Assembly: GCA_965204575.1 (NCBI GenBank)
Contig: OZ241993.1
Span: forward strand, 901,850 to 965,849
Length of the DNA: 64,000 nucleotides
Direction of reading: 5' to 3'
Origin: an uncultured candidatus Porisulfidus sp.
GTDB lineage: Bacteria > Pseudomonadota > Gammaproteobacteria > Poriferisulfidales > Poriferisulfidaceae
In this document: piece after piece, positions 1 to 64,000 of the stretch
Numbering within the stretch: position 1 is the first letter of the stretch
Layout of the letters: each line of letters opens with the position of its first letter
Notes under the pieces: generated by a model
Databases searched by the model: none
Told to the model about the DNA's origin: nothing
What the model saw: only the letters and a program-made list of their open reading frames with translations
Position numbers and translations under genes: made by a program

Positions 1-1
1 T

Positions 2-397
2 CTTGTTGAGCTCAAAGCAATTGATGTAAGAGAGATATGTAACAGTGTAGATCCTGAATGTTACTTGTTGCCTTGTAGATCAGGTGGGATGGATCAACTA
101 CAAAAGCCTGTATATTTCTTGGACGAGCGTCCCAAGCAACGCAAAAACTGGGTTTTAATAGGATGTGAAAGAAGTCTTCAATTTCATCGACACTATTATG
201 GAGATGAGCCACCCCAGGTTGAGATGTGTCCACGCAAGCTTCGACAAGAATCTGAAGTGCCTACACTATTGAAGTGTTGTCTACTTGAATTCGAGGTTGA
301 AAGAGATGGGGACCTGATGGTTGTTCCCTGGGGTGCTGATCTCACTATGGTAGAACAAGCTTTACGGGAAATTTCGAGTGAGGTTGAGTATGTCTAA
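2..397 (+). CDS. hypothetical protein, 5'-truncated by the window edge (C-terminal ~130 aa visible); first visible gene of the comA-like operon
   Basis: Frame 2 is open from nt 2 with no stop codon until 397. The track lists only the TTG-initiated tail 65..397. A 20-nt overlap with the next gene start suggests co-transcription. No motif recognised. Confidence 0.35.
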   Translation, partial: LVELKAIDVREICNSVDPECYLLPCRSGGMDQLQKPVYFLDERPKQRKNWVLIGCERSLQFHRHYYGDEPPQVEMCPRKLRQESEVPTLLKCCLLEFEVERDGDLMVVPWGADLTMVEQALREISSEVEYV

Positions 398-1274
398 GTC
401 TGCTTGGGATGGGATTCAAGTCATAAGTGAATTCATGAAAGAGCGTGTAGAGCGGCAAAAAAACGTTGGTATGACGATGGTTATCGATACGTGTATGGGG
501 CCGCAGATGTTGCAGGATATGCTTCTAGTTTCGAATGAGTATATTGATCACTGGAAGTTTAGTTATGGAGTATCTGCCGTGATGCCTGCAAACATACTCC
601 GTCAAATGCTCGATACATTAAATCAATACAACATCAATACATTTCCTGGAGGTACGCTGCTAGAGGCTGCGATCATTCAGAAAAATTGTCAATCGTACAT
701 GCTGCGTGCCAAAGAGATTGGATTCCGTTCAGTCGAAATTTCAGATGGAACGATCACACTGCCCATTAAGCGCAGGCGTAACGCAATCTTGTGTGCGCTA
801 GACAATGGATTGATTCCAATTACAGAGGTAGGTAAAAAGGACCCCACAAAGCAACCAAGCCCTGAAGAACTCGCAGACCTGATTCTGCAAGATTTATATT
901 TTGGTGCTGAGTATGTAATCTTGGATGCAAGAGAATCCGGGCGCGAAATCGGCATATTTGACCAAAATGGAGACTTGAAGCTCGAATTATTTGATAAAAT
1001 CTTATCGTTAGTTGGGCAAAAAAAAGAAAAGGTCATTTGGGAAGCCCCCCTAAGAAAACAACAGGCCGCCCTGATCAAACAAATTGGTCCAAATGTAAAC
1101 CTTGGGAATATAAGCCCCATGGACGTCTTGTCGCTAGAGTCATTACGCTTGGGACTTCAATATGAATCCTTAAGAGAAGTTGCCGACGAGTCTACCCAGC
1201 GTGGAATGTGGGACCCTGATTCAGTAGAAAACTCTGATACAACCGAGATACCGCAAGAATCTGTAAAGAAATGA
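378..1274 (+). CDS. comA: (2R)-phospho-3-sulfolactate synthase (ComA family; XcbB1-like)
   Basis: 298 aa. Contains ComA-family hallmark segments GMTMVIDTCMG ... YIDHWKFSYGVS, matching ComA KGLTMVIDKGLG ... IDFVKFGWGTS. Low-GC codon usage. Stop overlaps the next start (ATGA). Confidence 0.8.
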   Translation: MRLSMSKSAWDGIQVISEFMKERVERQKNVGMTMVIDTCMGPQMLQDMLLVSNEYIDHWKFSYGVSAVMPANILRQMLDTLNQYNINTFPGGTLLEAAIIQKNCQSYMLRAKEIGFRSVEISDGTITLPIKRRRNAILCALDNGLIPITEVGKKDPTKQPSPEELADLILQDLYFGAEYVILDARESGREIGIFDQNGDLKLELFDKILSLVGQKKEKVIWEAPLRKQQAALIKQIGPNVNLGNISPMDVLSLESLRLGLQYESLREVADESTQRGMWDPDSVENSDTTEIPQESVKK

Positions 1275-2788
1275 GTGACAGATTTTCAGACTCCGATGCT
1301 GTTTTGTGTACCAATGGCCGGTTATCACAGCCTCCCGAAGATATATTAGTTACCAGTGCTTTTAAGAGTGAGCTTCAAGAACAGCTCTGCTTGTCAGAAG
1401 AAATGAATCGGGTGGATATTGCACATGTAATAGGATTAGTTGAGGCCAAGGTTATCAAGAAGAAAGTAGGCGCTGACCTGTTGAATGCATTGCAAAAATT
1501 ACAGGAGAATCCAACGGATTTCCAACCTGACCCTAAATTCGGTGATTTATTTACAAATCGAGAAAATTGGTTAGAACAACACTCAAGCGCAGTAGGCTGG
1601 TTATGTGCAGGCAGAGCGCGTAGAGAAAGCACTACGGTCGCTTATCATTTAACAATAAAAAAGATTTTGCTTGACCTTGCTGATGAAATAACAGCCTTGA
1701 TGCGGGTAATGATGATACAGGTGTCGGCGCATAAGGCATCAGTTATGCCGGATTACACGTATATGCAGCCGGGACAGCCAACGACATTCGGGCATTATTT
1801 ACATTCATTTGTATTCATGCTGATGCGTGATCTTGCGCGCATTGAATCACTTTATGGAAGGGTCAATTGTTGTCCAGCAGGGTGCGGAGGCATAAACGGG
1901 TCAACTCTTCAGATTGACAGGGAAAAGCTGTCAAGCTTGTTAGGCTTTGCGAGGCCTGTCATGCATGCAAGAGATGCAATGTGGCAAGCTGATACTTCCA
2001 TTGAGATCGCGTCAGTTTCAACTTCAATTTTAGTTACGCTGGACCGCTTTTGCGAAGATGTACTGTATTTCGTGACGGAAGAATTCAACTACATCGAGTT
2101 GCAAGATTCTTGTTCACGAGCAAGTAAGATTATGCCGCAGAAAAAAAATCCTTATGCTTTAGCGTATATTCGAGCGCTGGCAAATAAGGTTATTGGCATA
2201 CAGAATATGGTGGTTGTGTCGCAGCGCACACCAACTGGACAGATTGATAATCGCCTGTTCTTGTACGGAGAAATTCCATTCGTGCTTAAGAAAAGCATCG
2301 AAGGAATTGGCTTGTTAAAAAATGCGGTGGAGGGATTGCAGTTCAAAACTTCAAATGCAGTAAACAGAATAAGGGAAAGCTACGCGATGGCCGCGGAACT
2401 AGCTGAACAAATTTCAGTTGAAAATGATTTGGATTATAGAACCGCCCATAAGATTGTTGGAAAAATTGTCCGAAATTTTATACACCTTAAAAAACCTTTA
2501 TTCGAGTTAACGGAACAAGAATTGAATGAAGCTGCAAGCGATGTAGTAGGTCGCCCAATTTCATGCTCCAGGCAGATCCTCGAGATGCTGAATTCTCCGC
2601 ATGTTGCAATTGAGAAAAAGTCCGGGTTAGGAGGCACGTCTAGAGAAAGGATCAAGGAGATGATCGAATACAGTAAACAAGAGATTAATTTTTATAAAAA
2701 ATGGACAGACAATGAACGGGAAAAAATAAAACAAGCAGAAAATGCATTGTCACAACACATGCATACCATTATCAGTCAAGCCCAATGA
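1271..2788 (+). CDS. aspartase/fumarase-superfamily lyase, argininosuccinate-lyase-like (candidate XcbC1/XcbD1-type CoM biosynthesis enzyme)
   Basis: 505 aa. Lyase-1 signature SKIMPQKKNPYALAYIRA matches the fumarate-lyase GSxxMxxKxN motif as in ArgH. Translationally coupled on both sides. Confidence 0.75.
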   Translation: MSDRFSDSDAVLCTNGRLSQPPEDILVTSAFKSELQEQLCLSEEMNRVDIAHVIGLVEAKVIKKKVGADLLNALQKLQENPTDFQPDPKFGDLFTNRENWLEQHSSAVGWLCAGRARRESTTVAYHLTIKKILLDLADEITALMRVMMIQVSAHKASVMPDYTYMQPGQPTTFGHYLHSFVFMLMRDLARIESLYGRVNCCPAGCGGINGSTLQIDREKLSSLLGFARPVMHARDAMWQADTSIEIASVSTSILVTLDRFCEDVLYFVTEEFNYIELQDSCSRASKIMPQKKNPYALAYIRALANKVIGIQNMVVVSQRTPTGQIDNRLFLYGEIPFVLKKSIEGIGLLKNAVEGLQFKTSNAVNRIRESYAMAAELAEQISVENDLDYRTAHKIVGKIVRNFIHLKKPLFELTEQELNEAASDVVGRPISCSRQILEMLNSPHVAIEKKSGLGGTSRERIKEMIEYSKQEINFYKKWTDNEREKIKQAENALSQHMHTIISQAQ

Positions 2789-4137
2789 CTTCATTATTCG
2801 TAGAATCCTCTATATACCAGAATTCCTGGAGTACGGAATCCTTGCGAAAAATTTTTGATGAGAAATCAAGAATCAGAACTTGGCTAGAAATATTGGCCGT
2901 CCTAGCAGAAGTCCAGTCAAAATTTGGGTTAATACCAAAATCAGCTGGAAATTCAATTAGGGAATTTTGCAGTCAAGTTGAGATCGATAGTGAATTACTT
3001 AATGACATCAAAGAAGGGTTTGAACAAAGTGGCCATTCCATGCAGGGCTTTATCAATGCTTTGGCAAAGCGTGGAGGCGAAGATGTAAAAAACTGGTTGT
3101 ATTTTGGCGCGACTGTACAAGATGTAACAGATACCTGGTTTTCGATCGCTTTGAGGGATGTCAGGGAACAGTTTTTGTTGGATATAAATGCAATATGTTC
3201 TATTACCAAAAATCTCATGAGCGAGCATCGCGACACGATCATGCCAGGGCGTACGCATGGACAACACGGGTTGCCTATAACATTTGGATTTAAGGTTGCG
3301 GGTTGGGCGTGTGAACTGGATCGTCATCGAACTCGGTTATCGCAATTGGGTAACCGAATGGACGAGGGGCAGTTATGTGGAGGCGTTGGATCACTTTCAT
3401 CGTTAGGCCGCCACGGTCTAGAAATTCAAAAGGAATTTTGTAATCGCCTCGGATTACGCGACCCCATTATCTCTTGGATTTCAAGTCGGGATGTATTTGC
3501 AGAATGGGGCCAGTTATTAGTGCTGATAACTGGAACTGCAGATCGTATCGGTCATGAAATTTATAATTTGCAAAGGACAGAAATTGCAGAACTTATTGAG
3601 ATTACGCCTATAGAAACCGTAGGCAGTATTACGATGCCGCATAAACAAAACCCAGAAATATCCGAACATCTGGGAACGCTTGCCAGAGTCGTTCGCCATA
3701 ATGCTGCAATTCTTCTTGAGGGCTTAGTCACTGATCATGAACGAGATGGTCGATCTTGGAAAAGTGAATGGCATGTCCTGCCGCTCATAACTTTAGTATC
3801 GGGAAAATCTCTAGAGTTACTGAAATTAATATTGTCAAACTTAGAAGTACAAACACTGAAAATGAAAGAGAACTTAGAAATCAGTGGCGAACAGATATTT
3901 TCAGAAGGTGTAATGCTGGCGTTAGCAAAAAAACTGGGGAAAAACCAGGCTCAAAAAATAGTCTACAAGGAAGCAATGAATGCGCGTAAGAAAGGAATTT
4001 CATTCAGAGAGGCTGTTTTGAATAACTCTCAAATTTCATCCAATCTAAGTGCTGAAGATATCGATGAGATTTTTAAAAATGAAAATCGTCTTGGTTTATG
4101 TACAGCGATGGTTGATAGAGTGCTAAACAAAATATGA
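2785..4137 (+). CDS. aspartase/fumarase-superfamily lyase, adenylosuccinate-lyase / 3-carboxymuconate-cycloisomerase-like (candidate XcbD1/XcbC1-type)
   Basis: 450 aa. Signature SITMPHKQNPEISE resembles the PurB/PcaB-type SSxMPHKxNP motif; also TIMPGRTHGQHGLPITFG. ATGA overlaps at both ends. Confidence 0.75.
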   Translation: MTSLFVESSIYQNSWSTESLRKIFDEKSRIRTWLEILAVLAEVQSKFGLIPKSAGNSIREFCSQVEIDSELLNDIKEGFEQSGHSMQGFINALAKRGGEDVKNWLYFGATVQDVTDTWFSIALRDVREQFLLDINAICSITKNLMSEHRDTIMPGRTHGQHGLPITFGFKVAGWACELDRHRTRLSQLGNRMDEGQLCGGVGSLSSLGRHGLEIQKEFCNRLGLRDPIISWISSRDVFAEWGQLLVLITGTADRIGHEIYNLQRTEIAELIEITPIETVGSITMPHKQNPEISEHLGTLARVVRHNAAILLEGLVTDHERDGRSWKSEWHVLPLITLVSGKSLELLKLILSNLEVQTLKMKENLEISGEQIFSEGVMLALAKKLGKNQAQKIVYKEAMNARKKGISFREAVLNNSQISSNLSAEDIDEIFKNENRLGLCTAMVDRVLNKI

Positions 4138-5126
4138 GTACTCAAACACTCGCATCTGATGACTTGCCGAAAATCAGCCGTTGTGAGTTCGCACAATTTC
4201 CCACTCCTTTGCAGCGGTTTAAAAAACTGGAAAAAGATCTCAATGATATTGAGCTATGGGTTAAACGCGATGACCTAATCGAATTTGGTTATGGGGGAAA
4301 TAAAGTCAGGGCACTTGAATACATAGCGGCAGACGCATTAAAGAGGGGGTCGAAAACGTTAATTACGGGTGCAGGTGTACAGTCCAATCATGTACGTGCA
4401 ACGGCAGCAGTGGCAGCTTATTTAGATCTGAATTGTATCGCTATCTACTGGGGCAGCCCCCCAAAAGAAGTTACAGGCAATTATTACCTGACCAAATTGT
4501 TGGGAGCAGAAACCAGATTTACACACGATACTGATCGAAGCTCGGTAGATACAATGATCCGACTTGTTGAGCAAGAACTGATGCATGGTGATGCCCTTCC
4601 TTATTCAATCCCGCGAGGAGGAGCATGTGCACTAGGGGTAATCGCTCACATGTTTGCGGCGAAGGAATTATTTGAGCAGTGCCAAAGCAAAGAAATAAAT
4701 GTCGATCTTGTAACGCTTGCAGTGGGTTCTGGAGGGACTATAGCTGGTTGGGTACTTGCACGAATCTTGTATGACCATCCTTGGCGAATCGAAGGCTTTA
4801 CTGTGAGTCGGCCTGCCAAGGAGTTAAAGGAAATTGTTCATAATTTAGTACAACAAGCCGCCGTAGTATTGAATGTCGCAGTAAACATAAATTTGGAGGA
4901 GATAGTAATCCGTGAGGGCTACATTGGTGATGGATACGGGATACCAAGTATTGAAGGGAATGAAACAATTAAAGATGTTGCAATCAAGCAAGGTGTTTTT
5001 TTTGATCCGACGTATACAGGAAAAGCATTTGCTGGACTTTCAGATTTAATAAATAATGGTTTCTACAAGGACATTCAAACAGCCGTGTTTTTACATACAG
5101 GAGGAGAGCCGGTTTTGTTTAGTTAG
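4134..5126 (+). CDS. PLP-dependent D-cysteine desulfhydrase / ACC-deaminase family enzyme (XcbE1-like)
   Basis: 330 aa. TPLQRF ... VKRDDL ... GGNKVRALEYI ... GxQSNHVRATAAVAA matches the ACC deaminase/DcyD family; the PLP lysine context is conserved. Confidence 0.8.
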   Translation: MSTQTLASDDLPKISRCEFAQFPTPLQRFKKLEKDLNDIELWVKRDDLIEFGYGGNKVRALEYIAADALKRGSKTLITGAGVQSNHVRATAAVAAYLDLNCIAIYWGSPPKEVTGNYYLTKLLGAETRFTHDTDRSSVDTMIRLVEQELMHGDALPYSIPRGGACALGVIAHMFAAKELFEQCQSKEINVDLVTLAVGSGGTIAGWVLARILYDHPWRIEGFTVSRPAKELKEIVHNLVQQAAVVLNVAVNINLEEIVIREGYIGDGYGIPSIEGNETIKDVAIKQGVFFDPTYTGKAFAGLSDLINNGFYKDIQTAVFLHTGGEPVLFS

Positions 5127-5140
5127 TATAGGGTCAACAA

Positions 5141-6586
5141 ATGACAGAAGTTAAAACTACAACTATTCCTGATTTGCAAACAAGTGCAATGTCGACGGAT
5201 AGCGATGAACGCGAAATTTTAAAATTGGTGGAGAATGCCAGATTTGCACAATTGCAAGTAAATTCCTATACGCAAGAACAAGTAGATGAATTAGTGACAT
5301 CAATTGCCTGGAGCGTTATCAAAAATAGAGAAGAATTGGCACGCATGGCTGTTGATGAGGGTGAGTTTGGAAATTACGCTGATAAAGTAACAAAGATTTA
5401 CAATCGCGTAATAGGAACATTGGCGGATATGCGTTCAGTCAAGACTGTTGGTGTAGTTGAAGAGGACCCTGAGACCGGAATAACAAAGCTCGCTAAACCC
5501 GTGGGTGTAATTGGTGCACTTATTCCGGCAACAGGTCCTGATGCAACGCCGCCCGTCAAGGCATTAGGCGCGATTAAAGCAAGAAACGCGTTGATCATAG
5601 CGCCACACCCAAGGACAAAAAGAAGTTCAGCTAGAGTAGTCGAATGCATACGAGAAGGTTGTACTCGCGTTGGTGCCCCTGAAGACCTGGCACAAGTGAT
5701 AACCAGCCCTTCAATTCAAAAGACAAAAGTGCTAATGGAAAATGTAGATCTCATCGTGGCAACGGGGGGCATGAGTATGGTGAAAGCCGCATACAGCTCA
5801 GGGAAACCTGCATATGGAGTAGGTGTAGGGAATGCGGTACATATAGTGGATGAAACCGCAGACCTCAACGATGCCGCTGATATGATTGCAAAGGCAAAGA
5901 CATTTGATTTTGCAACAAGCTGCTTGGCGGATAACGCCATAGTAGTTCATCAAGATATCTACAAAGTACTAGTAAACAAGTTGATAGAACTTGGTGGTTA
6001 TTTATGTAATAAAGCAGATAAAAATAGCCTTGAAAAAGTTATGTGGCCAAAAGATGCCCATATCCCATCTCCTGAAATCATCGCGAAATCTGCAGAGTCA
6101 ATTGCGAAGAAGGCACAAATTGATATTCAGCCTGGCAAAAGCTTTCTGTTAGTAGAAGAAACCGGAATTGGAGAAGGCCATCCGTTCTCTGGAGAAAAAC
6201 TGTCCGTTGTTTTAGCCGTCTATCAATATTCGGGTAAAATCGAAAATGCGGTAGATGTCGTAAATAGAATTACGAATTATCAGGGCTTGGGACATACATG
6301 CGGAATACATTCACAATCTGAAGCAAACATCAACTATGTTGCCCTAAATACAAAAACAGCAAGAGTCATCGTGAATCAAAATCTTAATGAAGGAGCAGGC
6401 AGCCCCAGAAACGGATTGCCCTATACATTGTCACTTTCCTGTGGGACATGGGGAGGGAACATCACAACCGAAAATGTCAATGTTAGAAACTTTATGAATG
6501 TGACCTGGGTTTCACGTCCAGTACGTCCTCGTGCGTTTAACGAAGAGGAGCTGTTTGAAAATTATTGGAACAAATATGGCAAGTAA
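5141..6586 (+). CDS. CoA-acylating aldehyde dehydrogenase (EutE/PduP/SucD-like ALDH)
   Basis: 481 aa. Related to acylating ALDHs (DLIVATGGMSMVKAAYSSGKPAYGVGVGN ... ADNAIVV). No typical NAD-ALDH Glu/Cys decapeptide. SD-like GGAG upstream. Confidence 0.65.
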   Translation: MTEVKTTTIPDLQTSAMSTDSDEREILKLVENARFAQLQVNSYTQEQVDELVTSIAWSVIKNREELARMAVDEGEFGNYADKVTKIYNRVIGTLADMRSVKTVGVVEEDPETGITKLAKPVGVIGALIPATGPDATPPVKALGAIKARNALIIAPHPRTKRSSARVVECIREGCTRVGAPEDLAQVITSPSIQKTKVLMENVDLIVATGGMSMVKAAYSSGKPAYGVGVGNAVHIVDETADLNDAADMIAKAKTFDFATSCLADNAIVVHQDIYKVLVNKLIELGGYLCNKADKNSLEKVMWPKDAHIPSPEIIAKSAESIAKKAQIDIQPGKSFLLVEETGIGEGHPFSGEKLSVVLAVYQYSGKIENAVDVVNRITNYQGLGHTCGIHSQSEANINYVALNTKTARVIVNQNLNEGAGSPRNGLPYTLSLSCGTWGGNITTENVNVRNFMNVTWVSRPVRPRAFNEEELFENYWNKYGK

Positions 6587-6621
6587 GAATCAGTTATTGA
6601 GATTTTCTCGGCTATACATGG

Positions 6622-8136
6622 GTGCATGACATGAAACATTATGAGTTAGGGACTGTAGAAGACCTAAAAAATTCTACCCGATTAAAACAAGAGGGTTTTG
6701 ATGAAAATTTTTTAAAAGGAAAACGCCCTTCACCGATCGAACCGGTACAAAATGTTATGGATTTGGCCGATGATATTAACAGCAAGAAATATGATGCCGT
6801 AATTGTTGGAAGTGGCCCGGGAGGATCAGCTGTTGCAAGAGAACTGGCAAGGGCAGGAAAAAAAGTAGTCGTACTGGAGTATGGGAAAGATCATCGAGGT
6901 AAATGGTATTACGGAACTGTCGCAGGACCTTTTCTCTACACCGAAAAACGTGGCTTTTTAAAATCTAAGGAAGGGGTAACAATTGTCCGCCCGATGCTTA
7001 CTGGGGGGGCAACCAACATGTTTGCAAGTGCTGCTTCAGGCCCTCCATCTTGGTGGTTTGATAAAACGGGTGTGGATATAGAGTCTGAAGTTAACGAAAC
7101 CATTGATGAGCTTCGGATTGAGGCGTTACCTGAAGAACTCACTGGCGCTGCATCACAACGTATTGGAGAAGCAGGCAGAGATCTAGGCATGGACTGGGTG
7201 CCCCAAACAAAATTCATTCATCCAAAGCGGTGTTACTCTGAATTAGATTGCGGTGATAAATGCATGTTTGGTTGTCGATGTGGAGGCAAGTGGACTGCAA
7301 ATGAATATTTGGATCAAGCTATTGAGGCCGGTGCGTCCGTTATTACCGAGTGTAACGTTCATAATGTTGAGATTGAAGATGGCGTAGCAACCGGGGTATA
7401 TGCTGAAGTACACGGGGAAAGATTCAGACTGAATGGCCAGGTCGTTATTGTTTGTGCTGGAGGAATTGGCACACCTAGAATTTTACAAAATTCAGGCATT
7501 CATAATGCTGGAGATGCACTGGGTGTAGACACTACATTTGTTGTATATGGTGTCATCAAAGAGAAAGGAAATACTGGTGATCCACCTATGACGATCAGCT
7601 ATTGTGACGATGAGAATGGTTTGATGTATTCGACACTCACTCAGCCATTTGGGCTATTTGCGCTTACTCAATATTACAAAGGTTGGAGGCATTTAAAGAA
7701 AGTGCCCAAGTTTCCGCGTATGCTAGGAATTATGGTTAAGATAAAAGAGGGCCTTAAAGGCTATGTGGCACCGGATGGACAGATCAGTATGCCTTTGTTG
7801 CATGATGATTTCCTCCGGGCAAACATTGGGTTCAGTACTAGCAAAAGTATTCTTATGAAAGCGGGATGTGATCCAAATACTATTTTTTGGAACCCCCCAA
7901 GAGGAACACATCCATGCGCAACAGTGCGTATAGGTGATCACTTGGATTCCGATCTAAAAACTCTTGCATTTGATAACTTATATGTCTCGGATGCGAGCAC
8001 TTTCCCATTACCCCTGGTACGTCCTCCGACACTTACAATTATTGGGCAAAGCAAGAGGTTGGCAAAGCATCTTATTGAAACCAAACTCAAAGACACTCAA
8101 ATTCAGAAAGAGGAAAATATGGCATTGGCACAATAG
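6622..8136 (+). CDS. GMC-family FAD-dependent oxidoreductase
   Basis: 504 aa. N-terminal FAD fold DAVIVGSGPGGSAVARELARAGKKVVVLEYG. Its length and C-terminal region fit GMC oxidoreductases. Confidence 0.7.
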   Translation: MHDMKHYELGTVEDLKNSTRLKQEGFDENFLKGKRPSPIEPVQNVMDLADDINSKKYDAVIVGSGPGGSAVARELARAGKKVVVLEYGKDHRGKWYYGTVAGPFLYTEKRGFLKSKEGVTIVRPMLTGGATNMFASAASGPPSWWFDKTGVDIESEVNETIDELRIEALPEELTGAASQRIGEAGRDLGMDWVPQTKFIHPKRCYSELDCGDKCMFGCRCGGKWTANEYLDQAIEAGASVITECNVHNVEIEDGVATGVYAEVHGERFRLNGQVVIVCAGGIGTPRILQNSGIHNAGDALGVDTTFVVYGVIKEKGNTGDPPMTISYCDDENGLMYSTLTQPFGLFALTQYYKGWRHLKKVPKFPRMLGIMVKIKEGLKGYVAPDGQISMPLLHDDFLRANIGFSTSKSILMKAGCDPNTIFWNPPRGTHPCATVRIGDHLDSDLKTLAFDNLYVSDASTFPLPLVRPPTLTIIGQSKRLAKHLIETKLKDTQIQKEENMALAQ

Positions 8137-8183
8137 AAAATGCATGCAATTTTTTGTGCATTAAATAATTTACAAAAAGAAAA

Positions 8184-8846
8184 TTGGAAGAACTAGAATT
8201 AATCAGCTTAAAACTATGTCCTTTTGTACAAAGGGCGGTGATAGTTTTAAATCACAAAAACATAAATTATAAAATCACTCATGTGGACTTGGAGAATCCA
8301 CCAGGCTGGTTTAATAAAATCTCACCATTAAAGAAAGTTCCGCTTCTAAAGATAGGTGAAAAAGATGTCCTGTTTGAATCAGCGGTTATCTGTGAATACA
8401 TAGATGATGTTACACCAATCAAGTTACGGCCAGAAAACCCGCTCCAATTGGCATACAATCGTGCATGGATTGAATTTGGATCTACATGCCTTGTAGATCA
8501 GTATTTGCTGCTTTTAAAAAAAACAGAGAAAGAGTTTAAAGAGCAAGCTGATCAAATCATCAGTAAACTACATTTAGTAGAGAATACTTTGAATAATCAG
8601 CCATTTTTTAATGGCGAACAATTCTCGCTTGTAGATGCCGCATATGCTCCATTACTGATACGATATGAAATCATAAATAATATTATTCCAATATTTAATT
8701 CTCAGAGCTTTGAAAAGCTTTCAAACTGGTCAGATACGATTCTTGGATCAAGCGCTGTACAAGAATCAATAGAATCAGATTTCCTCACCCAGTATAAAGA
8801 CAAAATTGCAGGTTTCGACGGATACTTGTCATCCCATATTAGCTAA
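8184..8846 (+). CDS. glutathione S-transferase-like protein (thioredoxin-fold N-domain)
   Basis: 220 aa. N-terminal GST-like fold LCPFVQRA ... KVPLL ... ESAVICEYI, followed by a helical C-domain. Confidence 0.55.
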   Translation: MEELELISLKLCPFVQRAVIVLNHKNINYKITHVDLENPPGWFNKISPLKKVPLLKIGEKDVLFESAVICEYIDDVTPIKLRPENPLQLAYNRAWIEFGSTCLVDQYLLLLKKTEKEFKEQADQIISKLHLVENTLNNQPFFNGEQFSLVDAAYAPLLIRYEIINNIIPIFNSQSFEKLSNWSDTILGSSAVQESIESDFLTQYKDKIAGFDGYLSSHIS

Positions 8847-8886
8847 AGATTAGCTAGAAAAACTCTACTCTAAAAAACTTTCTTTT

Positions 8887-10026
8887 GTGAATTTACTTGC
8901 ATCCAGATCTGCAGTTTGTGCTGCATTGATATTGGCCATAGGAATGGGTTTTGGACGTTTTTGTTTTACAGGCATTTTCCCTGTAATGGCTGATGAAGGA
9001 TCGTTGACACTAGATGGGGGCGCCTATGTGGCATCTGCAAACTACGCAGGATATTTGCTTGGTGCATTGTTAGCTATTAATACGCACCCTAATGACTCGT
9101 TTAAGCTGTGTCTTTATTCGATTTTAGGTACCGCATTGACAATTGCGTTTTTGGCTGTGTACCAGAGCGTGTGGTTTTTGATTGTCATGCGTGGCCTTTC
9201 AGGTGTATTCAGCGCCACTGCAATGGTTGGCGCCTCATCATGGTTATTGCAGTACAAAGGGGATCATCGTGCTTCGCCAATTTTATACGCAGGTATTGGG
9301 TTTGGAATTTTAATTTCGGCAGAAATCATCGCTATAGGTCAGCACTTTGGATTTGGTAGTGCGGAATTATGGTTCTTGCTAGGCGGAGCGGGTTTGCTAA
9401 TTGGGATACCTTGTATTTGGCTGATGAAAATGGATTCAGCGGGAAAGACCGTAGACCAAATCTATACAGGCATTCACAGTGCAGAAGTATTTGACAAGTG
9501 GAAACTAGTTTTAATTTATGGGTTAGCAGGGTTTGGTTATATCATTACCGCCACTTACCTTCCCTTGATAATCAAAAATGACTTGGGCATTGGAATCGGT
9601 ATCCACATATGGGCAGTGTTTGGATTAGGAGCGATGTTCTCATGTTTTTTTTGGCATGGGGTTCAAGCTAAACTGGGCTCAAGAAATTCGTTATTTGTTA
9701 ATTTAATTATCCAATCGATCGGTGTAGCGCTTCCAGTATTCAGTCAAACATTATCCAGTTATTTGTGCAGTGCACTCTTGGTTGGTGGCACATTTATGGG
9801 ATTTGTTACTATTGCTAAATCAATAGCACTGCAAATATCTCATGAAGCACGAGGTAACCTCATGGCAATCATGACTACTTCGTTTGGAATAGGCCAGATT
9901 GCGGGTCCGCTGGTTGCCAACGAGACCTATGATGTGAGCAAATCGTTTTCTTTGTCTTTTCTCATGGCAAGTATGGCGCTAATTATTGCAGCCGTAATCT
10001 CTTTAAAAGCTAACAGGAAAATTTGA
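8887..10026 (+). CDS. MFS-type membrane transporter (YbfB/YjiJ-like)
   Basis: 379 aa, about 12 predicted TM helices. Conserved N-terminal FGRFCFTGIFPVM segment typical of YbfB/YjiJ. GTG start as in the track. Confidence 0.55.
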   Translation: MNLLASRSAVCAALILAIGMGFGRFCFTGIFPVMADEGSLTLDGGAYVASANYAGYLLGALLAINTHPNDSFKLCLYSILGTALTIAFLAVYQSVWFLIVMRGLSGVFSATAMVGASSWLLQYKGDHRASPILYAGIGFGILISAEIIAIGQHFGFGSAELWFLLGGAGLLIGIPCIWLMKMDSAGKTVDQIYTGIHSAEVFDKWKLVLIYGLAGFGYIITATYLPLIIKNDLGIGIGIHIWAVFGLGAMFSCFFWHGVQAKLGSRNSLFVNLIIQSIGVALPVFSQTLSSYLCSALLVGGTFMGFVTIAKSIALQISHEARGNLMAIMTTSFGIGQIAGPLVANETYDVSKSFSLSFLMASMALIIAAVISLKANRKI

Positions 10027-10097
10027 TTAATCTGCATAGCGATAACCGACAAGCCTCTGGGTATGTACAGATCCTATGTGAAATTGGACAGTTCAAA

Positions 10098-10183
10098 TGG
10101 TGCCGATGGCCGGACTCGAACCGGCACGGCTTTCGCCACTGCCCCCTCAAGACAGCGTGTCTACCAGATTCCACCACATCGGC
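10098..10183 (-). tRNA. leuU: tRNA-Leu (anticodon GAG), class II, 86 nt including CCA
   Basis: Reverse complement is GCCGATGTGGTGGAATCTGGTAGACACGCTGTCTTGAGGGGGCAGTGGCGAAAGCCGTGCCGGTTCGAGTCCGGCCATCGGCACCA. 7-bp acceptor stem, anticodon loop TTGAGGG, long variable arm. Sits directly downstream of secG, as leuU does in E. coli. Coordinates ±1-2 nt. Confidence 0.85.
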
Positions 10184-10218
10184 ACTGCCTGCAGTATTAT
10201 CACAAAACGCGCCAAATC

Positions 10219-10587
10219 CTACTCAGGAATTTCTCCGGCTGGGCCCAATTCCGGTTCGAATTCCGAAATAACCGGCTGTTCCGGGATGCCGGGTTCGGGA
10301 AGGGCCTGCTCGGCTTCCGGTACGGCAATTTGCCCCATGAGGCTCTGTTCGGGTGGTGCGGTTTTGACGATCCACGCCAGCGCTAGGCAGTTGATGAAAA
10401 ACAGGGCAACGATGACGGCGGTGATCCGACTGAGAAAGGTTGCGCTTCCGCGTGCGCCGAAAACAGAACCGGAGGCGCCGCCGCCGAATGCTGCGCCGGT
10501 ATCCGCGCCCCGGCCGTGCTGCAGCAGCACCAGGCCGATGATGCTCAGCGACAGCAGGATCGCGGTGATGAGGAGGACGGTGTACAT
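10219..10587 (-). CDS. secG: preprotein translocase subunit SecG
   Basis: 122 aa. MYTVLLI ... LLQHGRGADTGAAFGGGASGSVFG is the SecG signature. Confidence 0.9.
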   Translation of the reverse strand: MYTVLLITAILLSLSIIGLVLLQHGRGADTGAAFGGGASGSVFGARGSATFLSRITAVIVALFFINCLALAWIVKTAPPEQSLMGQIAVPEAEQALPEPGIPEQPVISEFEPELGPAGEIPE

Positions 10588-10591
10588 CTGC

Positions 10592-11365
10592 CTATTTTCG
10601 CACGGCCTGGCAAATGGACAGGAATTCGTCGGCCTTCAGGGAAGCGCCGCCGACCAGGCCGCCGTCGATATCTGGCATGGAGAACAATTCCGACGCATTG
10701 GCTGCCTTGACGCTGCCGCCGTACAGCACGACCGTGTCCTGCGCAGCGGTTCCGAGCTTCTGCTCCAAGTGCGCCCGGATGGCGGCGTGCACTTCCTGCG
10801 CCATGTCTGGGGTGGCCGCGACTCCAGTGCCGATGGCCCAGACCGGCTCGTAGGCGATCAGCGCGCGCGGGAATGCGTCCGGGAAGCTTCGGACCGGCTG
10901 CAGTTGCCGGTGGATCACGTCCAGGGTCTGTCCCGCCTCGCGCTCCTCCAGGGTTTCTCCGACGCACAGGATCGCCCGGGGTGCGCCCGGGGTGTCTTGT
11001 TGCGCCGACTGGTGCAGGAGGGCGAACTTCTGCTCGATCAACTCGTCGGATTCGCCGTACACGTGACGGCGCTCGGAATGGCCGATGATGGCGTGCGAGC
11101 AGCCCAGTTCGGCCAGCATGGCCACGGAGACTTCGCCGGTGAAGGCGCCCTCGGGTTGGTCGCAGACGTTCTGCGCGCCGATCTGGACCGGGCTTTCCGT
11201 AGTCTCTTCCAGGACGTCAAGCAGGTGGACGAACGGAGGGCAGAGCAGGACTTCCGGAGCGGTCGCATCCCCGACCCCCTGTGCGACGGCACGGGCCAAC
11301 GCCCGGGCGGTGTCCCGGGAGCCATGCATTTTCCAGTTGCCGGCGACGACGGTCGGTCGAGCCAT
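10592..11365 (-). CDS. tpiA: triosephosphate isomerase
   Basis: 257 aa. N-terminal VAGNWKMHG and IGHSERR motifs. Confidence 0.9.
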   Translation of the reverse strand: MARPTVVAGNWKMHGSRDTARALARAVAQGVGDATAPEVLLCPPFVHLLDVLEETTESPVQIGAQNVCDQPEGAFTGEVSVAMLAELGCSHAIIGHSERRHVYGESDELIEQKFALLHQSAQQDTPGAPRAILCVGETLEEREAGQTLDVIHRQLQPVRSFPDAFPRALIAYEPVWAIGTGVAATPDMAQEVHAAIRAHLEQKLGTAAQDTVVLYGGSVKAANASELFSMPDIDGGLVGGASLKADEFLSICQAVRK

Positions 11366-11423
11366 GAAAGGGATCCGGTGGTTATCGGGGGGTAATGCGG
11401 TGGGGCATTATAAAGGGCGGTTC

Positions 11424-12755
11424 TCAGGCACCCGTGTCGATCGAGTTGGCGATAGATTGCGCGAGGGCTTCGACCCTTCCGTGATCTTCTCCCTCCACCA
11501 TGACACGCAACACCGGCTCTGTCCCGGAGGGGCGCAGGAGAACCCGACCTTGCTCGCCCAGTTCATTGCGCGCACTCTGCACGGCCGCATCCGTGGCCGG
11601 GCCGGGCGTACGGTCGCGTGGGCAACGCACATTGATCATGGTCTGTGGATACTTCCGCAGGTCCGAACGCGCCTGGCACAGGGGCTGGCCGAGAATATGC
11701 AGCGCTTCCAGTGTCTGTAGCGCCGCAACCATCGCGTCGCCGGTGCAGGCCCGGTCGCGGCAGATGATGTGGCCGGAGGTCTCTCCGCCGAGTTGCCAGT
11801 CGCGGGCCAGCAGTAATTCCTGGACATAGCGGTCGCCGACCGCAGCCCGCTCGAACGGGATTTCCAGGGCGGCCAGTGCTTTCTCCAGGCCCAGGTTGCT
11901 CATCTGGGTGCCGGCCACGCCGCCGTTCAGGGTGCCCTGAATCTGCCGGGCGCGGGCAATGACATACAAGAGATCGTCCCCGTCCGCGATTTCGCCGTCT
12001 TCGTCGATCATGATCAGCCGGTCGCCGTCGCCGTCCACGGCTAGCCCGAGAGTGGCACGGTGTTCACGGGTTTGGGCGCGGACATATTCCGGGCAGGTCG
12101 CACCACAACCATCGTTGATGTTCGTCCCGTCAGGCTCCACGCCGACGGTAGCCACGTCTGCGCCTAGTTCCTCGAACAGTTTCGACGCAAGCTGGTAAGC
12201 GGCTCCGTGCGCGCAGTCGACCAGCAGGCACAAGCCGTCGAGGCGGAACCCCTCGGGCACGGTGCCCTTGCAGAAATCAAGGTAGCGGCGCCCGGCGTCA
12301 TTGATTCGGCGGGCCTTGCCGGGCAGCGACCGGGGGTCGATGTCCATCGGCTGCTCAAGTTCCGCTTCGATGCGATGCTCGATCTCATCGGGCAGTTTGG
12401 CGCCGTCCGCGTCGAACAGCTTGATGCCGTTGTCGTAGTGCGGGTTGTGCGAGGCGCTGATGACGATGCCGGCGCAGGCATCCAGTTCCCGGGTCAGTTG
12501 GGCGATGGCGGGAGTCGGCTGGGGGCCCAGCAGCAGGACATTGACGCCGGCCGCGGATAAACCGGCCTCCAGCGCAGACTCGAACATGTAGCCGGAACGG
12601 CGGGTGTCCTTGCCGATCAGGATCTGGGGGAATTCGGACTCGCGCCCGAGTACGCGCCCGATGGCCCAGCCCAGGCGCAGCACGAAGTCCGGCGTCATCG
12701 GGCTGACTCCAACCCGGCCCCGGATTCCGTCAGTTCCGAAATAGGTGCGGGACAT
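11424..12755 (-). CDS. glmM: phosphoglucosamine mutase
   Basis: 443 aa. YFGTDGIRG start and the phosphoserine loop SASHNP. Confidence 0.9.
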   Translation of the reverse strand: MSRTYFGTDGIRGRVGVSPMTPDFVLRLGWAIGRVLGRESEFPQILIGKDTRRSGYMFESALEAGLSAAGVNVLLLGPQPTPAIAQLTRELDACAGIVISASHNPHYDNGIKLFDADGAKLPDEIEHRIEAELEQPMDIDPRSLPGKARRINDAGRRYLDFCKGTVPEGFRLDGLCLLVDCAHGAAYQLASKLFEELGADVATVGVEPDGTNINDGCGATCPEYVRAQTREHRATLGLAVDGDGDRLIMIDEDGEIADGDDLLYVIARARQIQGTLNGGVAGTQMSNLGLEKALAALEIPFERAAVGDRYVQELLLARDWQLGGETSGHIICRDRACTGDAMVAALQTLEALHILGQPLCQARSDLRKYPQTMINVRCPRDRTPGPATDAAVQSARNELGEQGRVLLRPSGTEPVLRVMVEGEDHGRVEALAQSIANSIDTGA

Positions 12756-12777
12756 GCGCGGTCGGCCGCGACTGGAA

Positions 12778-14703
<1,926 letters not shown>

Positions 14704-14952
14704 GCGCGCTTTTCCCGGAAACCTTGGCCTTTCAGCATACTAGGATAGCAGATGGCGCGGGGACCGCGGGCGCATTCTGCTCCTGTAACGAGATATGGGG
14801 GAGCAGGCGGGGATTTCCAAGCCAAGACTAGGAGCGTTGCTCTCGAATGAGGTGCAACGACGATACGTGTCATTTCTAGCAACTGAAACATTATTTTCGG
14901 TACTTAACCAGTTTTGTGCATGTAATGAAAGTAAACGGAACATAGTTTGGTA

Positions 14953-15672
14953 TTACTGGGGCAGTGGTGGGGAAAAGAGATTTGAAACCGTAAAATCAGC
15001 GATCAAGTATGTCGATGCTGCAAAGATAACAAAAAGTGCCCATGCTGACACGACTGCTAGCCGGTAAAGGTTTCTAAAGATACTTTCTCCTGTTGTACCA
15101 TGTGTGAATCTATGCGCTAATCGAATCAGGAAATCAGATGCTAGGAGACTAGAAATGCCATTTGACACTGTATAGAAAAGAGGGCCAAGTGTTCCTATGG
15201 CAATTAATGTACCTAGGATGAAATAAGCTGTAGCTTGCCAAGACAAGATAATAGCGTTTTCGTTTGTCCAGAAAAGAACTCCCCCGGCACCAAGCCAGAC
15301 AAACATAACGAAGCCACCAACAAACTCTTTCCTTTTATCATCGGATTTATGGCGAATCCCATGAAGGACTTTTTGAAATTCGATAGATTGATTCTTATGG
15401 ATAGCCTCAATAACACTCAATGTCTCTTCTGCCTGTTTGTTGCTAGCTTCAATCAGAGTTTCAGAAATATTATGGAAGTGGGTCTCATGAATCGCGTCTA
15501 TAGATCTGATTGCTCTGATTTGCAACATTATTATTTCGGTTTGCTTGCCACTACTTTTGTGGAGATTTTCCATAAAGTCTTCAAGGACCTTATGAAATTG
15601 ATTTTCCTGAAACGTGTTAAGAGATCGAATCGTTTCTTCGATTGAGAGTTGCTCGTTCTCGTTTTTAGTCAT
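14953..15672 (-). CDS. hypothetical membrane protein with N-terminal helical repeats and 3-4 C-terminal TM helices
   Basis: 239 aa. Recurring motif about every 35 aa (NQFHKVLEDFMENLHK / ETHFHNISETLIEASNK / IEFQKVLHGIRHK). Hydrophobic C-terminal segments. AT-rich codon usage. No homology recognised. Confidence 0.45.
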   Translation of the reverse strand: MTKNENEQLSIEETIRSLNTFQENQFHKVLEDFMENLHKSSGKQTEIIMLQIRAIRSIDAIHETHFHNISETLIEASNKQAEETLSVIEAIHKNQSIEFQKVLHGIRHKSDDKRKEFVGGFVMFVWLGAGGVLFWTNENAIILSWQATAYFILGTLIAIGTLGPLFYTVSNGISSLLASDFLIRLAHRFTHGTTGESIFRNLYRLAVVSAWALFVIFAASTYLIADFTVSNLFSPPLPQ

Positions 15673-16513
15673 TAGTTTTTTTGGGCTTTTAGGCGCGTGT
15701 GCAGGTTACGGCGCAGAATTGGGCTAATTATGAAGCCCGTTATTCTAACGTTTGCGATTCTGATCGGTGTGCTTTGGGTATCCCGGTAGGGCGCGTGACC
15801 GAGATTTGCGCAGACTAACTATGGCTACCCTCCCTCTACAAAATTATCCCGGACTGGGACTGGGAGGATCGCACCCTATTCCATATTCCATGGCGACAAC
15901 CCGAAATTCCTGCGGGCGATTAACAGCAATTCTGATCGCCACCGGCCCGCCTTTCAAGAAAGGCAAAGATTTTCACGCCACGCCGACTAACCTGACATCC
16001 GACTCCAAGTTTCAGAATCAGTGGTTACGCTTAATGGTGGCGGGGTAGATAAGCAAGTTGTCCAGGTTCTTGGCAGGTCTGCGTGGATAATATCTATTCT
16101 GCAAATGTCTTTCGTGCATACTGCGCCTTGGTCTTTGCCACTTATAGTGAAAATTCACTAACCATTTCCTCTTGAAAATGACTCTTTGGGAAACTTTTCT
16201 ATGGTGGTTTATCTTGCCAGTTGGATGGCTGACGATAGCAGTGTTCCATTTGTCTGGCCAACGCTCTTTTTTGAAAATGCGTACATTGCATATTGGGCTT
16301 GGTCGATTTGGCTTACGATTGCTCTTGGAGATTTCACATCCGCCTTCCTTATCCGCCTTCCTTATGTATACTTATACCCACAATATGAAGGAAGGGGAAA
16401 ATCTATTATTGGGTGACAGCAGCAGTTTATTTCTGACGGCAGTCGGTGCAATAATGGAAGAACTGGCAATTCAGAAAATAAAGCTCACATTTAGTTTGAA
16501 AGGGTTGTTGCTG

Positions 16514-16789
16514 ATGAATAACCATATCAGAATAGTTGCGCTCTACCTGTTGGTTCTTGCTGGCCATCCTGCCTTTGCGGATGATGCTGAAGAAAAGAGA
16601 GATGCGTTCTATGAGAGACTTTCATATGACAGGCAGGCGATGTGCCATTTGATGGCAAAGGAGATACATTGGAGGTACTCGACTCCTAACGCGAAAAGTC
16701 TTTTGGTCTATGACAAATTAGCTCCGGCATTCTGCAAATGGTGCAAGGACTTGGACAAGGATCACTATCGGGCGGTCTGCCCAAAATAA
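16514..16789 (+). CDS. small secreted cysteine-containing protein (signal peptide MNNHIRIVALYLLVLAGHPAFA)
   Basis: 91 aa from an internal ATG of the 205-aa track ORF. Signal peptide followed by a charged domain with four Cys (CHLM ... CKWCKD ... VCPK). Confidence 0.3.
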   Translation: MNNHIRIVALYLLVLAGHPAFADDAEEKRDAFYERLSYDRQAMCHLMAKEIHWRYSTPNAKSLLVYDKLAPAFCKWCKDLDKDHYRAVCPK

Positions 16790-17356
16790 CGGCCAAATTT
16801 CGGTTGTAGTAGACTGAAAAGATGAAAATCATGCTTAATGGCTATTTCTGGTCCCATAAGAAGGCCGGGGAGAATGAAGGGGCATGGTCGTGTGACGAAT
16901 TGCCTCGTATATCAATAGTGAGTTACAAGGAGGGAAATAGTTTCAATCTTTATATTGATGGAACGATTTTTCTGGGGTGTTTTAGTGCCTTGAGTGGGGC
17001 AACAGCAGAAGCGGTGAATATCAACAATAATTTGAGTGGACAATTTGCCGAATAGGTGCTGGCTGCCCGCAATACCCAAGCATCAGCGAAATCCGTTATC
17101 CAGCGAAGCGATATTGTGCAAAGTCTCAATAGCACGTCTGGTTTGCTCTTATCATCCTCCGATGATTAATGCTTGGATGTTAGGGCCGTTTCTCTTCATA
17201 GAGGAGCCTCTTATCATTACCATTCCCGCGACAGTTTTCAGCATCATCGGTTCCACCTCCGGTGCGCTCGTAGTGATGCGCAGTCTTAGGGTCGGCGACT
17301 TATCCGGGAGGCTTTGATATTTGTGCGACTGCCGGGGCGCATCAATGGTTCGGATG

Positions 17357-18082
17357 ATGAAGTCGCACACCCTGTTCGTCTCCGACCTGCATCTGGACGC
17401 CAGTCGTCCGGCCCAGATGCAGGAATTCGTGCGTTTTCTGAAGAACGAGGCCCATCAGGCGCAGGCTCTGTACATCCTGGGCGACCTGTTCGAGTTCTGG
17501 ATCGGCGACGATGATCCCGCCGAAGGGCTGGACGAGGTGATCGATGCGCTTCAGGGGCTGACTGCGCAGGGTGTTTCCGTGAAATTCCTGCACGGCAACC
17601 GGGATTTCCTCTTGGGGGCCGATTTTGCCCGCCGGACCGGGATCGAGATCCTTCCGGCCCGTCAGGTGGTCGACCTGCATGGCATCCCCACCTTGATCGA
17701 ACATGGTGACCTGCTGTGCACGGATGACGTGGCCTACCAGCGCTACCGCCGGCGCATCCGCCATCCGGTCACGATGGCGCTGCTCGGAAACCTGCCCCGC
17801 TCATGGAGGCTGAGAATGGGTCAGCGCCTGCGCCGGATCAGCACCCAGGCGATCGCGGGGAAATCCCCGGACATCATGGACGTAAACGAGGAGGCGGTCC
17901 GCCAGGTGATGCGCTCGGAAGGGGTATACACGATGGTGCATGGGCATACGCACCGCCCGGCCATTCACGAATTCAAGGTGGACGAAGTGGAGGCCGTGCG
18001 GGCCGTGCTTGGGGACTGGTACGAACAGGGCAGCTGGCTGGTGGCCGATGCCGACGGCCTGCACCCGCAGTCGGCAACTTGA
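17357..18082 (+). CDS. lpxH: UDP-2,3-diacylglucosamine diphosphatase LpxH
   Basis: MKSHTLFVSDLHL ... LYILGDLFEFWIGDDDP ... HGNRDFLLG ... TDD ... HGHTHRP aligns with E. coli LpxH over its whole length. Start chosen at the ATG matching the E. coli N-terminus; the track ORF begins at TTG 17321. Confidence 0.85.
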   Translation: MKSHTLFVSDLHLDASRPAQMQEFVRFLKNEAHQAQALYILGDLFEFWIGDDDPAEGLDEVIDALQGLTAQGVSVKFLHGNRDFLLGADFARRTGIEILPARQVVDLHGIPTLIEHGDLLCTDDVAYQRYRRRIRHPVTMALLGNLPRSWRLRMGQRLRRISTQAIAGKSPDIMDVNEEAVRQVMRSEGVYTMVHGHTHRPAIHEFKVDEVEAVRAVLGDWYEQGSWLVADADGLHPQSAT

Positions 18083-18101
18083 ATGGACGGGTTCGGCCGG
18101 G

Positions 18102-19337
18102 TCAGGTCACGGCACCTTTGAGCGCCAGCACCACGTCCATGACGTTGGTGCCGGTCGGCCCGGTGGTGACCAGCGCGTTTACGGCATCCAGATAGCTTCC
18201 GGCATCGGCGCGCGCCAATGCCTGTTCGGCATCCAGCCCTGATTCCTGACCGTGCAGCACGGTCCCGCCGTCAACTTCTCCACCGGCATCTTCGGTCGGA
18301 CCGTCCGTGCCGTCCGTGCCGCAGGCGAGCAGCCGGATACCCCTGATGCCTTCCAGCGCTGTGGCTGCCGCCAGGGCAAGGTGCTGATTGCGTCCGCCCC
18401 GCCCCGGGTTCTCGGGTAGCCGGACGGTGGTTTCGCCGCCCCAGATGTGCACGCCTGGAGGCGTGTCCATCTGCTTTAAGTACTCCCCCAGCGCCATTCC
18501 CGTCTTCCCGGCTTCATCTTCCAGGAATTCCGGATGCCGGTGCACCGGGAATCCAAGTTCTTCCGCCCGGCATGCTGCCGCTTCCTTGGCGTCTTCCAGC
18601 GTGGCGATGATGTGAGTCTGCAGGTGCTGGAAGGCTTCGGGCGGCGGAACCGGCATGCGCTCGGCCTTCTCGATCAGCTGGCGAGTCCCGGCGGACAGGG
18701 TCTCGGGCAGGACTTCATCGCGTACTGCGGTCAGCGGGCCGGACCCGATCACGGCCGGGTCGTCCCCGGGCACGTCCGAAATCATCAACGCACAGGCGGG
18801 GCGTCCATCGAGATAGTGCGCGAGTCGCCCGCCCTTGATGCAGGAGATGGAACGACGCACGGCGTTCATCTCGGTGATGGCCAGCCCCTCGGCCAGCAGC
18901 CGCTCGGTCAGTTCGCTCAGTCCTTGCAGGTCTAGGTTGGGCGCCAACACCTCGATCAGGCTGGAGGCGCCGCCTGAAATCAGCGCAAGGAAGCGGGCAT
19001 CGGCGGGGGCTTCGCCCAGGAACTCCACCAGTCGCTGGCCGGCCCGGAGGCTGGCTTCTCCCGGCACCGGGTGGTCGGACTCGACGCATTCGACCTGTGA
19101 AAAGCCGCCCAGTTCGTCGTCCAGGTGTCCGTGCTTGGTGATCACCAGCCCGCGCCGGGGTGCCGGCCGTGCGCGCAGTGCACCGAGAGCCATCGCCGAC
19201 GCCGCCTTTCCGAACGCGATCACGTAGTCGTACTCGACTTCCGGATGGCGATCCAGCCATTGGGCCACGGCTTCCGTGCCGCGCACCCGGGCCAGGGAGG
19301 CTTCCAGAATGTCCTGAAGCAGTGAATCAGCGCTCAT
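18102..19337 (-). CDS. glycerate 2-kinase (MOFRL/DUF4147 family, GckA/TtuD-like)
   Basis: 411 aa. The N-terminal and C-terminal MOFRL-type domains are collinear with TtuD/GckA; GTDGTDGPT motif. Confidence 0.8.
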   Translation of the reverse strand: MSADSLLQDILEASLARVRGTEAVAQWLDRHPEVEYDYVIAFGKAASAMALGALRARPAPRRGLVITKHGHLDDELGGFSQVECVESDHPVPGEASLRAGQRLVEFLGEAPADARFLALISGGASSLIEVLAPNLDLQGLSELTERLLAEGLAITEMNAVRRSISCIKGGRLAHYLDGRPACALMISDVPGDDPAVIGSGPLTAVRDEVLPETLSAGTRQLIEKAERMPVPPPEAFQHLQTHIIATLEDAKEAAACRAEELGFPVHRHPEFLEDEAGKTGMALGEYLKQMDTPPGVHIWGGETTVRLPENPGRGGRNQHLALAAATALEGIRGIRLLACGTDGTDGPTEDAGGEVDGGTVLHGQESGLDAEQALARADAGSYLDAVNALVTTGPTGTNVMDVVLALKGAVT

Positions 19338-19906
19338 GGCAGGATCAGCACCAGCGTGTCGACGGACACCCGGTCGAACAATTCAATCACATCGGCGCCG
19401 CGCATGCGGATGCAGCCGATCGAGGCGGCCTGGCCGATCAGCCCTTCTTCGTGGGTTCCGTGGATGTAGATGTAGCGTTGGTAGGAGTCCACGTCGCCGT
19501 CCTTGTTGACGCCGGGTTCGAGCCCGTCCAGCCACAGGATGCGCGTCGTGATGCATTCGCGGCCGGTGGTCCGCGGTTCCGTCTCGATCTCGGCCGCTTC
19601 CGACTGGGCGACCCGGCCCTTGAAGACCGTATGCAAGGCGGCATCGTTGCCGATGCATTCCGCAATCCGGTGCGCACCGGTCGGGGTCTTCATGCTGTCG
19701 TCCTGCCCGCCGATGCCGTAGCGGGAGGTCGAGACGGGCCAGGAACGGAGCACTTGATCCTCCTCGAGCAGGTGCAGGGCCTGTTCACGGATGCTGACCA
19801 GGCACATCGGGCGGGACTGGCATTGCGGGAAGCGTTGGCGCGCCTCCGCCGCCCGTGCCAGGTCTTCGGCCGCGGGATCGGCCACAGGAGGCAGGGCAGG
19901 GCACAT
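19334..19906 (-). CDS. L,D-transpeptidase (YkuD/ErfK domain)
   Basis: 190 aa. Catalytic-domain motif IHGTHEEGLIGQAASIGCIRM (His ... Cys). Confidence 0.75.
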   Translation of the reverse strand: MCPALPPVADPAAEDLARAAEARQRFPQCQSRPMCLVSIREQALHLLEEDQVLRSWPVSTSRYGIGGQDDSMKTPTGAHRIAECIGNDAALHTVFKGRVAQSEAAEIETEPRTTGRECITTRILWLDGLEPGVNKDGDVDSYQRYIYIHGTHEEGLIGQAASIGCIRMRGADVIELFDRVSVDTLVLILP

Positions 19907-19909
19907 GGC

Positions 19910-21406
19910 CTAGGCTGCCCGATTTTGAGGGCTGGGGTCTCGGGTGTCGGTCCCGGAACGCCGGCGCAAGGCCAGTTCGTCCAGGTAGCCGTCCGGTACG
20001 CCGGTCACGTAATCCCCGGTAAACACGGAGCAGTCGAAATTCTGGAGTTCGGGATTTCCGTCCTGGACCGCGGCGATCAGGTCCGGCAGGTCCTGGTAGA
20101 TCAGGCGGTCGGCGCCGATGGCCTCGCACACTTCGGGAATATCGCGCCCGTGCGCGATCAGCTCCTCGGCGCTCGGCATGTCGATGCCGTAGACGTTGGG
20201 GTAGCGGATCGGCGGCGAGGCGGAGCAGAAATAGACCTTTTTGGCCCCGGCGTCCCGCGCCATCTGCACGATTTCGCGCGATGTGGTGCCACGCACGATC
20301 GAATCGTCGACCAGCAGGACGTTGGTGCCTTCGTATTCGTTGCGGATCGGGTTGAGCTTGCGCCGCACGGACTGACGGCGGACCTGCGCCTCGGGCATGA
20401 TGAAGGTCCGGCCGATGTAGCGGTTCTTGATGAAGCCCTCGCGGTAGGGGCGGTTCAGCCGGTAGGCCATCTCCAGCGCCGCGGTGCGGCTGGTGTCGGG
20501 GATCGGGATGACCACGTCGATGTCGTGATCGGGCCACTCCCGCAGGATCTTGTTCGCCAGGCGCTTGCCCATGCGCATCCGCGAGCGTTGCACGGAAACC
20601 CCGTTCATCACCGAATCCGGCCGGGCGAAGTAGACGTACTCGAAGATGCAGGGCGCATAGGTTTCCCGGCTTCCGCAGATTTCGCTGTGCACCGTGCCGT
20701 CCAGGCCGATGAACAGGGCCTCGCCGGGCGCGAGGTCGCGCTCCAGGGTGAAGCCCAGCATGTCCAGCGCGACGCTCTCGGAAGCGACGATATGTTCCGG
20801 TCCCCCGCCGGTGTCCCGGGTGCCGTACACCAGCGGGCGGATGCCATAGGGGTCGCGAAACGCCAGGACCCCCCAGTCGGCGACCAGGCACACCGCCGCG
20901 TACGCGCCGATGCAGCGACGGTTGACCCCCCGAACGGCCTGGAACAGTTCCTTCGGGTCGCGTGCGGTCGATTCGGGCCGGGCCAGCAGTTCGTGCGCGA
21001 GGACGTTGAGCAGGATCTCGGAGTCGGATTCCGTGTTGATGTGGCGCCGGTCTTCGCGGAACAGTTCCTGCCGCAGCGCTTCGGTGTTCACCAGGTTGCC
21101 GTTGTGCCCCAGCGCGATGCCGTAGGGAGAGTTGACGTAAAGCGGCTGCGCTTCTTCGGACTTTTCCGTCCCGGCGGTGGGGTAGCGCAGATGGCCGATG
21201 CCGGCTTCGCCGCGCAGGCGCAGCAGCCTCTTGCCGCGGAACACGTCGCGGACCAGGCCGTTGCCCCGCAGTTGATGCAGCCGCCCCTCGCGGTCGTAGG
21301 TGGTCAGCCCCGCGGCGTCCTGGCCCCGGTGCTGCAGCACGTTCAACCCTTCATGCAGGTCCTGTGCGACGGGTCGATGGCTGACAATGCCGATCAATCC
21401 ACACAT
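19910..21406 (-). CDS. purF: amidophosphoribosyltransferase
   Basis: Start set at MCGLIGIV (Ntn Cys1). The track ORF 19910..21526 is an upstream frame extension. PRPP-binding and Fe-S Cys motifs present. Confidence 0.9.
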   Translation of the reverse strand: MCGLIGIVSHRPVAQDLHEGLNVLQHRGQDAAGLTTYDREGRLHQLRGNGLVRDVFRGKRLLRLRGEAGIGHLRYPTAGTEKSEEAQPLYVNSPYGIALGHNGNLVNTEALRQELFREDRRHINTESDSEILLNVLAHELLARPESTARDPKELFQAVRGVNRRCIGAYAAVCLVADWGVLAFRDPYGIRPLVYGTRDTGGGPEHIVASESVALDMLGFTLERDLAPGEALFIGLDGTVHSEICGSRETYAPCIFEYVYFARPDSVMNGVSVQRSRMRMGKRLANKILREWPDHDIDVVIPIPDTSRTAALEMAYRLNRPYREGFIKNRYIGRTFIMPEAQVRRQSVRRKLNPIRNEYEGTNVLLVDDSIVRGTTSREIVQMARDAGAKKVYFCSASPPIRYPNVYGIDMPSAEELIAHGRDIPEVCEAIGADRLIYQDLPDLIAAVQDGNPELQNFDCSVFTGDYVTGVPDGYLDELALRRRSGTDTRDPSPQNRAA

Positions 21407-21411
21407 GGCGG

Positions 21412-22029
21412 CTACTCGGGCAGTGCCTCCGAGAGGGTCTCGGAGACCGTTTCGGAGACCGTTTCGGCCAGCGTCTCGGTAGAACCCGGGTAGTGGAACA
21501 GGTCCTGCCAGTCCTCGGGCATCCACTCGACAACCTGCTGGGCAGCCTCGACAAAGTAGGGGATCAGCGTTGACTCTTGCCAGAACCCTGCTTCGGGAAT
21601 CGCGGTGGTACCGGCGATCAGCACCAGCACCAGCACCAGCAGGCCGCCGCGCAGCAGCCCGAACAGGAACCCCATGACCCGGTCGCTGCGCTGCAGGACG
21701 CCGCTGCCCTTGTCCTTGGCCATCTGGGCGAACAGTCGGTGCAGTTGCGACACCACGACGAAGGTGAGGAGGAACAATACGATCCCGGCGACCGGCGCGT
21801 GAAACTCGGTGAGGCCATAGGTGCGCTCGCCCAAGGTGACCTCGTCGAATATCTCGGGTACGAACTGCGCACCGAACTCGGCGAACTGGAAGGCCACGAC
21901 GAGCCCCACCACCCAGGCCAGGATGGTGACCAGTTCCTCGGCGAAACCGCGCAGCCAGCTCAGGATGCCGGAGATCAGGATGATCAATGCGATCATCACG
22001 TCAACCAGGGTGGCGCCGAGAATGGTCAT
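21412..22029 (-). CDS. cvpA: colicin V production protein CvpA
   Basis: 205 aa, four TM helices. Conserved cvpA-purF arrangement. C-terminal (SETV/L)n repeat tail. Confidence 0.85.
   Translation of the reverse strand: MTILGATLVDVMIALIILISGILSWLRGFAEELVTILAWVVGLVVAFQFAEFGAQFVPEIFDEVTLGERTYGLTEFHAPVAGIVLFLLTFVVVSQLHRLFAQMAKDKGSGVLQRSDRVMGFLFGLLRGGLLVLVLVLIAGTTAIPEAGFWQESTLIPYFVEAAQQVVEWMPEDWQDLFHYPGSTETLAETVSETVSETLSEALPE
21431..21478 (-). repeat. four degenerate 12-nt tandem repeats (gagaccgtttcg-like) encoding the (A/S)ETVSETVSETLSEA tail of CvpA
   Basis: Direct reading of 21431-21478 gives gagagggtctcg / gagaccgtttcg / gagaccgtttcg / gccagcgtctcg. Confidence 0.6.
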
Positions 22030-22514
22030 GGCTGCCGGACGACCCAGCCCTGGTGCACTTCGGTAAGGTTTTTCTTGGCCTTGATGCCTTTCAGCACGTG
22101 TTCAGCTTCCTGCTGGCTGGGATAGGGGCCGACCCAGATTCGCTGGTGGGTCTTGCCGTCGGGCGCGTCCTTCTCGAACAGGTTGGTGCGGTAGCCCGCC
22201 TCGCGCATGGCGTCGCGGATCTCGGTGGCCTTAGCGGCGTTCTGGAATCGGCCGACCTGGATAAACCACTTGTCCTTCGGCGCCAGAGCGGCAGCTTCTC
22301 CGGCATCCGGGCCGGGCATGGCCCGGGTCTCCGGCGCATTCATGTCGGCGGGGAACGTTTGGTGGGTGAAGACCAGTTCCTTCGGCGCGGCGACATCCTG
22401 CAGCGGCCGGACCAAGTCGGGACGCTGCGTGTCAAGCAGCATCGGGATCACTAGAACCCCAATGAGAATGAGCAAAACGGCGCCGAGGAGCCGTTGTTTG
22501 AGTGCGAGTTCCAA
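22026..22514 (-). CDS. dedD: SPOR-domain cell-division protein (DedD-like)
   Basis: 162 aa. N-terminal TM helix, C-terminal SPOR-like region WFIQVGRFQNAAKATEIRDAMREAGY ... VGPY. ATGA overlap with cvpA. Synteny folC-dedD-cvpA-purF. Confidence 0.7.
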   Translation of the reverse strand: MELALKQRLLGAVLLILIGVLVIPMLLDTQRPDLVRPLQDVAAPKELVFTHQTFPADMNAPETRAMPGPDAGEAAALAPKDKWFIQVGRFQNAAKATEIRDAMREAGYRTNLFEKDAPDGKTHQRIWVGPYPSQQEAEHVLKGIKAKKNLTEVHQGWVVRQP

Positions 22515-22713
22515 CGCCAGAAGTCGGGAGCTGTCGCGGGGAGGACATTATAGCCTTTTAGCAGGGTTTTTGCCGGTTCTTGGGTTGTTTACAAAGATGC
22601 TTTGCATCTAAGTACTGCGCTGATGGTGTGCTCTTTAGAGCCAAGGCAGACAAGAATTGTAGTTATGTTAATGTAGTTACATAAATGACACGAGTCGTCA
22701 AGGCCCGAAAAGC

Positions 22714-23016
22714 ATGGCCCACAAGCAAAACACCATGAAGAAGAAAATTTCTGAAAAACTTACCAAGCAACAAAAGAGGGAGATTGCGGCCCTTGCCGAA
22801 GAAGAGATTGATACGAGCGATATCCCTGAAATTCTGGATTGGTCTGGTGCCAAGCGCGGATTGCTGTATCGGCCGGTGAAGCAGCAGATCACGCTGAGGC
22901 TGGATGCCGATGTAATTGCATGGTTTAAGGCAAATGCGCCCGGGGGACGGGGATACCAGACTGAGATAAATCGTGTCCTCCGCGAATATGCCAGACCAGC
23001 CTTCAAGCGAAAATAA
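22714..23016 (+). CDS. BrnA-family antitoxin-like protein (no adjacent BrnT)
   Basis: 100 aa. ITLRLDADVIAWFKANAPGGRGYQTEINRVLREY matches the BrnA signature (IxxRLDxDVLxWFK ... GYQTRIN ... LRxY). The upstream 200 bp has no BrnT-sized ORF. Confidence 0.6.
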   Translation: MAHKQNTMKKKISEKLTKQQKREIAALAEEEIDTSDIPEILDWSGAKRGLLYRPVKQQITLRLDADVIAWFKANAPGGRGYQTEINRVLREYARPAFKRK

Positions 23017-23050
23017 CGATCAGATTTTGATTCGTGGTGCGTCAATTTTT

Positions 23051-23938
23051 TCAGTCCCTGTTTCTCAAGCCAAGGGCATGTAGCCAGGCATCAATTTGCC
23101 CGAATGCATCCTGCTGCCACTGATCGGGAGTCCTGCTTTGCAACGCACGGGTTCCCTCAACAAACTTTCTTACTGAAGTCGGTCCAAAACCATCGACCGT
23201 TTCGAACTTCTCGTCGATTGTCGTATAACTGTTTCTGCCATCTTCATGCTCCAGCATTGGTCTACAGGCTTTAGCCAGCGCGTTGGGGCCGCCTGGATAA
23301 TTGCGGATACAGTAGTAGATATCGTAAGCATCTTTCATCTTCAGCCGATTGCCGAGCGCGAAGCCTTTCATCACAAGAAATGCGGGAATGGATGCGGCTG
23401 CGATGCGGACGCGGTTGATGCCGCCTTCGGGCATAGGGCCATCAATGTCAATCATTTCAAAAAACTGCAAGGCGAGTTTGGCACCATCAGCTCTTTGGGC
23501 AGCGAAGCCGTCAATTAGTGGGGGCCGGTTTGGCACGATGTCAGCATCTTTTGGCATCAGGAAATCAACAACGATACTGATAGATGTGCCGCCATCTTTT
23601 GGCTGAATTCGCCGCACGAGTTGAAACTTCGCCCGCTTTTTATCCTGGGTATAGCCATGTTCAATCAGATCGGTAAGCAACTCCACATATTCGCCATTGC
23701 CAAGCGCTTCCGCATCAAGGACAAGATCAGCATCGGTTGTGCCGACATGTTGCATGTCTTTGCTGTTGAGGAGCAACCAAGGGATCGCCCCACCTATGAC
23801 TACGAATTTACCCCTGAAACTACCAAGAATCTGCCCGATCTCGACGAGGACAGATTTCACCGCCTCGGTTGTGCGGTCGTCATAATCAGCTGCTGATAGC
23901 GGTTCGCCGTCACGGAGGTCATTGCGTTTTATTGCCAC
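23051..23938 (-). CDS. nucleotidyltransferase, AbiEii/DUF1814-like toxin
   Basis: KFVVIGGAIPWLLLNSKDMQHVGTTDADLVLD matches the AbiEii GGTAL ... R.T.DIDL NTase motif. Start is uncertain: a GTG at 23938 overlaps the upstream gene's stop as GTGGCAATAA, whereas the track ORF extends to 23998. Confidence 0.55.
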   Translation of the reverse strand: MAIKRNDLRDGEPLSAADYDDRTTEAVKSVLVEIGQILGSFRGKFVVIGGAIPWLLLNSKDMQHVGTTDADLVLDAEALGNGEYVELLTDLIEHGYTQDKKRAKFQLVRRIQPKDGGTSISIVVDFLMPKDADIVPNRPPLIDGFAAQRADGAKLALQFFEMIDIDGPMPEGGINRVRIAAASIPAFLVMKGFALGNRLKMKDAYDIYYCIRNYPGGPNALAKACRPMLEHEDGRNSYTTIDEKFETVDGFGPTSVRKFVEGTRALQSRTPDQWQQDAFGQIDAWLHALGLRNRD

Positions 23939-24999
23939 GTCAGGACCTCTCGCCTCAAGTGCTCGGCTGCTTCCTCGCCTCGATCTCCGGAAATCCACAG
24001 ATCAAGGTAGGTCTGGACCGGATTCGTGCAAACCACGTTTGGCATAGGCTCCACCGAGTTTGCAAGCAAGCCCTGATTCTTTAAGATGAGAACTTCGACG
24101 TTTTCTCCCTTGTCAACGAGAGACGCATCAAGCACATCCTTGATTCGGGCGGCTCCCTTCCTGTCAGCATAGAAGTAGTGGGTGCCTGTCCGGGCGTAAG
24201 GCGCAATCCAAAGTGCGGCCGAAAAAGACGCGAATGCGGTGTGGCAGTCAAACAGCGGCGCCGAGAATATCTCTTTGGTGGCTTTCTCGAAGGCCGATCC
24301 ATGGAGATGGGTATAAAACTTTTCGATGCTGCCGGACGGGCGGGAATAGATTTCACGCCACGCGTTCAGCAGTGAATCAGGGTCGGCAAGAGCCATGCCG
24401 TCGTCCCCGATTTCCACCCACTTGCGTTCCAGCAACAATTTGCGGACGTTACTGACCTGGCCGAGGCTGGATTCTGCGGCCTCGGCGAGTTCCGCTACCC
24501 GCCAGGTACGCTTCGAATCACTGAGCATGACGTGCAGGATTTCTGCTGCCTTCGGGCTGAACAGCGACTTCAGTGCTCGCTTCTCTGAGGCAGGCCGTCC
24601 CGGGACACTGACGTCGATCAGAATCCCTGGGGCCTGAAAGAATGCATTTCCATGGAGGTCGAGATAGTTAATGCCATATTCGCCACAGATCTCGCGGGAC
24701 TTTTCCGAGAGAAAAGGGGCGATCAGAACAGGCAACGCATCGATATCCATGCGAGCAATGGCATCGTGGAGTTGCAATGCGCCATGGTGTGCGTGGCGCG
24801 GTTCACCGTTGCTTTTCACCTCGCAGACAATCTTGTAGGGCTGGTTGAAGGCACGAATTGATACAAGAAAATCCACGTAGCGGTTAGTGCCGCTAACGCA
24901 TGCCCCGGCGTCAATCTTGTCGACTTTAATTTCTGGATTACGGCTGAACAAGTTTTGCAAGCTCTCAACAGCCAGTGCCATGATGTCTATCTCTTTCAT
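23929..24999 (-). CDS. AbiEi-like antitoxin/regulator with an extra N-terminal PD-(D/E)xK-like domain and a central wHTH
   Basis: 356 aa. N-terminal D-FLVS ... IVCEVK resembles a PD-(D/E)xK core. The middle RTWRVAELAEAAESSLGQVSNVRKLLLERKWVE looks like a wHTH. The C-terminal LLANSVEPMPNVVCTNPVQTYLDLW resembles the AbiEi C-terminal domain. Located immediately upstream of the NTase. Confidence 0.45.
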   Translation of the reverse strand: MKEIDIMALAVESLQNLFSRNPEIKVDKIDAGACVSGTNRYVDFLVSIRAFNQPYKIVCEVKSNGEPRHAHHGALQLHDAIARMDIDALPVLIAPFLSEKSREICGEYGINYLDLHGNAFFQAPGILIDVSVPGRPASEKRALKSLFSPKAAEILHVMLSDSKRTWRVAELAEAAESSLGQVSNVRKLLLERKWVEIGDDGMALADPDSLLNAWREIYSRPSGSIEKFYTHLHGSAFEKATKEIFSAPLFDCHTAFASFSAALWIAPYARTGTHYFYADRKGAARIKDVLDASLVDKGENVEVLILKNQGLLANSVEPMPNVVCTNPVQTYLDLWISGDRGEEAAEHLRREVLTWQ

Positions 25000-25142
25000 C
25001 TAAAATTATCAATTCGGCGAACGTTGAAAACACATTATATAGCGAAAAGAGTAATAGACCAAATGCCGTAGGGCGTACTTAAATTAGCTTCTTTACGGGC
25101 AGAAGACCATCTACCCTGGATCAGTTGAAATTCAGGAATTGC

Positions 25143-26447
25143 TCAGGCAGAAGGTGCCTTTTCCCGATCCAGTTCTATCCCCTGCGACTGATGCAGCAGC
25201 ACCTCTCCGACCGCGAACACCGAACCGAACACCACCACGGCCCCTTCCTGCCCGGCTCTTGAGGCCGCTTCCCGGTAGGCTTCCGTGATAGTGGGGTGGA
25301 TATGCACTGCGGGCAGTTTGCAGGATTCCGCCAGCACCCGCAGGGTTTCCAGCGGGATGGTGCGGGGGGATTCCACTTCGCTCAGGTGCCAGCTTTCGAC
25401 CAGCGGACTCAGTGGCCCCAGAATGTTTGCCACGTCCTTTTCCTGCAATGCGGAGAAGACCGCGTGCAGCGGTCGCCCGGGCCGGTAGCGGCGAAGGTTG
25501 CGGGCTAGGTTGATCGCCCCCTCCGGATTGTGCGCGATGTCCAGCACGGTATCCACGGGTTTGCTCAGGACCTGGAAGCGTCCGGTCAGGCTGACGTCTT
25601 CGAGCGCGTGCCGAATGGTCTCCGGATCGAACCGTCCCAGATGGTGCAGCACGGTCAGGGCGCTGGCCGCATTGTTCAGTTGCACCCTTCCGGGCAACTG
25701 AGGCGGGGTCGGCAGGTCCAGGCTGATGCCGTCGCGGTGGCGGTAGCGCCAGCGGTCGGAGCCGAGAGGCTCCGCGAAGAAGTCGCTGCCAATGCGCTGT
25801 AGTGGTGCGCCCAGGCGTCGGGCCTGATCTGACAAGCTGGCGGGGAGGTCGGGTTCTCCGCAGATCACGGGCCGCCCCGGGCGCATGATGCCGGCTTTTT
25901 CCCGCCCGATCGATTCCCGGGTCCGGCCCAGCCACTCGGTGTGGTCGATGCTGATGCTGGTAATCAGGGCGACGTCGGCGTCCCACAGGTTGACCGCGTC
26001 CATCCGCCCGCCAAGGCCGACCTCCAGGATCGCATAGTCGATCTCTCGCTCGCGAAAGACCGACAGGGTGGCGAGGGTGCCGTACTCGAAGAACGACAGG
26101 CTGGTGTCGCCGCGGGCCTGTTCCACCTGTTCGAAAGCACGGCACAATGACGCATCGTCGACCTCCGCCCCGTCGATGCGGACGCGTTCGTTATAGCGAA
26201 TGAAATGCGGCGAAGTATAGGCGCCGACCCGCCCGTGCGGGCGCAGCATGGCTTCCAACAGGGCCACGCTGGAGCCTTTCCCGTTGGTCCCGGCGACGGT
26301 GACGATCCGGAAATCGGGCGCTTCCAGCAGGTTCATGCGGCGGGCCACCACCCGAATCCGTTCCAGCCCCAGGTCGATGCTGCTGGTGTGCAGCTGCTGC
26401 TGCCAATCGACCCACTCGGACAGGGAGGAGAATCGCATGGCGGGCAC
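25143..26447 (-). CDS. folC: bifunctional dihydrofolate synthase / folylpolyglutamate synthase
   Basis: 434 aa. P-loop VAGTNGKGS and Mur-ligase-like domains. Confidence 0.9.
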   Translation of the reverse strand: MPAMRFSSLSEWVDWQQQLHTSSIDLGLERIRVVARRMNLLEAPDFRIVTVAGTNGKGSSVALLEAMLRPHGRVGAYTSPHFIRYNERVRIDGAEVDDASLCRAFEQVEQARGDTSLSFFEYGTLATLSVFREREIDYAILEVGLGGRMDAVNLWDADVALITSISIDHTEWLGRTRESIGREKAGIMRPGRPVICGEPDLPASLSDQARRLGAPLQRIGSDFFAEPLGSDRWRYRHRDGISLDLPTPPQLPGRVQLNNAASALTVLHHLGRFDPETIRHALEDVSLTGRFQVLSKPVDTVLDIAHNPEGAINLARNLRRYRPGRPLHAVFSALQEKDVANILGPLSPLVESWHLSEVESPRTIPLETLRVLAESCKLPAVHIHPTITEAYREAASRAGQEGAVVVFGSVFAVGEVLLHQSQGIELDREKAPSA

Positions 26448-26472
26448 CGGGGGGAAGACCGAACGGCGAGAA

Positions 26473-27345
26473 CTACGCGTCCCGTGCGCGGGGCGAGCGG
26501 TTCATCATCAGGCGCAACAGGTCGGCGATCGTGTCGCGCATCTCGCCGCGCGGCACCAGCATGTCGATGGCGCCATGCTCCAGCAGGAATTCGCTGCGCT
26601 GGAAGCCTTCCGGCAGGGTCTCGCGCACGGTCTGTTCGATCACGCGCGGACCGGCGAAGCCGATCAGCGCGCCGGGCTCCGCGATCTGGACATCGCCCAG
26701 CATGCCGAGCGAAGCCGAAACCCCGCCCATGGTGGGGTCGGTCAGCACCGAGATGTAGGGCAAGCGATTTTTCCGCATCCGGGCCAGCGCGGCGGCGGTC
26801 TTGGACATCTGGAACAGCGACACCAGCGCTTCCTGCATGCGCGCGCCCCCGCTGGTGGAGAAGCATACCAGCGGTATTCGCTCCTTCAGGCAGACGGCGG
26901 CCGCCTGCGCGAATTTCTCGCCGACGACCGAGCCCATGGAGCCGCCCATGAAGCCGAACTCGAACGCCGCGCAGACCAGCGGCATGCCGTGTAGTTGTCC
27001 CTGCATGACCACCAGGGCGTCCTTTTCCTTCGTGGCCTTCTGCGCCTGGCCGATGCGGTCCCGGTAACGCTTGCTGTCGCGGAACTTCAGAAAATCGCGG
27101 GGCGCAAGCCCGGCAATCAGTTCCTGCCGGGGTTGCTCGTCCAGGAACATCGCCAGACGTTCCCGGGCCGATACGCGCATATGGTGCCCGCATTTCGGGC
27201 AGACGTTCAGGTTGCGCTCCAGCTCGGACCGGTACAGCGGGGTGCCGCAGTTCGGGCACTGGATCCACAGGCCCTGCGGGACTTTCCGGGCGCTGCCGCT
27301 CTCGATCCGGATCTGGGGCGGCACCAGGCGCTTGTACCAACTCAC
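26473..27345 (-). CDS. accD: acetyl-CoA carboxylase carboxyltransferase subunit beta
   Basis: GTG start VSWYKRL preceded by GGGAGG. Zn-ribbon CPNCG ... CPKCGHH. Aligns with E. coli AccD throughout. The 604-aa track ORF is an artefactual 5' extension. Confidence 0.9.
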
Positions 27346-28153
27346 GGGGTTCCTCCCGGACGGTCCGCGGTGTCGATGCCGGCACGCAGATCCTGCAGCA
27401 ATTCGGTGGCGGCGGCGTGCGGGTCCGTCGCGGCCTGGATCCGGTCGATCAGCGCGCTGCCGACGACGACCGCGTCGGCCAGCTCCGCGGCGCGGGCCGC
27501 GGAATCCGCGTCCTTGATGCCGAACCCGATGCCGACGGGCAGGGTGGCGTGTGTGCGGATGCACTTCATACGTTCCGCCACGTCCTCCATATCCAGGCGA
27601 TCCGCGCCGGTCGTCCCGCGCAGGGACACATAATAAAGAAACCCTTTCGCCTGGCCGCAGATCTGCCGGATCCGCGTCTCGGTCGTGGTCGGGGCGAGCA
27701 GGAAGATCTCGTCCAGTTCGTGGTCGATCAGGGCCTGCCGGATCGCATCCGCTTCCTCCGGGGGAAGGTCGACCACCAGCACCCCGTCGACGCCGGCTTG
27801 GGCGGCCTGCTCCGCGAAGGTGCCGACGCCCATGGCGACGATCGGGTTGGTGTAGCCCATCAGGATCAACGGCGTCTCCGCGTCGTCGTTCCGGAATCCA
27901 GCGGCCATGTCCAGCACGTCGCGCAGGCGGACCTGGTGCGCCAGCGCCCGCTCGCAGGCGGCCTGGATCACGGGCCCGTCGGCCATCGGGTCCGAGAACG
28001 GAACCCCGAGTTCGATCAGGTCGGCCCCGGCCTGCACCAGCGTGTGCAGCAGCGGCACGGTGGCGGCGGGCTCCGGGTCGCCCGCGGTCAGGTAGGGGAC
28101 CAGTGCCGTGCGCCCGGTTTTCTGGAGTTGGGCGAAGCGCCCGGCGATGCGGC

Positions 28154-28157
<4 letters not shown>
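27342..28157 (-). CDS. trpA: tryptophan synthase alpha chain
   Basis: 271 aa. [10 protein letters not shown] ... [14 protein letters not shown]. Stop overlaps the accD GTG (GTGA). Confidence 0.9.
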
Positions 28158-29357
<1,200 letters not shown>

Positions 29358-29371
<14 letters not shown>

Positions 29372-29981
29372 GGTTCACCTCCCGCATGAATGCCGCGATT
29401 TTTTCCGGGTCCTTGAGCCCGGGCGAAGCCTCGACGCCGCTGCTGACGTCCACGCCCCAGGGACGGACTGCCCGGATCGCCTCGGCCACGTTCCCCGCCT
29501 CCAGGCCGCCCGCCAGAATCAGCGGCCGCGGGTCTTCGGAGCGAACCTTCGCCCAGTCGAAGGTCTTGCCCTGCCCGCCCGCCTCTCCCGATGCATGGCT
29601 GTCCAGCAGGAAGCCGTGCGCGTCGGGATAATGCTGCTGGTAATCGGCCAGGGCATCGGGTTCGTTCATGGGCACGGCCTTGATCCAGTGGCCTTCGAAC
29701 CGGGCACACAAGTCCGGCGCTTCGCCGCCGTGATACTGCAGGCCGTCGAACGGGATGGTTTCGATCAATTCGTCGAGGAACTGCGGGTCCGGGTCGAGCA
29801 CGACCGCGTAGGCATCCATGAAAGGCGGCAGGATGTCGATGATCGAACAGGCGACGGCCGGTTCAACATTTCGCGGGCTGGGCTCGTGGAATACCAGCCC
29901 GATGGCGTCGGCGCCCGCTTCGGCGGCGAGCAGGGCGTCGGCCGGGTTCGTAATGCCGCAGATTTTGACACGGGTGCGCAT
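29358..29981 (-). CDS. trpF: N-(5'-phosphoribosyl)anthranilate isomerase
   Basis: Start at [11 protein letters not shown]. The track ORF is extended to 30035. Confidence 0.85.
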
Positions 29982-29983
29982 GT

Positions 29984-30778
29984 TCAGGAGGGCAGGCTGT
30001 AATCCGGAGTCCACAGGGGCGGCGGGATGCCGCATTCAGGGGGATAGTTTACGCGCATCAGGTACAGCCCGTCCGGCGGCGCGGTGATGCCGCCCGCCGT
30101 GCGGTCGCGCTGTTCCAGCAACTCGGCCAGCCATTCCGGGGGGTGTTCGCCGTGGCCGATGTCGATCAGGGAGCCGGCCAGGATTTTCACCATGTGGTGC
30201 AGGAAGCCGTCGGCCTCGACGTCGATGTGGACGAACGGTTCGCGGGCGGTGACGTCCAGCCGGAAGAGAGTGCGCCGGGGATGGCGGGCCTGGCACTCCG
30301 CCGCCCGGAAGCTGGTGAAGTCGTGTTCGCCCAGCAGGGCCTGGGCGGCCTGGTGCATCCGTTCGACGTCCAGGGTCTTGGGAATCCGCGTGACCTTGCC
30401 GGCCAGCAGGCCCGCCGCGGCAGCGTCGCGCTGCAGGATGATGTAGCGGTAGTGGCGCCGGGTCGCGGAGTAGCGGGCATGGAAGTCGTCCGCGACCTTC
30501 CGCACCCAGGAGACGCTGACGGTGGGCGGCAGGTGTGCGCCCGCGCCCCGTTGCCAGGCGTGCAGGGAGCGGTCCGCGGTGGTGTCGAAATGAATGACCT
30601 GGCCGGCCGCATGCACCCCGGTGTCGGTGCGGCCGGCGACGGCGGTGCGGATCGGGCGGTCGGCGACGGCGGAGAAGGCTTCCTCGACCGCATCCTGGAC
30701 GCTCGGAGCGTGGCTTTGCCGCTGCCAGCCGTTGAAGCCGGCGCCGTCGTATTCGAGACCGCAGGCCAGGCGGGGCAT
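29984..30778 (-). CDS. truA: tRNA pseudouridine(38-40) synthase TruA
   Basis: 264 aa. LEYDGAGFNGWQRQ ... RTDTGVHA catalytic Asp motif. Confidence 0.9.
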   Translation of the reverse strand: MPRLACGLEYDGAGFNGWQRQSHAPSVQDAVEEAFSAVADRPIRTAVAGRTDTGVHAAGQVIHFDTTADRSLHAWQRGAGAHLPPTVSVSWVRKVADDFHARYSATRRHYRYIILQRDAAAAGLLAGKVTRIPKTLDVERMHQAAQALLGEHDFTSFRAAECQARHPRRTLFRLDVTAREPFVHIDVEADGFLHHMVKILAGSLIDIGHGEHPPEWLAELLEQRDRTAGGITAPPDGLYLMRVNYPPECGIPPPLWTPDYSLPS

Positions 30779-30781
30779 GGG

Positions 30782-32061
30782 TCAGGACGAACCCATCCGG
30801 CTTTTCAGCCTCTCCGCCTCTTCGCGTTCTTGCTCCGTCCCCTCGGCCAGCACCAGCCGGATCAGGGGGCGCGCCCGGTCGTATTCGTTCGCCTCGACGT
30901 GCGCGTGTGCCAAGTCCAGCGCGGAAGTGGCGCGCCGGGCAGGATCCTCGATGTCGCCCACGCTCTCTCGAATGATCCGGGCCTGACGGGTGCGGCTCAG
31001 GGTCAATGCGAACAGATAGGTCAAGAGCAGAATCCCCGCAGCGGTGAGAATTCCGGGCCACGGGAGGTCGGCTGCGACCTTCGCCGCGGTTCCTTCACCA
31101 CCTGGCCCGTCCGCCAGTGGCACCAGGACTTTGGCCTCGATCTCCGCCATTGCCAGTGGCGCTTCGGTCTTTTCGGCCTCAGGTTCCGCTGGAGAGGCCT
31201 CGTCCGGTTCGATTTGCTCCGGTGCGGCCGGTTGGGCGGCGGTGGTCCCGGGTTCGGCTGGCTCGGCTTTCATCGGCTCAAGTGCGGACGGCTCTGCCGG
31301 ATCCGGTTCAGGCGCGCTTGATTCGGGCGTTGCGGACTCGGCCTGCGTCTCAAGCGGCACAAGCTGCAGCCGCCGTTCCTGCAGGGTTGGGCTTTCGCGC
31401 AGGTCCGTCCCCTCCCGCCGCCACTTCCGCCACTGTTCGTTCTGGAACTGGATCTCGTCGATCAACCACTGGCGGGACAGGTTCAGGCGCGCGATCTCGG
31501 CCTGGCTCGGAATGTACAGCCGGGCACCCGCCCGGATCAGGTTGATGTTGTCGTGGATGAAGGCGCCACGGTTGTACAGCTGGATTGCCAGCATCAGGGT
31601 GTAGGCGTCGACTTCCCGGGAGCGGGCCTGCTCCAGCGCGATCTCGAGCAGCGTGTCTCCCCAAACCACCTCGCGCGTCGTGCCGGTCGGGGCACACGGC
31701 GGCAGGTTCAGGGTGTGGAACGTGGGGGGGTCGTACCCTTCTCCGAGGACCAGCACCAGGTCGTTGGAGTGGGAAGGAAGCGGTTTCTCGCTGCGCACCT
31801 GGATCCGGTGCTCGCCGTTCTCCCGGACCCGTTCCAGCTGCGCCGAACCGACCCAGGAAGGATAGGTTTTCTGGAGTTTCCGGTAGGTCGGCGGGGCTGC
31901 GACCTCGACGCGCAGTTGCTCCGGGTCGACCCCGGATTCCGTCGCCAGGCGAAGTGTCAGCAGGGCGGAGCAGTCCGGCTCGAAGTGGATTTCGGGCTGG
32001 CCCACCTCCAACGCCTGGGCCGGGGCGGCCAGGGCGGCCGCAATGAACAAAAACCGCGCGT

Positions 32062-32065
<4 letters not shown>
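30782..32065 (-). CDS. fimV: FimV/HubP-family protein (short form: signal peptide, FimV N-domain/LysM-like, Pro/Glu/Ala-rich linker, TM, TPR-like C-terminus)
   Basis: Proposed GTG start (VNARFLFIAAALAAPAQA signal peptide) overlaps the asd stop as GTGA. The track ORF start at 32149 would overlap asd by 88 nt. GDTLLEIALEQ ... YTLMLAIQLYNRGAFIHDNINLIRAGARLYIPS is the FimV N-terminal motif. Synteny asd-fimV-truA as in Pseudomonas. Confidence 0.55.
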
Positions 32066-33080
<1,015 letters not shown>

Positions 33081-33084
<4 letters not shown>

Positions 33085-34163
33085 GAGCCGAGGCGCCCCT
33101 CAAGCGCGCCGACCACCGCATCCCCCATCTGCGCCGTCCCGACGGCTTCGCCGCCGCCTGCGAGGTCGGCGGTCCGCAGTCCCTGTTCCAGCACGTCCCG
33201 CACGGCGCCTTCCACCGCGTCAGCGGCATCGGCCCGCTGCAGGGAATAGCGGAGCATCATGCCGACCGACAGGATCATCGCGAGCGGGTTGGCCTGGCCG
33301 GTGCCGGCCAGGTCGGGAGCCGAGCCGTGCACCGGTTCGTAGAGGCCTTGGCGCTTCTCGTTCAGGGATGCCGAGGGCAGCAGCCCGATCGACCCGGTCA
33401 GCTGGGCGGCAATGTCGGACAGGATGTCGCCGAACAGGTTGCCGGTCACCATCACGTCGAACCGGGTGGGTTCGGCGATCAGCTGCATGGCGGCATTGTC
33501 CACGTACAGGTGCGACAGTTCGACGTCGGGGTACTCTCGTGCGATTTCGCCGACCACGGTCCGCCACAACTCCGAGACTTCAAGCACGTTCGCCTTGTCC
33601 ACGGAGCAGACCCTCCGACTCCGCAGCTGGGCGGCCTGAAAGGCGCTGCGGGCGACACGCGAGATTTCATCCTCATCATAGACCATGGTGTTGACGCCGC
33701 GCCTGCGGCCGTCGTGCTCGGCCAGTGCGCGCGGTTCGCCGAAATAAAGCCCGCCGGTCAATTCGCGCACGATCAGGAGATCCAGCCCTTCCAGTTTTTC
33801 GGGCTTGAGGCTCGAGGCATGCGCCATGCCGGGCATCAGCGTCGCAGGGCGCAGGTTGGCGTACAGTCCCAGTCCCTTGCGCAGCCTGAGCAGGCCGGTC
33901 TCGGGGCGCAGCGCGCGGTCGGGAGTGTCGTAACGGGGCGCACCGACCGCCGCCAGCAGTACGGCGTCGGCATCGCGGGCAGCCTGCAGGGTGCTGGCCG
34001 GCAGGGGATCGCCCTGCGCATCGACCGCCGCCCCCCCGACCAGGGCTTCGTCCAGCTCCAGTTCGAGGCCGGCGTCGCGAACCAGGCAGTCGAGTACCTT
34101 GCGGGCCTCGGCCGTGATCTCCGGGCCGATGCCGTCGCCGGGCAGGATCAGGACGCGCGACAT
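33081..34163 (-). CDS. leuB: 3-isopropylmalate dehydrogenase
   Basis: 360 aa. [13 protein letters not shown] ... NLFGDILSD. Confidence 0.9.
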
Positions 34164-34816
34164 TACGGGTTGCCGAAGCGGTCGAACAGCCAGGGGGCGT
34201 GCGCCCGCCGTGCCGCTTCGAATTCGCGGATCCGGTCCGAGTGATGCAGGGTCAGCGCGATGTCGTCGAGCCCTTCGACCAGGCAGCGCTTGCGCTGCGG
34301 ATCGATGTCGAACGACCAGGTCGCACCGGAATCCGCCGTCACCGTCTGTTCCGGCAGGTCGATGTCCAGCCGGTAGCCTTCGGTTTGTTCGACCTCCTCG
34401 ACGAGCGTGCGCACGGCATCCTCCGGCAGCCGGATGGTCAGCAGGCCGTTTTTGGCGGCGTTGGTGTCGAAGATGTCCGCGAAACTCGGCGCGATGACGA
34501 CCCGGAAACCGGCGTCCAGGAACGCCCAGACCGCGTGTTCGCGCGAGGAACCGCAGCCGAAGTTGGCGCCGGTGACCAAAATGGAAGCCTCCCGGTAGCG
34601 GGACTGGTTCAGCACGAAATCCGGGTTGCGCGGGCGCCGGGAGTGGTCGCTCTCCAGGTCGCCGGGCGCCAGGTAGCGCCAGCTGTCGAACAGGTTCGGC
34701 CCGAACCCGGTCCGCTTGACCGACTTCAGGTACTGCTTGGGGATGATCACGTCGGTGTCGATGTTGCTCCGGTCAAGCGGCGCGACGATCCCGCGGTGGC
34801 GGACGAAAGGGGTCAT
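34163..34816 (-). CDS. leuD: 3-isopropylmalate dehydratase small subunit
   Basis: Start [28 protein letters not shown]. The track ORF 34163..35014 is an upstream extension. ATGA overlap with the leuC stop. Confidence 0.85.
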
Positions 34817-36222
34817 GCCAGGTATTCCCGCACGTCGACGAAATGCCCGGCGCAGGCGGCCGCGGCAGCCATCGCCGGGCTGACCAGGTGGGTGCGCCCG
34901 CCCTCGCCCTGGCGGCCCTCGAAGTTGCGGTTGGAGGTGGCGGCGCAGCGCTCGCCGGGCTCCAGCCGGTCGGCGTTCATGGCCAGGCACATCGAACAGC
35001 CCGGTTCCCGCCATTCGAAGCCGGCCTCGGTAAAGATCCGGTCCAGCCCTTCCGATTCGGCCTGCGCCTTGACCCGCCCGGAGCCGGGGACGACCAGGGC
35101 TTGGCGGATATTGTCCGCGCAGTGCCGCCCGCGGACGACCGCGGCGGCTTCGCGCAGGTCCTCGATGCGGGCGTTGGTACAGGAACCGATAAAAATTCGA
35201 TCCAGTTCAAGGCCGGTGACCGTTTCGCCGCCTTCCAGGCCCATGTAGTTCAGTGCGGCCTTCATGTCGTCGGCACGCGCAGAGTCTTCCGCCTCCTCGG
35301 GGCGGGGCACGGTCGCACCGACCGGCACGACCATCTCCGGCGACGTGCCCCAGGTGACCTGGGGAGCCAGCTCGCCGGCCTGCAGCACCACGGCACGCTC
35401 GAACACGGCATCGCCGTCCGAGCGCAGTTCGCGCCACCGCCGTTCGGCCTCTTCCCAGGCGGCGCCTTCGGGCGCATAGGTCCGCCCGCGAACGTATTCG
35501 AGGGTGACGTCGTCGACCGCGACCAGGCCGGAACGCGCGCCGGCCTCGATCGCCATGTTGCACAGGGTCATGCGGGACTCCATGCTCATGGCTTCCACCG
35601 CCTGTCCGGCGAATTCGATGGCGCAGCCGGTGCCGCCTGCCGCGCCGATGCTGCCGATCAGGGCGAGCGCCAGGTCCTTGGCGCCGACGCCGGGCGCGGC
35701 GCGGCCCTCGAGGCGCACCAGCATGTTGGCCGGCTTGCGCACCGGCAGGCACTGGGTGGCCAGGACGTGCTCCACCTGCGAGGTGCCGATGCCGAACGCC
35801 AGCGTTGCCAGCGCACCGTGCGTGGAGGTGTGCGAGTCGCCGCAGACGACGGTCATGCCGGGCAGGGTGATGCCCTGCTCCGGGCCGATCACGTGCACGA
35901 TGCCTTGGCGCGGGTCCCCCATCGGGAATTCCAGCAGGCCGTACTCGGCGCAGTTGGCGTCCAGGACCTCGACCTGGTGGCGCGAGACCGCATCGGGGAT
36001 CTCCTCGAGATCCGGCTCGGTCGGAACGTTATGGTCGGCCACCGCAACGATGCTGTCGGGTCGCCAGGGCGCACGGCCAGCCAGGCGCAGGCCCTCGAAG
36101 GCCTGCGGCGAAGTGACTTCGTGGACCAGCTGGCAGTCGATGTACAGCAGGGTGGTGCCGTCTTCGGCCGTCTGCACCGCGTGCTCGTCCCAAAGTTTGT
36201 CGTACAGGGTACGCCCGGACAT
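34813..36222 (-). CDS. leuC: 3-isopropylmalate dehydratase large subunit
   Basis: 469 aa. Aconitase-family motifs, DSHT ... GIGTSQ ... CNMAIE. Confidence 0.9.
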
Positions 36223-36343
36223 GGTCTGTTTTTCGCTCCGCGCCTAATGCACGGCGATTATAGAGGACGGAGGGGGTTTAAGGGGTGTTTTTGGTGTGTG
36301 GTGTGGCGACCCGAAACGCCGCTTTTTTCGCCATTATTCTTCC

Positions 36344-36610
36344 TTACCGGTAAATTTCGCGCCGGTTGCCCACCTGCACGACGAGTACGCGCAAAGTGTC
36401 GTCCTGAATGTCGCAAATCACCCGGCAATCGCCCACCCGGTAACGCCAGAAATTGCCAAGCGGGCCGGTCAATGCCTTACCCGTGCTACGTGGATTTTCC
36501 AATCCAGCAATGCGTCTGTCCATGAAATCGACGATGCGCCGTGCCGTCTGCTTGTCGAGCTTGCGGAGCTGCCTTTTAGCCGTATCGGCGTAATCAATCG
36601 TCCAAGCCAA
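36344..36610 (-). CDS. type II toxin, RelE/ParE family
   Basis: 88 aa. Small basic protein with the RelE/ParE-like topology. Overlaps the upstream antitoxin gene by 17 nt. Confidence 0.65.
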   Translation of the reverse strand: MAWTIDYADTAKRQLRKLDKQTARRIVDFMDRRIAGLENPRSTGKALTGPLGNFWRYRVGDCRVICDIQDDTLRVLVVQVGNRREIYR

Positions 36611-36821
36611 GGTCCTTCCTTACGTCAGCCGCCGAATGCACCTGTTCCTGTCCCTTGCGGATACGTTCCAACACGTCAGCGGCAAGGTAGTAGTCCTCCA
36701 TCTCCTCAATGCCATGCTCGATGATTTCCCGCAGGTAGTAAGCCTTGGTGCGTCCGGTTTGCGAGGCGAGGTAGTCAAGCCTTTGCTCTGTTTCCGGGTT
36801 TAGGCGAATAGAAGTCGCCAT
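36594..36821 (-). CDS. type II antitoxin (RHH, RelB/ParD-like)
   Basis: Start at MATSIRLNPETEQRLDYLA ... The ribbon-helix-helix N-terminus matches RelB/ParD. The track ORF begins 27 nt further upstream. Confidence 0.55.
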   Translation of the reverse strand: MATSIRLNPETEQRLDYLASQTGRTKAYYLREIIEHGIEEMEDYYLAADVLERIRKGQEQVHSAADVRKDLGLDD

Positions 36822-36946
36822 GTCGCAGTCCCTCTCTTCAAGATTCAATACATGTATTCATTATATCACAAAATCGTCGCGAAAGGCTTCGGCCGAACTG
36901 GCAATGGAACATAAAAGAGGTTTGAATCATATATTTATATGCTTTC

Positions 36947-37624
36947 TCATGTGGTTGCGTGTGGATCGAACCGGGCTTGGGCATCGGTTAGGCGTTCGAC
37001 GGTCCCGACATCCACCCACCGTCCACGAAAATGCTCGCCGCTCACTTGCCCGCCGCGGATGGCGGCCTGCAGCAGGGGCGCCAGCGGGAAACGTCCGGAT
37101 TCGCACGCATCGAACAGGCGAGGGCGATAGAAGCCGATCCCGGCGAACGTCAGGCGAGTTCCGGGTTGTTCCCGGACGCGGCCATCCTCGTAGTGGAAAT
37201 CTCCTTCAGGGTGGTGTGCCGGGTTGTCGACCATAACCAGGTGCACATCGTCGCCGTTGGCCAACGGCGGGGCGGAGAATCGGTAGTTGGTGCAGACGTC
37301 CGCATTGACGACCCAGAACGGGTTCGGCCCCAGCAGCGGGAGTGCCTGATGGATGCCGCCGCCGGTCTCCAGCGGGGGAGAGGGTTCGGGGGAGTAGAGG
37401 ATGCGGACGCCGAATTCCTCCCCGTCTCCCAAGGCGTCGCGAATCTGTTCCCCCAGGTGCGACAGGTTGATGACCACGTCTTCGATCCCGACCTCCCGCA
37501 GGGCTCGAAGGTGGCGCACGATCAGGGGTTCGCCGGCGACTTCCAAAAGCGCTTTCGGCGTAGTGTCGGTCAAAGGTCGCAGGCGCTCCCCGCGCCCGGC
37601 CGACAAAATCATGGCCGCGGGCAT
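36947..37624 (-). CDS. murU: N-acetylmuramate alpha-1-phosphate uridylyltransferase
   Basis: 225 aa. AMILSAGRGERLRPLTDTTPKAL NTP-transferase motif. Paired with amgK as in Pseudomonas. Confidence 0.8.
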   Translation of the reverse strand: MPAAMILSAGRGERLRPLTDTTPKALLEVAGEPLIVRHLRALREVGIEDVVINLSHLGEQIRDALGDGEEFGVRILYSPEPSPPLETGGGIHQALPLLGPNPFWVVNADVCTNYRFSAPPLANGDDVHLVMVDNPAHHPEGDFHYEDGRVREQPGTRLTFAGIGFYRPRLFDACESGRFPLAPLLQAAIRGGQVSGEHFRGRWVDVGTVERLTDAQARFDPHATT

Positions 37625-37625
37625 G

Positions 37626-38600
37626 TCAGGGCTCCGGCAGCCGTGCCACCAGTTCCGCCAAGGGTTGCAGGGGCGGGTAGTTCGAGCAGACGTCCTGAAC
37701 GTAGCCCAGGACGCGGGGCACGTCCAGCATGAAATAAGGCTTGCCGTCCCGGTGGCACAGCCGGGCGAAGATGCCGACTGCTTTCAGGTGGCGTTGCACC
37801 CCCATCCAGTCGAACCATTCCAGGAAGAGCCCGGAATCTACATTTTCATCGAGGATGCCTTGCTGCCGGGCACGCTGCCGGTACTGTTCCACCCAGCCCC
37901 GGACCCGCTCGTCGGGCCAGGCGATGTAGCAGTCCCGAAGCAGGGAGACCAGGTCGTAGGTGACGGGCCCCCACATCGCGTCCTGGTGGTCGATGATGCC
38001 GGGGTTGGGTTCGGTCACCATCAGGTTCCGCGAGTGGTAGTCGCGGTGGACCACCACGCACGGTTGCTCCAGGGCGCGGTCGACCAGCAACTGCCAGGCC
38101 GTCTCGATCATGAGCCGGTCCTCAGGGCTTAATTCCCAGCTGAGGTGACGGCCGAGATACCAATCGGTGAACCGGTCGAGTTCCAGGCGCAGCTGTTTCG
38201 CGTCGTATGGCGGCAGCGGGCCGCGCGGCAGCGCCTGGATGCGCAATAAGGCATCAAGGGCATCGCCGTACAGTGCGTCCGCCGATTCCTCGTTCAGGTG
38301 CGGCAGGTACTGTTCGTCCCCGAGGTCCTCGATCAGCAGGAAGCCGTCCGCGTGGTTTTCCGCCTGGATCTCCGGGGCATGCACGCCTGCTTTCCGCAGG
38401 TGCGCGTTGGCGGTAAGGAAAGGCTCCAGCGGTTCGTGTTCCGGCGGGGCGTCCATTGCAATCCGGGTGGGATTCACGCCGTGCACGCGGAAATAGCGGC
38501 GAAAGCTGGCATCGCCCGCCACTTGGCGGAGTTCCAGTTCCGCATCCTGCAGGGTATGGCGCACCCAGTCCCGCAGCTGTTCCTGTCTTGAATCCGTCAC
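37626..38600 (-). CDS. amgK: N-acetylmuramate/N-acetylglucosamine anomeric kinase
   Basis: 324 aa. APH-like kinase fold (DASFRRYFRV ... HRDYHSRNLM ... DHQD). Confidence 0.8.
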   Translation of the reverse strand: MTDSRQEQLRDWVRHTLQDAELELRQVAGDASFRRYFRVHGVNPTRIAMDAPPEHEPLEPFLTANAHLRKAGVHAPEIQAENHADGFLLIEDLGDEQYLPHLNEESADALYGDALDALLRIQALPRGPLPPYDAKQLRLELDRFTDWYLGRHLSWELSPEDRLMIETAWQLLVDRALEQPCVVVHRDYHSRNLMVTEPNPGIIDHQDAMWGPVTYDLVSLLRDCYIAWPDERVRGWVEQYRQRARQQGILDENVDSGLFLEWFDWMGVQRHLKAVGIFARLCHRDGKPYFMLDVPRVLGYVQDVCSNYPPLQPLAELVARLPEP

Positions 38601-38622
38601 GATTTCCCGAAGCCGACAATCC

Positions 38623-39054
38623 TCAATATTGCGCCGCTGCGTAATCGGCCAGCGTCACAACCAGCCTGCCGTGTTCGGTCGGCTCCAGCCTGTCGGCAAA
38701 CCTGCCGTCCTCCGTCACTACGGTCGCCCCTATGCGTTGAGCCAGTGCGAGGTACATGCAGTCGTAGGCGGGATGCTCCAACGCCAGCGCGAGGCGAAGC
38801 GCGTCCGCGCAAATCGTCTCATCGGCGCTCCAGAGAACGGGCATTTCCGGCATTGCGAGCAACAGGGCGCCTGCTTCGTTCCGCGTGATTTCGCCGCGGC
38901 GGGTCTTGTTCCACAACGCATTGGCAACTTCTGATGCCATCAACCGCGGAGCATGGATCTCGTCATTGCCCTCCAGAAGCTTCCGCGCCATGTCCGAGCG
39001 GTCCTCGTCGACCAGCCATTTGGTCGCCACACTGGCGTCGACGACTAAACGCAT
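38623..39054 (-). CDS. vapC: PIN-domain ribonuclease toxin VapC
   Basis: 143 aa. MRLVVDASV ... acidic PIN residues (D6, E, D). ATGA overlap with the upstream antitoxin. Confidence 0.75.
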   Translation of the reverse strand: MRLVVDASVATKWLVDEDRSDMARKLLEGNDEIHAPRLMASEVANALWNKTRRGEITRNEAGALLLAMPEMPVLWSADETICADALRLALALEHPAYDCMYLALAQRIGATVVTEDGRFADRLEPTEHGRLVVTLADYAAAQY

Positions 39055-39311
39055 CAGGAATCACGGTGGCCGTGGTCGCGGTCTTCGCGAATGATCTCCT
39101 CTGCCGGCGTATGCGTACGCCCCCGGGTCATCTGCCGCAGCCGGTCCGACAGCGCAAGGAACGAGGCGCGTTTCACCACCATGTCGTCTTCAATGGCGTT
39201 TTCGAGAATGTGGCGGGCTTCGCCCTCTAGGGAGCGATGGTTCAGGGAGGCCCGCCGCTTGAGGCGCTCGACCACGCCCTCTTCGAGCCTCCGTACGTTA
39301 ATCGTGGGCAT
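39054..39311 (-). CDS. vapB: VapB-type antitoxin (FitA/Arc-like RHH)
   Basis: 85 aa. INVRRLEEGVVERLKRRASLNHRSLEGEARHIL is the FitA/StbC-like RHH. Confidence 0.6.
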   Translation of the reverse strand: MPTINVRRLEEGVVERLKRRASLNHRSLEGEARHILENAIEDDMVVKRASFLALSDRLRQMTRGRTHTPAEEIIREDRDHGHRDS

Positions 39312-39429
39312 TGTTCCGCTCCTTCATCTATCAAAATGATAGCACATGGGGGAGAAACCAGGCAACGGAAATCGCCCAAGAGAAGCACTGTCATACTGGG
39401 ATAGGCCGGTTATGTATCGGTCATCTCAA

Positions 39430-39721
39430 GATTGGAGATCTATTTGTCGCACTCGCACCGGTAGGGGTACGTCTGGACCGTCAGATCAACCCCTTGCTTT
39501 ATACCGCAGAAGAATATGACTCTCGCCGGTCGGCCAAAACCTGTTTTTGTCTCGTGTGTTTGCCGGTGAATACTTGGTTCTTATTGGAGACGAAAATGAC
39601 GCACCCGAAACTCGATAACCTGGTTCACATCGGGCAACTCAAGGCAAGTTGGCTACGGCTGCCGAAAGAGTCGGGTCTTACTGGAGGATGCTTTCTTCTG
39701 TGGACAATCGCTACCCGGTGA
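39430..39721 (+). pseudogene. decayed partial duplicate of the MNT 3' end / HEPN 5' end junction
   Basis: DNA 39550-39650 (ttgtctcgtgtgtttgccggtgaatacttggttcttattggagacgaaaATGacgcacccgaaactcgataacctggttcacatcgggcaactcaagg) is clearly homologous to 40600-40700 (ctgtcccgtgtgttcgctggcgaatgcctggtccttatcggcgaagaagATGgcgcacccgcaacttgacaacttggtgaaaatcggccgcctcaagg). Protein LDRQINPLLYTAEEYDSRRS ~ LDRKISPALYTVQEFTARRS. Truncated by higA. Confidence 0.55.
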
Positions 39722-40001
39722 GTTGCGGCTGATATCGTTCGACGCGAATTCGGTCTTCGTCCTTGCGAGCTTGGGCAAGGTTCCAAGCCGTTTGTCGGCG
39801 TAGCCAGAACTCGGCACTGGACCAGCCCGCCTTCTCCAGGCGAATAGCCATTTCTGGAGAAATCGCCGCGTGCCCGTTGAGGACTCGCGAGAGAGTGTGA
39901 CGGGCGACGCCCAGAGTCCGTGCCGCTCCGGTCACGCTCAAGCCGAGCGGTTCCAGGCAGTTCTCCCGGATGCTGCGTCCTGGATGTGGCGGATTGTTCA
40001 T
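39711..40001 (-). CDS. higA: HigA-family antitoxin (HTH-XRE), apparently orphan
   Basis: [70 protein letters not shown] matches the HigA consensus. There is no HigB-sized ORF in the 40 nt before the next gene. Confidence 0.7.
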
Positions 40002-40065
40002 TGCCATGCCGTTGCGAAGCTCCACGTGATCTTATTATTATATGTTACCTAAATAAGGCACTATA

Positions 40066-40674
40066 ATGCCCATTATGGGTATATCCACTAGTCTCGCTGG
40101 CGCACTGTTCACCAAGACCCAGCAGAAAGTTCTGGCCCTGCTTTTTGGCCAGCCGGACCGTAGCTTTTATACCAAGGAACTGATCGGACTGACTGGCTCC
40201 GGCTCTGGGGCAGTGCAGCGCGAATTGAAACGCTTGACCTCCAGTGGCTTGGTTAGGATGACCCCGGTCGGGGCGCAGAAGCATTATCAGGCCAACCCCG
40301 ATTGCCCCGTGTATCACGAACTCGTCAGCGTCATGCGAAAGACGGTTGCGGTGGCAGAACCGATCCGGCAGGCACTAAACCCAGTCGCTGACCGCATCAG
40401 GCTGGCCATGGTCTACGGCTCTGTCGCACAGGGCACGGATACGGCGGAAAGCGACATTGACCTGCTTGTCATTGCTGACGACCTGATGCTAGAGGAACTC
40501 TATGCCACGCTTGCGCCGGTAGAGGCACGCTTGGACCGCAAGATCAGTCCTGCACTCTATACGGTACAGGAGTTCACTGCCCGCCGATCGTCCGGGAACC
40601 CATTCCTGTCCCGTGTGTTCGCTGGCGAATGCCTGGTCCTTATCGGCGAAGAAGATGGCGCACCCGCAACTTGA
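40066..40674 (+). CDS. minimal nucleotidyltransferase (MNT) antitoxin with N-terminal wHTH
   Basis: 202 aa. GSVAQGTDTAESDIDLLV is the GSxxRG ... SDIDL NTase signature. Stop overlaps the HEPN start. Confidence 0.7.
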   Translation: MPIMGISTSLAGALFTKTQQKVLALLFGQPDRSFYTKELIGLTGSGSGAVQRELKRLTSSGLVRMTPVGAQKHYQANPDCPVYHELVSVMRKTVAVAEPIRQALNPVADRIRLAMVYGSVAQGTDTAESDIDLLVIADDLMLEELYATLAPVEARLDRKISPALYTVQEFTARRSSGNPFLSRVFAGECLVLIGEEDGAPAT

Positions 40675-41077
40675 CAACTTGGTGAAAATCGGCCGCCTCA
40701 AGGTCGAGTCGGCCACTACGGAGGAAATCGAGGGCCTGCTGCGATCAGGTCAGCGCCGCCTTGACGACGCTCAGCGACGGGAGCTCAGCTTGGAAAGCCG
40801 CTTCGACCTTGGTTACAACGCAGCTCACGCGATTGCGCTTTCGGCCTTGCGAGCCCACGGCTACCGCTCCGATTCGCGCTATCTGGTTTTTCAGTGTCTG
40901 CAACATACGGTTGACCTGCCTGCGGAACAGTGGCGGGTGCTGGATCATGCTCACCGCAAGCGGAACTTGACTGAATACGAAGGTGCAACGGATGTGGACG
41001 AACAACTCCTCAACGCATTGCTAAGGGTGGCGCAAAAAGTCGCTGCGCGCGTGAGTCGCTTGTTGGTGCAACGGTGA
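40655..41077 (+). CDS. HEPN-like toxin partner of the MNT
   Basis: Start at MAHPQLDNL (a 20-nt overlap with the MNT gene). Helical protein with the H-x-H-R-K-R-N-x-T-E-Y segment in the usual Rx4-6H position. Confidence 0.5.
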   Translation: MAHPQLDNLVKIGRLKVESATTEEIEGLLRSGQRRLDDAQRRELSLESRFDLGYNAAHAIALSALRAHGYRSDSRYLVFQCLQHTVDLPAEQWRVLDHAHRKRNLTEYEGATDVDEQLLNALLRVAQKVAARVSRLLVQR

Positions 41078-41188
41078 AGAAAGAATGGGCTCTGGAAGTT
41101 TGGATGGAGTATAGTGGCGCTTTCCAAGTGATGGCCTTTCCGGTTTTCGCGACAACCCGGTAAAGACTGCCTGATCTCGTCTGGAACG

Positions 41189-44101
41189 ATGCCGAAAGCG
41201 ATCACCACCGAGCCTGCCTTCAACCTTGAACTCAGTCGGGTTTTGCGCCAAAAGCATCCCCGCTGGAAAAATGCGATTGGAGCAGAACAGGTGAGGGTTT
41301 TGCGGGGTCAGCCTCAGAAACAGCCGGACATCGTCCTTTCCCCCGCAGGCAGTTCCCCGGTGGTGCTCGAAACCGAGTTTCTACCTGCCGCTACCGTGGA
41401 AAGCGACGCTGTAGCTCGCTTGGGTGGCATCTTGGCAAGTGATGATCGGAAGATTGAGCAAGCCATTGCCCTGCGGATTCCGAAGGACTTGCGCACTGTT
41501 CCGCAGGCGGAACTGACTGAAGCTATTGAAAATGCACAGTTTACTTACTGCATTCTTTGTGTTGGGGAAGCCGATGCTGTCGAGCGTCTGCCGAAAAGAG
41601 ACTGGCTGTGTGGCGGCATTGACGATGTAGCAGCTTGCGCCGACTTGGCTTCCCTGTCCGAGGCGTTAGTGCTGAAAAGTACGGATGCATTAGAACTCGG
41701 AGTGGCCCAAGCGGCCAATTTGCTGGAGTCTCTCCCGGGTTGCCCGGACAGAAAACTGGGACGTAAACTCTGCCAGGAACCGGGTGAACAGACGAACCGA
41801 ATGGCGGTTGCCATCATCGCCAATGCGTTGGTGTTCCACCTATGCGTTGAAGGACGACAGGGCATTCCCCGGTTGAGCGAACTCGAGTCGGCTCAGGGGC
41901 GGTTGACCAAGCTTAAAGTTCGACAATGCTGGATGCGGATCCTCTATGAGATCAATTACTGGCCAATTTTCAGCATCGCCACAGAACTTCTGGAATGTAT
42001 GCCATCCAACACGGCCAACGCGGTGCTTAACTGTCTTTACAAAACAGCAGATGAGTTACTCGAACTTGGGGCGGTCAGGTTGAACGACCTGTCGGGTCGG
42101 ATGTTCCAGAAGTTGATCACTGACCGCAAGTTTCTCGCGACTTTCTACACCCTGCCCGTTTCCGCGACCATGCTCGCGGAACTGGTTGCATCCCGATTGC
42201 AGGTTGATTGGCGAAGTAGGGAATCCGTAACAAATCTAAAAATCGCCGATTTGGCTTGTGGTACCGGAACGCTTGTGGGAGCCCTATACCAGTCGGTCTT
42301 GGCCCGATGCCGTCGTGCCGGACAGGACGATGCTGAAATTCACTCGATCATGATTGAGGATGCGTTATACGCTTTCGACATCATGCCGGCCGCGACGCAT
42401 CTCGCGGCCTCAACCTTGTCCGGAGCCCATCCCGGTATCACTTTCGGAGAGACGAAGGTTGTGACCATGCCATACGGACATGGCGAAGACCATCCGTTGA
42501 GTTTGGGCTCGCTAGATTTAATCATGAACGAGAGCGTCCTTTCCTTATTCAGTTTGAGCCGGGAACAGTTGGTGGGTGGGAAAGGAATCAAGGCAGACAC
42601 CGAAATCAGCGTGCCTCAGAAATCGCTGGACATCATCATCATGAATCCGCCGTTCACCCGCCCTTGTGGGCAGGAAGCGGCCAAGGTCGGTATCCCAGTG
42701 CCTTCTTTCGCAGGCTTTGGCACTTCGGAAGAAGAGCAAAAGGCCATGTCGGAGAAGCTACGGGAAATAGGCAAGAAATTGAAAAAATCCCGGATAAAAA
42801 TCGACCCGATAAGAGGGGTGCTTGCGGGACATGGGAATGCGGGCTTGGCATCAAACTTTATTGACCTTGCGCACGAAAAACTGCGGGAAGGAGGAATTCT
42901 GGCGCTGGTGCTGCCTTTCACGTTCGTCCAAGGGGATGCTTGGCATGGCGCCCGCTCCCTGCTCAAGGCCTACTACAAGAACATCGTGATTGTTTCCATT
43001 GCAACAACGGGTGAAACCGAAAGGGCGTTTTCTGCAGATACGGGCATGGCCGAAGTCTTAGTGGTCGCTGAGCGAAAAGAGGCCAGCGACGTGGCACAGC
43101 CGGCAGGTTCGGTGGAATATGCCAACCTGACACGCCGTCCCGACTCCTTGCTCGAAGCTTCTCTTTTGGCGAAGCATATCCATGGCTCGACACCCGACGA
43201 GGAAATCAGCCGCATCGATGCATCCATATCCAGCGGAGGGTGCGCGGGAGTACGGTCCGTCTCAAGCCTAGGAACAACTATGCTCGGTTTGTTCAAGACG
43301 GGTTCTATCAAATTCCCAAGAAGGAAAGGCGGGATTGCTTTGCCGGTGACCCCGCTGGGAGACCTCGGAGAGCGAGGAGCCCATGTTCTGGACATTACAG
43401 GAAATCCGCCAAGCCCCGGGAAACCGCCTAGGGGGCCATTCGACAAGGCCCCCCTTCCAAGAGATGGTTTTCCCACCTATCCCGCGCTCTGGAACCACGA
43501 TGCGAAAAAGGAAACGTGCTTGATGGTTGAGCCGGATGGCCAAGGCAATGTCCGGGAAGGGTGTGCAGACCGAGCCGATGATTTCTGGAACCAGTTTTCT
43601 TCGAAGTTGCATGTCAACGTTGATTTCCGACTGAACTCACAGTCGCTTGCGGCCTGCCTGACACCAAAGAAAACAATAGGAGGGCGCGCTTGGCCGAATT
43701 TTCGGCTTCACGAAACAGCTTGGGAGATTCCGGTGGTACTTTGGGCCAACACGACTATTGGGCTAATGGCTTTCTGGTGGATCGGGTCTCGCCAGCAACA
43801 AGGCAGGTCCATTCTTCCCGTGTCTCAGCATGAACGGTTTCCAGTGCTGGACCCACGTCGTTTGGAATCAGACCAAGTCAAGCGAGTGGGGAGAATCTTC
43901 CGGGATTTTCTGACGAAAGACTTCCTTCCCGCGAATGAGGCTTACCGGGATGATGTGCGAAAAGCGTTGGACCGAGCAATGTTGGTCGATTTGATTGGAG
44001 TTTCGGAGAATGTGCTGGAGTCGCTTGATTTGCTGCGAGACCAATGGTGCGCCGAGCCAAGCGTTCATGGAGGGAAAAGTACCCGACCAGATTCACTGTG
44101 A
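41189..44101 (+). CDS. 970-aa multidomain gamma-class N6-adenine DNA methyltransferase fusion (Type IIG/IIL-like restriction-modification candidate or standalone defence methyltransferase)
   Basis: Motif I IADLACGTGTLVGALY (about aa 350) and motif IV IIIMNPPFTRP (about aa 478) in gamma-class order. About 340-aa N-terminal domain with a possible degenerate nuclease core (PDIVLS ... VVLETEF). About 480-aa C-terminal region is plausibly a target-recognition domain. No separate R or S gene adjacent. Confidence 0.55.
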   Translation: MPKAITTEPAFNLELSRVLRQKHPRWKNAIGAEQVRVLRGQPQKQPDIVLSPAGSSPVVLETEFLPAATVESDAVARLGGILASDDRKIEQAIALRIPKDLRTVPQAELTEAIENAQFTYCILCVGEADAVERLPKRDWLCGGIDDVAACADLASLSEALVLKSTDALELGVAQAANLLESLPGCPDRKLGRKLCQEPGEQTNRMAVAIIANALVFHLCVEGRQGIPRLSELESAQGRLTKLKVRQCWMRILYEINYWPIFSIATELLECMPSNTANAVLNCLYKTADELLELGAVRLNDLSGRMFQKLITDRKFLATFYTLPVSATMLAELVASRLQVDWRSRESVTNLKIADLACGTGTLVGALYQSVLARCRRAGQDDAEIHSIMIEDALYAFDIMPAATHLAASTLSGAHPGITFGETKVVTMPYGHGEDHPLSLGSLDLIMNESVLSLFSLSREQLVGGKGIKADTEISVPQKSLDIIIMNPPFTRPCGQEAAKVGIPVPSFAGFGTSEEEQKAMSEKLREIGKKLKKSRIKIDPIRGVLAGHGNAGLASNFIDLAHEKLREGGILALVLPFTFVQGDAWHGARSLLKAYYKNIVIVSIATTGETERAFSADTGMAEVLVVAERKEASDVAQPAGSVEYANLTRRPDSLLEASLLAKHIHGSTPDEEISRIDASISSGGCAGVRSVSSLGTTMLGLFKTGSIKFPRRKGGIALPVTPLGDLGERGAHVLDITGNPPSPGKPPRGPFDKAPLPRDGFPTYPALWNHDAKKETCLMVEPDGQGNVREGCADRADDFWNQFSSKLHVNVDFRLNSQSLAACLTPKKTIGGRAWPNFRLHETAWEIPVVLWANTTIGLMAFWWIGSRQQQGRSILPVSQHERFPVLDPRRLESDQVKRVGRIFRDFLTKDFLPANEAYRDDVRKALDRAMLVDLIGVSENVLESLDLLRDQWCAEPSVHGGKSTRPDSL

Positions 44102-44221
44102 AGCGAGTCCTTCCGGTTCTTGGCTCCATCCGTCCGTGTTTATAGGGTTCTTTGACATATCAGTTACAATACGCCGCCCAACGATGCCCATGGCGTTGCC
44201 GCATTTTTTGAGGAAGTCCGA

Positions 44222-44428
44222 ATGGCCGTCCAGAAAAGCAAAAAGAGCCGCTCCAAGCGCGACATGCGCCGCTCGCACCATGCCCTGAAAGGGGCCACGG
44301 TGTCGGAAGATCCGACCACGGGCACGCGGCACCGCCGCCACCATATCGCCGCCGACGGCTATTACCGGGGCCGCAAGGTTCTCGAAATCAAGCAGCCGAA
44401 AGAGGAGCCGGCCGAAACGGAAGCCTGA
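44222..44428 (+). CDS. rpmF: 50S ribosomal protein L32
   Basis: [23 protein letters not shown] ... [14 protein letters not shown] is near-identical in pattern to E. coli L32. Confidence 0.9.
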
Positions 44429-44463
44429 CCGGGTTTCGCCTCCGCTGCTGAGCGGACCATCCC

Positions 44464-45504
44464 ATGACTGAATCCGTCACCATCGCGCTGGATGTGATGG
44501 GCGGCGACCACGGTGCGGACAGCGTGCTGCCGGCCGCCGTCTCCCGGCTCAAGGCCGACCCGTCGCTGCGCCTGATCCTGGTCGGCGACGAATCCCTGAT
44601 CCACGAACGACTGAAGACGCTGGGTTCGACCCCGGACAGCCGCATGGTCGTGCACCATGCCTCGGAGCAGATTGAAATGGGCGAACCCCCGCTGCAGGCC
44701 CTGCGCGGGAAGCCGGACTCGTCGATGCGGGTCGGCCTCAACCTGCTGCGCGACGGCGAGGCGCAGGCGTTCGTGAGCGCCGGCAACACCGGCGCCCTGG
44801 TGGCGCTGTCGCATTTCGTGGTGCGGATGCTGCCGGGGATCGACCGCCCGGCCATCCAGTCGACGGTGCCGGCCCTGAACGGCCACACGCACGTGCTGGA
44901 CTTGGGCGGCAACGTGGACTCCCGTGCCGAACACCTCCTGCAATTCGCCGTGATGGGTTCCGTGCTGGCCCAGGAACTTGACGACAATCCCCGCCCCCGG
45001 GTCGGCCTGCTCAATGTCGGCGAGGAGAACATCAAGGGAAACCGGCAGGTGCAGGCGGCGGACGCCCTGCTGCGCGAGAGCCGGCTCAACTACATCGGCT
45101 ACGTCGAGGGCGACGACATCTACTGCGGGGACGTCGACGTGGTGGTGTGCGACGGTTTCGTCGGCAACATCTCGCTCAAGACCACCGAGGGCGTGGCCCG
45201 GATGCTGATCACGTTCCTCAAGGAGGAATTCAAGCGCAACCTCTATCGCCGTTCGGCCATGGCCCTGTCCGCCCCGATCCTCAAGGGATTCCGCCGCCTG
45301 TTCGACCCCCGCCGCTATAATGGAGCCAGCCTGCTTGGCCTCCGCCACGTGGTCATCAAGAGCCACGGCAGCGCCGATGCGTTCGCCTTCGAACAGGCCA
45401 TCATCCGTGCACAGCAGGAGGCGCGCCGAGACCTGCCGATGCGAATAGATCAGAACATCGATACCCTGCTGGCCGACCGGATCGAAGTCGACGTCGAGTC
45501 ATGA
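44464..45504 (+). CDS. plsX: phosphate acyltransferase PlsX
   Basis: 346 aa. [11 protein letters not shown] ... collinear with PlsX. Confidence 0.9.
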
Positions 45505-46442
45505 TGCACACGGCCATCACCGGGACCGGAGCCTGTCTCCCCGAGCGGGTGGTGACGAACGAGGAGCTGGAGAAGACGGTCGACACTACGGACCAATGGA
45601 TCCGGGAACGCACCGGGATCCTCCAGCGCCATATCGCCGGAGACGAGGAGACCACGGCCTCGATGGGCGCGCAGGCGGCGCGTGAGGCGCTGGCGGCGGC
45701 GGGGCTGGCGGCGGACGACGTCGACATGATCGTGCTGGCGACGACCACCCCCGACCGCATCTTTCCCAGCACAGCCTGTCATATCCAGAGAGAACTGGGG
45801 ACCCGGGAGTGCCCGGCATTCGACGTGCAGGCGGTCTGCAGCGGGTTCATCTACGGGCTGGACATCGCCCGGCGGTTCATCGCGACCGGGGGCGGCGGCA
45901 CCGTCCTGGTGATCGGTTCCGAAGTGCTGTCCCGCATCGTCGACTGGAGCGACCGGAGCACTTGCGTGCTGTTCGGCGACGGAGCGGGCGCCGTGGTGCT
46001 CCAGGCGCGCGACGAACCCGGCATCCTGTCGACCCACCTGCATGCGGACGGGCGCTACGACCACCTGCTGCAGGTGTCGCCGGAGGTGAACGGGGCCTTC
46101 ATCGAGATGAAGGGCAACGAAGTCTTCCGGATGGCGGTGAACACCTTGGGGCGGATCGTGGACGAAACCCTCGAGGCCAACCAGATGGATCGGCACGAAG
46201 TCGACTGGCTGGTTCCGCACCAGGCCAACCACCGGATCATCGCGGCCACCGCGCGCAAGCTGGACCTGCCGATGGAACGGGTGGTGGTCACGGTCGACCG
46301 GCACGGCAACACCTCGGCCGCCTCGGTGCCGCTGGCGCTGAACCAGGCCGTGCGCGACGGCCGGATCCAGCCGGGCGACGTGCTCATGCTGGAGGCTTTC
46401 GGCGGCGGCTTTACCTGGGGTTCCGCACTGATCCGATACTAG
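45501..46442 (+). CDS. fabH: 3-oxoacyl-ACP synthase III
   Basis: 313 aa. Active-site Cys in [14 protein letters not shown]. His/Asn (HQANHRI, GNTSAAS) present. Confidence 0.9.
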
Positions 46443-46451
46443 GTCCGACCC

Positions 46452-48290
46452 ATGGCTTCACGTACCGATCGGGCTTTCGACGCCGGGGGGTTCGTGCAGA
46501 CCCTGACCCACGCCCCGGGCGTGTACCGCATGCTGGACGCGTCCGGCAACCTCCTGTACGTCGGCAAGGCGCGCGACCTGAAGAAGCGCGTGTCCAGCTA
46601 CTTCCAGAAAACCTCGCTGGGTCCGCGCACGCGCCAGATGATCGCGCAGACCGAGCGGATGGAGGTGACGGTCACGGCCACCGAAGCGGAGGCCCTGCTG
46701 CTGGAGAACACCCTGATCAAGCAGCACCATCCCCGCTACAACATCCTGCTGCGCGACGACAAGAGCTATCCCTACATCTACGCCTCGACCCACCAGACCT
46801 ACCCGGGGCTGTCGTTCTACCGCGGGCGCAGGCGGCGCAAGGGCCGCACGTTCGGACCCTATGCCAGCGTCGGGGCCTTGCGGGAGACGCTCAACACCCT
46901 GCAGAAACTGTTCCGGACCCGGCAGTGCCCGGACAGTTTCTTCCGCAACCGCAGCCGGCCGTGCCTGCAGTACCAGATCAAGCGATGCACCGCGCCGTGC
47001 GTGGGCTACATCACGCCGGAAGACTACCGGGCGGACGTCGACCTGACGCTGCGTTTCCTGGAAGGGCGGAACGAGGAAGTGATGCACGATCTGACGGCAC
47101 GGATGGACCGGGCGTCGGAGCGCCTGGACTACGAGGAGGCGGCGGAGTGGCGGAATCGCATCCAGTCGCTGCAGGAGATCTGCCGGCATTACCGGACGGG
47201 GGTGGCGTCCGGGCACTTCGACGTGATCGCCGCGGTCTGCGAGGGCGGACTGCATTGCGTCCAGGTCAGTTCTTTCCGCGGCGGCGCAAGCCATGGCAAC
47301 CGCAGCTATTTCCCGGTCGTCAATGACGCAACCATCGAAGCCCCGGAACTGTTGCGAGGATTCCTGGGCCAGTACTACCTGGAGCGCGTGGCGCCGCCGG
47401 AAGTCCTGCTGAACCATTCGGTCCCGGACCAGGAGGCGCTCGAGGAATGGTTGAGCGGCAAGTCCCCGGGGCGGATTCGCCTGTGCGCGAACGTGCGGGG
47501 CCGCCGGCGCACCCAGGTGGAACTGGTGGAACGCAATGCCCGGCAGTCGATTGCCGTGCGAACGCAGTCCCGCAGCGGAATACGGGAACGCTTGGAAGCG
47601 CTGGCGGAGGCCCTGTTGCTGGACGCCATGCCGGCTCGGCTGGAGTGCTTCGACGTCAGTCATACCCGCGGCGAGGCGACGGTGGCTTCGTGCGTGGTCT
47701 ACACCACGGAGGGGCCGAGCCGTTCGGAATTCCGCAGTTTCAACATTTCCGGCATCACGCCGGGGGACGACTATGGGGCGTTGCGCGAAGCGCTGACGCG
47801 CCGCTATACGAGGGTGTGCGCGGGCGAGTACCCGGCCCCCGACGTGCTGTTGATCGATGGCGGCAGGGGGCAGCTGCGCATCGCCCGCGAGGTGCTGGCG
47901 ACGCTCGACGCCCCGGGCATCGTGGTGGTCAGCGTGGCCAAGGGAGAAGGCCGCAAGCCCGGGACGGAAACCGTGTACGCCGACACCGTCGAGGGACCGC
48001 TGCACCTGCCGCAGCGTTCGGTCGCGTTTCACCTGATCCAGCAGGTCCGCGACGAGGCGCACCGGTTTGCCGTCACGGGGCACCGCCGCCGCCGCGCCAA
48101 GCGCAGGCTCGAATCACCGCTGGAGGAAATTCCCGGCGTGGGGCCGCAACGTCGGCAGAACCTGTTACGCTACTTCGGGGGATGGCAGGGCGTCCGCAAG
48201 GCGACGGCCGCCGACCTCGCCCGGGTGCCCGGCATCGGGGCGGGCCTCGCACAGGAGATCTACGACTACCTGCACGAAGAGAACGCATGA
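46452..48290 (+). CDS. uvrC: excinuclease ABC subunit C
   Basis: 612 aa. GIY-YIG N-terminus (GVYRMLDASGNLLYVGKA), UvrBC, RNase-H-like and HhH domains. Confidence 0.9.
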   Translation: MASRTDRAFDAGGFVQTLTHAPGVYRMLDASGNLLYVGKARDLKKRVSSYFQKTSLGPRTRQMIAQTERMEVTVTATEAEALLLENTLIKQHHPRYNILLRDDKSYPYIYASTHQTYPGLSFYRGRRRRKGRTFGPYASVGALRETLNTLQKLFRTRQCPDSFFRNRSRPCLQYQIKRCTAPCVGYITPEDYRADVDLTLRFLEGRNEEVMHDLTARMDRASERLDYEEAAEWRNRIQSLQEICRHYRTGVASGHFDVIAAVCEGGLHCVQVSSFRGGASHGNRSYFPVVNDATIEAPELLRGFLGQYYLERVAPPEVLLNHSVPDQEALEEWLSGKSPGRIRLCANVRGRRRTQVELVERNARQSIAVRTQSRSGIRERLEALAEALLLDAMPARLECFDVSHTRGEATVASCVVYTTEGPSRSEFRSFNISGITPGDDYGALREALTRRYTRVCAGEYPAPDVLLIDGGRGQLRIAREVLATLDAPGIVVVSVAKGEGRKPGTETVYADTVEGPLHLPQRSVAFHLIQQVRDEAHRFAVTGHRRRRAKRRLESPLEEIPGVGPQRRQNLLRYFGGWQGVRKATAADLARVPGIGAGLAQEIYDYLHEENA

Positions 48291-48856
48291 TCGAGCCGAC
48301 CATCCCGAATCTGCTGACGGGACTGCGGATCGCCCTGATCCCGGTTTTCTCCGGGGTGTTTTTCATCCCCGGATGGGGTCCTCAGGCCTCGGCCGTGCTG
48401 TTTGCGCTTGCCAGCCTGACGGATTGGGCGGACGGCTACCTGGCCCGGAAACTGGGCCAGCATTCCGCGTTCGGGGCTTTCCTGGACCCGGTGGCGGACA
48501 AACTGATCGTATGCGTCGCCCTGGTGCTGCTGGTGTCGCGCGACAACAGCCTGTGGCTGGTTGCCCCGGCCTGCGTGATCATCGGGCGGGAGATCGCGAT
48601 TTCCGCCTTGCGCGAATGGCTGGCCGGCACGCGCGCCCGTTCGCGGATTTCGGTGTCGTGGCTCGGCAAGTTCAAGACCCTGCTGCAACTGGCCTCGCTG
48701 GTGCTGTTGCTATGGGCGACGCCCGACTCGTCCGATCCGCTCTACGTGTATGGTTTGGCCCTGCTGGGGGTGGCGGCCGCGATGACGCTGGTATCGATGG
48801 GGTACTACTTGTGGTTGGCGTTGCACAGCGAAGATTCGGAGGCCTCCGGCGCCTGA
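48287..48856 (+). CDS. pgsA: CDP-diacylglycerol--glycerol-3-phosphate 3-phosphatidyltransferase
   Basis: 189 aa starting at MIEPTIPNLLT (ATGA overlap with the uvrC stop). CDP-alcohol phosphatidyltransferase motif DWADGYLAR ... AFLDPVADK. The track shows an artefactual 469-aa extension. Confidence 0.85.
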   Translation: MIEPTIPNLLTGLRIALIPVFSGVFFIPGWGPQASAVLFALASLTDWADGYLARKLGQHSAFGAFLDPVADKLIVCVALVLLVSRDNSLWLVAPACVIIGREIAISALREWLAGTRARSRISVSWLGKFKTLLQLASLVLLLWATPDSSDPLYVYGLALLGVAAAMTLVSMGYYLWLALHSEDSEASGA

Positions 48857-48969
48857 AAGCCAGCTCTGAAGGCGCGGTTTCTGTTCCTGCTGCAGTCGGT
48901 TGCAGCATCGGGGCGCTTTCAACCCTGTCGCCGTCCATTCAACCGAAAAGCGGACATAACAGCTTTGCG

Positions 48970-49024
48970 TTGACATCCGCAGAGCGGATGCCTCGTCTCG
49001 AGAATAATGTAACAATGTAACAAT
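48970..49024 (+). promoter_or_regulatory. candidate promoter/operator: TTGACA followed by a 7-3-7 palindrome CATCCGC-aga-GCGGATG, then the tandem direct repeat AATGTAACA-ATGTAACAAT
   Basis: Read directly upstream of the His-rich TonB receptor gene. The palindrome overlaps the -35-like hexamer. No good -10 was found at 17-nt spacing, so promoter assignment is weak. Confidence 0.3.
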
Positions 49025-49156
49025 TCGCCGGAAATCTCCTGTCAGCGGGGCCCGCTCGTAATGTCTCCAGTTTTTGCATCCCTAGAAACACGCCTGCCAG
49101 CAAGCGCAAGGCATAGTCTGCGCGACGGCATTCCTCGCGCGAATCGCCCCGGACGC

Positions 49157-51532
49157 ATGCGGCGATATACAGCTGGCCTCGCAGCGGGACTGCTGCTCTG
49201 CGTCGCTCCGCTTTTGGCGGTGGCGGATGAGGGTCCGGAAGTGATTGTCATCAAGTCGCACCCGCTGGGCGACAAGGGTTTGGCGATGCCGGCGACCAGT
49301 CTGCACGGCGAGGCGTTGGATCGGGCGAGAGACGTTAATCTCGGCGCCACGCTCAGCCGGCAACCCGGCATCCATCAATCGGCATTCGGCACCGTCGTCG
49401 GCCGGCCGGTGGTGCACGGCTTGGCCGGCCCGCGGGTACGCGTGATGCAGGACCGCCTGGACACGATGGATGCGTCGATCGTGAGTGCCGACCATGCGGT
49501 TGCCGTCGAATCGTTCATTGCCGAACGGGTCGAGGTGCTCCGCGGCCCGAGCATCCTGCTGTACGGCTCCGGTGCCATTGGCGGTGCCGTGAACGTACAG
49601 ACCGGGCGCATTCCGCAGGCACCGGTCGACGGCTTCTCCGGCGCAACGGAGGCGCGCCACAACAGCGCGACGGGTGGCGACACCCTTGCGTTCAAACTCA
49701 ACGGAGGCCAGGGCGGTTTCTCCTGGCACCTGGACGGTGCGACCAAGGATGGCGACGACTACGACATCCCGGGTTATGCGGAATCGGCCTATCGGCGTGC
49801 CCAGGAAGCCGGTCATGACGACGATCACGATGATCATGATGATGAGGGTGAAAACGGGCATGACGACCACGATGAGGAGGAGCACCACGACGAAGAGGAG
49901 CACGAGGAGGAAGCCCGCGACAAACTCTCCGGCAGCCACTTCGAGTCGGACTCCATCGCAGGCGGGGCCTCATGGCATGGCGACTGGGGTTTCGCGGGCC
50001 TCTCGGTCAGCCGCATGGAATCCAAATATGGCCTGCCGGGGCACGCGCACGCGCACGGGCATGGGCACGAGGAGGAAGAGGAACACAACGGAGAAGAGGA
50101 GCACCATGACGAAGAAGAGCACGCAGAGGAAGAGGAGCACCATGACGAAGAGGAGCACGCAGAGGAAGAGGGCTCAGCATTGCTGGACATGGAGCAGACG
50201 CGCATAGACTTCGAAATGGACCTGCTCTCGCCGTTTGCCAGCGTCGAGCGCCTCAACATGCGCGTCGGCTACAGCGATTACAAGCACGTGGAATCTGAAC
50301 CTGGCGCCCATGCCGGCACCAAGTTCTCCAACGACGCCTGGGAAGTGCGCACCGAGCTCCACCATGAAGCCGGCCCATGGGAGGGCGTGGCGGGCCTGCA
50401 GTACGCCTACCGGGACTTTGAAGCACTCGGCGAGGAAGCCTTTGTCCAGCCGGCGATCACCAACAACATCGGCGCGTTCTGGGTCGGTCGCCGCACGTAC
50501 GAGACTTTCGACCTGGAAGCCGGCGTGCGCCTGGAGCGTGTATCGCACAATCATAATCCGATAGCGGACGACCATGACCACGAGCATGAAGACGAGCACG
50601 AAGGGGAGCACGAGGAGGAGCACGAAGAGGGGAGTGACACGGATTTCACGATCCACGCGATTTCCATCGGCGCCCTCGTGCCGCTTGGCGACCGGCTCGA
50701 GCTGGGCCTGCTCGCCAGCCATTCCAGCCGTGCGCCCATCGCGGAGGAACTCTACGCCGGAGGCCCGCATCTGGTCACCACCACCTACGAAATCGGCGAC
50801 GACGGACTGAGCAAGGAACGTGCCGCCAGCATCGCCTTGCGGCTTCAATATGCCGCACCGACCTGGGATGCCGCCGTGTCCACCTACTTCACCCGTTTCT
50901 CCGACTACGTCTACTGGCAGGCAACCGGCAGGACGGTGAACAATGCAGGCAATGATTGCAATCATGATGCCGCAAACGAAGAAGGGTATGACGACCTAGA
51001 CGAGGATGCGCAGGCTGAATCCCGCGAGCATTACTGTGAGGAACACGGTGATGACTACACCCTCCGGGAAGAAAGGGTTGCGCAGGAAGATGCGGAATTC
51101 TTCGGCATCGACGCGGAAGCCAGCGCCCAGGTCGCGTCCTGGCCCGGCGGCGAGGCGCGCCTGCACGGCAAGTTCGATTACGTGGACGCGAAATTGTCCG
51201 TCAGCGGCAATGACCGGCTGCCGCGCATTCCGCCGCTGCGGTACGGCATCGGGCTGAGCGCCCGCTGGGGCACCGCAACCATGGGCGTCGATTACCTGCG
51301 GGCCGAAGACCAGGACGAGACGGCGGAGCACGAACTGCCGACCGACGGCTACGACGACCTGTCCGTCCATGCCACGCTGGAGCTTCCGGCCGGCAACGGG
51401 GCGACGATGGAATTCTTCCTGTACGGCAAGAACCTGACCAACGACGAACAGCGCTTGCACACTTCGCACATCAAGGACCTTGCGCCGCAGCCCGGACGCA
51501 CGTTTGAAGTCGGGGGGCGGCTTCGGTTCTAG
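49157..51532 (+). CDS. TonB-dependent outer-membrane receptor with His/Asp/Glu-rich insertions (ZnuD-like metal-uptake candidate)
   Basis: Start proposed at MRRYTAGLAAGLLLCVAPLLAVA (signal peptide); the track ORF starts at 49061. Plug domain (VEVLRGPSILLYGSGAIGGAVNV), beta-barrel, C-terminal ...GGRLRF. Three low-complexity blocks such as HDDDHDDHDDEGENGHDDHDEEEHHDEEEHEEE. Confidence 0.75.
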   Translation: MRRYTAGLAAGLLLCVAPLLAVADEGPEVIVIKSHPLGDKGLAMPATSLHGEALDRARDVNLGATLSRQPGIHQSAFGTVVGRPVVHGLAGPRVRVMQDRLDTMDASIVSADHAVAVESFIAERVEVLRGPSILLYGSGAIGGAVNVQTGRIPQAPVDGFSGATEARHNSATGGDTLAFKLNGGQGGFSWHLDGATKDGDDYDIPGYAESAYRRAQEAGHDDDHDDHDDEGENGHDDHDEEEHHDEEEHEEEARDKLSGSHFESDSIAGGASWHGDWGFAGLSVSRMESKYGLPGHAHAHGHGHEEEEEHNGEEEHHDEEEHAEEEEHHDEEEHAEEEGSALLDMEQTRIDFEMDLLSPFASVERLNMRVGYSDYKHVESEPGAHAGTKFSNDAWEVRTELHHEAGPWEGVAGLQYAYRDFEALGEEAFVQPAITNNIGAFWVGRRTYETFDLEAGVRLERVSHNHNPIADDHDHEHEDEHEGEHEEEHEEGSDTDFTIHAISIGALVPLGDRLELGLLASHSSRAPIAEELYAGGPHLVTTTYEIGDDGLSKERAASIALRLQYAAPTWDAAVSTYFTRFSDYVYWQATGRTVNNAGNDCNHDAANEEGYDDLDEDAQAESREHYCEEHGDDYTLREERVAQEDAEFFGIDAEASAQVASWPGGEARLHGKFDYVDAKLSVSGNDRLPRIPPLRYGIGLSARWGTATMGVDYLRAEDQDETAEHELPTDGYDDLSVHATLELPAGNGATMEFFLYGKNLTNDEQRLHTSHIKDLAPQPGRTFEVGGRLRF
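50096..50167 (+). repeat. 36-nt near-perfect tandem duplication (gaggagcaccatgacgaagaRgagcacgcagaggaa x2) inside the receptor gene, encoding EEHHDEEEHAEE twice
   Basis: Direct reading of 50096-50131 against 50132-50167 shows one mismatch (a/g). Confidence 0.7.
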
Positions 51533-51649
51533 GCGGGCATCCGCAACCCGGCGCGGGTGCTGACCGCGGGGGAGGCTCTATGCTACAATGCGCGCCCTAA
51601 TTCAAGGGCGCCGCGGGCGCCGTTTTTGCTTCCTTACAGACAGTTTTCC

Positions 51650-51919
51650 ATGTCACTTTCTGCGCAAGAAAAGTCTGAGATCGTCGGAAAATACCAGCGC
51701 GCACCGAACGACGTCGGCTCGCCCGAGGTACAGGTCGCGTTGCTGACCTCCCGGATCAATCAGGTAATGAAGCATTTCGAGACGCATCCCAAGGATCGGC
51801 ACTCGCGCTACGGCCTGATGAAGATGGTCCATGCCCGCCGCGGACTGCTCAAGCACCTGCGCGGCCAGGACCACGAACGCTACGCGTCGCTGATCAAGTC
51901 CCTGGGACTGCGTCGCTGA
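51650..51919 (+). CDS. rpsO: 30S ribosomal protein S15
   Basis: 89 aa from MSLSAQEK ... GSPEVQVALLT ... HLRGQDHERYASLIKSLGLRR. The track ORF has a 31-codon 5' extension. Confidence 0.9.
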   Translation: MSLSAQEKSEIVGKYQRAPNDVGSPEVQVALLTSRINQVMKHFETHPKDRHSRYGLMKMVHARRGLLKHLRGQDHERYASLIKSLGLRR

Positions 51920-52011
51920 TCTCTCTTTCACGAGTTCCCGATTTGACCCAGTTTTCCCGCCGGTCCTGATTTGGAGCGGTTTCTTACACATTTCACAGGA
52001 TTCCCTAGTTT

Positions 52012-54108
52012 ATGAACCCGATTACCCAAACTTTCCAGTACGGCGACCATGAGGTCACCCTAGAGACGGGCGAGATCGCCCGGCAGGCTTCCGGCGCGGT
52101 GCTGGTGCGCATGGCCGAGACTGCGGTGCTGGTCACCGCCGTCGGTCGCAAGGACGAAGACACCGGCAAGGACTTCCTCCCGCTGACCGTCAACTACCAG
52201 GAAAAGACCTATTCGGCCGGCCGCATTCCCGGCGGCTTCTTCAAGCGGGAAGGGCGCCCCAGCGAGAAGGAGATCCTGACCTCGCGCCTGATCGACCGGC
52301 CGATCCGCCCGCTGTTCCCGAAAGGCTACAACCAGGAAGTCCAGATCATCGCCAACGTGCTGTGTCTGAACAAGGACCTGGATCCGGACATTCCCGCAAT
52401 GCTCGGGGCCTCGGCGGCCTTGGCAGTCTCCGGGATGCCCTTTCAGGGTCCGATCGCGGGCGCTCGGGTCGGCTATGTAGACGGAAATTATGTGCTCAAC
52501 CCGACCGCTCAGCAACTGGAGCAAAGCCAGCTGGACCTGGTGGTCGCGGGGACGCGCAGCGCCGTGCTGATGGTCGAATCCCAGGCGGACCTTCTGCCGG
52601 AGCAGACGATGCTGGATGCGGTCCTGTTCGGTCACGAACAGATGCAGGTGGCGATCGACGCCATCGAGAAACTGCGCGATGCGGCCAGTCCCCCGGACTG
52701 GGGCTGGGCTGCGCCGGAGACCGACGAGGACCTCGCCTCCAAGATGGACTCGCTGTGCCGGGAAGACCTGGTCGCGTCCTACCAGATCGCGGAGAAGATG
52801 GAGCGTCAGGACCGGGTCGCGGAGATCCGGGACAAGGCCAAGGAGCAACTGGTCTCCGAAGAGGACGGTCGGGACGAAGGCAAGGTCAAGGACGCGTTCA
52901 AGAGCCTGGAGAAATCCATCGTCCGCCAGCGCGTGCTGTCCGGCGAGTCGCGCATCGACGGGCGCGGGCGTGCCGACGTGCGCCAGATTTCGGTCCGGAC
53001 CGGGCTGTTCCCGCGCACCCACGGCAGCGCGTTGTTCACGCGCGGCGAGACCCAGGCGATGGTGATGACCACCCTGGGCACCACCCGCGACGCGCAGATC
53101 ATCGACGCCCTGGAAGGGGAGTACCGCGACCCGTTCCTGCTGCACTACAACTTCCCGCCGTTTTCGGTCGGGGAGGTCAGCATGATGCTGGCGCCGAAGC
53201 GGCGCGAGATCGGCCACGGCAAGCTGGCGAAGCGCGGCATGATGGCCGTGATGCCGGATCCGGAGGAGTTCCCCTACGTCATTCGCATCGTGTCCGAGAT
53301 TACCGAGTCGAACGGTTCGAGCTCGATGGCCACGGTCTGCGGCAGCAGCCTGTCGCTGATGGACGCCGGGGTGCCGATCAAGTCCGCGGTGGCCGGGATC
53401 GCGATGGGCCTGATCAAGGAGGGCGACGAGTTCGCCGTGCTCAGCGACATCCTCGGCGACGAGGATCACCTGGGCGACATGGACTTCAAGGTGGCGGGCA
53501 CCCGCGAGGGCATCACCGCGCTGCAGATGGACATCAAGATCGACGGCATCACCCGCGAGATCATGGAGCAGGCCCTGTCCCAGGCCCAGGCCGGGCGGCT
53601 GCACATCCTCGACGAGATGGACAAGGGCCTGGCGGCCCCGCGCGAGACGATGTCGGACTACGCGCCGCGCTTTTTGACCCTGCGCATCAACCCGGAGAAG
53701 ATCCGCGACGTGATCGGCAAGGGCGGGGCGACGATCCGTGCCCTGACCGAGGAGACCGGCACCACCATCGACATCGACGACGACGGCCTGGTTCGGATTG
53801 CCTCGACCGACAGCGCGGCCGCCGAGGATGCGCGCGAGCGCATCGAACTGCTGACCAGCGAGGTGGAGATCGGCAAAGTCTACACCGGCAAGGTGGTCCG
53901 GATCATGGACTTCGGCGCGTTCGTCGGCCTCAAGCCGGGCAAGGACGGCCTGGTGCATATCTCGCAGATCGCGGAATACCGCGTCAAGAGCGTGGACGAC
54001 GAATTGTCCGAAGGACAGATGGTCAATGTCAAGGTGCTGGACGTCGACAAGCTCGGCCGGGTCAAACTCACCATGAAGGAGGTGCAGCAGCCGCAGCCGG
54101 GAGAGTGA
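52012..54108 (+). CDS. pnp: polyribonucleotide nucleotidyltransferase (PNPase)
   Basis: 698 aa. Two RNase PH domains, KH and S1. Conserved N-terminus. Confidence 0.95.
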
Positions 54109-54200
54109 GTTTGCTGTGATAACATAAAGCCGTTACGGACGGGGCCGGGTCACCGGCATCAGTCCGCGACAATAAAAACGTCACTGGCAGGAGACCAACA

Positions 54201-54380
54201 ATGCAAGTAACCTGGGATGAAAATGTCTGCATTCACGCTGGGAAGTGTGTGGCAGGCGCACCTGAAGTTTTCAAGGTCGAAGATGGACAGTTCAAGATTG
54301 ATGTGACCGCAGCACCGGAGGATAAGGTGCGGGACGTGGTTGCACAATGCCCATCCGGAGCCCTGAAAATACAAGAATAA
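54201..54380 (+). CDS. small ferredoxin-like protein (divergent 4Fe-4S mono-cluster type, C-x-H-x-G-x-C ... CP)
   Basis: 59 aa, not in the track (<60 aa). MQVTWDENVCIHAGKCVAGAPEVFKVEDGQFKIDVTAAPEDKVRDVVAQCPSGALKIQE. AGGAG SD 8 nt upstream. Coordinates ±1. Confidence 0.5.
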   Translation: MQVTWDENVCIHAGKCVAGAPEVFKVEDGQFKIDVTAAPEDKVRDVVAQCPSGALKIQE

Positions 54381-54414
54381 CTCATAACTTCAAATACCTG
54401 AGAAGGGGGCAATT

Positions 54415-55068
54415 ATGATTGGCGACAAGCTCGCAAATGCCATGAACCTCTTCGGCCACCCGAGTTGCATCAACACCGCGAAGTGTATGCAAACGGCGGG
54501 CGAGAAGGGTGTCGATATCGAGGCACACGTAATCCAAGGACCCGACGACGTCCTGTCCATGTCTCCGCTGGGGAGTGCCCCGGTGCTCAAGGACCTGGAC
54601 AATGTCGTGTACGGGACGATCGCGATCATGTCCTACCTGGACGACAAGGGATTCGGTCCCTCACTGGTGCCGCGCAACGGCGTGCTCCGGGCGCAGATGT
54701 ACCAGTGGGCGCATATCGTGGTTGATTACGCCCAGCCTGCTGCAAGCGCCGACGGCGGGGACCGGGATCAACTGACCAAGCTGTACGATCTTCTGGAGCA
54801 GCGTCTGCAGTCTCCGCCCAAGCAGGGCGGCTTCATCTGCGGAGAGTTCACCCTGGCCGACATCCACTGGAGCGCCTGCACCAACATGCTGGTGAACTCC
54901 GGGGCTTCGGACCTGGTGGATTCGCGGGGTGCGGTCAAGAGCTGGTGGGACGCGGTCAAGTCGCATCCGAGCACCAGCAAGGAAAAGTTGAATCCGTTCG
55001 ACGTATTACCGACCAAGGCGGACATGGATTCCGGCACGTTGCGTAACGTCGCGATCAACGTCCTCTGA
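54415..55068 (+). CDS. glutathione S-transferase-family protein
   Basis: 217 aa. N-terminal thioredoxin-like LFGHPSCINTAKC ... and C-terminal GST helical domain (FICGEFTLADIHW). Confidence 0.55.
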   Translation: MIGDKLANAMNLFGHPSCINTAKCMQTAGEKGVDIEAHVIQGPDDVLSMSPLGSAPVLKDLDNVVYGTIAIMSYLDDKGFGPSLVPRNGVLRAQMYQWAHIVVDYAQPAASADGGDRDQLTKLYDLLEQRLQSPPKQGGFICGEFTLADIHWSACTNMLVNSGASDLVDSRGAVKSWWDAVKSHPSTSKEKLNPFDVLPTKADMDSGTLRNVAINVL

Positions 55069-55129
55069 CACGGGCAGCCACAGCCTGCGCCCGGCCTGAA
55101 CAAGTCTGCGCAGACGGACGGACAGGTCA

Positions 55130-56221
55130 ATGCTGTGGGGTTTATTTGGCGGGAAACGGGATCGTCAGGCCCGAATCAATGATGACCCGTCCCTGCTGAC
55201 GGTTCAAGCTGGCCAAGACCTGCTTTCGGCTGCGCTGGAAGCGGGTCTCGCATGGCCACACGACTGCCGGCAGGGGAATTGCAGCACCTGCCGCTGCCGG
55301 ATCACCTCCGGCAAGGTCAAGGGCCGGACCGATTTCGAAACCGTCCTGACTCCTGCCGAACTGAAGGAAGGCTGGGTGCTCGCCTGCCAGAGCGAACTGC
55401 GCAGCGACATCGAGGTCGAGGTCGAACTGACCTCCGAAGAACCCCAGGCGGCGGTCGCCCACTATCAGGGCACGATCACCCGGATGGCTTCGCTGACGCA
55501 CGACATCGTCGAACTGACCGTGCAGGTGCCGGGTCTGCAACGTGCCGGGGTGGCCGGGCAGTACGCGGAACTGAGTTACGACGGCCTGAGCGTGCCGCGT
55601 TCCTATTCATTCGCCAAGGCGCCGAGCAACGAACAGGAAGAGGAGATCTCGTTCTATATCCGGAAGGTGCCGGGCGGGGAATTCACGGAATGGCTGTTCG
55701 CCGAGGATCGCACCGGGACCGAGTTGAAGGTTTCTCTGCCGTACGGGGGGTTCCGCTACCATCCGGAGTCCGGTCCCATGATCTGCATCGCCGGAGGATC
55801 CGGCATGAGCGCGATCAGGGCGGTACTGGAGCAGGCCGTGCTCGACCAGGTGGAGCGCGACGCGCTGTTCCTGTTCGGCGCGCGGACCCAGCAGGACCTG
55901 TACGGGGAGGAGGCAATGGGGGCGATCCGTCGCCAGTGGCACCCCGACTACAAATTCGAATATGTCGAGGTTCTGAACATGGAGCCCGAAGACAGCGACT
56001 GGACCGGTCCGCGCGGGCTGGTGACCGACTATCTCAAGGAGGCCTATGTCGAGCCGAAGATGTTTGACATGGCCGCCTGCCAGGGCTATTTGTGCGGCCC
56101 TCCCCCAATGATCGACGCCGCGGTTGAAGTACTCAAGGCCGAAGGCATGAGCGGCGATCAGGTCTTCTTCGACAAGTTCCTGGACGCCAGTTCCATGCCG
56201 GGCGGGCGCCCGGGCGCTTAA
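55130..56221 (+). CDS. [2Fe-2S] ferredoxin-FNR fusion oxidoreductase (oxygenase-reductase-like, MmoC/BenC/NqrF architecture)
   Basis: 363 aa. N-terminal plant-type Fd Cys cluster CRQGNCSTCRC ... C. FAD-binding RSYSFA. NAD(P)-binding ICIAGGSGMSAI. Confidence 0.75.
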   Translation: MLWGLFGGKRDRQARINDDPSLLTVQAGQDLLSAALEAGLAWPHDCRQGNCSTCRCRITSGKVKGRTDFETVLTPAELKEGWVLACQSELRSDIEVEVELTSEEPQAAVAHYQGTITRMASLTHDIVELTVQVPGLQRAGVAGQYAELSYDGLSVPRSYSFAKAPSNEQEEEISFYIRKVPGGEFTEWLFAEDRTGTELKVSLPYGGFRYHPESGPMICIAGGSGMSAIRAVLEQAVLDQVERDALFLFGARTQQDLYGEEAMGAIRRQWHPDYKFEYVEVLNMEPEDSDWTGPRGLVTDYLKEAYVEPKMFDMAACQGYLCGPPPMIDAAVEVLKAEGMSGDQVFFDKFLDASSMPGGRPGA

Positions 56222-56261
56222 TGTAAAATGCCTTTCGGCTCACTGACCTGAGGAGAAAACG

Positions 56262-56486
56262 ATGCGGCTCAAGGAAGTAATCGGCATTATTGTCATGGGA
56301 GTGTGGATTGCCGCCGGAGTGATGGCGATGAATTGGTTCGGTTTCGCGAACCATCTGCACGATCCGCTGTGGAGCCTCGGTGCGGCAATTGCGCTTCTGG
56401 CCATCATCGTGGTCGGGGTCGCGATTTTCTTCGCCGTAGCCAAGGAAAGCCCGTGGATCTGGTTCGGCGAATCGGATTCGAACTGA
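56262..56486 (+). CDS. small two-TM membrane protein, hypothetical
   Basis: 74 aa, two hydrophobic helices, SD-like GAGGAG upstream. Confidence 0.3.
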   Translation: MRLKEVIGIIVMGVWIAAGVMAMNWFGFANHLHDPLWSLGAAIALLAIIVVGVAIFFAVAKESPWIWFGESDSN

Positions 56487-56546
56487 TCCCGCTTCACTGC
56501 AGTTTTTCTGACAAGCCCGCCGCCAAGAACGGCGGGCGCCCCGCCG

Positions 56547-57317
56547 ATGCCGGCTGAGGCGATTCCAGCATTTCAGGACAATTACCTGTGGCTGATGTCC
56601 GGTCACGGGAAGGGCGTGCTCGTGGACCCGGGAGATGCCGGGCCCGTGATGGAAGCCCTTGAAACCCGGCAACTGGAACTGTCCACGATCCTGATTACCC
56701 ATCACCATGCGGATCACATTGGTGGCGTGGCCGAATTGCGGTCAGCTTGGCCGAATGTTCAGGTTTTCGGGCCCGAAGATCCGAGGATTCCAGCTGACTT
56801 CCGGGTCTCCGAAGGAATGACGGTGAGCCTCGAGGCGCTGGGGCTTGGCACGTTCGAGGTCATGGAGGTGCCGGGGCACACACGAAGCCACATTGCCTAC
56901 TACGGCGGTGGCGATCTGTACTGCGGCGATACGGTGTTCGTGTGCGGCTGCGGGCGCCTGTTCGAGGGGACTCCAGAGCAGATGCATTCCTCCTTGTCCA
57001 AGATCCGCCGCTTGCCGGAAGAGACCCGGGTGTATTGCGCGCATGAATACACGCTGGACAACGTGGAGTTCGCCCTCTGGGTCGAACCCGACAATGAAGA
57101 CCTGAAGTCCTACCAGGCGGAAGCCATGACGATGCGGGAGGCGGGGACGCCTACGGTGCCTTCTACCCTTGGCCAGGAAAAGAAATGCAATCCGTTCCTG
57201 CGCTTCGATGCGCCTGCGGTGGTGGCGGCGGCGCAACGCCGCATGGGCCGGACGGATTTGGAGGAATACGAAGTGTTCGGAGAGATCCGCCGTTGGAAAG
57301 ATACGGAGTTCGACTGA
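56547..57317 (+). CDS. gloB: hydroxyacylglutathione hydrolase (glyoxalase II)
   Basis: 256 aa. IPAFQDNYLWL ... ILITHHHADHIGG ... metallo-beta-lactamase motifs. C-terminal GloB domain. Confidence 0.85.
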   Translation: MPAEAIPAFQDNYLWLMSGHGKGVLVDPGDAGPVMEALETRQLELSTILITHHHADHIGGVAELRSAWPNVQVFGPEDPRIPADFRVSEGMTVSLEALGLGTFEVMEVPGHTRSHIAYYGGGDLYCGDTVFVCGCGRLFEGTPEQMHSSLSKIRRLPEETRVYCAHEYTLDNVEFALWVEPDNEDLKSYQAEAMTMREAGTPTVPSTLGQEKKCNPFLRFDAPAVVAAAQRRMGRTDLEEYEVFGEIRRWKDTEFD

Positions 57318-57332
57318 ACCGGAGGCGGTTGC

Positions 57333-59006
57333 TCAGGATCGCCGGCGGATTTTCTCCCAAGTATCGCGCAGGCTTACCGTGCGGTTGAAGATCAACCGGT
57401 CCGGTGCAGATTCCGTGTCCTGGCAAAAATACCCCTGCCTCTCGAACTGGATGCGAATCCGCGTCGGCAGGCAGCGAATCTCCGGTTCGACCCGGCACTC
57501 CTGCATGTCGATGCGGGAATCCTCGTTAAGTGTGGTGATCAGGTCGGATTCGGCGGCTGGATCCGGCACCTTGAACAGGCGATCGTAAAGACGAACCTCG
57601 GCAGGGACGGCCTGTTCGGCCGACACCCAGTGCAGGGTCCCGCGCACCTTGCGTCCGTCCGGTGCATCCCCGCCGCGCGTCTCCGGATCGTAGGTGCAGT
57701 GCAGGGCGATGATGTCGCCATCGGCATTCCGCTCCACTTCCTGGCAGGTAATGAAATAGGCGTAGCGCAGACGGACTTCCCGGTCCGGTGCGAGGCGGAA
57801 GAATTTCTTCGGCGGATCCTCCATGAAGTCGGACCGCTCGATGTACAGTTCGCGGCTGAACGGCACCTGGCGGGTACCCATGGAGGGATCGTTCGGGTGG
57901 TTCGGGGCCTCCAGCATTTCGGTCTGGCCCTCGGGATAGTTGGTCAAGACGACCCGGACCGGGTCCAGGACCGCCATTAGGCGGGGCGCCTGGGCATTCA
58001 GGACGTCCCGGATGCTGTCTTCCAGCACGCTCATGGAAATGCGGCTGTCTTTCTTGGTGACGCCGATGGCGTGGCAGAAATTCCGGATTGATTCGGGGGT
58101 ATAGCCCCGGCGGCGGAGGCTGCGCAGGGTCGGCAGTCGCGGGTCGTCCCAGCCGTTCACATGTCCATCCTGGACCAGGCGCTGCAGCAGGCGCTTGCTG
58201 ACCACCGTGTATTCCAGCGACAGGCGGGAGAATTCGATCTGCTGCGGATGGCAGGGTACGTCCAGATGGTCGAGGATCCAGTCGTAAAGCAGGCGGTGAT
58301 CCTCGAATTCAAGCGTACACAGGGAATGGGTGATCCCTTCCAGCGAATCGGACAGGCAGTGGGTGAAGTCGTACATGGGGTAGATCGACCAGGCATTGCC
58401 GGTGCGATGGTGTCGCTGGCGGCGGATACGGTACAACACCGGATCGCGCATGTTGATGTTGTCGGCATCCATGCTGATGCGCGCGCGCAATACGTGTGAT
58501 CCTTCGGGGAATTCGCCGGCCCGCATGCGGCCGAACAGGTCCAGGTTCTCCTCGATGCTGCGGTTACGGTGTGGGCTGTCGGTGCCCGGTTCGGTCAGCG
58601 TGCCCCGGGTCTCCCGGATGGTTTCGCTGTCCTGGCTGTCGACATAGGCGTGTCCGTTACGGATTAGATCGACCGCATAGCCGTGCAACTGGTCGAAATA
58701 GTCCGAGGCATGGCACAGGTTGCGCCATTCATAGCCCAGCCAACGCACGTCTTCTTCAATCGCGTAGGCGTATTCGGCCTCTTCCTTTTCGGGGTTGGTG
58801 TCGTCGAAGCGCAGGTTGCAGTGGCCGCCGAAGGATTCCGCCATGTCGAAATTTAGGCAGATGGACTTGGCGTGGCCGATATGCAGGTACCCGTTCGGTT
58901 CGGGGGGGAACCGGGTCACAACTCGCGAGCATTTGCCGGAGCCCAGGTCTTCTTCGATGATCCGCCGGATGAAGTGGGTTTTCGGCGGAGTTTCCGGCTC
59001 GGGCAT
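57333..59006 (-). CDS. glnS: glutaminyl-tRNA synthetase
   Basis: 557 aa. HIGH ([14 protein letters not shown]) and the class I motifs. Collinear with E. coli GlnS. Confidence 0.9.
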
Positions 59007-59260
59007 TGAATAAAAGGGCTGAAAACAACTATTTTAACTGCATGGAACCTAATTCCCGGAGGAAACCTAGTTGGGGTGTCAACCTAAAGCTGAAACTTTC
59101 CTTTTTCAGTAGATCGCTCAGTCTGTATCATTTTCCGTGCTAGAATTTCCGGCGCCCAGTTCCTTGACGAAATCATTCGGAGGAATTTCAATGTCATGGA
59201 CGGGCGTGCCGCAAACGAGCCTGCCTGCCTTTCTAGGCTCACCCCCTCTTTAATCATTTT

Positions 59261-60670
59261 TTATTTCCCTTCCGGCTCCAGCTCGGTTTCGGTCACTTCT
59301 GCCGAGATCGAGCCGTCGGAAACCCGCAATTCGAGGGCATCACCGACACGGGTCTGGCTGGTCTTCCGGATTAATTCAGGTCCGGACGGAGCCTTCAGGG
59401 TCGCGATCGCATAGCCGCGCTCGAGGGTGCGCAACGGGCTGACCGCCTCAAGGGTTCCACTCGCTTGCTTTAGTCTGGCGCGCAAGGCTCGGTGCAGGTT
59501 CCGGGTTGCCGCATTGATCCGCCACCGGTATTGCTGGATTGCCTGCTCCAACCTGGCCAGGCGCGGGGTCGGTGAGCAGGCAAGCAGGCGGCGGTGGGCC
59601 AGGGCCAACTGATGCTGCCGTCGCTCCATCCGTTGGCGGAGTACCTGAACCAGGTGTTCGGATGTCTCATCCAGTCGCTGCTGGTGTCCCCTGATTTGGG
59701 CAGCCGGGTGGGCCAGCTCGAGCCGGTGGCTTTGAGTGTCCAGTTCCCGATAGACCTGTTTCAGGCGAAGGCCGAGGAAACTATGGAGTCGCCCCAGAAA
59801 TCTCAGGCCTTGCTGTCTGAGCGAAGCCATGTCCGGGCTTGCCTGTTCCGCTGCTGCAGTCGGAGTGGCTGCTCGGACATCGGCAGCGAAATCGGCCAGG
59901 GAGGTGTCGGTCTCGTGACCGATTCCGGTAATCAGAGGAATCGGGCAGGCGGCGACCGCCCGCACGACCGCCTCGTGGCTGAAAGCCAAGAGGTCTTCGA
60001 AGCTGCCGCCTCCCCGCGCCAGGATCAGGACCTCGCACCGGTCATCCCGGGAAGCGAGGGAAAGGGCCTCGGCTAACGAAGCTGGAGCTTCTTCGCCTTG
60101 GACTCTTGACGGGTAGACGCAAAGCCGGGCGATTGGCCAACGCCGACGCAGGGTCCGCGCCACGTCCCGCAATGCCGCACCGTCGGTCGAGGTGATCACG
60201 CCGATCATCATGGGGTAGGGGGGCAGGGCCTGCTTTCGCTGCGGGTCGAACAGCCCTTCGTCTCTGAGCTTAGCCTTCAATTCCTCCAGACGCCGCAACA
60301 ATTCTCCCCGGCCTTCCGGCTCCATGTCCTCGACGACCAGTTGGTAGCTGCCCCGCTGTACGTACAGGTCGACCCGAGCCCGGACCCGAATGGCGTCCCC
60401 GTCTTGGGGGGCGAACGAAACCCGCTGGTTCCGGTTGCGGAACATGGCGCAACGGATTTCCGAGTCCGGGTCCTTTAGGGTGAAGTACCAGTGGCCGGAG
60501 GCGTATCGCTTCAGGCCGCTGATCTCCCCGCGCACGATAACTTCCGAAAAGTTTTCCAGCAGGAGCGTCCGGACCTGCTGGTTGATTTCGGCGACGGTAT
60601 AGACGAGGGAGGCGGGCACGGGATTTCGAAGAAATAGCCTCCACGATTGTAGGCTATATGCTAAAATCAA
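59261..60670 (-). CDS. xseA: exodeoxyribonuclease VII large subunit
   Basis: 469 aa. OB fold (VRGEISGLKRYASGHWYFTLKD) and catalytic region aligned to E. coli XseA. The exact start is uncertain. Confidence 0.85.
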   Translation of the reverse strand: MILAYSLQSWRLFLRNPVPASLVYTVAEINQQVRTLLLENFSEVIVRGEISGLKRYASGHWYFTLKDPDSEIRCAMFRNRNQRVSFAPQDGDAIRVRARVDLYVQRGSYQLVVEDMEPEGRGELLRRLEELKAKLRDEGLFDPQRKQALPPYPMMIGVITSTDGAALRDVARTLRRRWPIARLCVYPSRVQGEEAPASLAEALSLASRDDRCEVLILARGGGSFEDLLAFSHEAVVRAVAACPIPLITGIGHETDTSLADFAADVRAATPTAAAEQASPDMASLRQQGLRFLGRLHSFLGLRLKQVYRELDTQSHRLELAHPAAQIRGHQQRLDETSEHLVQVLRQRMERRQHQLALAHRRLLACSPTPRLARLEQAIQQYRWRINAATRNLHRALRARLKQASGTLEAVSPLRTLERGYAIATLKAPSGPELIRKTSQTRVGDALELRVSDGSISAEVTETELEPEGK

Positions 60671-60685
60671 AACCCGGCCGAGTGA

Positions 60686-60762
<77 letters not shown>

Positions 60763-60783
60763 CCGCAGTTGACTTTAGGAATA

Positions 60784-60806
60784 GGGAGCCTCTTGGCTCC
60801 TTTCCG
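60784..60806 (+). terminator. rho-independent terminator-like hairpin GGAGCC-tctt-GGCTCC followed by TTTCC
   Basis: Perfect 6-bp GC-rich stem 20 nt downstream of the tRNA, followed by a T-rich tract. Confidence 0.45.
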
Positions 60807-61024
60807 TTCATATAGCCCTCCACATAGTGTTTCAGCCCTTCGCCCGCATGGCCGAAGCCATGGCGCGCATAGTCCTGTTGACCAAGGCGAGAAACTCTTC
60901 GCGACTACGTGGGTGCGCTGATCATCAGTGCCCGGCGCTGGCTGGAGGAGAACGAACAGGGGTTGATCATCGACCTGTACCGACCCCTGTTTGTTGAGCA
61001 TCCCGGAACGGGGTCGGATGAGGG

Positions 61025-61477
61025 CTAGTTGCGGGCGTAGATCGCCTCCGCGTAACGCTTTAATCCTTCAGCCACATCGATAAAACCGCGGCGCATGTAG
61101 CCCCCGTTCAGCAGCAAGACTACCGGAGCCATCAAACCGGTCAGTTGGTCCGTGTTGTGATAGGTGCAGCGGGTTTCATCCACTGGCTCCAGGATCTGCT
61201 GCCGCACCGCAACCAGGAACCAGCGGGCTCCGAACGTCTTGGTCCAGGCGATAAGCTCGGGCTTCTCGAACGCGCACACGGTTTCGGTGATCTTCATCAT
61301 CGTCGGTCCCATTCTGACCCGCAGGTGTACAGGCGACCCGATCTTGAAATCCGTTTGAGCCTGCGGCGTGAACGGGTTCCACTCTCCGTATTTTCCGACC
61401 TCGGTCAAGACGCCCCAGACAAAGCCAATTGGCGCGTTGATCTGAATGGGGTCGGTGCGGACTTCAAATTTTCTCAT
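61025..61477 (-). CDS. SRPBCC-family (polyketide cyclase/dehydrase-like) protein
   Basis: Start at MRKFEVRTDPIQ (150 aa). Helix-grip-type pattern. The track ORF has a 40-codon 5' extension. Confidence 0.5.
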   Translation of the reverse strand: MRKFEVRTDPIQINAPIGFVWGVLTEVGKYGEWNPFTPQAQTDFKIGSPVHLRVRMGPTMMKITETVCAFEKPELIAWTKTFGARWFLVAVRQQILEPVDETRCTYHNTDQLTGLMAPVVLLLNGGYMRRGFIDVAEGLKRYAEAIYARN

Positions 61478-62414
61478 GCTCGCCTCCGTCGGGTTTCTTG
61501 AGCGTTGAAACCCATGCCTCCGATTGCTCCCACAGTTGCTTCGACACGGTCTCGTCCTTGCTCTCGTCAGTCGATTCCCCGATCTTGCAACGTACATAAT
61601 ACTGCCCGCCTTGCAGGGGAGACTGGCTGGCGCACATCACGGTGGTTTGCGCGCCATGCGTTCGGTGCAGCATGACCAGGGGCGCCAGTACGGAACTGAC
61701 TCGGACCCAGATGTCTCCGATCTTCCCTTTCGGGATTCCCATCCGCGCCATGTTGGTGTCGACGGAACCCGGATGCACGGCCATTGAGTGCAGGTTGTAC
61801 TCTTTTGCGAACCGCCTCTCGATTTCGCGCGAAAAGTGAACCATCGCCAGTTTCGACCGTCCGTACGCGCTCAGGGAATGGTAGGTTTTTTCGTCGTTGA
61901 ACAGGTCCTCGTTCTTGCCCTGGTCGTGCAGGTGGGAAGATACGTTGACGACTCGCACATCCCCGCTTTCCAGTCCGCTTTGCTTCAGGAGCGGCAGCAG
62001 CAGGCTCGTCAGATGGAAGGATCCGAGATAGTTGGTACGCCAGTGGATCTCGAAGCCGTCCTCGGTCAGGGGCATCTTTTTCCATGGTTTGAGGACCTCT
62101 TTCAGAATGCCCGCATTGTTGACCAGTACGTGCAGTTTTCCGTCATGGCTTTCCCGGTACCACGTTGCAAAATCGCTGACGCTGTCGCTGTCGCACAGGT
62201 CCAATGAGCGGACCGCGACGTTGTTCTCGTCGACGCCGCTCTTGCGCAGGTCGTCCTTCAGGGACTCTTCCGCTTGCGCGACGTGACGCCGACTGGTGGC
62301 GACGACCGATGCGCCCCAACCTGCAAGGATTCTGGCGGTTTCATAACCGAGGGAATGGGGGCTCGCGCCGGTCACGATGACGTTCCGACCGGACATGTCG
62401 ACTTTTTTCGCCAT
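61464..62414 (-). CDS. short-chain dehydrogenase/reductase (SDR)
   Basis: VIVTGASPHSLGYETARILAGWGASVV Rossmann motif, NNAG, and catalytic YxxxK (YGRSK). The start could be 62414 (MAKK) or 62474. Confidence 0.75.
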   Translation of the reverse strand: MAKKVDMSGRNVIVTGASPHSLGYETARILAGWGASVVATSRRHVAQAEESLKDDLRKSGVDENNVAVRSLDLCDSDSVSDFATWYRESHDGKLHVLVNNAGILKEVLKPWKKMPLTEDGFEIHWRTNYLGSFHLTSLLLPLLKQSGLESGDVRVVNVSSHLHDQGKNEDLFNDEKTYHSLSAYGRSKLAMVHFSREIERRFAKEYNLHSMAVHPGSVDTNMARMGIPKGKIGDIWVRVSSVLAPLVMLHRTHGAQTTVMCASQSPLQGGQYYVRCKIGESTDESKDETVSKQLWEQSEAWVSTLKKPDGGEHEKI

Positions 62415-62489
62415 CGGTTTGGGGGTGAGAAGGCACCACACATGCTTGGCGGTTTTGGAGAGGGCGCGTGACATTTTTTGGCGAAAGAG

Positions 62490-63260
62490 TTAGAGGGATT
62501 CCCGCGATTTTGCCACTAGGGCCTCACTGGCTTCCCATAAGCGGGTCCCATTTTTCGGATCTGATGCGGCTGGCGAGACGGATTTCTTGTGCATCAGGTG
62601 CAGGTACATGCCCGTGGTTTCGCCTGCCGCTTCCGCGCAGCACAGGCAGATGGCGGGCCCGATGGCTTTTTCCGGAGGCGGGAAGAGTAATCTTAATGCC
62701 GGGTGGATGATTGGTTTCAGCGGCAGCGGCGCATCTCTGGCGATATTCGTGGCAACCCCTCCGGGGCATATCGCGTGCACCGCGGCCTCCACATTGTCGC
62801 CGGAGTTGAGGCGCCGGGAAAGTTCGGTGTCGAACGTGCACGGGATCAGCTTGCTCAGGCCGTAGTGTTTCAGGCCTTCTTTCATGCCGTAGTCGGCGAA
62901 TGCACCGAAGCGCTCGAAGTCGATGGCATGGGAAGACCGGTGCGACTCGGAGGAGACAAAGACGATGCGCGGGGTCTTGACCGCCCTGCGCGGCATCAAC
63001 CCGGCATTCATCAGTGCGATGTCGATGCGAATCTCGCGCTGGCTCAGGCGGTCGCAGAAACGGTGCACGGATTCGAGGTCGGCGAGATCCGTCTCCATCA
63101 TCTCCTCGGTTTCGGAGCCGGACAGCCGCTTGATTTCATCGCAGGTGTCGACATGTCCGGGTCGGCAGGCCAGGATCATGTTCCCGCCCCGCCTTGCGAG
63201 TTCGATTGCAGCAGCTCGGCCCAGGCCGCCCGCCCGAGCCACATGCCGCCGCCGGATCAT
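62490..63260 (-). CDS. SDR-family protein with a degenerate or short N-terminus (possible pseudogene)
   Basis: C-terminal SDR core present (NAG, Y..GLSK). The TGxxxGxG position reads VARAGGLGRAAA, only 8 residues from the ATG. The in-frame upstream has no alternative start for 25 codons before a TGA. Confidence 0.45.
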   Translation of the reverse strand: MIRRRHVARAGGLGRAAAIELARRGGNMILACRPGHVDTCDEIKRLSGSETEEMMETDLADLESVHRFCDRLSQREIRIDIALMNAGLMPRRAVKTPRIVFVSSESHRSSHAIDFERFGAFADYGMKEGLKHYGLSKLIPCTFDTELSRRLNSGDNVEAAVHAICPGGVATNIARDAPLPLKPIIHPALRLLFPPPEKAIGPAICLCCAEAAGETTGMYLHLMHKKSVSPAASDPKNGTRLWEASEALVAKSRESL

Positions 63261-63533
63261 CCGTGGCGGAAGATGGGGCAGGCAACGGCCGCGCTGGCTG
63301 AGGCGCGAAACGCCCGACCCGCTTCTTCAACCGGCGTGAATCCTTGAAAAATCTAGCCGATGAGCGGCTCGGCGCTTGACGAATCGGGGATTTCCATGAA
63401 ATCCCGGGCTGCCGCCCGCCCGCCCAACCGAAAAAGGGAAAATTTTAACTTTGTGTTGACACAAATCCGTGAAGCGCCCAAACTTCTTCCTTGTCATACG
63501 ATACAAAGTCATATCTACTCTGGGAGACCCGGC

Positions 63534-64000
63534 ATGGAGCTAGGCAAAAGCATTCCACTGTCCGTGACTTTCGGCCTGTCTTTGTTGCTTGCCGGAACTT
63601 GGCCGTCGGTCGTTCTGGCCGAAGAGGAAGAGGTTGAGGAACTGGTCGTCATTGGGACTCGTGCCCAGCCCCGTTCGGTCATGGATTCCTCGGTTCCCAT
63701 CGACGTGATCGACAGCGAGAGCCTCATCGACCAAGGTTCCAGCGACATGAATTTCATGCTGCGTACTCTCGTGCCGTCATTTCATGTGAATATGCAGCCG
63801 GGCCGTGATGCATCAGCGTTACAGAACCCGATCAATTTGAGGGCATTGGCGCCGGACCATACGCTGATCTTGGTGAACGGGAAGCGCCGCCACCGTGCTG
63901 CAACCATCACGTGGCTCTCCGACGGACGATCGAATGGCGCTCAGGGTCCGGACATCTCCGTCATTCCCGGGATCGCCCTGAAACAAGTGGAGGTGCTGCG
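63534..64000 (+). CDS. TonB-dependent receptor, N-terminal part (3'-truncated by the window edge)
   Basis: MELGKSIPLSVTFGLSLLLAGTWPSVVLA signal peptide, then plug-domain motifs (EELVVIGTRAQ ... IDQGSSDMNFMLRTL ... LRALAPDHTLILVNGKRRH). GGGAG SD upstream. Not in the track because there is no stop codon. Confidence 0.6.
   Translation, partial: MELGKSIPLSVTFGLSLLLAGTWPSVVLAEEEEVEELVVIGTRAQPRSVMDSSVPIDVIDSESLIDQGSSDMNFMLRTLVPSFHVNMQPGRDASALQNPINLRALAPDHTLILVNGKRRHRAATITWLSDGRSNGAQGPDISVIPGIALKQVEVL

What the first reader, a model, noticed from the sequence alone, without database searches (positions are those of the whole stretch)
1..5126. Complete bacterial-type coenzyme M biosynthesis gene set on a low-GC island in a high-GC genome
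Five tightly coupled genes: a 20-nt overlap at 378/397, then ATGA overlaps at 1271, 2785 and 4134. Downstream of a window-truncated unknown gene they encode a ComA-family phosphosulfolactate synthase, two different aspartase/fumarase-superfamily lyases (argininosuccinate-lyase-like SKIMPQKKNP and adenylosuccinate-lyase-like SITMPHKQNP) and a PLP D-cysteine-desulfhydrase/ACC-deaminase-family enzyme. This exact enzyme combination is the XcbB1/XcbC1/XcbD1/XcbE1 route (PEP + sulfite to phosphosulfolactate to sulfoacrylate to Cys adduct to CoM) established in Xanthobacter autotrophicus Py2. Outside methanogens, CoM is rare and is tied to alkene/epoxide or vinyl chloride metabolism. Here it sits in a gammaproteobacterial core context with no alkene monooxygenase, epoxyalkane:CoM transferase or 2-KPCC in the window. 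Which lyase plays the C1 role and which the D1 role cannot be decided by eye.
Basis: partly seen in the sequence, partly recalled or inferred. Interest (0 to 1): 0.85.

Follow-up and report, generated by a model that had tools for sequence, protein, structure and literature searches.

The report
Coenzyme M/epoxide island in sponge symbiont
The genes do encode the bacterial coenzyme M pathway, but in every close relative they sit beside the usual epoxide-capturing enzyme just beyond the window's edge, so this is a known kind of epoxide-handling island, seen here in a sponge-associated sulfur bacterium.

Summary
Window 1-5126 encodes the C-terminal third of XcbA, then XcbB (ComA), XcbC, XcbD and XcbE, in the same order as in Xanthobacter autotrophicus Py2 and translationally coupled. 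The ArgH-like lyase is XcbC and the ADSL-like lyase is XcbD.

- **Operon length.** The operon continues to 10026 with a CoA-acylating aldehyde dehydrogenase, an FAD/Fe-S-type GMC dehydrogenase, an omega-like GST and an MFS_4 transporter. It ends against the 3' end of tRNA-Leu(GAG).
- **The apparent oddity is an artefact.** The window starts about 5.2 kb inside a ~15 kb island. All 15 close relatives (75-98% nt identity) carry an EtnE/XecA epoxyalkane:CoM transferase (65% identical to the Py2 enzyme) and a two-subunit CoA-transferase immediately upstream of xcbA.
- **Host.** It is a Candidatus Porisulfidus-like sponge-associated sulfur oxidiser.
- **Island properties.** It has about 43% GC against about 63% in the host. 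All genes are under purifying selection. It is better conserved than the flanking core genes and sits at other sites in related lineages.

Verdict: a mobile CoM-dependent epoxide detoxification or assimilation island, a variant of a known kind. A GMC dehydrogenase replaces the usual SDR, and no monooxygenase was found nearby. Interest is moderate.

The parts
2..397 (+). C-terminal 132 codons of xcbA (DUF7714; [2Fe-2S] sulfoethanethioaldehyde reductase, last CoM step). The gene runs off the left edge of the window.
   Evidence: The frame is open from base 2. NF052538 XcbA family scores 194 bits against a cutoff of 150, and PF24830 scores 122 bits. The fragment is 97-99% identical to the C-terminus of the full-length 314-aa XcbA in L004 and L008. 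The five cysteines invariant between Py2, JS614 and the island clade all lie in this fragment.
390..1274 (+). xcbB / comA, phosphosulfolactate synthase (PEP + sulfite). An alternative GTG start lies at 378.
   Evidence: PF02679 scores 263 bits. TIGR03849 scores 288.3 bits against a cutoff of 280. It is 47% identical to Py2 Xaut_5052. A GAGG Shine-Dalgarno precedes ATG390.
1271..2788 (+). xcbC, the ArgH-like aspartase/fumarase-superfamily enzyme that eliminates phosphate from phosphosulfolactate to give sulfoacrylate.
   Evidence: NF052535 scores 568.6 bits (cutoff 575); the XcbD model scores only 43. It is 40% identical to Py2 Xaut_5053. The signature loop SRASKIMPQKKNPYAL is conserved.
2785..4137 (+). 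xcbD, the ADSL-like 3-sulfopropionylcysteine synthase (adds Cys to sulfoacrylate).
   Evidence: NF052536 scores 621.1 bits against a cutoff of 600. It is 52% identical to Py2 Xaut_5054.
4134..5126 (+). xcbE, the PLP enzyme of the D-cysteine desulfhydrase family that yields sulfoethanethioaldehyde.
   Evidence: NF052537 scores 444.3 bits (cutoff 450), against 265 for CuyA and 157-200 for ACC deaminase. It is 51% identical to Py2 Xaut_5055. The PLP-lysine motif GGNK57VR is conserved.
5141..6586 (+). CoA-acylating aldehyde dehydrogenase (SauS-like). Inferred role: 2-oxoethyl-CoM to its CoA thioester.
   Evidence: NF047625 SauS scores 500 bits, below its cutoff of 600. The closest solved structures are acylating aldehyde dehydrogenases and AdhE N-terminal domains. 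It is 61% identical to the ALDH of the Nocardioides JS614 ethene cluster. It is conserved in L001-L015.
6622..8136 (+). GMC-family FAD dehydrogenase with a Cys-rich Fe-S-type motif. Inferred role: 2-hydroxyalkyl-CoM dehydrogenase replacing the SDR of known clusters.
   Evidence: It hits PF00732 and PF05199. It aligns to the Cys-rich stretch of FAD-GDH 6a2u_B, which is 3Fe-4S-binding from my own knowledge. DCGxKCMxGCRC and RGTHP are invariant in the family. The best fold matches are the fructose dehydrogenase and FAD-GDH catalytic subunits. Homologues at 50-64% identity lie outside CoM clusters.
8184..8846 (+). Omega-class-like glutathione S-transferase with a CPF active-site cysteine motif. 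It is an accessory gene of the island.
   Evidence: It has GST_N and GST_C domains. The best solved relatives are GST omega-1 and thiol-dependent reductase. It is present in L004-L009, L012 and L014, reduced to remnants in L001, L003 and L010, and absent from L002, L011, L013, L015 and L016. Homologues at 45-58% identity are widespread in sulfur-oxidising gammaproteobacteria.
8887..10026 (+). MFS_4 (YbfB-type) transporter, the last gene of the operon.
   Evidence: PF06779 scores 249 bits. It is conserved at this position in 10 related loci.
10098..10183 (-). tRNA-Leu(GAG), whose 3' end abuts the island. It marks the right boundary and likely integration site.
   Evidence: ARAGORN. The same junction occurs in L004 and L006-L008. 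The GC step lies at about 10090.
10097..10120 (.). att-like core: the 3'-terminal 23-24 nt of tRNA-Leu. An imperfect direct copy of it lies at the island's far (left) edge in related genomes, outside this window.
   Evidence: Local alignments match 20-22 of 23-24 positions at the GC transition in L004, L006, L007 and L008, and 18 of 19 over a shorter 20-column alignment in L014. Scores are 30-38, against a shuffle mean of 23 and maximum of 34.

Best explanation
Window 1-10090 is the right-hand two-thirds of a ~15 kb horizontally acquired island in a Candidatus Porisulfidus-like sponge symbiont. The island is one operon that both makes coenzyme M and uses it to capture and catabolise a small epoxide, most likely epoxyethane.

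**Shown by homology to characterised enzymes.** XcbB, XcbC, XcbD, XcbE and XcbA convert PEP and sulfite to CoM, via phosphosulfolactate, sulfoacrylate, 3-sulfopropionylcysteine and sulfoethanethioaldehyde.

**Shown in all close relatives, inferred for this genome.** Just left of the window lie an EtnE/XecA epoxyalkane:CoM transferase, which opens the epoxide with CoM, and a two-subunit CoA-transferase. Most relatives also have a dihydrolipoamide-dehydrogenase-like disulfide oxidoreductase there.

**Inferred from family and neighbourhood only.**
- The GMC FAD/Fe-S dehydrogenase oxidises 2-hydroxyethyl-CoM to 2-oxoethyl-CoM, taking the place of the NAD-dependent SDR of known clusters.
- The acylating aldehyde dehydrogenase converts that aldehyde to the CoA thioester.
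- The thioether is then cleaved reductively to acetyl-CoA plus CoM. The disulfide oxidoreductase, and possibly the omega-type GST, would carry out that step.
- The MFS protein moves a sulfonate or conjugate across the membrane.

No monooxygenase is nearby. As proposed for methanotrophs, the island probably deals with epoxide made elsewhere, by another enzyme of the cell or by neighbours in the sponge, rather than supporting growth on alkenes.
For: **Family scores and identities.**
- Dedicated XcbA, XcbC, XcbD and XcbE models plus ComA are the best hits.
- Identity to Py2 XcbA-E is 40-68%, in identical order.
- Catalytic motifs are conserved.
- The pathway chemistry comes from Wu et al. 2022 (PMC9457059).

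**Full operon seen in relatives.**
- The gene order is [DLDH-like]-EtnE-CoAT_A-CoAT_B-XcbABCDE-ALDH-GMC-[GST]-[MFS].
- EtnE is present in 16 of 16 loci and ALDH/GMC in 15 of 15 close loci.
- EtnE is 65% identical to Py2 '2-hydroxypropyl-CoM lyase' and 45-47% to the EtnE of ethene degraders. Identity then drops to 31% for generic MetE-like proteins.
- The H-x-C...C zinc motif is conserved.

**Similarity to ethene-type clusters.**
- The CoA-transferase subunits are 48% and 45% identical, and the ALDH 61% identical, to the Nocardioides JS614 ethene cluster.
- Methanotroph etnE clusters without a monooxygenase contain the same classes of genes and respond to ethylene (PMC11507031).

**Operon and selection.**
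- Genes are co-directional with gaps of 47 nt or less, and there is no excess of promoter- or terminator-like sites.
- dN/dS is 0.05-0.18 for all nine genes in the comparisons with dS of roughly 0.2-1.

**Island status.**
- There is a GC step and an adjacent tRNA-Leu.
- An att-like repeat lies at the far edge.
- In a sister lineage the island sits next to tRNA-Gly/Thr instead.
- Island identity is 97.2-97.5% against 87-92% for the flank.
Against: - The window's own genome was not seen left of base 1, so EtnE and the CoA-transferase are inferred from relatives that are 94-98% identical, not observed.
- XcbC (568.6 against 575) and XcbE (444.3 against 450) fall just under NCBIfam's curated cutoffs.
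- No step after EtnE has been shown biochemically in any organism for the ethene-type route. The roles given to the GMC, ALDH, DLDH-like and GST proteins rest on family and neighbourhood alone.
- The GMC structural model is only moderate (pLDDT 68) and its Cys-rich loop has low confidence.
- Toppings et al. assign the SauS-like ALDH to CoM biosynthesis rather than to catabolism.
- No epoxide source was identified. There is no monooxygenase in the 64 kb window or within 10 kb of the island in relatives.
- The SDR, ADP-forming acyl-CoA ligase and 2-KPCC of known clusters are absent.
Confidence: 0.8

Rival explanations
1. Stand-alone CoM biosynthesis. The organism makes CoM for a purpose unrelated to epoxides, for example as a general low-molecular-weight thiol, a sulfonate osmolyte precursor or an export product for the sponge consortium. 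The downstream GST and MFS genes would use or export it.
For: No EtnE, 2-KPCC or monooxygenase lies in the 64 kb window. A GST and a transporter sit at the end of the operon.
Against: EtnE lies two genes upstream of xcbA in all 16 related loci, including five Porisulfidus-type loci whose island is 96.5-98% nt identical to the window's. The GST and MFS genes are the least conserved parts of the island and have been lost or degraded in several lineages. The host also carries ordinary glutathione genes, a GST and GloB.
Confidence: 0.07
2. The ALDH, and perhaps the GMC enzyme, belongs to CoM biosynthesis rather than to epoxide catabolism. It could be an alternative or additional terminal redox step acting on sulfoacetaldehyde or sulfoethanethioaldehyde, as Toppings et al. 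suggested for the 'sulfoacetaldehyde dehydrogenase' of methanotroph clusters.
For: The best NCBIfam hit is SauS, the acylating sulfoacetaldehyde dehydrogenase, at 500 bits. The gene directly follows xcbE with a 14-nt gap. Toppings et al. list it as the fifth CoM enzyme where XcbA is missing.
Against: Here and in JS614, XcbA and the ALDH coexist, so the ALDH is not simply replacing XcbA. Py2 makes CoM in vitro with XcbA-E alone and has no such ALDH in its cluster. The ALDH occurs in ethene-type clusters, where the hydroxyalkyl-CoM is a primary alcohol and an aldehyde intermediate is expected. It does not occur in the propene-type Py2 cluster. This last point is my inference from the known pathways.
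Confidence: 0.15
3. The genes serve sulfolactate, cysteate or sulfoacetaldehyde catabolism or generic amino-acid metabolism (ComA with ComB/ComC-like partners, CuyA, ArgH/PurB paralogues), not CoM synthesis.
For: ComA also acts in sulfolactate metabolism. The XcbE protein hits CuyA at 265 bits. The lyases hit ArgH at 258 bits and PurB at 268 bits. The ALDH hits SauS.
Against: Each protein scores 180-310 bits higher on the Xcb-specific model than on any alternative. No ComB, ComC, Xsc or Pta is present. Gene order is identical to the characterised Py2 xcb operon, XcbA included.
Confidence: 0.03

Closest known systems
xcbABCDE operon of Xanthobacter autotrophicus Py2 (megaplasmid pXAUT01, Xaut_5051-5055; Wu et al. 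2022, PMC9457059)
   Same: The same five genes occur in the same order with overlapping stops and starts. Identity is 40-68%. The signature loop, the PLP lysine and five XcbA cysteines are conserved, and an EaCoMT gene lies upstream in the same cluster.
   Different: Py2 pairs the operon with 2-KPCC and two SDRs of the propene route and has an alkene monooxygenase. It has no CoA-transferase, acylating ALDH, GMC, GST or MFS gene in the cluster. Py2 carries the cluster on a megaplasmid; here it is a chromosomal island next to a tRNA.
Ethene/vinyl-chloride etnE-CoM clusters of Nocardioides sp. JS614 and Mycolicibacterium (plasmid-borne)
   Same: They share EtnE, the two CoA-transferase subunits (48% and 45% identity), an acylating ALDH (61%), an XcbA-like protein and the ComA, XcbC, XcbD and XcbE homologues.
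   Different: Those clusters have etnABCD monooxygenase genes, an SDR, an ADP-forming acyl-CoA ligase and a different FAD oxidoreductase. None of them has a GMC dehydrogenase. Gene order differs, and the hosts are actinobacteria.
etnE/CoM clusters without an alkene monooxygenase in aerobic methanotrophs (Methylohalobius crimeensis; Toppings et al. 2024, PMC11507031)
   Same: The cluster sits on a genomic island and has no dedicated alkene monooxygenase. It contains EtnE, a CoA-transferase pair, CoM synthesis genes, a SauS-like ALDH and an E3-like oxidoreductase, and a detoxification role has been proposed.
   Different: M. crimeensis has pMMO as an obvious internal epoxide source, uses an SDR, has a MEDS regulator and lacks XcbA. 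The Porisulfidus island has XcbA, a GMC dehydrogenase, a GST and an MFS transporter, with no regulator and no known epoxide source.
FAD/3Fe-4S catalytic subunits of membrane-bound fructose dehydrogenase (Gluconobacter) and FAD glucose dehydrogenase (Burkholderia cepacia)
   Same: They are the best fold matches of the island's GMC protein (TM 0.60-0.66). The Cys-rich motif aligns with the cluster-binding stretch.
   Different: Sequence identity is only 16-19%. No cytochrome or small 'hitchhiker' subunit gene lies next to the island's GMC gene. The substrate is surely different. The Fe-S cluster is inferred, not shown.

Membership tests
Bacterial CoM biosynthesis (Xcb pathway) | ComA-family phosphosulfolactate synthase (XcbB) | tested here: met
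   TIGR03849 scores 288.3 bits against a cutoff of 280 and PF02679 scores 263 bits. It is 47% identical to Py2 XcbB.
Bacterial CoM biosynthesis (Xcb pathway) | XcbC-type aspartase/fumarase-superfamily phosphate-eliminating lyase | tested here: inconclusive
   NF052535 is by far the best hit, at 568.6 bits against 258 for ArgH, but it falls 6 bits below the curated cutoff of 575. Identity to Py2 is 40% and the signature loop is conserved.
Bacterial CoM biosynthesis (Xcb pathway) | XcbD-type 3-sulfopropionylcysteine synthase | tested here: met
   NF052536 scores 621.1 bits against a cutoff of 600. It is 52% identical to Py2.
Bacterial CoM biosynthesis (Xcb pathway) | XcbE-type PLP enzyme, distinct from CuyA, D-cysteine desulfhydrase and ACC deaminase | tested here: inconclusive
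   NF052537 is the best hit at 444.3 bits, 6 bits below the cutoff of 450. CuyA scores 265 and ACC deaminases 157-200. The PLP lysine is conserved and identity to Py2 is 51%.
Bacterial CoM biosynthesis (Xcb pathway) | XcbA (DUF7714) terminal reductase | tested here: met
   The fragment scores 194 bits against a cutoff of 150. The full-length protein in L008 scores 451 bits. Five invariant cysteines lie in the window fragment. The N-terminal two-thirds lie outside the window.
Bacterial CoM biosynthesis (Xcb pathway) | Actual production of 2-mercaptoethanesulfonate | not testable with these tools
   This needs LC-MS of cells or a reconstituted pathway.
EtnE/XecA-linked epoxide:CoM catabolic cluster | Epoxyalkane:CoM transferase gene (MetE-like, Zn H-x-C...C motif) in the cluster | tested here: inconclusive
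   It is not in the window, which starts inside xcbA. It is present two genes upstream of xcbA in 16 of 16 related loci. It is 65% identical to Py2 XecA and the motif is conserved.
EtnE/XecA-linked epoxide:CoM catabolic cluster | Alkene monooxygenase supplying the epoxide | tested here: not met
   None lies in the 64 kb window or within 10 kb of the island in relatives. The rest of the genome could not be searched. Methanotroph clusters also lack one.
EtnE/XecA-linked epoxide:CoM catabolic cluster | SDR hydroxyalkyl-CoM dehydrogenase(s) and 2-KPCC or an equivalent reductase | tested here: not met
   There is no SDR and no 2-KPCC orthologue. A GMC dehydrogenase and a DLDH-like oxidoreductase (NF004939, 489 bits) occupy the cluster instead.
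EtnE/XecA-linked epoxide:CoM catabolic cluster | Ethene-type accessory genes: two-subunit CoA-transferase and acylating ALDH | tested here: met
   The ALDH lies in the window and is 61% identical to the JS614 enzyme. The CoA-transferase subunits A and B, in relatives, are 48% and 45% identical to those of JS614.
tRNA-associated genomic island | Deviant composition, tRNA at the boundary, flanking direct repeat, integrase | tested here: inconclusive
   GC is 43% against 63%. tRNA-Leu lies at the right boundary. An imperfect 23-24 nt repeat lies at the left edge in relatives, and its score is only modestly above shuffles. The island itself has no integrase. L004 has a separate P4-type integrase module at the same tRNA.
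Sulfolactate/cysteate degradation (ComA with ComB/ComC, CuyA, Xsc) | ComB/ComC or Xsc/Pta partners; PLP enzyme scoring as CuyA | tested here: not met
   No such partners are present. The CuyA model scores 265 bits against a cutoff of 450 and lies 180 bits below the XcbE model.

The most novel reading that the evidence does not exclude
The island is a self-contained route for scavenging epoxides that circulates among sponge symbionts of very different GC content. In this reading it lets a genome-reduced thiotroph with no alkene monooxygenase consume epoxyethane or a similar electrophile made by others in the holobiont, for example through co-oxidation of ethylene by ammonia oxidisers or host oxygenases. 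It would do so with a previously undescribed enzyme set: a respiratory-type FAD/Fe-S GMC dehydrogenase in place of the NAD-dependent SDR, followed by an acylating ALDH, feeding electrons and acetyl-CoA to the cell. That would make CoM-dependent epoxide metabolism a cross-feeding or detoxification trait of animal symbioses.
Probability: 0.3. Interest if true: 0.6.

Novelty: new variant of a known kind. Interest (0 to 1): 0.4.

Why it matters
Bacterial CoM has so far been tied to alkene and vinyl-chloride degraders and, more recently, to some wetland methanotrophs. Here a complete CoM and EtnE operon sits on a mobile island in sponge-associated sulfur oxidisers with genomes of about 1.6-2 Mb. 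It is under purifying selection and better conserved than the neighbouring core genes.

That pattern suggests small epoxides are a real selective pressure or resource inside sponges. It also shows that the pathway's dehydrogenase step can be filled by a different enzyme class, a GMC enzyme instead of an SDR.

For the scan itself, the main lesson is a caution. The apparent orphan status of the CoM genes came from the window boundary.

Tried and rejected
- **Exact-sequence look-up of the window's XcbD.** It is not on record, so the source contig could not be fetched. Relatives were used instead.
- **Taxonomy look-up of 'Porisulfidus'.** No entry exists.
- **Literature searches.** Searches linking etnE, epoxyalkane or CoM biosynthesis with sponges, symbionts or Porisulfidus found nothing relevant. 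This is absence from the held library only.
- **Is the GMC a general marker of CoM clusters?** I checked homologues at 50-64% identity. They lie in unrelated neighbourhoods, so the idea was rejected.
- **Is the GST specific to the island?** It belongs to a family widespread in sulfur-oxidising gammaproteobacteria and is dispensable in several island copies. I treat it as accessory. Its possible role in thioether cleavage remains speculation.
- **Is the DLDH-like protein a 2-KPCC orthologue?** tblastn found no match at E < 1e-8 to the Py2 or JS614 cluster oxidoreductases. NCBIfam calls it a dihydrolipoyl dehydrogenase. Rejected.
- **Promoter and terminator scan of 1-10300.** Hits were fewer than in shuffles. 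This is uninformative beyond being consistent with one operon.
- **Is the 'Nitrospira sp. bin75' copy cross-phylum transfer?** Its left flank is 90-91% identical to Porisulfidus flanks, so it is more likely a binning error.

Full report
**1. Observation**

The ORF table shows co-directional genes at 378-1274, 1271-2788, 2785-4137 and 4134-5126, with ATGA stop/start overlaps at 1271, 2785 and 4134.

Pfam assigns these families:
- ComA
- Lyase_1 with ASL_C2
- Lyase_1 with ADSL_C
- PALP

The composition profile gives 35-44% GC over 1-10000 and 58-71% over most of the rest.

- **The block is longer than reported.** It runs to about 10090, not 5126. It holds four more genes on the same strand, separated by 14-47 nt:
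  - an aldehyde dehydrogenase at 5141-6586
  - a GMC oxidoreductase at 6622-8136
  - a GST at 8184-8846
  - an MFS_4 transporter at 8887-10026
- **The truncated upstream gene is XcbA.** NF052538 scores 194 bits against a cutoff of 150. The frame is open from base 2 to the stop at 395-397.
- **XcbB probably starts at ATG 390.** A GAGG lies 6 nt upstream, and this is the start called in relatives. The overlap is then 8 nt, not 20.
- **No internal signals.** Promoter- and terminator-like sites are no more frequent than in shuffles, which fits a single transcription unit.

**2. Identity of the five proteins**

NCBIfam has dedicated models for this pathway.

| Protein | Best model and score | Curated cutoff | Next best |
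|---|---|---|---|
| ArgH-like lyase | XcbC, 568.6 bits | 575 | ArgH 258; XcbD model 43 |
| ADSL-like lyase | XcbD, 621.1 bits | 600 | other ADSL-family model 393; PurB 268; XcbC model 41 |
| PLP enzyme | XcbE, 444.3 bits | 450 | CuyA 265; ACC deaminases 157-200 |
| ComA | TIGR03849, 288.3 bits | 280 | - |

This settles which lyase is which. The annotated Py2 megaplasmid region gave the reference operon Xaut_5051-5055. Identities to it are 58-68% for XcbA, 47% for XcbB, 40% for XcbC, 52% for XcbD and 51% for XcbE, in the same order.

Conserved catalytic features:
- the XcbC signature loop SRASKIMPQKKNPYAL
- the XcbE PLP-lysine motif GGNKVR
- five XcbA cysteines, all inside the window's 132-residue fragment

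Wu et al. 2022 (PMC9457059) showed in vitro that XcbB, C, D, E and A act in that order. XcbA is a [2Fe-2S] protein that reduces sulfoethanethioaldehyde to CoM. Two scores fall 6 bits under their curated cutoffs, and I record those as inconclusive for strict membership.

**3. What lies beyond the window**

The window's XcbD sequence is not itself on record. A homology search found a tight clade at 73-98% identity, then a drop to 58%.

Contexts of three clade members and a scan of species-representative genomes gave 15 close loci. Window 1-10083 aligns to them at 75-98% nucleotide identity, and window base 1 corresponds to locus coordinate about 7217.

All of them carry the following upstream of xcbA:
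- a 284-aa and a 314-aa CoA-transferase subunit
- a 370-aa Meth_synt_2 protein
- in most, a 449-aa dihydrolipoamide-dehydrogenase-like flavoprotein

The Meth_synt_2 protein is an EtnE/XecA orthologue:
- It is 65% identical to Py2 '2-hydroxypropyl-CoM lyase' (epoxyalkane:CoM transferase).
- It is 47% identical to the Nocardioides JS614 protein and 45% to the Mycolicibacterium chubuense NBB4 protein.
- The next plasmid hits are generic MetE-like proteins at 31%.
- It keeps the H-x-C...C zinc motif.

The window begins about 5.2 kb inside a ~15.3 kb island.

**4. Host and island biology**

The closest loci are titled Candidatus Porisulfidus, including TsSOB from a sponge, or unclassified Gammaproteobacteria MAGs with chromosomes of 1.6-2.8 Mb. 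The window's core flank is 87-92% identical to theirs. That flank holds tRNA-Leu, secG, tpiA, glmM and ftsH.

Evidence that the island is mobile:
- A tRNA-Leu(GAG) on the minus strand at 10098-10183 abuts the island with its 3' end.
- In L004, L006, L007, L008 and L014, an imperfect 23-24 nt copy of that 3' end sits at the opposite edge, at the GC transition. It scores only modestly above shuffles.
- L004 has an additional module, a P4-type integrase plus a SIR2-like gene, at the same tRNA.
- In a sister lineage (L001, L009-L011) the same cassette lies next to tRNA-Gly/Thr instead.
- In L002/L013 it is bracketed by IS3-type transposase fragments.
- Some hosts are themselves low in GC, at 34-45%.
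- Between Porisulfidus genomes the island is 97.2-97.5% identical while the adjacent core is 87-92%. This suggests the island spread after those species diverged.

All nine window genes show dN/dS of about 0.05-0.18 in the comparisons with dS of roughly 0.2-1, so they are maintained by selection.

**5. The downstream genes**

- **ALDH.** It is of the CoA-acylating type. The best NCBIfam hit is SauS at 500 bits, below its cutoff of 600. The closest solved structures are acetylating aldehyde dehydrogenases and AdhE N-terminal domains. It is 61% identical to the ALDH of the JS614 ethene cluster.
- **GMC protein.** It has only weak sequence matches in the PDB. It aligns with the Cys-rich stretch (3Fe-4S-binding, from my own knowledge) of the Burkholderia FAD glucose dehydrogenase catalytic subunit. 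DCGxKCMxGCRC and the catalytic-His motif RGTHP are invariant in its family. A moderate AlphaFold model (pLDDT 68, pTM 0.73) best matches the fructose dehydrogenase and FAD-GDH catalytic subunits. Homologues at 50-64% identity are not in CoM clusters, so this enzyme was recruited into the island.
- **GST.** It is omega-class-like with a CPF cysteine motif. It belongs to a family common in sulfur-oxidising gammaproteobacteria. It is missing or degraded in several island copies.

**6. Mechanism**

Shown by close homology to characterised enzymes: the island synthesises CoM from PEP, sulfite and cysteine.

Strongly inferred: EtnE conjugates CoM to a small epoxide.

Inferred from family and neighbourhood, by comparison of the Py2 propene route with the ethene-type clusters:
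1. The GMC dehydrogenase oxidises the hydroxyalkyl-CoM. Known clusters use an SDR for this step.
2. The acylating ALDH converts the resulting aldehyde to a CoA thioester.
3. The CoA-transferase and the DLDH-like disulfide oxidoreductase, perhaps helped by the GST, release acetyl-CoA and regenerate CoM.

The presence of an aldehyde-specific enzyme and the absence of a carboxylase point to epoxyethane rather than epoxypropane.

The window contains no monooxygenase. It is otherwise housekeeping: folC, accD, trpB, asd, leuBCD, plsX, fabH, uvrC, pnp, glnS and xseA. None lies within 10 kb of the island in relatives either.

This parallels the methanotroph clusters described by Toppings et al. 2024 (PMC11507031). 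There the pathway is thought to detoxify epoxide formed by co-oxidation. The epoxide source here is unknown.

**7. Comparison, novelty and verdict**

The CoM genes are clear members of the Xcb family, which has curated models and existing public annotation. The whole island is a variant of the known EtnE/CoM clusters:
- a GMC dehydrogenase instead of an SDR
- no ADP-forming ligase, 2-KPCC or regulator
- an added GST and MFS transporter
- a new host type, sponge-associated thiotrophs

I found no paper in the held library that connects CoM or EtnE with sponge symbionts.

Its reason for high interest is not. I rate interest as moderate (0.4) and novelty as a new variant of a known kind.

Noticed in passing
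window 14900-17000 (ORFs 14953-15672 on the minus strand and 16172-16789 on the plus strand): A second low-GC patch (about 44% GC) lies between ftsH and a metallophosphoesterase gene. Its two ORFs of 239 and 205 aa have no Pfam hit. It may be another small insertion.
   Followed up: partly
window 23051-24999, minus strand: An AbiEii-like nucleotidyltransferase toxin and an AbiEi-like antitoxin pair (type IV toxin-antitoxin or abortive infection) lie in a 51-54% GC stretch between cvpA/purF and folC.
   Followed up: partly
window 41189-44101, plus strand: A 970-aa ORF in a 54-55% GC region has no Pfam match at all. A Pol-beta-type nucleotidyltransferase ORF lies just upstream at 40066-40674.
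   Followed up: partly
window 1-10090 compared with 10091-14700, against L006, L007 and L008: The island is 97.2-97.5% identical between Porisulfidus genomes, while the adjacent core genes (secG, tpiA, glmM, ftsH) are only 87-92% identical. The island appears to have spread or been exchanged after these species diverged.
   Followed up: partly
L004 17290-20600: In one Porisulfidus chromosome a 3.3 kb module lies between the island and tRNA-Leu. It holds a P4-type tyrosine integrase (408 aa) and a SIR2_2-domain protein (382 aa), so this tRNA is a repeatedly used integration site.
   Followed up: partly
L014 (MPMZ01000015.1, labelled Nitrospira sp. bin75), 1-1250 and 6001-6700: The flank of this 'Nitrospira' contig is 90-91% identical to Porisulfidus flanks, so the contig is probably mis-binned. 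It also has an insert of about 700 bp at 69% GC between the CoA-transferase B gene and xcbA.
   Followed up: partly
L002 / L013 (OZ242168.1), locus 2000-3100 and 15500-17900: In this low-GC gammaproteobacterial MAG the EtnE-to-GMC cassette is bracketed on both sides by IS3-type transposase fragments (HTH_Tnp_1 with rve). That resembles a composite-transposon arrangement, in contrast to the tRNA-site insertion seen here.
   Followed up: no
L085 8596-12971: A 64%-identical GMC homologue outside any CoM cluster sits next to a divergently oriented GST and a phage-type integrase. The window's GST gave no tblastn match to that locus at E <= 1e-3.
   Followed up: partly
window 54415-57317, plus strand: The host carries ordinary glutathione-linked genes: a GST at 54415-55068 and a GloB-type hydroxyacylglutathione hydrolase at 56547-57317. 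They flank a Fer2/FAD/NAD reductase at 55130-56221. CoM would therefore be a second thiol in this cell, not the only one.
   Followed up: partly

What the first reader, a model, noticed from the sequence alone, without database searches (positions are those of the whole stretch)
5141..10026. Accessory module downstream of the CoM genes: acylating ALDH + GMC oxidoreductase + GST-like + MFS transporter. Possible CoM-dependent catabolic route.
Same strand and same low-GC composition as the CoM operon. A GMC alcohol oxidoreductase followed by a CoA-acylating aldehyde dehydrogenase would suffice to convert a 2-hydroxyalkyl-CoM (the epoxide-CoM adduct) to acyl-CoA with release of CoM, a step proposed but not firmly assigned in ethene/vinyl-chloride degraders. 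The GST-like and MFS proteins could handle epoxide or thiol conjugates, or export. This linkage is inference only.
Basis: inference. Interest (0 to 1): 0.6.

Follow-up and report, generated by a model that had tools for sequence, protein, structure and literature searches.

The report
Coenzyme M epoxide-detoxification island, variant form
The four genes are the tail of a horizontally acquired island that lets a sponge-associated sulfur bacterium make coenzyme M and use it to dispose of small epoxides; the pathway type is known, but here an unusual iron-sulfur flavoprotein stands where the usual alcohol dehydrogenase would be.

Summary
Four same-strand, closely spaced genes at 35-44% GC follow xcbABCDE: an acylating ALDH, a GMC-fold flavoprotein, an omega-class GST and an MFS_4 transporter.

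They form the 3' half of a ~15 kb island of ~42% GC in a 62-66% GC Candidatus Porisulfidus chromosome. The island abuts tRNA-Leu. A sister genome still has an integrase there.

Near-identical genomes show what lies just upstream of the window: an E3-like disulfide reductase, an epoxyalkane:CoM transferase (65% identical to Xanthobacter XecA) and CoA-transferase A/B. The island has no monooxygenase and no SDR.

The ALDH is an orthologue of the ALDH in ethene/vinyl-chloride clusters (61-63% to Nocardioides JS614 and M. chubuense NBB4) and in methanotroph epoxyethane clusters. Every homologue at 60% identity or more on a long enough contig is linked to CoM genes; none at 51% or less is.

The GMC protein is cytoplasmic. 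It carries the Fe-S cysteine motif of FAD-glucose/fructose dehydrogenases. It occurs only where the SDR is absent, so it probably replaces hydroxyalkyl-CoM dehydrogenase (inference).

The GST and MFS genes are variably present and their roles are conjecture.

Verdict: a new variant of a known kind.

The parts
1..10090 (.). Right-hand ~10 kb of a ~15 kb low-GC genomic island. The left part (DSOR, EaCoMT, CoA-transferase A/B, XcbA N-terminus) lies outside the window.
   Evidence: GC 0.35-0.44 against 0.61-0.66 in the flank. The same island sits at the same chromosomal site in L001-L003 and L083. Its GC matches the flanks in the low-GC genomes L086, L087 and L008.
65..397 (+). XcbA, C-terminal 110 aa (the window start cuts the gene); final reductase of bacterial CoM biosynthesis.
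   Evidence: NCBIfam CoM_XcbA_fam 194 bits, profile positions 186-292 of 293. Function from PMC9457059.
378..1274 (+). XcbB/ComA, phosphosulfolactate synthase.
   Evidence: Pfam ComA 263 bits; TIGR03849 288 bits, above the cut-off of 280.
1271..2788 (+). XcbC (aspartase/fumarase superfamily; phosphate elimination giving sulfoacrylate).
   Evidence: NF052535 CoM_syn_XcbC 569 bits, just under the cut-off of 575.
2785..4137 (+). XcbD, 3-sulfopropionylcysteine synthase.
   Evidence: NF052536 621 bits, above the cut-off of 600.
4134..5126 (+). XcbE, PLP enzyme of CoM biosynthesis.
   Evidence: NF052537 444 bits, cut-off 450.
5141..6586 (+). CoA-acylating aldehyde dehydrogenase, orthologue of the etn-cluster ALDH that IMG annotates as 'sulfoacetaldehyde dehydrogenase'. 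Proposed substrate: 2-oxoethyl-CoM, or the free aldehyde left after C-S cleavage.
   Evidence: Best solved relatives are acylating SucD (8cei, 1.6e-89), acetylating ACDH and the AdhE N-domain, with the catalytic Cys aligned. SauS model 500 bits, below the cut-off of 600; EutE/PduP-type models are far below their cut-offs. 61-63% identical to the JS614 and NBB4 cluster ALDHs. Gene linkage and clade.
6631..8136 (+). Cytoplasmic GMC-fold FAD dehydrogenase with an Fe-S cysteine motif (the ORF opens at GTG 6622; ATG 6631 is the likely start). Proposed 2-hydroxyalkyl-CoM dehydrogenase replacing the SDR.
   Evidence: Pfam GMC_oxred_N and GMC_oxred_C. The N-terminus is hydrophilic, with no signal or Tat motif. 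DCGDKCMFGCRCG aligns with the 3Fe-4S cysteine loop of B. cepacia FAD-GDH alpha (PMC6719666). C207/C211/C215/C217 and RGTHP are invariant in 32 homologues. AF2 model pLDDT 85.9; top fold hits are FAD-GDH alpha and the fructose dehydrogenase large subunit. It directly follows the ALDH gene in every island variant that reaches that far, and no SDR is present there.
8184..8846 (+). Omega-class-like glutathione transferase with a catalytic-Cys CPF motif (start codon uncertain). Role conjectural: thiol-dependent cleavage or exchange on CoM/GSH conjugates.
   Evidence: Pfam GST_N_2/GST_N_3/GST_C. The best solved relatives are human GSTO1 (6.6e-21) and Leishmania TDR1, with the CPF motif aligned. Present in L001-L004, L006 and L086; absent from L007, L019 and L087.
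8887..10026 (+). MFS_4 (YbfB-type) transporter; substrate unknown.
   Evidence: Pfam MFS_4 249 bits. Present in the Porisulfidus-type islands, fragmented in L087 and absent from L086.
10098..10183 (-). tRNA-Leu(GAG). Its 3' end faces the island, so it is the likely integration site.
   Evidence: ARAGORN. In the sister genome L003 a P4-type tyrosine integrase and a SIR2-like gene lie between the MFS gene and this tRNA.

Best explanation
Region 5141-10026 is the distal part of one laterally acquired operon or island. The island lets a Ca. Porisulfidus-type sponge symbiont make coenzyme M and use it to consume small terminal epoxides (epoxyethane type) that it does not produce itself.

Proposed sequence:
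1. EaCoMT, just upstream of the window, opens the epoxide with CoM and gives 2-hydroxyethyl-CoM. Function inferred from 65% identity to the characterised XecA.
2. The GMC-fold Fe-S flavoprotein oxidises the alcohol to 2-oxoethyl-CoM, doing the job of the NAD-dependent SDR found in all other known clusters. Inferred from operon position, the complementary distribution with SDR, and family chemistry.
3. The acylating ALDH converts an aldehyde to a CoA thioester: either CoM-S-acetaldehyde to CoM-S-acetyl-CoA, or acetaldehyde to acetyl-CoA if C-S cleavage comes first. Enzyme class shown; substrate inferred.
4. CoM is released by thiol- or disulfide-reductase chemistry, using the island's E3-like DSOR and possibly the Cys-type omega GST. 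Conjecture.
5. The MFS protein moves a sulfonate or a conjugate. Conjecture.

The island has no monooxygenase, so the likely role is detoxification or scavenging of exogenous epoxides, as proposed for methanotrophs.
For: Island and operon
- GC break, collinearity with complete genomes, adjacent tRNA-Leu, and an integrase in sister genomes.
- Full gene order in L083: DSOR, EaCoMT, CoAT-A, CoAT-B, XcbABCDE, ALDH, GMC. There is no SDR and no oxygenase. L003 and L001 add GST and MFS.
- EaCoMT is 65% identical over its full length to Xanthobacter 2-hydroxypropyl-CoM lyase.

ALDH
- Acylating class, with the catalytic Cys aligned.
- Every homologue at 60% identity or more is linked to EaCoMT, CoAT or xcb genes, apart from two on short contigs (L005, L034). 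None of the 45 homologues at 51% or less is linked.
- The linked ALDHs form one clade that includes JS614 and NBB4.
- The Methylohalobius orthologue (P0038, 65%) rises on ethylene exposure (PMC11507031).
- pXAUT01 of the propene degrader Py2 is in the plasmid collection but has no ALDH at 60% or more. XcbA-E alone make CoM in vitro (PMC9457059). So the ALDH is not needed for CoM synthesis, which fits an aldehyde intermediate specific to the ethene-type route.

GMC protein
- It directly follows the ALDH gene in all variants from 72 to 99% ALDH identity.
- It is among the best-conserved island proteins: 78-84% against L086, L087 and L008, where XcbC is 58-70%.
- SDR and GMC are mutually exclusive across clades.
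- No signal peptide. Dehydrogenase fold with the Fe-S motif.

GST
- Omega class with the CPF cysteine. Omega GSTs reduce S-phenacyl-glutathiones, which are alpha-carbonyl thioethers (PMC3621891).
Against: - No enzyme of this island has been assayed, and the order of the steps after 2-oxoethyl-CoM is unknown even in model strains (PMC11507031).
- GMC homologues at 60-67% identity sit in unrelated contexts (L088-L091). Substrate specificity therefore cannot be read from family membership.
- The second residue of the GMC His/Asn pair is not conserved (position worked out by hand; Arg-Pro nearly invariant). The electron acceptor of the Fe-S flavoprotein is unknown.
- An acylating ALDH makes the conserved CoA-transferase hard to place in the scheme.
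- The DSOR is a generic E3-like disulfide reductase, not 2-KPCC-like. It was not found in the stretches held for L086 and L087.
- GST and MFS are dispensable in some variants.
- Whether the host has a monooxygenase elsewhere was not checked. No regulator gene was seen in the island.
Confidence: 0.6

Rival explanations
1. The ALDH belongs to CoM biosynthesis or salvage, not catabolism. It would be a true sulfoacetaldehyde dehydrogenase, handling sulfoacetaldehyde formed by hydrolysis of XcbE's unstable thioaldehyde product, or acting as a functional analogue of XcbA as Toppings et al. annotate it.
For: It lies directly after the last xcb gene here and in JS614, NBB4 and Carbonactinospora. The best NCBIfam model is SauS at 500 bits. 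IMG names the homologues 'sulfoacetaldehyde dehydrogenase'. PMC11507031 lists it among the CoM-biosynthesis enzymes. XcbE's product is the thioaldehyde of sulfoacetaldehyde and is unstable (PMC9457059).
Against: - The SauS score is below the cut-off of 600. An unlinked Halieaceae homologue, next to an acyl-CoA dehydrogenase and HIBADH, scores the same (511 bits). The SauS resemblance is therefore not substrate-specific.
- XcbA is present alongside the ALDH here and in the Methylococcaceae loci, so the ALDH is not a replacement for XcbA.
- XcbA-E suffice for CoM synthesis in vitro.
- pXAUT01, which carries xcb genes, has no orthologue at 60% or more.
- In many actinomycete loci the ALDH is next to DSOR, CoAT and ACS, with no xcb gene within 10 kb.
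Confidence: 0.15
2. Same pathway, different order (the Mattes-type scheme). The C-S bond of 2-oxoethyl-CoM is cleaved first, by a disulfide reductase or GST. The ALDH then acts on free acetaldehyde, or on malonate semialdehyde if cleavage is carboxylating, and gives acetyl-CoA or malonyl-CoA.
For: [quoted passage not shown] The ALDH's solved relatives are acetylating acetaldehyde dehydrogenases and succinate-semialdehyde dehydrogenases. 2-Oxoethyl-CoM is itself an alpha-carbonyl thioether, the substrate type that omega GSTs reduce.
Against: A dedicated, deeply conserved ALDH clade found only in CoM clusters is not needed if the substrate is ordinary acetaldehyde. Free acetaldehyde would be a toxic intermediate in a detoxification pathway. 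No data decide the order.
Confidence: 0.2
3. GMC, GST and MFS are hitch-hiking cargo: an independent redox/thiol detoxification set on the same mobile element, with no mechanistic tie to CoM.
For: GMC homologues at 60-67% identity are in non-CoM contexts. One (L088) lies next to an unrelated GST, a GFA-family protein and an integrase. GST and MFS are absent from some island variants. The island's right end is a variable hot-spot.
Against: The GMC gene keeps its position about 40 nt after the ALDH gene in every variant while the flanks differ, and it is more conserved than most Xcb proteins. These islands otherwise have no alcohol-oxidising enzyme. No promoter-like or terminator-like site separates the genes.
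Confidence: 0.2

Closest known systems
Ethene/vinyl-chloride (etn) clusters of Nocardioides sp. JS614 (pNOCA01) and Mycolicibacterium chubuense NBB4 / M. rhodesiae JS60
   Same: EaCoMT, two-subunit CoA-transferase and xcb CoM-biosynthesis genes, with an orthologous acylating ALDH (61-63% identity) placed right after the xcb genes. The clusters are laterally transferred (PMC8727900).
   Different: The island here has no EtnABCD monooxygenase, no SDR, no JS614-type DSOR, no ADP-forming acyl-CoA synthetase and no MEDS/CdaR regulators. It has instead a GMC-fold Fe-S flavoprotein, an omega GST, an MFS_4 transporter and an E3-like DSOR. EaCoMT is only 45-47% identical to the plasmid-borne actinobacterial homologues (JS614 47%, NBB4 45%).
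Monooxygenase-less epoxyethane detoxification cluster of methanotrophs (Methylohalobius crimeensis; Toppings et al. 2024, PMC11507031)
   Same: A CoM-dependent epoxide cluster in a genomic island of an organism that lacks an alkene monooxygenase. Contents are EaCoMT (64-65%), CoAT-A/B (58-60%), Xcb proteins and the ALDH orthologue (60-65%).
   Different: The methanotroph clusters use SDR dehydrogenases and have a MEDS regulator, and pMMO supplies the epoxide. Here the SDR is replaced by the GMC protein, no regulator was seen in the island, and no internal epoxide source is known.
Xanthobacter Py2 epoxide carboxylase system (XecA, XecD/E, XecC) with xcbA-E
   Same: EaCoMT 65% identical. The CoM biosynthesis pathway XcbA-E is the same.
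   Different: Py2 oxidises secondary alcohols with stereospecific SDRs and cleaves the ketone with the carboxylase 2-KPCC. pXAUT01 has no ALDH orthologue at 60% or more. The island's DSOR keeps the usual CxxxxC and HPxxxE motifs, and 2-KPCC is not among its PDB sequence matches at E<=1e-30.
FAD-dependent dehydrogenase complexes with a 3Fe-4S catalytic subunit (B. cepacia FAD-GDH alpha, Gluconobacter fructose dehydrogenase)
   Same: GMC fold, FAD motif, the cysteine-rich loop that binds the Fe-S cluster, and the active-site His.
   Different: Only 15-20% identical. No hitch-hiker (Tat) subunit and no cytochrome c subunit; cytoplasmic. A fourth invariant Cys is present. The Asn of the His/Asn pair is not conserved.
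Omega-class GSTs / LigG-type glutathione lyases
   Same: Thioredoxin-fold N-domain with the catalytic CPF cysteine; the best solved relative is GSTO1. This class reduces alpha-carbonyl thioethers (PMC3621891; LigG, PMC4858972).
   Different: The PDB match is distant (E about 1e-20). No activity, thiol partner or substrate is known, and the gene is missing from some island variants.
SauS, acylating sulfoacetaldehyde dehydrogenase of sulfoacetate degradation
   Same: Same acylating ALDH subfamily, and the best NCBIfam model (500 bits).
   Different: Below the equivalog cut-off of 600. No SauT/SauU/Xsc context. An unrelated clade scores the same.

Membership tests
CoA-acylating aldehyde dehydrogenases (AdhE-N / EutE / PduP / SucD type) | Full-length homology to solved acylating ALDHs, with the catalytic cysteine conserved | tested here: met
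   8cei SucD 1.6e-89 over residues 21-457. The Cys in '...FATSCLADN' aligns with the SucD catalytic Cys.
EutE/PduP (microcompartment aldehyde dehydrogenases) | Score above the curated family thresholds, plus a eut/pdu gene context | tested here: not met
   PRK15398 205 bits against a cut-off of 403; TIGR02518 337 against 620. No eut/pdu or shell genes appear in the contexts that were annotated.
SauS (acylating sulfoacetaldehyde dehydrogenase, equivalog NF047625) | Score at or above the curated cut-off of 600 bits | tested here: not met
   500 bits. An unlinked Halieaceae homologue scores 511 bits.
etn/CoM-cluster ALDH orthologous group | Monophyly with the ALDHs of characterised ethene/VC degraders, and conserved linkage to EaCoMT, CoAT or xcb genes | tested here: met
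   61-63% identity to JS614 and NBB4. Single clade in the NJ tree. Linkage in all loci at 60% or more, apart from two short contigs, and in none at 51% or less.
GMC oxidoreductases | N-terminal FAD-binding GxGxxG and the GMC N and C domains | tested here: met
   'VGSGPGG'; GMC_oxred_N 58 bits (cut-off 23) and GMC_oxred_C 32 bits (cut-off 24.6). AF2 model matches GMC folds at TM 0.6-0.7.
GMC oxidoreductases | Catalytic His/Asn (or His/His) pair | tested here: inconclusive
   The His is invariant (RGTHP, H427). The position equivalent to BcGDH Asn519 is Pro, preceded by a nearly invariant Arg. That position was derived by hand from the alignment and the numbering in PMC6719666.
3Fe-4S FAD-dehydrogenase complexes (FAD-GDH, FDH type) | Cysteine-rich loop that ligates the Fe-S cluster | tested here: met
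   DCGDKCMFGCRC aligns with the C212/C213...C218...C222 loop (PMC6719666). Four Cys are invariant in 32 homologues. The cluster itself was not observed.
3Fe-4S FAD-dehydrogenase complexes (FAD-GDH, FDH type) | Periplasmic heterotrimer with a Tat hitch-hiker subunit and a multihaem cytochrome c subunit | tested here: not met
   No signal peptide. No such genes in the island.
SDR 2-hydroxyalkyl-CoM dehydrogenases (XecD/XecE type) | Short-chain dehydrogenase fold | tested here: not met
   The protein has a GMC fold. No adh_short gene occurs anywhere in the island variants. It may work like these enzymes but is not a member.
Omega-class glutathione transferases | GST N and C domains with an active-site Cys in a CPF motif | tested here: met
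   Pfam GST_N_2, GST_N_3 and GST_C. 'KLCPFVQR' aligns with GSTO1 'RFCPFAER'.
MFS_4 (YbfB-like) transporters | Pfam PF06779 above threshold over the full length | tested here: met
   249 bits, residues 17-372.
2-KPCC (NADPH:2-ketopropyl-CoM oxidoreductase/carboxylase), for the island's DSOR (outside the window) | Close sequence similarity to 2-KPCC | tested here: not met
   The island DSOR has CAKTGC and YHPVLEE. It passes the E3 equivalog PRK06292.1-1 (484 bits against a cut-off of 435). Its best PDB relative is 3ic9, and no 2-KPCC entry appears at E<=1e-30. That 2-KPCC lacks the usual His-Glu dyad is recalled from memory.
tRNA-targeted integrative genomic island | Deviant composition, a tRNA at one end, an integrase, and flanking direct repeats | tested here: inconclusive
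   Composition and tRNA-Leu: met. The integrase is present only in the sister genome L003 and in L086. No att-like repeat was found.

The most novel reading that the evidence does not exclude
In these marine-symbiont islands the classical NAD-SDR / 2-KPCC pair has been replaced by a different redox logic. A cytoplasmic Fe-S flavoprotein dehydrogenase oxidises hydroxyalkyl-CoM. A Cys-type omega GST then acts as a 'CoM lyase': it cleaves the alpha-carbonyl thioether and releases CoM as a mixed disulfide, which the E3-like reductase recycles. This would be the first GST-type C-S lyase acting on CoM conjugates, and it would supply the long-unassigned CoM-release step of the ethene-type pathway.
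Probability: 0.12. Interest if true: 0.75.

Novelty: new variant of a known kind. Interest (0 to 1): 0.5.

Why it matters
The steps after 2-hydroxyethyl-CoM in ethene, vinyl-chloride and epoxyethane metabolism have never been assigned biochemically. This island is a stripped-down natural version of the pathway. It lacks a monooxygenase, an SDR, a 2-KPCC-type reductase, an acyl-CoA synthetase and a regulator. The candidate core is thereby narrowed to EaCoMT, CoA-transferase A/B, the ALDH and one dehydrogenase, and the island offers a non-homologous dehydrogenase to test.

It also extends CoM-dependent epoxide metabolism beyond soil alkene degraders and wetland methanotrophs, to reduced-genome, sponge-associated sulfur oxidisers and related marine gammaproteobacteria. 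That implies small epoxides are a real selective pressure inside such holobionts. One possible source is co-oxidation of ethylene by ammonia or methane oxidisers living in the same host; this is speculation.

Tried and rejected
- Megablast of the island against the plasmid collection found nothing.
- Exact-sequence look-ups of window XcbB, window XcbC and of P0038 found no record. I reached the upstream sequence through homologues instead.
- I considered an assembly or binning chimera at the GC break. I rejected it because complete chromosomes are collinear across the break. The 'Nitrospira bin75' contig L004, which carries the same island, is probably mis-binned.
- I considered EutE/PduP and rejected it on scores and gene context.
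- I tried to argue that resemblance to SauS implies a sulfonated substrate. I dropped this because an unlinked clade scores equally against the SauS model.
- I tested whether the GMC-GST pairing recurs in L088. The two GSTs are unrelated (33% over 55 residues).
- A search for att direct repeats of the tRNA end returned only chance-level matches.
- I looked for a monooxygenase in the window. There is only a BenC/MmoC-type reductase with no oxygenase partner. The rest of the window is housekeeping.
- Literature searches for 'Porisulfidus', 'TsSOB', and CoM plus sponge found no description of this island. The taxonomy look-up found no entry.

Full report
**1. What is there.** Between 5141 and 10026 there are four + strand ORFs with short gaps of 14-47 nt:
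- 5141-6586, an Aldedh-family protein.
- 6622/6631-8136, a protein with GMC_oxred_N and GMC_oxred_C domains.
- 8184-8846, a GST.
- 8887-10026, an MFS_4 (YbfB-type) transporter.

Directly upstream are XcbA (cut by the window start), XcbB/ComA, XcbC, XcbD and XcbE. These are the bacterial CoM biosynthesis pathway reconstituted in vitro by Wu et al. (PMC9457059). GC is 35-44% up to about 10.0 kb and 61-66% beyond, and GC3 shows the same break. The consensus scan found no promoter-like or terminator-like site in the + strand gaps.

**2. Where it comes from.** The window is 94-98% identical at the nucleotide level to Candidatus Porisulfidus genomes. These include one sponge MAG and two complete ~1.6 Mb chromosomes. 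L002 is collinear with the window from 1 to 14824, across the GC break, so the junction is real. A tRNA-Leu(GAG) at 10098-10183 has its 3' end towards the island. Housekeeping genes follow: tpiA, glmM, ftsH and, further on, folC, accD, trpBF, asd, leuBC, plsX, fabH, uvrC, pnp, glnS and xseA. In the sister genome L003 a P4-type tyrosine integrase and a SIR2-like gene lie between the MFS gene and the tRNA. The related island in L086 also ends with an integrase. I found no att repeat.

**3. The part outside the window.** In L003 and L083 the low-GC stretch continues upstream of xcbA. It holds CoA-transferase subunits B and A, a 370-aa MetE-like protein and a 449-aa pyridine-nucleotide disulfide oxidoreductase. 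Host genes (lpxD-fabZ-lpxA), mobile-element genes and a Fic gene follow.
- The MetE-like protein is 65% identical over its full length to the Xanthobacter Py2 2-hydroxypropyl-CoM lyase, i.e. EaCoMT/XecA.
- The DSOR passes an E3 (dihydrolipoyl dehydrogenase) equivalog model. It has the normal CxxxxC and HPxxxE motifs, and 2-KPCC is not among its PDB sequence matches at E<=1e-30.
- The island contains no monooxygenase, no SDR and no regulator.

**4. The ALDH.**
- *Class.* It belongs to the CoA-acylating class. Its best solved relatives are acylating succinate-semialdehyde dehydrogenase (1.6e-89), acetylating acetaldehyde dehydrogenase and AdhE N-domains, and the catalytic Cys aligns. It fails the EutE/PduP-type thresholds. 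Its best NCBIfam model is SauS, below cut-off (500 against 600 bits).
- *Linkage.* Among 80 genomic loci, every homologue at 60% identity or more is within 10 kb of EaCoMT, CoA-transferase A/B and/or xcb genes, apart from two on short contigs (L005, L034). These are actinomycetes, Methylococcaceae and the marine clade. None of the 45 homologues at 51% or less is linked.
- *Phylogeny.* A neighbour-joining tree puts all linked ALDHs in one clade, which includes both copies from Nocardioides JS614 pNOCA01 and the copy from M. chubuense NBB4. In those ethene/vinyl-chloride degraders the gene lies just after the xcb genes, divergent from DSOR-SDR-CoAT-ACS. It is drawn as 'ACDH' in published etn cluster maps (PMC8727900).
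- *Expression.* In Methylohalobius crimeensis the protein named 'sulfoacetaldehyde dehydrogenase' increases on ethylene exposure (PMC11507031). Its sequence (P0038) is 65% identical to the window ALDH.

**5. Biosynthesis or catabolism?** Toppings et al. file this ALDH under CoM biosynthesis, as an analogue of XcbA. I think that is unlikely, for four reasons.
- XcbA co-occurs with the ALDH here and in the Methylococcaceae loci.
- XcbA-E alone make CoM in vitro.
- The propene plasmid pXAUT01 is in the searched collection but has no ALDH at 60% or more.
- In many actinomycete loci the ALDH sits next to DSOR-CoAT-ACS with no xcb gene within 10 kb.

An aldehyde arises only in the ethene-type route, where a primary alcohol gives 2-oxoethyl-CoM. 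It does not arise in the propene route, which goes through a ketone. This matches the distribution.

I cannot say whether the substrate is CoM-S-acetaldehyde or a free aldehyde formed after C-S cleavage. The SauS resemblance does not help, because an unlinked Halieaceae homologue in an acyl-CoA-dehydrogenase/HIBADH context scores the same.

**6. The GMC protein.**
- *Sequence features.* The likely start is ATG 6631, giving 501 aa. The N-terminus is hydrophilic, with no signal or Tat motif. Its closest solved relative by sequence is the catalytic subunit of B. cepacia FAD-glucose dehydrogenase. The alignment runs through the cysteine loop that ligates the 3Fe-4S cluster of that enzyme (PMC6719666).
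- *Conservation.* In 32 homologues, DCGxKCMxGCxC (four Cys) and RGTHP are invariant. The Asn of the His/Asn pair is not conserved; I derived this by hand from the alignment and the numbering.
- *Fold.* An AlphaFold model (pLDDT 85.9) matches FAD-GDH alpha and the Gluconobacter fructose dehydrogenase large subunit best. The island has neither a hitch-hiker subunit nor a cytochrome subunit. The protein is therefore a cytoplasmic, stand-alone member of the Fe-S flavoprotein dehydrogenases, with an unknown electron acceptor.

**7. Why I assign the GMC protein to the pathway.**
- It follows the ALDH gene immediately in every island variant from 72 to 99% ALDH identity. These are Porisulfidus, three other gammaproteobacterial chromosomes, a Thiotrichales MAG, L086 and L087, and their flanks differ.
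- It is among the most conserved island proteins: 78-84% against L086, L087 and L008, compared with 58-70% for XcbC.
- These variants have no SDR, whereas every SDR-containing cluster (actinomycetes, Methylococcaceae) has no GMC gene.
- GMC enzymes oxidise alcohols to carbonyls, which is the step that would otherwise be missing.

Against this, homologues at 60-67% identity lie in unrelated contexts. The CoM-linked clade is therefore a recent recruitment, and specificity cannot be read from the family. I put the probability that the GMC protein is the hydroxyalkyl-CoM dehydrogenase at about 0.55-0.6.

**8. GST and MFS.** The GST is omega-class-like, with the catalytic CPF cysteine aligned to GSTO1. 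Omega GSTs reduce S-phenacyl-glutathiones, and LigG-type enzymes cleave beta-keto thioethers (PMC3621891 and PMC4858972). That is the chemistry needed to free CoM from an alpha-carbonyl thioether, so the GST is a candidate for the unassigned CoM-release step. This is only a chemical analogy. The gene is absent from L007, L019 and L087, and the GST next to the GMC homologue in L088 is unrelated. The MFS_4 protein has no characterised relative. It is missing from L086 and fragmented in L087.

**9. Origin of the island.** In L086, L087 and L008 the operon's GC (about 0.35-0.45) matches its surroundings. In Porisulfidus it is about 20 points below the host. Low-GC marine gammaproteobacteria are therefore the likely source.

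**10. Comparison and novelty.** CoM-dependent epoxide clusters with this ALDH are known in ethene/VC degraders. A monooxygenase-less form carried on a genomic island and interpreted as epoxyethane detoxification is known in methanotrophs (PMC11507031). Three things are new here:
- the host type, namely reduced-genome sponge symbionts and related marine bacteria;
- the minimal gene set;
- the non-homologous replacement of the SDR by an Fe-S GMC-fold dehydrogenase, with an omega GST and an MFS transporter attached.

I found no paper that mentions CoM genes in Porisulfidus or sponges. My verdict is a new variant of a known kind, of moderate interest.

Noticed in passing
L003 14932-18238 (between the MFS gene and tRNA-Leu; absent from the window at 10083/10084): A sister Porisulfidus genome carries 3.3 kb more here: a P4-type tyrosine integrase (16861-18087, - strand) and a SIR2_2-domain protein (15470-16618, - strand). 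The window's genome has lost them, so the island's right end is a variable hot-spot.
   Followed up: partly
window 14800-17200: A second low-GC patch (38-47% GC) lies between ftsH and a metallophosphoesterase gene. ORFs 14953-15672 (-) and 16172-16789 (+) hit no Pfam or NCBIfam family. Collinearity with L002 stops at 14824, so this is probably another strain-variable insertion.
   Followed up: partly
window 41189-44101 (+): A 970-aa ORF with no Pfam hit lies in a 54-57% GC patch (39-44 kb). Just upstream, at 40066-40674, is a nucleotidyltransferase-domain protein.
   Followed up: no
window 54415-57317 (+): An SspA-like GST, a BenC/MmoC-type Fer2-FAD-NAD reductase (55130-56221) and gloB lie in a row. 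The reductase type usually serves an oxygenase, but none is nearby. gloB suggests the host uses glutathione.
   Followed up: partly
L086 2316-2525 and L087 2304-2519 (equivalent gap in L003 2274-2527): A conserved small ORF (69-71 aa, weak Zn-ribbon match) lies between the EaCoMT and CoA-transferase A genes in the marine island variants.
   Followed up: no
L004 (MPMZ01000015.1, labelled 'Nitrospira sp. bin75'): This contig carries the same island at 97% nucleotide identity to the Porisulfidus window. It is most likely mis-binned in a sponge metagenome.
   Followed up: no
L083 8517-9842 (-): In one Porisulfidus relative a high-GC DDE transposase has inserted between the island's DSOR and EaCoMT genes. 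It separates the DSOR gene from the rest of the island.
   Followed up: no
Alignment A1 (GMC homologues; L088-L091): A broad, uncharacterised family of ~440-500 aa cytoplasmic GMC-fold proteins has an invariant DCGxKCMxGCxC motif. It occurs in Dehalococcoidia, Abyssubacteria and marine gammaproteobacteria, in varied gene contexts. No member appears to have a known function.
   Followed up: partly

What the first reader, a model, noticed from the sequence alone, without database searches (positions are those of the whole stretch)
9900..10200. Low-GC island boundary coincides with the 3' end of tRNA-Leu(GAG) downstream of secG
The compositional switch, by eye from about 40% to about 67% G+C, occurs within about 70 nt of the tRNA-Leu CCA end. 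This is the classic signature of site-specific integration at a tRNA 3' end, yet no integrase or direct-repeat copy of the tRNA end is visible in the 10 kb shown. The integrase and attL would lie beyond the left window edge, or the island is an old, decayed insertion.
Basis: partly seen in the sequence, partly recalled or inferred. Interest (0 to 1): 0.55.

Follow-up and report, generated by a model that had tools for sequence, protein, structure and literature searches.

The report
Integrase-less coenzyme M island at tRNA-Leu
The low-GC block that ends at the tRNA-Leu gene is the right-hand 10 kb of a 15.5-kb horizontally acquired gene island, sitting in a slot bounded by the tRNA end and a decayed copy of that end, that carries coenzyme M synthesis and probable epoxide-handling genes and is shared among unrelated sponge-symbiont bacteria; it is a well-known kind of element with an unusual cargo.

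Summary
tRNA-Leu(GAG) lies at 10098-10183 on the minus strand. Its CCA end faces a 42% G+C block (1-10085). Core genes secG, tpiA, glmM and ftsH at 61-70% G+C lie on the other side.

The host is a Candidatus Porisulfidus sponge symbiont. The window holds no repeat and no integrase. Five close relatives carry the whole island (about 15.5 kb, starting about 5.4 kb left of the window). It ends at a decayed 23-nt copy of the tRNA 3' end, 32 nt upstream of an addA-like core gene. A sister species has the same tRNA and scar but a different 5.8-kb defence-like cargo.

The island has no integrase. Its genes are E3-like disulfide reductase, EtnE-like transferase, two CoA-transferase subunits, xcbABCDE (bacterial coenzyme M synthesis), SauS-like aldehyde dehydrogenase, GMC oxidoreductase, GST and MFS.

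Island DNA is 97-98% identical among genomes whose flanking core is only 82-93% identical, and identity switches abruptly at the boundaries examined. The same module lies next to other tRNAs, or next to IS3 copies or an integrase, in four other lineages.

Verdict: a tRNA-site genomic island without its own recombinase, recently exchanged. New member of a known kind.

The parts
2..397 (+). 3' part of xcbA (DUF7714 / XcbA family, the [2Fe-2S] reductase that makes coenzyme M from sulfoethanethioaldehyde). The gene is cut by the left window edge.
   Evidence: Pfam DUF7714, 122 bits. The full-length orthologue in L090 scores 450 bits against NCBIfam CoM_XcbA_fam, cut-off 150. Enzyme role from PMC9457059.
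378..1274 (+). comA/xcbB, phosphosulfolactate synthase. Public gene calls start 4 codons later, giving 294 aa.
   Evidence: Pfam ComA, 263 bits. NCBIfam TIGR03849, 288 bits against a cut-off of 280.
1271..2788 (+). xcbC-like gene, aspartase/fumarase superfamily; eliminates phosphate from phosphosulfolactate.
   Evidence: NCBIfam CoM_syn_XcbC, 568.6 bits, just under the cut-off of 575. Pfam Lyase_1 and ASL_C2.
2785..4137 (+). xcbD, 3-sulfopropionylcysteine synthase.
   Evidence: NCBIfam CoM_syn_XcbD, 621 bits against a cut-off of 600.
4134..5126 (+). xcbE-like PLP-dependent enzyme.
   Evidence: NCBIfam CoM_syn_XcbE, 444.3 bits, just under the cut-off of 450. Pfam PALP.
5141..6586 (+). CoA-acylating aldehyde dehydrogenase, SauS-like.
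   Evidence: NCBIfam AcylSulfactDhSauS, 500 bits, below the cut-off of 600. Pfam Aldedh.
6622..8136 (+). GMC-family FAD oxidoreductase. I infer it is the alcohol-oxidising step.
   Evidence: Pfam GMC_oxred_N and GMC_oxred_C.
8184..8846 (+). Glutathione S-transferase. This stretch is missing from the lineage-2 copies of the module.
   Evidence: Pfam GST_N_2 and GST_C. The lineage-2 alignment has a gap across this gene.
8887..10026 (+). MFS_4 (YbfB-type) transporter, the last gene of the island.
   Evidence: Pfam MFS_4, 249 bits.
10027..10085 (.). Non-coding right end of the transferred module. It is shared with the lineage-2 copy (L083), and homology between the lineages stops here.
   Evidence: Alignment A5.
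10086..10097 (.). Short, indel-rich spacer between the module end and the tRNA. Its length varies among relatives from about 10 to about 130 nt.
   Evidence: Alignments A1, A3 and A5.
10098..10183 (-). tRNA-Leu(GAG), intact. Its 3' 23 nt (10098-10120) is the sequence repeated at the far end of the island in relatives, so it is the att core region.
   Evidence: for the tRNA. for the repeat in L090, L091, L092, L150 and L002.
10219..14703 (-). Core flank, G+C 0.61-0.70: secG (10219-10587), tpiA (10592-11365), glmM (11424-12755) and ftsH (12778-14703).
   Evidence: Pfam. Collinear with the Porisulfidus genomes L001 and L002.

Best explanation
Window 1-10085 is the right-hand two thirds of a genomic island of about 15.5 kb. 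The island occupies a slot between the 3' end of tRNA-Leu(GAG) and a displaced, decayed copy of that 3' end, which sits just upstream of an addA-like core gene.

Shown:
- The composition jump and the tRNA adjacency.
- The tRNA-end direct repeat at the far boundary in five relatives.
- A different cargo in the same slot in a sister species.
- The absence of any integrase, transposase or terminal repeat in this lineage's island.
- Island DNA much more similar (97-98%) than the flanks (82-93%).
- An abrupt switch in identity at the tRNA (right boundary, three pairs) and at the scar (left boundary, one informative pair).
- The same module in four other lineages, in three of them immediately or about 1.2 kb downstream of a different tRNA.

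Inferred mechanism: a tyrosine-integrase element once integrated into the tRNA 3' end and created the duplicated att. The recombinase was then lost. The slot has since been refilled or exchanged. The present cargo arrived recently and spread between Porisulfidus species, either through recombination at the two att copies by an integrase supplied in trans, or through recombination anchored on the invariant tRNA.

Inferred function: the cargo makes coenzyme M (xcbABCDE). It then uses coenzyme M to capture and oxidise a small epoxide or related electrophile to an acyl-CoA, through the EtnE-like transferase, GMC oxidoreductase, SauS-like dehydrogenase, CoA-transferase pair and E3-like disulfide reductase. 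The GST and MFS transporter are accessory.
For: Boundary and tRNA.

Same junction in independent assemblies: L001, L081, L090, L091, L147 and L150.

Far-end repeat: TGGTGC-GATGGTCGGACTTGAA in L090, L091 and L092, against TGGTGCCGATGGCCGGACTCGAA in the tRNA, placed exactly at the G+C switch. No match of that quality in 300 block shuffles. The copy in L150 is more decayed.

Sister species L002: a 20/22 copy of the tRNA end at the same distance from the addA start, with homology between the species beginning exactly at that copy. Its cargo is a GajB-like helicase-nuclease, an unknown protein and a methyltransferase.

No mobility genes in the island. No terminal repeats.

Island against core identity:
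- Window vs L081: 97.8% against 82.7%.
- Window vs L090: 97.4% against 92.1%.
- Window vs L150: 98.2% against 93.4%.
- L090 vs L092: 84-95% per 100 nt up to the scar, then 100%.

Other lineages:
- Between tRNA-Tyr and tRNA-Gly/Thr, with a 13-nt copy of the tRNA-Tyr end.
- After nuoN and tRNA-Met.
- After tRNA-Gly(GCC), flanked by 99.8%-identical IS3 copies.
- Next to a tyrosine integrase.

Cargo identity. Comparison with PMC11507031 and PMC9457059.
Against: - The window does not contain the left end, so the repeat is inferred for this genome from relatives at 97-98% island identity.
- The scar has no exact stretch longer than 6 nt in common with the tRNA. It could hardly serve today as a recombination core, which weakens the idea of integrase-mediated exchange in trans.
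- No integrase-bearing occupant of this tRNA and no empty site was found.
- The tRNA is invariant, so a breakpoint inside it fits homologous recombination as well as site-specific recombination.
- For tRNA-Met (lineage 3) no tRNA-end repeat was found.
- XcbC, XcbE and SauS score just under or under NCBI's cut-offs. EtnE identity rests only on membership of the MetE family.
- No alkene monooxygenase was looked for, so the substrate is unknown.
Confidence: 0.75

Rival explanations
1. Exchange driven by flanking homology, with no site-specific step for the present cargo. The module moved between Porisulfidus genomes by transformation or transduction, and ordinary homologous recombination in the conserved flanks (tRNA-secG-tpiA on one side, addA on the other) put it in place. 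The tRNA-end scar would be an unrelated relic of an older element.
For: - The scar is too decayed to act as a crossover core.
- No integrase lies in or near the island.
- The 86-nt tRNA is the longest perfectly conserved stretch next to the island, so it is a natural crossover point.
- The scar is shared with a species that carries another cargo. It may therefore predate the cargo, although independent integrations at the same tRNA end would leave it at the same place.
Against: - On the left side there is no invariant anchor, yet L090 and L092 switch from 84-91% to 100% identity within 100 nt of the scar. Homologous recombination should leave tracts of co-transferred flank with scattered end points.
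- This mechanism cannot explain how the module entered lineages 2 to 5, which have unrelated flanks.
Confidence: 0.17
2. Transposition by insertion sequences. The module is, or was, a composite transposon, and its position next to a tRNA is incidental.
For: - In L095 the etnE-to-GMC block lies between 1.2-kb IS3 copies that are 99.8% identical.
- L087 and L089 carry an IS3 orfA remnant inside the module.
- In Methylohalobius the analogous cluster is flanked by IS66 and IS5.
Against: - In the window's lineage the module contains no IS, no IS remnant and no inverted or direct terminal repeat.
- The boundaries coincide with a tRNA end and its copy, not with a target-site duplication.
- The module lies immediately or about 1.2 kb downstream of a tRNA in four of five lineages.
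Confidence: 0.05
3. The block is not an island. It is either vertically inherited core with odd composition, or a metagenome mis-join of a low-GC organism to a high-GC contig.
For: - The cluster is present in every close relative recovered.
- Most of the comparison sequences are metagenome assemblies.
Against: - The sister species L002, a complete chromosome, lacks the cluster at this site.
- Island and core divergences differ up to about eight-fold.
- The identical junction occurs in independent short-read and long-read assemblies, including contigs of 1.7 Mb and 240 kb.
Confidence: 0.03

Closest known systems
tRNA-associated genomic islands integrated by P4-type or other tyrosine integrases (pathogenicity, symbiosis or metabolic islands at tRNA 3' ends). 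Named from established knowledge.
   Same: - The island abuts the 3' end of an intact tRNA.
- The far end carries a direct repeat of the tRNA's 3' 20-odd nt, including CCA.
- Composition is strongly atypical.
- Occupancy of the site differs between sister species.
   Different: - There is no integrase, excisionase or any other mobility gene.
- The cargo fills the slot almost exactly: about 37 nt of lineage-specific sequence at the scar end and 10-70 nt at the tRNA end.
- The repeat is decayed, with 3 to 5 changes in 23 nt.
CIMEs (cis-mobilisable elements) and other att-flanked remnants without an integrase, described beside ICEs in streptococci. Named from established knowledge, not tested against sequences here.
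   Same: The element is bounded by att copies, has no recombination or transfer genes of its own, and shows signs of recent horizontal spread.
   Different: No partner ICE or IME using this att was found. The far att is probably too degenerate to recombine. Mobilisation is inferred from identity patterns only.
Epoxyethane oxidation / coenzyme M biosynthesis gene clusters of Methylohalobius crimeensis, Mycolicibacterium rhodesiae JS60 and Xanthobacter autotrophicus Py2 (PMC11507031, PMC9457059).
   Same: - An EtnE-type MetE-family transferase, a two-subunit CoA-transferase and an E3-like flavoprotein disulfide reductase.
- Phosphosulfolactate synthase, two aspartase/fumarase-family enzymes, a D-cysteine-desulfhydrase-like PLP enzyme and a sulfoacetaldehyde-dehydrogenase-like enzyme.
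- Patchy, laterally transferred distribution, inside a genomic island in M. crimeensis.
   Different: - This cluster has both XcbA and the SauS-like dehydrogenase.
- A GMC oxidoreductase replaces the short-chain alcohol dehydrogenase.
- A GST and an MFS transporter are added.
- There is no acyl-CoA synthetase, no dienoyl-CoA reductase, no MEDS regulator and no adjacent monooxygenase.
- The hosts are sponge-associated sulfur oxidisers and other sponge symbionts.

Membership tests
tRNA-site integrative genomic island | One boundary lies at the 3' end of an intact tRNA gene. | tested here: met
   The tRNA-Leu(GAG) 3' end is at 10098. The low-GC block ends at about 10085.
tRNA-site integrative genomic island | A direct repeat of the tRNA 3' end lies at the other boundary. 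| tested here: met
   Not in the window. Present at the G+C switch in L090, L091, L092 and L150, and in the sister species L002. No match of that quality in 300 shuffles. Met in relatives and inferred for the window's genome.
tRNA-site integrative genomic island | The island carries a tyrosine or serine integrase gene. | tested here: not met
   None of the 13 genes in the complete island copies is a recombinase. tblastn of the window with two integrases found nothing. The XerD-like gene beyond addA and dsbC is read as the housekeeping xerD-dsbC pair, from established knowledge.
tRNA-site integrative genomic island | Composition is atypical, and presence or content varies among related genomes. 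| tested here: met
   G+C is 0.42 against 0.61-0.70. L002 has a different cargo. Island identity exceeds core identity.
CIME-like att-flanked element without integrase | Functional att sites on both sides, and a cognate integrative element in the same host range that can mobilise it. | tested here: inconclusive
   The far att is degenerate, with at most 6 nt of exact match. No cognate element was found in metagenome or viral scans. The abrupt identity switch at both boundaries is compatible with this family.
Composite transposon | The module is flanked by insertion sequence copies. | tested here: not met
   There is no IS or terminal repeat in the window's lineage. The feature is met only in the distant copy L095.
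Bacterial coenzyme M biosynthesis operon xcbABCDE | All five enzymes are present, adjacent and recognised by curated models. | tested here: met
   The genes are in the order A-B-C-D-E. XcbA scores 450 (cut-off 150), ComA 288 (280) and XcbD 621 (600). XcbC scores 568.6 (575) and XcbE 444.3 (450), both marginally below cut-off. The chemistry was not tested.
CoM-dependent epoxyalkane pathway (EtnE/EaCoMT cluster) | An epoxyalkane:CoM transferase and downstream enzymes that regenerate CoM. | tested here: inconclusive
   A 370-aa single-domain MetE-family protein is present: Pfam Meth_synt_2, and the best solved relative is a B12-independent methionine synthase. No EtnE-specific model was available. 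The E3-like reductase scores 482 against a cut-off of 435. Gene content matches the published cluster only in part.

The most novel reading that the evidence does not exclude
The 15.4-kb coenzyme M / epoxide module is an actively circulating metabolic cassette with no recombinase of its own. Trans-acting integrases shuttle it between phylogenetically distant sponge symbionts (host G+C from roughly 47% to 66%) into tRNA-adjacent slots. It gives sponge-associated sulfur oxidisers a coenzyme M-dependent way of handling a host- or seawater-derived epoxide or alkene. I found no paper in the searched library linking coenzyme M synthesis to sponge symbionts.
Probability: 0.2. Interest if true: 0.65.

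Novelty: new member of a known kind. Interest (0 to 1): 0.42.

Why it matters
As a mobile-element finding this is textbook: a tRNA-site island with a decayed att and no integrase.

The added value is in two points:
- One nearly identical 15-kb module (85-98% DNA identity across the window's lineage and lineages 2 and 3; about 76-77% in two more distant lineages) is shared by sponge-symbiont lineages with very different genome composition. It usually sits beside a tRNA, which points to recent and repeated gene flow inside the sponge microbiome.
- The module encodes the recently solved bacterial coenzyme M pathway together with an EtnE-type cluster. This suggests that sponge symbionts make coenzyme M and use it on some small electrophile. 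If so, it would extend the known ecological range of bacterial coenzyme M metabolism.

Tried and rejected
- Exact-sequence look-ups of three window proteins found nothing on record. The context was reached instead through ComA homologues and cluster members.
- An empty-site pattern (tRNA end, 10-40 nt, addA start) in JGI metagenomes gave 0 hits.
- The tRNA 3' 40-mer in metagenomes gave 51 loci. Nearly all were other gammaproteobacteria with no G+C drop, no repeat and no integrase by phmmer. Only L147 was Porisulfidus-like.
- The tRNA-end 25-mer in viral contigs hit only phage tRNA arrays, matching a tRNA-Phe.
- I looked for terminal direct or inverted repeats of the module itself and found none of 8 nt or more.
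- I looked for a tRNA-Met end copy in lineage 3 and found none.
- The idea that the E3-like gene is a 2-ketopropyl-CoM carboxylase orthologue was dropped. NCBIfam and the PDB place it with dihydrolipoyl dehydrogenases.
- Literature searches found no paper on coenzyme M in sponge symbionts or on this island.
Full report
**Observation**

The window has an intact 86-nt tRNA-Leu(GAG) at 10098-10183 on the minus strand (Rfam tRNA, 49 bits). Its CCA end is at 10098 and points towards lower coordinates.

Every 1-kb bin from 1 to 10000 has 0.35-0.44 G+C. Bins from 10001 to 14000 have 0.61-0.66. In 200-nt bins the change runs from 0.42 to 0.585 to above 0.62 across 9900-10400.

On the high-GC side, all on the minus strand, are secG (10219-10587), tpiA, glmM and ftsH.

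On the low-GC side there are nine co-directional genes on the plus strand. The last, an MFS_4 transporter, stops at 10026, 71 nt from the tRNA end.

The window has no second copy of the tRNA 3' end. No island ORF is an integrase.

**Host and relatives**

A scan of reference genomes with TpiA gave two near relatives, both Candidatus Porisulfidus (sponge-associated sulfur oxidisers): TsSOB (L001, 94% TpiA identity) and the complete chromosome OZ243950 (L002, 84%). All other hits were at or below 56%. Both relatives have tRNA-Leu(GAG) after secG, followed at once by low-GC DNA.

L001 carries the same genes as the window. L002 carries a different 5.8-kb block: a GajB-like UvrD/PD-(D/E)XK helicase-nuclease, an unknown 446-aa protein and a type-II-like methyltransferase. 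It then returns to 65-70% G+C at an addA-like gene.

In L002 the far end of the block carries TTTGAGTCCGGCCATCGACACC. This is a 20/22 copy of the tRNA 3' end TTCGAGTCCGGCCATCGGCACC.

**The missing left end**

Homologues of the window's ComA led to contigs that hold the whole island. These are L090 (a 1.73-Mb contig), L091, L092 and L150 (a 240-kb contig). L150 is the closest: the window's island is 98.2% identical to it.

The gene order in all four is as follows. L092 ends at its contig end within the island, before the MFS gene, so it lacks the last part.

1. xerD-like gene, dsbC, and an addA-like gene on the minus strand.
2. A degenerate copy of the tRNA end.
3. E3-like flavoprotein disulfide reductase.
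4. A 370-aa MetE-family (EtnE-like) protein.
5. Two CoA-transferase subunits.
6. DUF7714, ComA, lyase, lyase and a PLP enzyme.
7. Aldehyde dehydrogenase, GMC oxidoreductase, GST and MFS.
8. tRNA-Leu, secG and tpiA.

The copy reads TGGTGC-GATGGTCGGACTTGAA in L090, L091 and L092. That is 2 substitutions and 1 deletion against 23 nt of the tRNA end, with the CCA included. In L150 it reads TGGTGC-GATGGTTGAACTTGAA, with 4 substitutions and 1 deletion.

The copy sits exactly where G+C falls, 32 nt upstream of the addA start. No match of the L090 quality appeared in 300 composition-preserving shuffles.

Aligning L002 with L090-L092 shows that homology between the two species begins precisely at this copy and continues into addA. 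On the island side they are unrelated. The slot between tRNA-Leu and the scar is therefore a variable site with different cargo in sister species.

By alignment to L150, the island is about 15.5 kb long and begins about 5.4 kb to the left of window position 1. L081 independently extends the window 5.2 kb leftwards, and all of that extension is low in G+C.

**No mobility genes**

None of the 13 island genes is a recombinase or a transposase. The module has no terminal direct or inverted repeats of its own. tblastn of the window with two integrases taken from related loci found nothing. I read the xerD-like gene next to dsbC as the housekeeping pair, from established knowledge.

**The cargo is younger than its surroundings**

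| Pair | Island identity | Adjacent core identity |
|---|---|---|
| Window vs L150 | 98.2% | 93.4% |
| Window vs L090 | 97.4% | 92.1% |
| Window vs L001 | 97.2% | 92.1% |
| Window vs L081 | 97.8% | 82.7% |
| L090 vs L092 | 98.3% | 94.2% |

L147, a JGI contig with 88% core identity, has the island end at 96%.

In 100-nt bins, L090 vs L092 runs at 84-95% through addA up to the scar and at 100% from the first island bin. Window vs L081 runs at 95-100% up to the MFS stop and at 63-91% beyond the tRNA.

Such contrasts cannot come from selection or from local mutation rate. The module has been exchanged among diverged Porisulfidus lineages after they split, and the breakpoints lie at or very near the tRNA and, in the one informative pair, the scar.

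**The same module elsewhere**

A shared block equivalent to L090 4256-19636 recurs in four other lineages:

- **Lineage 2:** 85-89% DNA identity, flanks about 50-58% G+C. It lies between tRNA-Tyr and tRNA-Gly/tRNA-Thr. A 13-nt copy of the tRNA-Tyr end (TCCCCCTCCACCA) sits 50 nt before tRNA-Gly.
- **Lineage 3:** 89% identity, flanks about 47% G+C. It lies directly after nuoN and tRNA-Met, with an IS3 orfA remnant inside. No tRNA-end repeat was found.
- **Lineage 4:** about 77% identity. It lies 1.2 kb after uvrC, pgsA and tRNA-Gly(GCC). The etnE-to-GMC part lies between 99.8%-identical IS3 copies.
- **Lineage 5:** about 76% identity. A 363-aa tyrosine integrase lies immediately after the GST gene, and there is no tRNA in the locus.

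So the module travels, uses more than one vehicle, and ends up beside a tRNA in four of five lineages.

**What the cargo does**

NCBIfam recognises the following:

| Model | Score (bits) | Cut-off (bits) |
|---|---|---|
| XcbA family | 450 | 150 |
| Phosphosulfolactate synthase | 288 | 280 |
| XcbC | 568.6 | 575 |
| XcbD | 621 | 600 |
| XcbE | 444.3 | 450 |
| Acylating sulfoacetaldehyde dehydrogenase (SauS) | 500 | 600 |
| E3-type dihydrolipoyl dehydrogenase | 482 | 435 |

The bacterial coenzyme M pathway runs as follows (PMC9457059):

1. PEP plus sulfite gives phosphosulfolactate (XcbB).
2. Phosphate is eliminated to give sulfoacrylate (XcbC).
3. Cysteine is added (XcbD).
4. A PLP-dependent cleavage gives sulfoethanethioaldehyde (XcbE).
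5. Reduction gives CoM (XcbA).

This rests on XcbA-E of Xanthobacter.

The surrounding genes resemble the epoxyethane/CoM cluster described in Methylohalobius crimeensis and in ethene-degrading mycobacteria. That cluster also lies in a genomic island and is scattered by lateral transfer (PMC11507031).

The differences here are a GMC oxidoreductase in place of a short-chain dehydrogenase, added GST and MFS genes, and no acyl-CoA synthetase or dienoyl-CoA reductase.

EtnE identity rests only on family membership. The function is therefore inferred: coenzyme M synthesis is likely, and the substrate of the CoM-dependent branch is unknown.

**Mechanism**

The best-supported account is that an integrase-bearing element once integrated into the tRNA-Leu 3' end. 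This left the displaced end fragment upstream of addA. The recombinase was then lost. The slot now holds a bare metabolic module, which has recently spread among Porisulfidus species and is related to copies in other sponge symbionts.

Whether the recent spread used the att copies with an integrase supplied in trans (CIME-like), or homologous recombination anchored on the invariant tRNA, cannot be settled here. The sharp left breakpoint favours the former. The decayed scar and the lack of any cognate element favour the latter.

IS-mediated transposition is documented for a distant copy but not for this lineage. Vertical inheritance and assembly artefact are excluded by L002, by the island-against-core contrast, and by identical junctions in independent short-read and long-read assemblies.

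**Verdict**

This is a new member of a known kind, namely a tRNA-site genomic island or islet without an integrase. Its moderate interest comes from the cargo and from its circulation among sponge symbionts, not from the tRNA boundary itself.

Noticed in passing
window 14826-17355: A second low-GC patch (0.37-0.52 G+C) lies between ftsH and a metallophosphoesterase gene. It holds four ORFs (239, 93, 205 and 93 aa) with no Pfam match. It is an insertion relative to the Porisulfidus-like contig L147, where the two flanks are about 85 nt apart, and homology to L002 also stops at 14825. No flanking repeats and no tRNA are present.
   Followed up: partly
window 18082-18097 vs L147 6164-8326: L147 in turn has about 2.1 kb that the window lacks at this point. 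These small genomes are peppered with short variable inserts.
   Followed up: no
window 23051-24999 and 41189-44101: Two further patches of lower G+C (0.51-0.56) encode proteins of 315, 356 and 970 aa with no Pfam match. They may be more acquired genes.
   Followed up: no
L002 11401-11436 and 17180-17215: A second direct repeat of 36 nt (86% identical) is nested just inside the tRNA-end repeat that bounds the defence-like island of the sister species. It might be the att of a second element that entered the same slot. Unexplained.
   Followed up: no
L082, L083, L086 from about 19650 on (after tRNA-Thr): In lineage 2 the DNA after tRNA-Thr differs between strains: CTD9/MC5 conflict-system domains, a SIR2_2 protein, or a P4-type integrase. 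This looks like a separate, active variable site next to the CoM module.
   Followed up: no
L090 17746-19468; L087 10882-13750: Several long-read assemblies show split or missing gene calls in GST/MFS or in the two lyases, although the DNA aligns without large gaps. These are probably homopolymer frameshift errors or real pseudogenes. They were not resolved.
   Followed up: no
window 10027-10097 and equivalents in L001, L081, L090: The spacer between the MFS stop and the tRNA end varies from about 10 to about 130 nt among otherwise 97-98% identical islands, and in TsSOB the MFS C-terminus is altered. The junction is an indel hot spot.
   Followed up: partly

Follow-up and report, generated by a model that had tools for sequence, protein, structure and literature searches.

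Why do ftsH and lpxH, two conserved genes of the sponge symbiont Candidatus Porisulfidus, stand apart in one genome with a block of AT-rich DNA between them, and what does this block encode? In this study, "the window" denotes the whole stretch of 64 kb that was analysed, and all positions refer to it. We consider the block to be a variable islet that recombined into the genome and carries an envelope module of three genes, A, B and C, with a possible role in envelope protection. The probability that we assign to this explanation as a whole is about 0.5, which is a compromise between an anatomy that is well supported and a function that is weakly supported. The features of the locus are listed below.

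12778..14703, minus strand: ftsH, native left flank
14704..14825, minus strand: native upstream region of ftsH, retained beside the islet
14826..17355, no strand: foreign AT-rich islet between ftsH and lpxH, 2,530 bp
14953..15672, minus strand: gene A, predicted 239-aa inner-membrane protein, 720 bp, intact
15673..16041, no strand: spacer between A and the pseudogene of C, GC content about 0.52
16042..16464, plus strand: pseudogene of C, a polytopic membrane protein, 80% nucleotide identity to the fused C-B gene of L088, which is intact
16514..16789, plus strand: gene B, 91-aa precursor of a predicted small exported helical protein, 276 bp, intact
16822..17055, plus strand: 77-aa ORF, coding status unsupported
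17036..17317, plus strand: 93-aa ORF with a GTG start, coding status unsupported
17357..18082, plus strand: lpxH, native right flank, with a Metallophos domain and its ATG at 17357

Extent of the islet and state of its flanks

The GC content is 0.443 within the islet (14824-17355) compared with 0.640 and 0.657 in the two flanks, and homology to the relatives L001, L005 and L007, in which the site is empty, ends at 14823-14825 and restarts at 17355-17357. The AT-rich block that the initial annotation had described between GC-rich conserved genes is therefore real. Its bounds had been given as 14704-17320, however, and the GC profile and the breaks in homology place them at 14826 and 17355; positions 14704-14825 are native and common to the relatives.

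On the left side, the FtsH protein contains the FtsH_ext, AAA and Peptidase_M41 domains and is identical to that of L001. The 122 bp upstream of ftsH (14704-14825) differ from L001 by a single mismatch (at 14817) and are also conserved in L005, L007 and L002. The ftsH promoter had been thought to lie of necessity in foreign DNA; given that this native upstream sequence survives, the promoter is probably still within it. On the right side, LpxH shares 95% protein identity with its counterpart in the Ca. Porisulfidus TsSOB MAG. At the empty sites, the native 5′ region of lpxH contains a promoter-like site, TTCCAC-N17-TATAAT, which is missing in the window, and by this comparison the putative native promoter region of lpxH is overwritten by the islet. 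Because the native 5′ region has been replaced, expression of lpxH would now have to rely on islet sequence or on read-through. Terminator-like sites were found neither between B and lpxH nor between A and ftsH. No exact match was retrieved for A, for the 253-aa lpxH ORF (TTG start) or for the DUF4147/MOFRL protein.

In L001, L005, L006 and L007, glmM directly follows ftsH, and a tblastn search of the 64-kb window with the E. coli RlmE, YhbY and FolP sequences yielded no match. The statement that folP is not located between ftsH and glmM, nor rlmE upstream of ftsH, is thus correct. The accompanying claim that the islet replaces an rlmE/yhbY neighbourhood is not, because ftsH and lpxH are adjacent in the same four relatives; this adjacency is ancestral in the genus, and the islet replaced no rlmE/yhbY.

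Origin of the islet

The comparison covered five Ca. Porisulfidus relatives. The islet is missing from four of them (L001, L005, L006 and L007), in which the two genes directly adjoin, separated by 60-180 bp. One of these empty sites belongs to L001, the strain with the identical FtsH and a nucleotide identity of 99.4% on the ftsH side. In the fifth relative, L002, the site is occupied by an islet of different arrangement, with a diverged A (38% identity), a diverged B (62%) and C, all three of them intact. The comparative analysis of the ftsH-lpxH interval that had been proposed as a check therefore reveals an interval that is not conserved across the genus, and it bears out the view of the islet as foreign: it is almost certainly strain-variable DNA of foreign origin.

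Across the islet, the identity to L001 falls from 99.4% to 96.6% and 95.8%. The identities of the ftsH side and the lpxH side are likewise unequal in L007, and the junctions of the islet coincide with those of L002. Because of these identity steps and shared junctions, we consider that the islet was horizontally acquired, most likely through homologous recombination between strains and not as a site-specific element. The divergence between the islet alleles is extreme relative to the flanks, and over their right-hand parts the islets of the window and of L002 cannot be aligned. Neither an integrase or transposase family match nor a tRNA was found at the site, and the islet edges have no terminal or flanking repeats beyond chance. 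A blastn search with the islet found no match in plasmids and phages, and tblastn with A, the C-B fusion and one small relative of A found none in 50,697 phage and 72,556 plasmid records. Therefore, an origin from a mobile element is not demonstrated.

The setting in a variable region is supported by the other side of lpxH. The lpxH-DUF4147 junction is the site of a type II restriction-modification (RM) system and Thoeris in L001 and of AbiL in L002, so the surroundings of the islet harbour defence systems in sister strains.

Gene A

The proposed AlphaFold modelling of 14953..15672 yielded an AF2 model with a pLDDT of 86. Residues 1-117, predicted to be cytoplasmic, form an antiparallel three-helix bundle made of three repeats of about 35 aa, and the C-terminal domain comprises three transmembrane (TM) helices at approximately 118-136, 145-178 and 195-232 according to AF2 and hydropathy. 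The initial annotation had recognised the helical repeats of this length but allowed for three or four of them and for three or four TM helices; the number is three in both cases. Among the repeats, the first resembles the second (z=7.0) and the third (z=4.2), and the similarity between the second and the third is not significant.

The sole full-length homologue of A is P0001 (38% identity, E 1e-52), and only A′, the copy in L002, shares the N-terminal repeat domain. The 3-TM domain is common to about 45 small metagenomic proteins of 100-160 aa, which are uncharacterised and have no Pfam entry. A phmmer search with A matched 24 members at E values of 1e-11 to 1e-3. In this family, W126, G154 and G163 are invariant, and G130, S144, W145, A158 and Y167 are conserved in at least 90% of the members; the consensus is KQKExxGxFAxxVWLGSGxYLF...FLSWQA..YF..G.FVAA..FG..Y, and small-residue packing motifs abound in the 3-TM domain of A. 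The profile of the family alignment A1 recovers the ORF of A at E 7e-38, a score that is partly circular because the 22 aligned sequences include A itself, whereas the single-sequence phmmer matches are independent. These similarities place the predicted 3-TM domain of A clearly within the small 3-TM family. The small proteins differ from A in lacking its N-terminal 117-aa three-helix repeat domain, and the link to B and C is limited to the A subfamily; neither gene was detected in the vicinity of the small proteins of L003, L004, L086 and L087.

The relatives of A were found by exhaustive phmmer only; a word-indexed homologue search with A was empty, and the A1 profile is too diverse for pattern scanning. 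A has no Pfam, PHROG, NCBIfam, PADLOC, PDB or BFVD match, and A together with its 21 relatives has no Pfam match at E<=0.1 and no PHROG match. Neither the profiles of the A family and of B nor the C-B fusion found a match in sequence searches of the PDB, and no relative was confirmed when the JGI metagenomes and IMG/VR were scanned with the profiles of A and B. We rejected the identification of A as a holin or phage lysis protein on the basis of the missing Pfam and PHROG matches and of the lack of a lysin gene in any islet; when the family was tested for the charged C-terminal tail of holins, its proteins were found to end immediately past the third TM helix. The possibility that A and C are paralogues was ruled out by hhalign.

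Genes B and C and the remaining ORFs

Gene B encodes a predicted exported protein, since its N-terminus is signal-peptide-like with an AxA-type site (AFA|DD). The cysteines C44, C74, C77 and C89 are invariant in four of the four known homologues, which agrees with the earlier description of a 91-aa secreted protein with four Cys. Homologues of B are B′ in L002, P0049 in L085 (55% identity), where B stands alone without A or C, and the C-terminal domain of the fusion protein of L088. The AF2 model is a helical hairpin of moderate confidence (pLDDT 70). A CCHC zinc knuckle (C74-x2-C77-x6-H84-x4-C89) was considered and rejected, because H84 is Glu in the L088 fusion and the four Cys alone are invariant.

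A third gene, C, at approximately 16042-16464, had been overlooked. The tblastn match alternates between frames +1 and +2, and the alignment to C′ of L002 (29% identity) crosses a stop codon. The lesions were mapped individually by DNA alignment to the C-B fusion gene of L088. The start codon has been lost (ATG to ATA, 16049-16051), a nonsense codon has arisen (CAA to TAA, 16159-16161), two 1-bp deletions (near 16078/9 and 16244/5) and a 1-bp insertion (near 16175) disrupt the frame, and a 13-bp tandem duplication occurs at 16338-16363, which was also recovered independently. There is little doubt that C is a pseudogene in this genome, and its loss suggests that the module may be non-functional here. 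The fusion of C to a CxxC-bearing B domain in L088 led us to consider a DsbB/VKOR-type oxidoreductase with a periplasmic CxxC partner; the C domain of this fusion has zero Cys and no Pfam match, and the candidate was rejected.

The 239-aa and 91-aa ORFs of the initial annotation are thus retained as genes. The 77-aa ORF is present, but its status as a gene is not upheld: it has no family match and no counterpart in the islets of L002, L085 or L088. The 93-aa ORF has no significant family match and no counterpart at the other loci. In the spacer (15673-16041), we found no Rfam match, no significant RNA folding on either strand and no similarity to any fetched locus, and its one promoter-like site (minus strand, 15957-15929) is not above chance. 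An Rfam search of the islet detected no RNA at the gathering threshold or at E<=5. The ORFs of the islet have no match in the curated families of Pfam, NCBIfam, PHROGs and PADLOC, so the assertion that they resemble no known family holds; yet rare homologues of A and B were detected, and the islet proteins should not be considered unique.

The three-part module

A, B and C occur together at three loci, namely the window, L002 and L088/L089, with differing order and orientation. In L088, an unrelated genome, C and B are fused in one protein, the gene of which overlaps a short A homologue by 4 nt. This copy of the module occupies an AT-rich island between dapB and carA, far from ftsH and lpxH; the gene immediately upstream of it encodes an NB-ARC STAND NTPase, and a TraG/TrwB-like ATPase gene and an HTH_3 gene are located nearby. 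Because of the co-occurrence at three loci and the C-B fusion, A, B and C very probably form one functional module, and the expectation of a single-gene system gives way to one of three parts. The instances number only three, in collections derived from approximately 15 billion predicted proteins, which illustrates the rarity of the module, and the statistics of association are weak. We consider A, B and C to be a previously undescribed three-part module, predicted to be located in the envelope, that is partly decayed in the window, where C is dead and A and B are intact.

Evidence on defence is divided. Defence genes occupy the neighbouring site of lpxH in L001 and L002, and an NB-ARC STAND NTPase gene adjoins the module in L088, with three module instances in total; the contexts of L085 and L003 show no defence genes, and in L003, the neighbours of the small 3-TM relative are not recognisable as defence genes. 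Distant small 3-TM relatives of A lie within mobile-element regions of the integrase/AlpA/SNase type. In PADLOC-DB v2, the best matches of A are PDC-M04B (E 0.0067) and CARF_HEPN (E 0.026), and there is nothing for B, for the 77-aa and 93-aa ORFs or for the islet ORFs at 16186-16416 and 15767-16048. The homologues A′, A″, B″ and the C-B fusion give differing weak matches or none, and neither C′ nor B′ gives any. The weak matches of A (E about 0.006) are not reproduced by the homologues and are therefore attributed to chance, and the identity PDC-M04B was rejected. No enzymatic or nucleic-acid-sensing domain was found in the islet proteins. A function of the module in defence or exclusion is plausible, and we hold it tentatively.

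Discussion

If the module protects the envelope, A, C and B would form a complex in the inner membrane, part of which faces the periplasm, and this complex would shield the envelope from incoming genetic elements or toxins by phage superinfection exclusion, abortive infection or entry exclusion. The module would act as a further variable cassette in the defence-rich and recombination-prone lpxH region. Elsewhere, as in L088, the C-B fusion gene is translationally coupled to the A homologue. A more specific version of this proposal, which we regard as doubtful, is a new enzyme-free envelope system against phages and mobile elements. In such a system, B, either free or fused to C, would be disulfide-bonded and exposed to the periplasm, A would be a 3-TM oligomerising effector that bears the cytoplasmic three-helix bundle and is coupled to B, diverged alleles would be maintained at the lpxH recombination hotspot, and an NB-ARC STAND NTPase would be the partner in some genomes.

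The same anatomy could be explained by decay. The islet would then be the leftover of a larger AT-rich island of the L088 type in a reduced genome (about 1.6 Mb), with no present function and with A and B not yet inactivated. The six independent lesions of C, the lack of support for the spacer and the two small ORFs, the life of the closest relative, L001, without the islet, and the chromosome of only 1.59 Mb in a relative are all in keeping with such a remnant. However, A and B are intact and retain their conserved residues, L002 holds three intact genes at the same site, and the islet now supplies the 5′ region of lpxH and thus cannot be lost freely. We judge a mere remnant to be a possible explanation with the odds against it. 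The lower probability of a membrane-targeting bacteriocin, in which A and/or C would be immunity proteins or B would be a secreted disulfide-bonded antimicrobial or signal peptide with A and C for self-protection, reflects a similar division. Pore-forming-colicin immunity proteins have a similar small size and a 3-4-TM topology, which the small 3-TM relatives of A, at 100-125 aa, match; a signal peptide and four invariant Cys are features of B; the strong divergence of the alleles is what specificity determinants would show; and the microbiomes of sponges are dense and competitive. Nevertheless, no colicin-immunity or bacteriocin match was found in Pfam, no island contains a gene for a toxin, export, processing or lysis, and the C-B fusion of L088 tethers B to the membrane, which is a poor fit to a diffusible toxin. 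Membership in the pore-forming-colicin immunity family was itself rejected, with zero of the 22 family members having a Pfam match at E<=0.1 and no toxin gene in any context.

The position of the islet may also suggest that A acts in the membrane on the FtsH protease or on the lpxH pathway, as a partner or a regulator, and hence modulates FtsH or lipid A synthesis. In both the window and L002, A or A′ lies directly upstream of ftsH in the same position and orientation and on the same strand, with an A-ftsH interval that is free of terminator-like sites. This explanation is very improbable, because the L088 module is far from ftsH and lpxH, four relatives are entirely without the module, the foreign composition and extreme divergence are unlike those of a partner of a highly conserved protease, and there is no Pfam similarity to the HflK/C or YccA-type families. 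The recombined-in islet with an envelope-protecting module therefore remains our preferred explanation.

Uncultivated sponge symbionts invest heavily in defence. Should the module prove to work in exclusion or defence, a system composed of small membrane and secreted proteins alone would be added to those known; if it is merely decaying cargo, this is an ordinary genomic islet. Whatever the function, the locus appears to be a clean natural case of an accessory cassette that overwrites the promoter region of lpxH, an essential gene of the lipid A pathway, whose expression would thereby be tied to foreign DNA. Moreover, both flanks of lpxH are a variable hotspot in Ca. Porisulfidus, which is useful for the population genomics of the symbiont.

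Relation to known systems

Like the cassettes of defence islands and hotspots, the islet is present or absent between near-identical strains, has a foreign composition and is bordered by core genes; the cargo or the alleles at its site differ among strains, and it adjoins a site that bears defence systems. Unlike in these cassettes, none of its proteins matches a defence model or contains an effector or sensor domain such as a nuclease, NTPase or TIR domain. Exclusion proteins, such as Imm and Sp of T4, SieA of P22, TraS and TraT of F and Eex of SXT, are small inner-membrane sets accompanied by a small exported or anchored protein; they are free of enzyme domains, encoded in accessory DNA and highly diverse in sequence. 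The module differs from them in that no similarity of sequence or fold was found in PHROGs, BFVD or the PDB, A, B and C have no phage or plasmid match, and no intact phage or conjugative element is present. The likeness lies in the organisation, since A, B and C are likewise small membrane and exported proteins in accessory DNA, and in the surroundings, since the 3-TM relatives of A occur in integrase/AlpA/SNase regions and the TraG/TrwB-like ATPase is encoded near the L088 module.

Results

The locus has more structure than the initial annotation had indicated. The GC content is 0.443 across window positions 14824-17355, compared with 0.640 in the left flank and 0.657 in the right flank of the GC profile, and this sharp break in composition bears out the AT-rich islet that had been described between ftsH and lpxH. 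The three ORFs named in that description are all present, and the view that they belong to no known families agrees with the lack of any significant match in Pfam and PADLOC.

12778-14703, minus strand: ftsH, followed by glmM and tpiA
14953-15672, minus strand: 239-aa ORF, protein A
16514-16789, plus strand: 91-aa ORF, protein B
16822-17055, plus strand: 77-aa ORF
17357, plus strand: start codon (ATG) of lpxH (MKSHTLF...), Metallophos domain

The alternative lpxH start, TTG at 17321, was rejected in favor of this ATG on comparison with the relatives. No RNA genes were found within the islet by Rfam or ARAGORN. A segment of the islet at 15673-16041 is higher in GC (approximately 0.52) than the remainder and has no supported ORF, Rfam match, significant RNA fold or similarity to other islets.

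The LpxH protein shows 95% identity to its counterpart in the Candidatus Porisulfidus sp. TsSOB MAG (L007), 88% to the one in a Ca. Porisulfidus chromosome of 1.59 Mb (L005) and 65% to the one in a third species (L006), and a metagenomic scaffold (L001) encodes an FtsH identical to that of the window. On sequence grounds, the host is a small-genome gammaproteobacterium that oxidises sulfur and lives in association with sponges. Since lpxH lies directly upstream of ftsH in these four relatives, in divergent orientation, 60-180 bp apart and with no islet, this adjacency is the ancestral state in the genus. The rlmE/yhbY neighbourhood was therefore not displaced by the islet, contrary to the earlier proposal, and the islet is not conserved with the same content throughout the genus. 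The absence of folP between ftsH and glmM was correctly noted and extends to the same four relatives. A tblastn search of the window with E. coli RlmE, YhbY and FolP sequences returned no match, which is a weak negative.

Homology with the empty sites extends from ftsH up to 14825 (...GATTTCCAAGCCAA/GACTAGG) and picks up again at 17355/17357, where the start codon of lpxH lies. The window retains 122 bp of native DNA upstream of ftsH and has lost approximately 60 bp adjoining lpxH, which at the empty sites contain a promoter-like site (TTCCAC-N17-TATAAT) and the ribosome-binding region. We are confident that the islet has displaced the promoter region of lpxH; the earlier proposal, which placed the ftsH promoter in the foreign DNA, is thus reversed, and ftsH has probably kept its own promoter. 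Neither the B-lpxH interval nor the A-ftsH interval contains a terminator-like site, and expression of lpxH presumably now relies on islet sequence or on read-through.

No integrase, tRNA or terminal repeats were found at the islet. Identity to L001 falls from 99.4% on the ftsH side (2778-14823) to 96.6%, 95.8% and 91.0% on the lpxH side (17356-22528), and the trend is the reverse for L007 (87% vs. 92.6%). A recombination breakpoint thus falls at the islet, and the mosaic suggests that the islet entered by homologous recombination between strains. That the islet DNA is foreign and strain-variable can be stated with confidence.

An exhaustive phmmer search returned a single full-length homologue of A (P0001, here A'; 218 aa, 38-39% identity, E 1.6e-40). 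Its contig, L002, represents the same chromosomal locus in a relative, with flanks that are 91-93% DNA-identical to those of the window. The lpxH-ftsH interval of L002 holds an AT-rich islet (GC 0.41-0.46) that encodes A', a 93-aa protein (B') 62% identical to B, and a 144-aa membrane protein (C'). The B' gene is inverted relative to the window arrangement, and the two islets cannot be aligned over their right-hand portions. Their left junctions are at most approximately 12 bp apart, and on the right both end at the lpxH ATG.

The short protein nearest A across all three transmembrane (TM) helices is P0007 (148 aa), encoded between dapB and carA in an AT-rich island of another metagenomic genome (L088, 2460-9300; identical in L089). 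The gene directly upstream overlaps that of P0007 by 4 nt, and its 252-aa product joins C, as an N-terminal polytopic domain, through an acidic linker to a B domain ending ...FCKWCKDLDKDEYRAVCPK. Further neighbours are a TraG/TrwB/HerA-like ATPase, an HTH_3 gene and an NB-ARC STAND NTPase (Pfam 44 bits; cutoff 23.5) of 886 aa, which carries a 335-aa N-terminal region outside the assigned domains and has no PADLOC or PDB match. The third B homologue, P0049 (108 aa, free-standing, 55% identity), lies with other small TM ORFs in an islet of lower GC content (approximately 0.47-0.52), at a locus unrelated to this one (L085, 600-2220). Neither A nor C is present in that islet; therefore, B is able to occur alone. 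The L085 islet is flanked by trmB-thiG-thiS on one side and, on the other, by a gene fragment that we take, from reading its sequence, to be PPK2-like.

Gene C, the third gene of the islet, was overlooked in the initial annotation. Positions 16053-16394 of the window share 80% DNA identity with the L088 fusion gene, and the alignment with that gene reveals the following lesions.

16049-16051: start codon, ATG to ATA
approximately 16078/9: 1-bp deletion
16159-16161: nonsense change, CAA to TAA
approximately 16175: 1-bp insertion
approximately 16244/5: 1-bp deletion
16338-16363: 13-bp tandem duplication, also found independently

Because of these lesions, the tblastn match switches between frames +1 and +2, and C is, as judged from the alignment, a pseudogene in the window. 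Two of them, the nonsense substitution and the 13-bp duplication, are atypical of sequencing errors. B is in frame with the pseudo-C tail, but it begins at an ATG of its own and shares its signal peptide with the free-standing B'. We are confident that, in this genome, the module has undergone partial decay.

The AF2 model of A (pLDDT 86, pTM 0.67) contains N-terminal helices at 2-39, 44-75 and 78-136, the last continuing into TM1, followed by helices at 145-178 (TM2), 180-189 (short) and 195-232 (TM3). The three N-terminal helices match three repeats of approximately 35 aa (R1/R2 z=7.0; R1/R3 z=4.2); the repeats first described in A therefore stand, and the TM helices, earlier counted as three or four, number three in the model. 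The charge distribution suggests a cytoplasmic N-terminal domain. Approximately 45 small metagenomic proteins, nearly all singletons, form the family to which the 3-TM domain belongs; this family is absent from Pfam, PHROGs and NCBIfam. W126, G154 and G163 do not vary within it, and S144-W145, G130, A158 and Y167 hardly do; the small-residue spacing of TM2 suggests helix packing or oligomerisation. Some members sit in integrase/AlpA/SNase regions, the contexts of others are uninformative, and neither B nor C was found near the small members in the contexts examined. Protein B starts with a signal peptide, in which an AxA-type site is conserved; four cysteines are invariant, and the protein is modeled at modest confidence as a helical hairpin (pLDDT 70). 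Protein C is unrelated to A and contains no cysteine, which rules out a DsbB/VKOR-like redox relay.

The junction between lpxH and the DUF4147-MOFRL gene is empty in the window (18082/18102, 19 bp). In L001 (4712-8954), it holds a type II RM system (D12 methyltransferase and SacI-like endonuclease), a 63-aa ORF and Thoeris (ThsA-Macro, E 1.5e-42; ThsB-TIR, E 1.1e-72), and in L002 (2420-4327), it holds AbiL (AbiLi, E 4.3e-90; AbiLii, E 6.8e-27). This junction is a defence hotspot in the genus, and lpxH therefore has variable sites on both sides.

A stretch of low GC content that spans 10 kb or more (1-10080; GC 0.35-0.47, islet-like) abuts tRNA-Leu(GAG) (10098-10183, minus strand). It is also present in L001 at 99.4% identity, where the annotation lists two Lyase_1 genes, PALP, aldehyde dehydrogenase, GMC oxidoreductase and an MFS transporter. 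The stretch resembles another acquired island, larger than the islet and adjoining a tRNA gene. In L005, a 37-bp copy (269-304, 97% identical) of the tRNA-Leu-end sequence (window 10084-10120) lies 2.9 kb from the tRNA; this att-like direct repeat suggests that an element integrated at tRNA-Leu in that genome.

Discussion

The evidence that A, B and C may work together is threefold: they co-occur at three loci in differing gene order, C and B are fused in L088, and the fusion is translationally coupled to the A-like gene. We are confident that the cargo of the islet is a three-part membrane module whose family is undescribed, and not the single-gene system envisaged earlier.

Our best guess, with a probability of roughly 0.3, is that the module is an envelope-level exclusion or defence device. 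This guess rests on the hotspot in which the islet lies, on the neighbouring STAND gene in L088, on distant relatives that occur in mobile-element contexts and on alleles that have diverged to an extreme degree. Against this reading, no known defence model is matched, sequenced phages and plasmids lack A, B and C, instances are few and gene C is dead. That the islet is a non-functional remnant seems doubtful to us, and a bacteriocin or immunity role is improbable. A modulator of FtsH or lipid A is very improbable, a reading weakened by the distance of the L088 copy from ftsH. The biology proposed here is a matter of hypothesis; rather than a demonstrated new system, the module makes a good candidate for defence-discovery screening.
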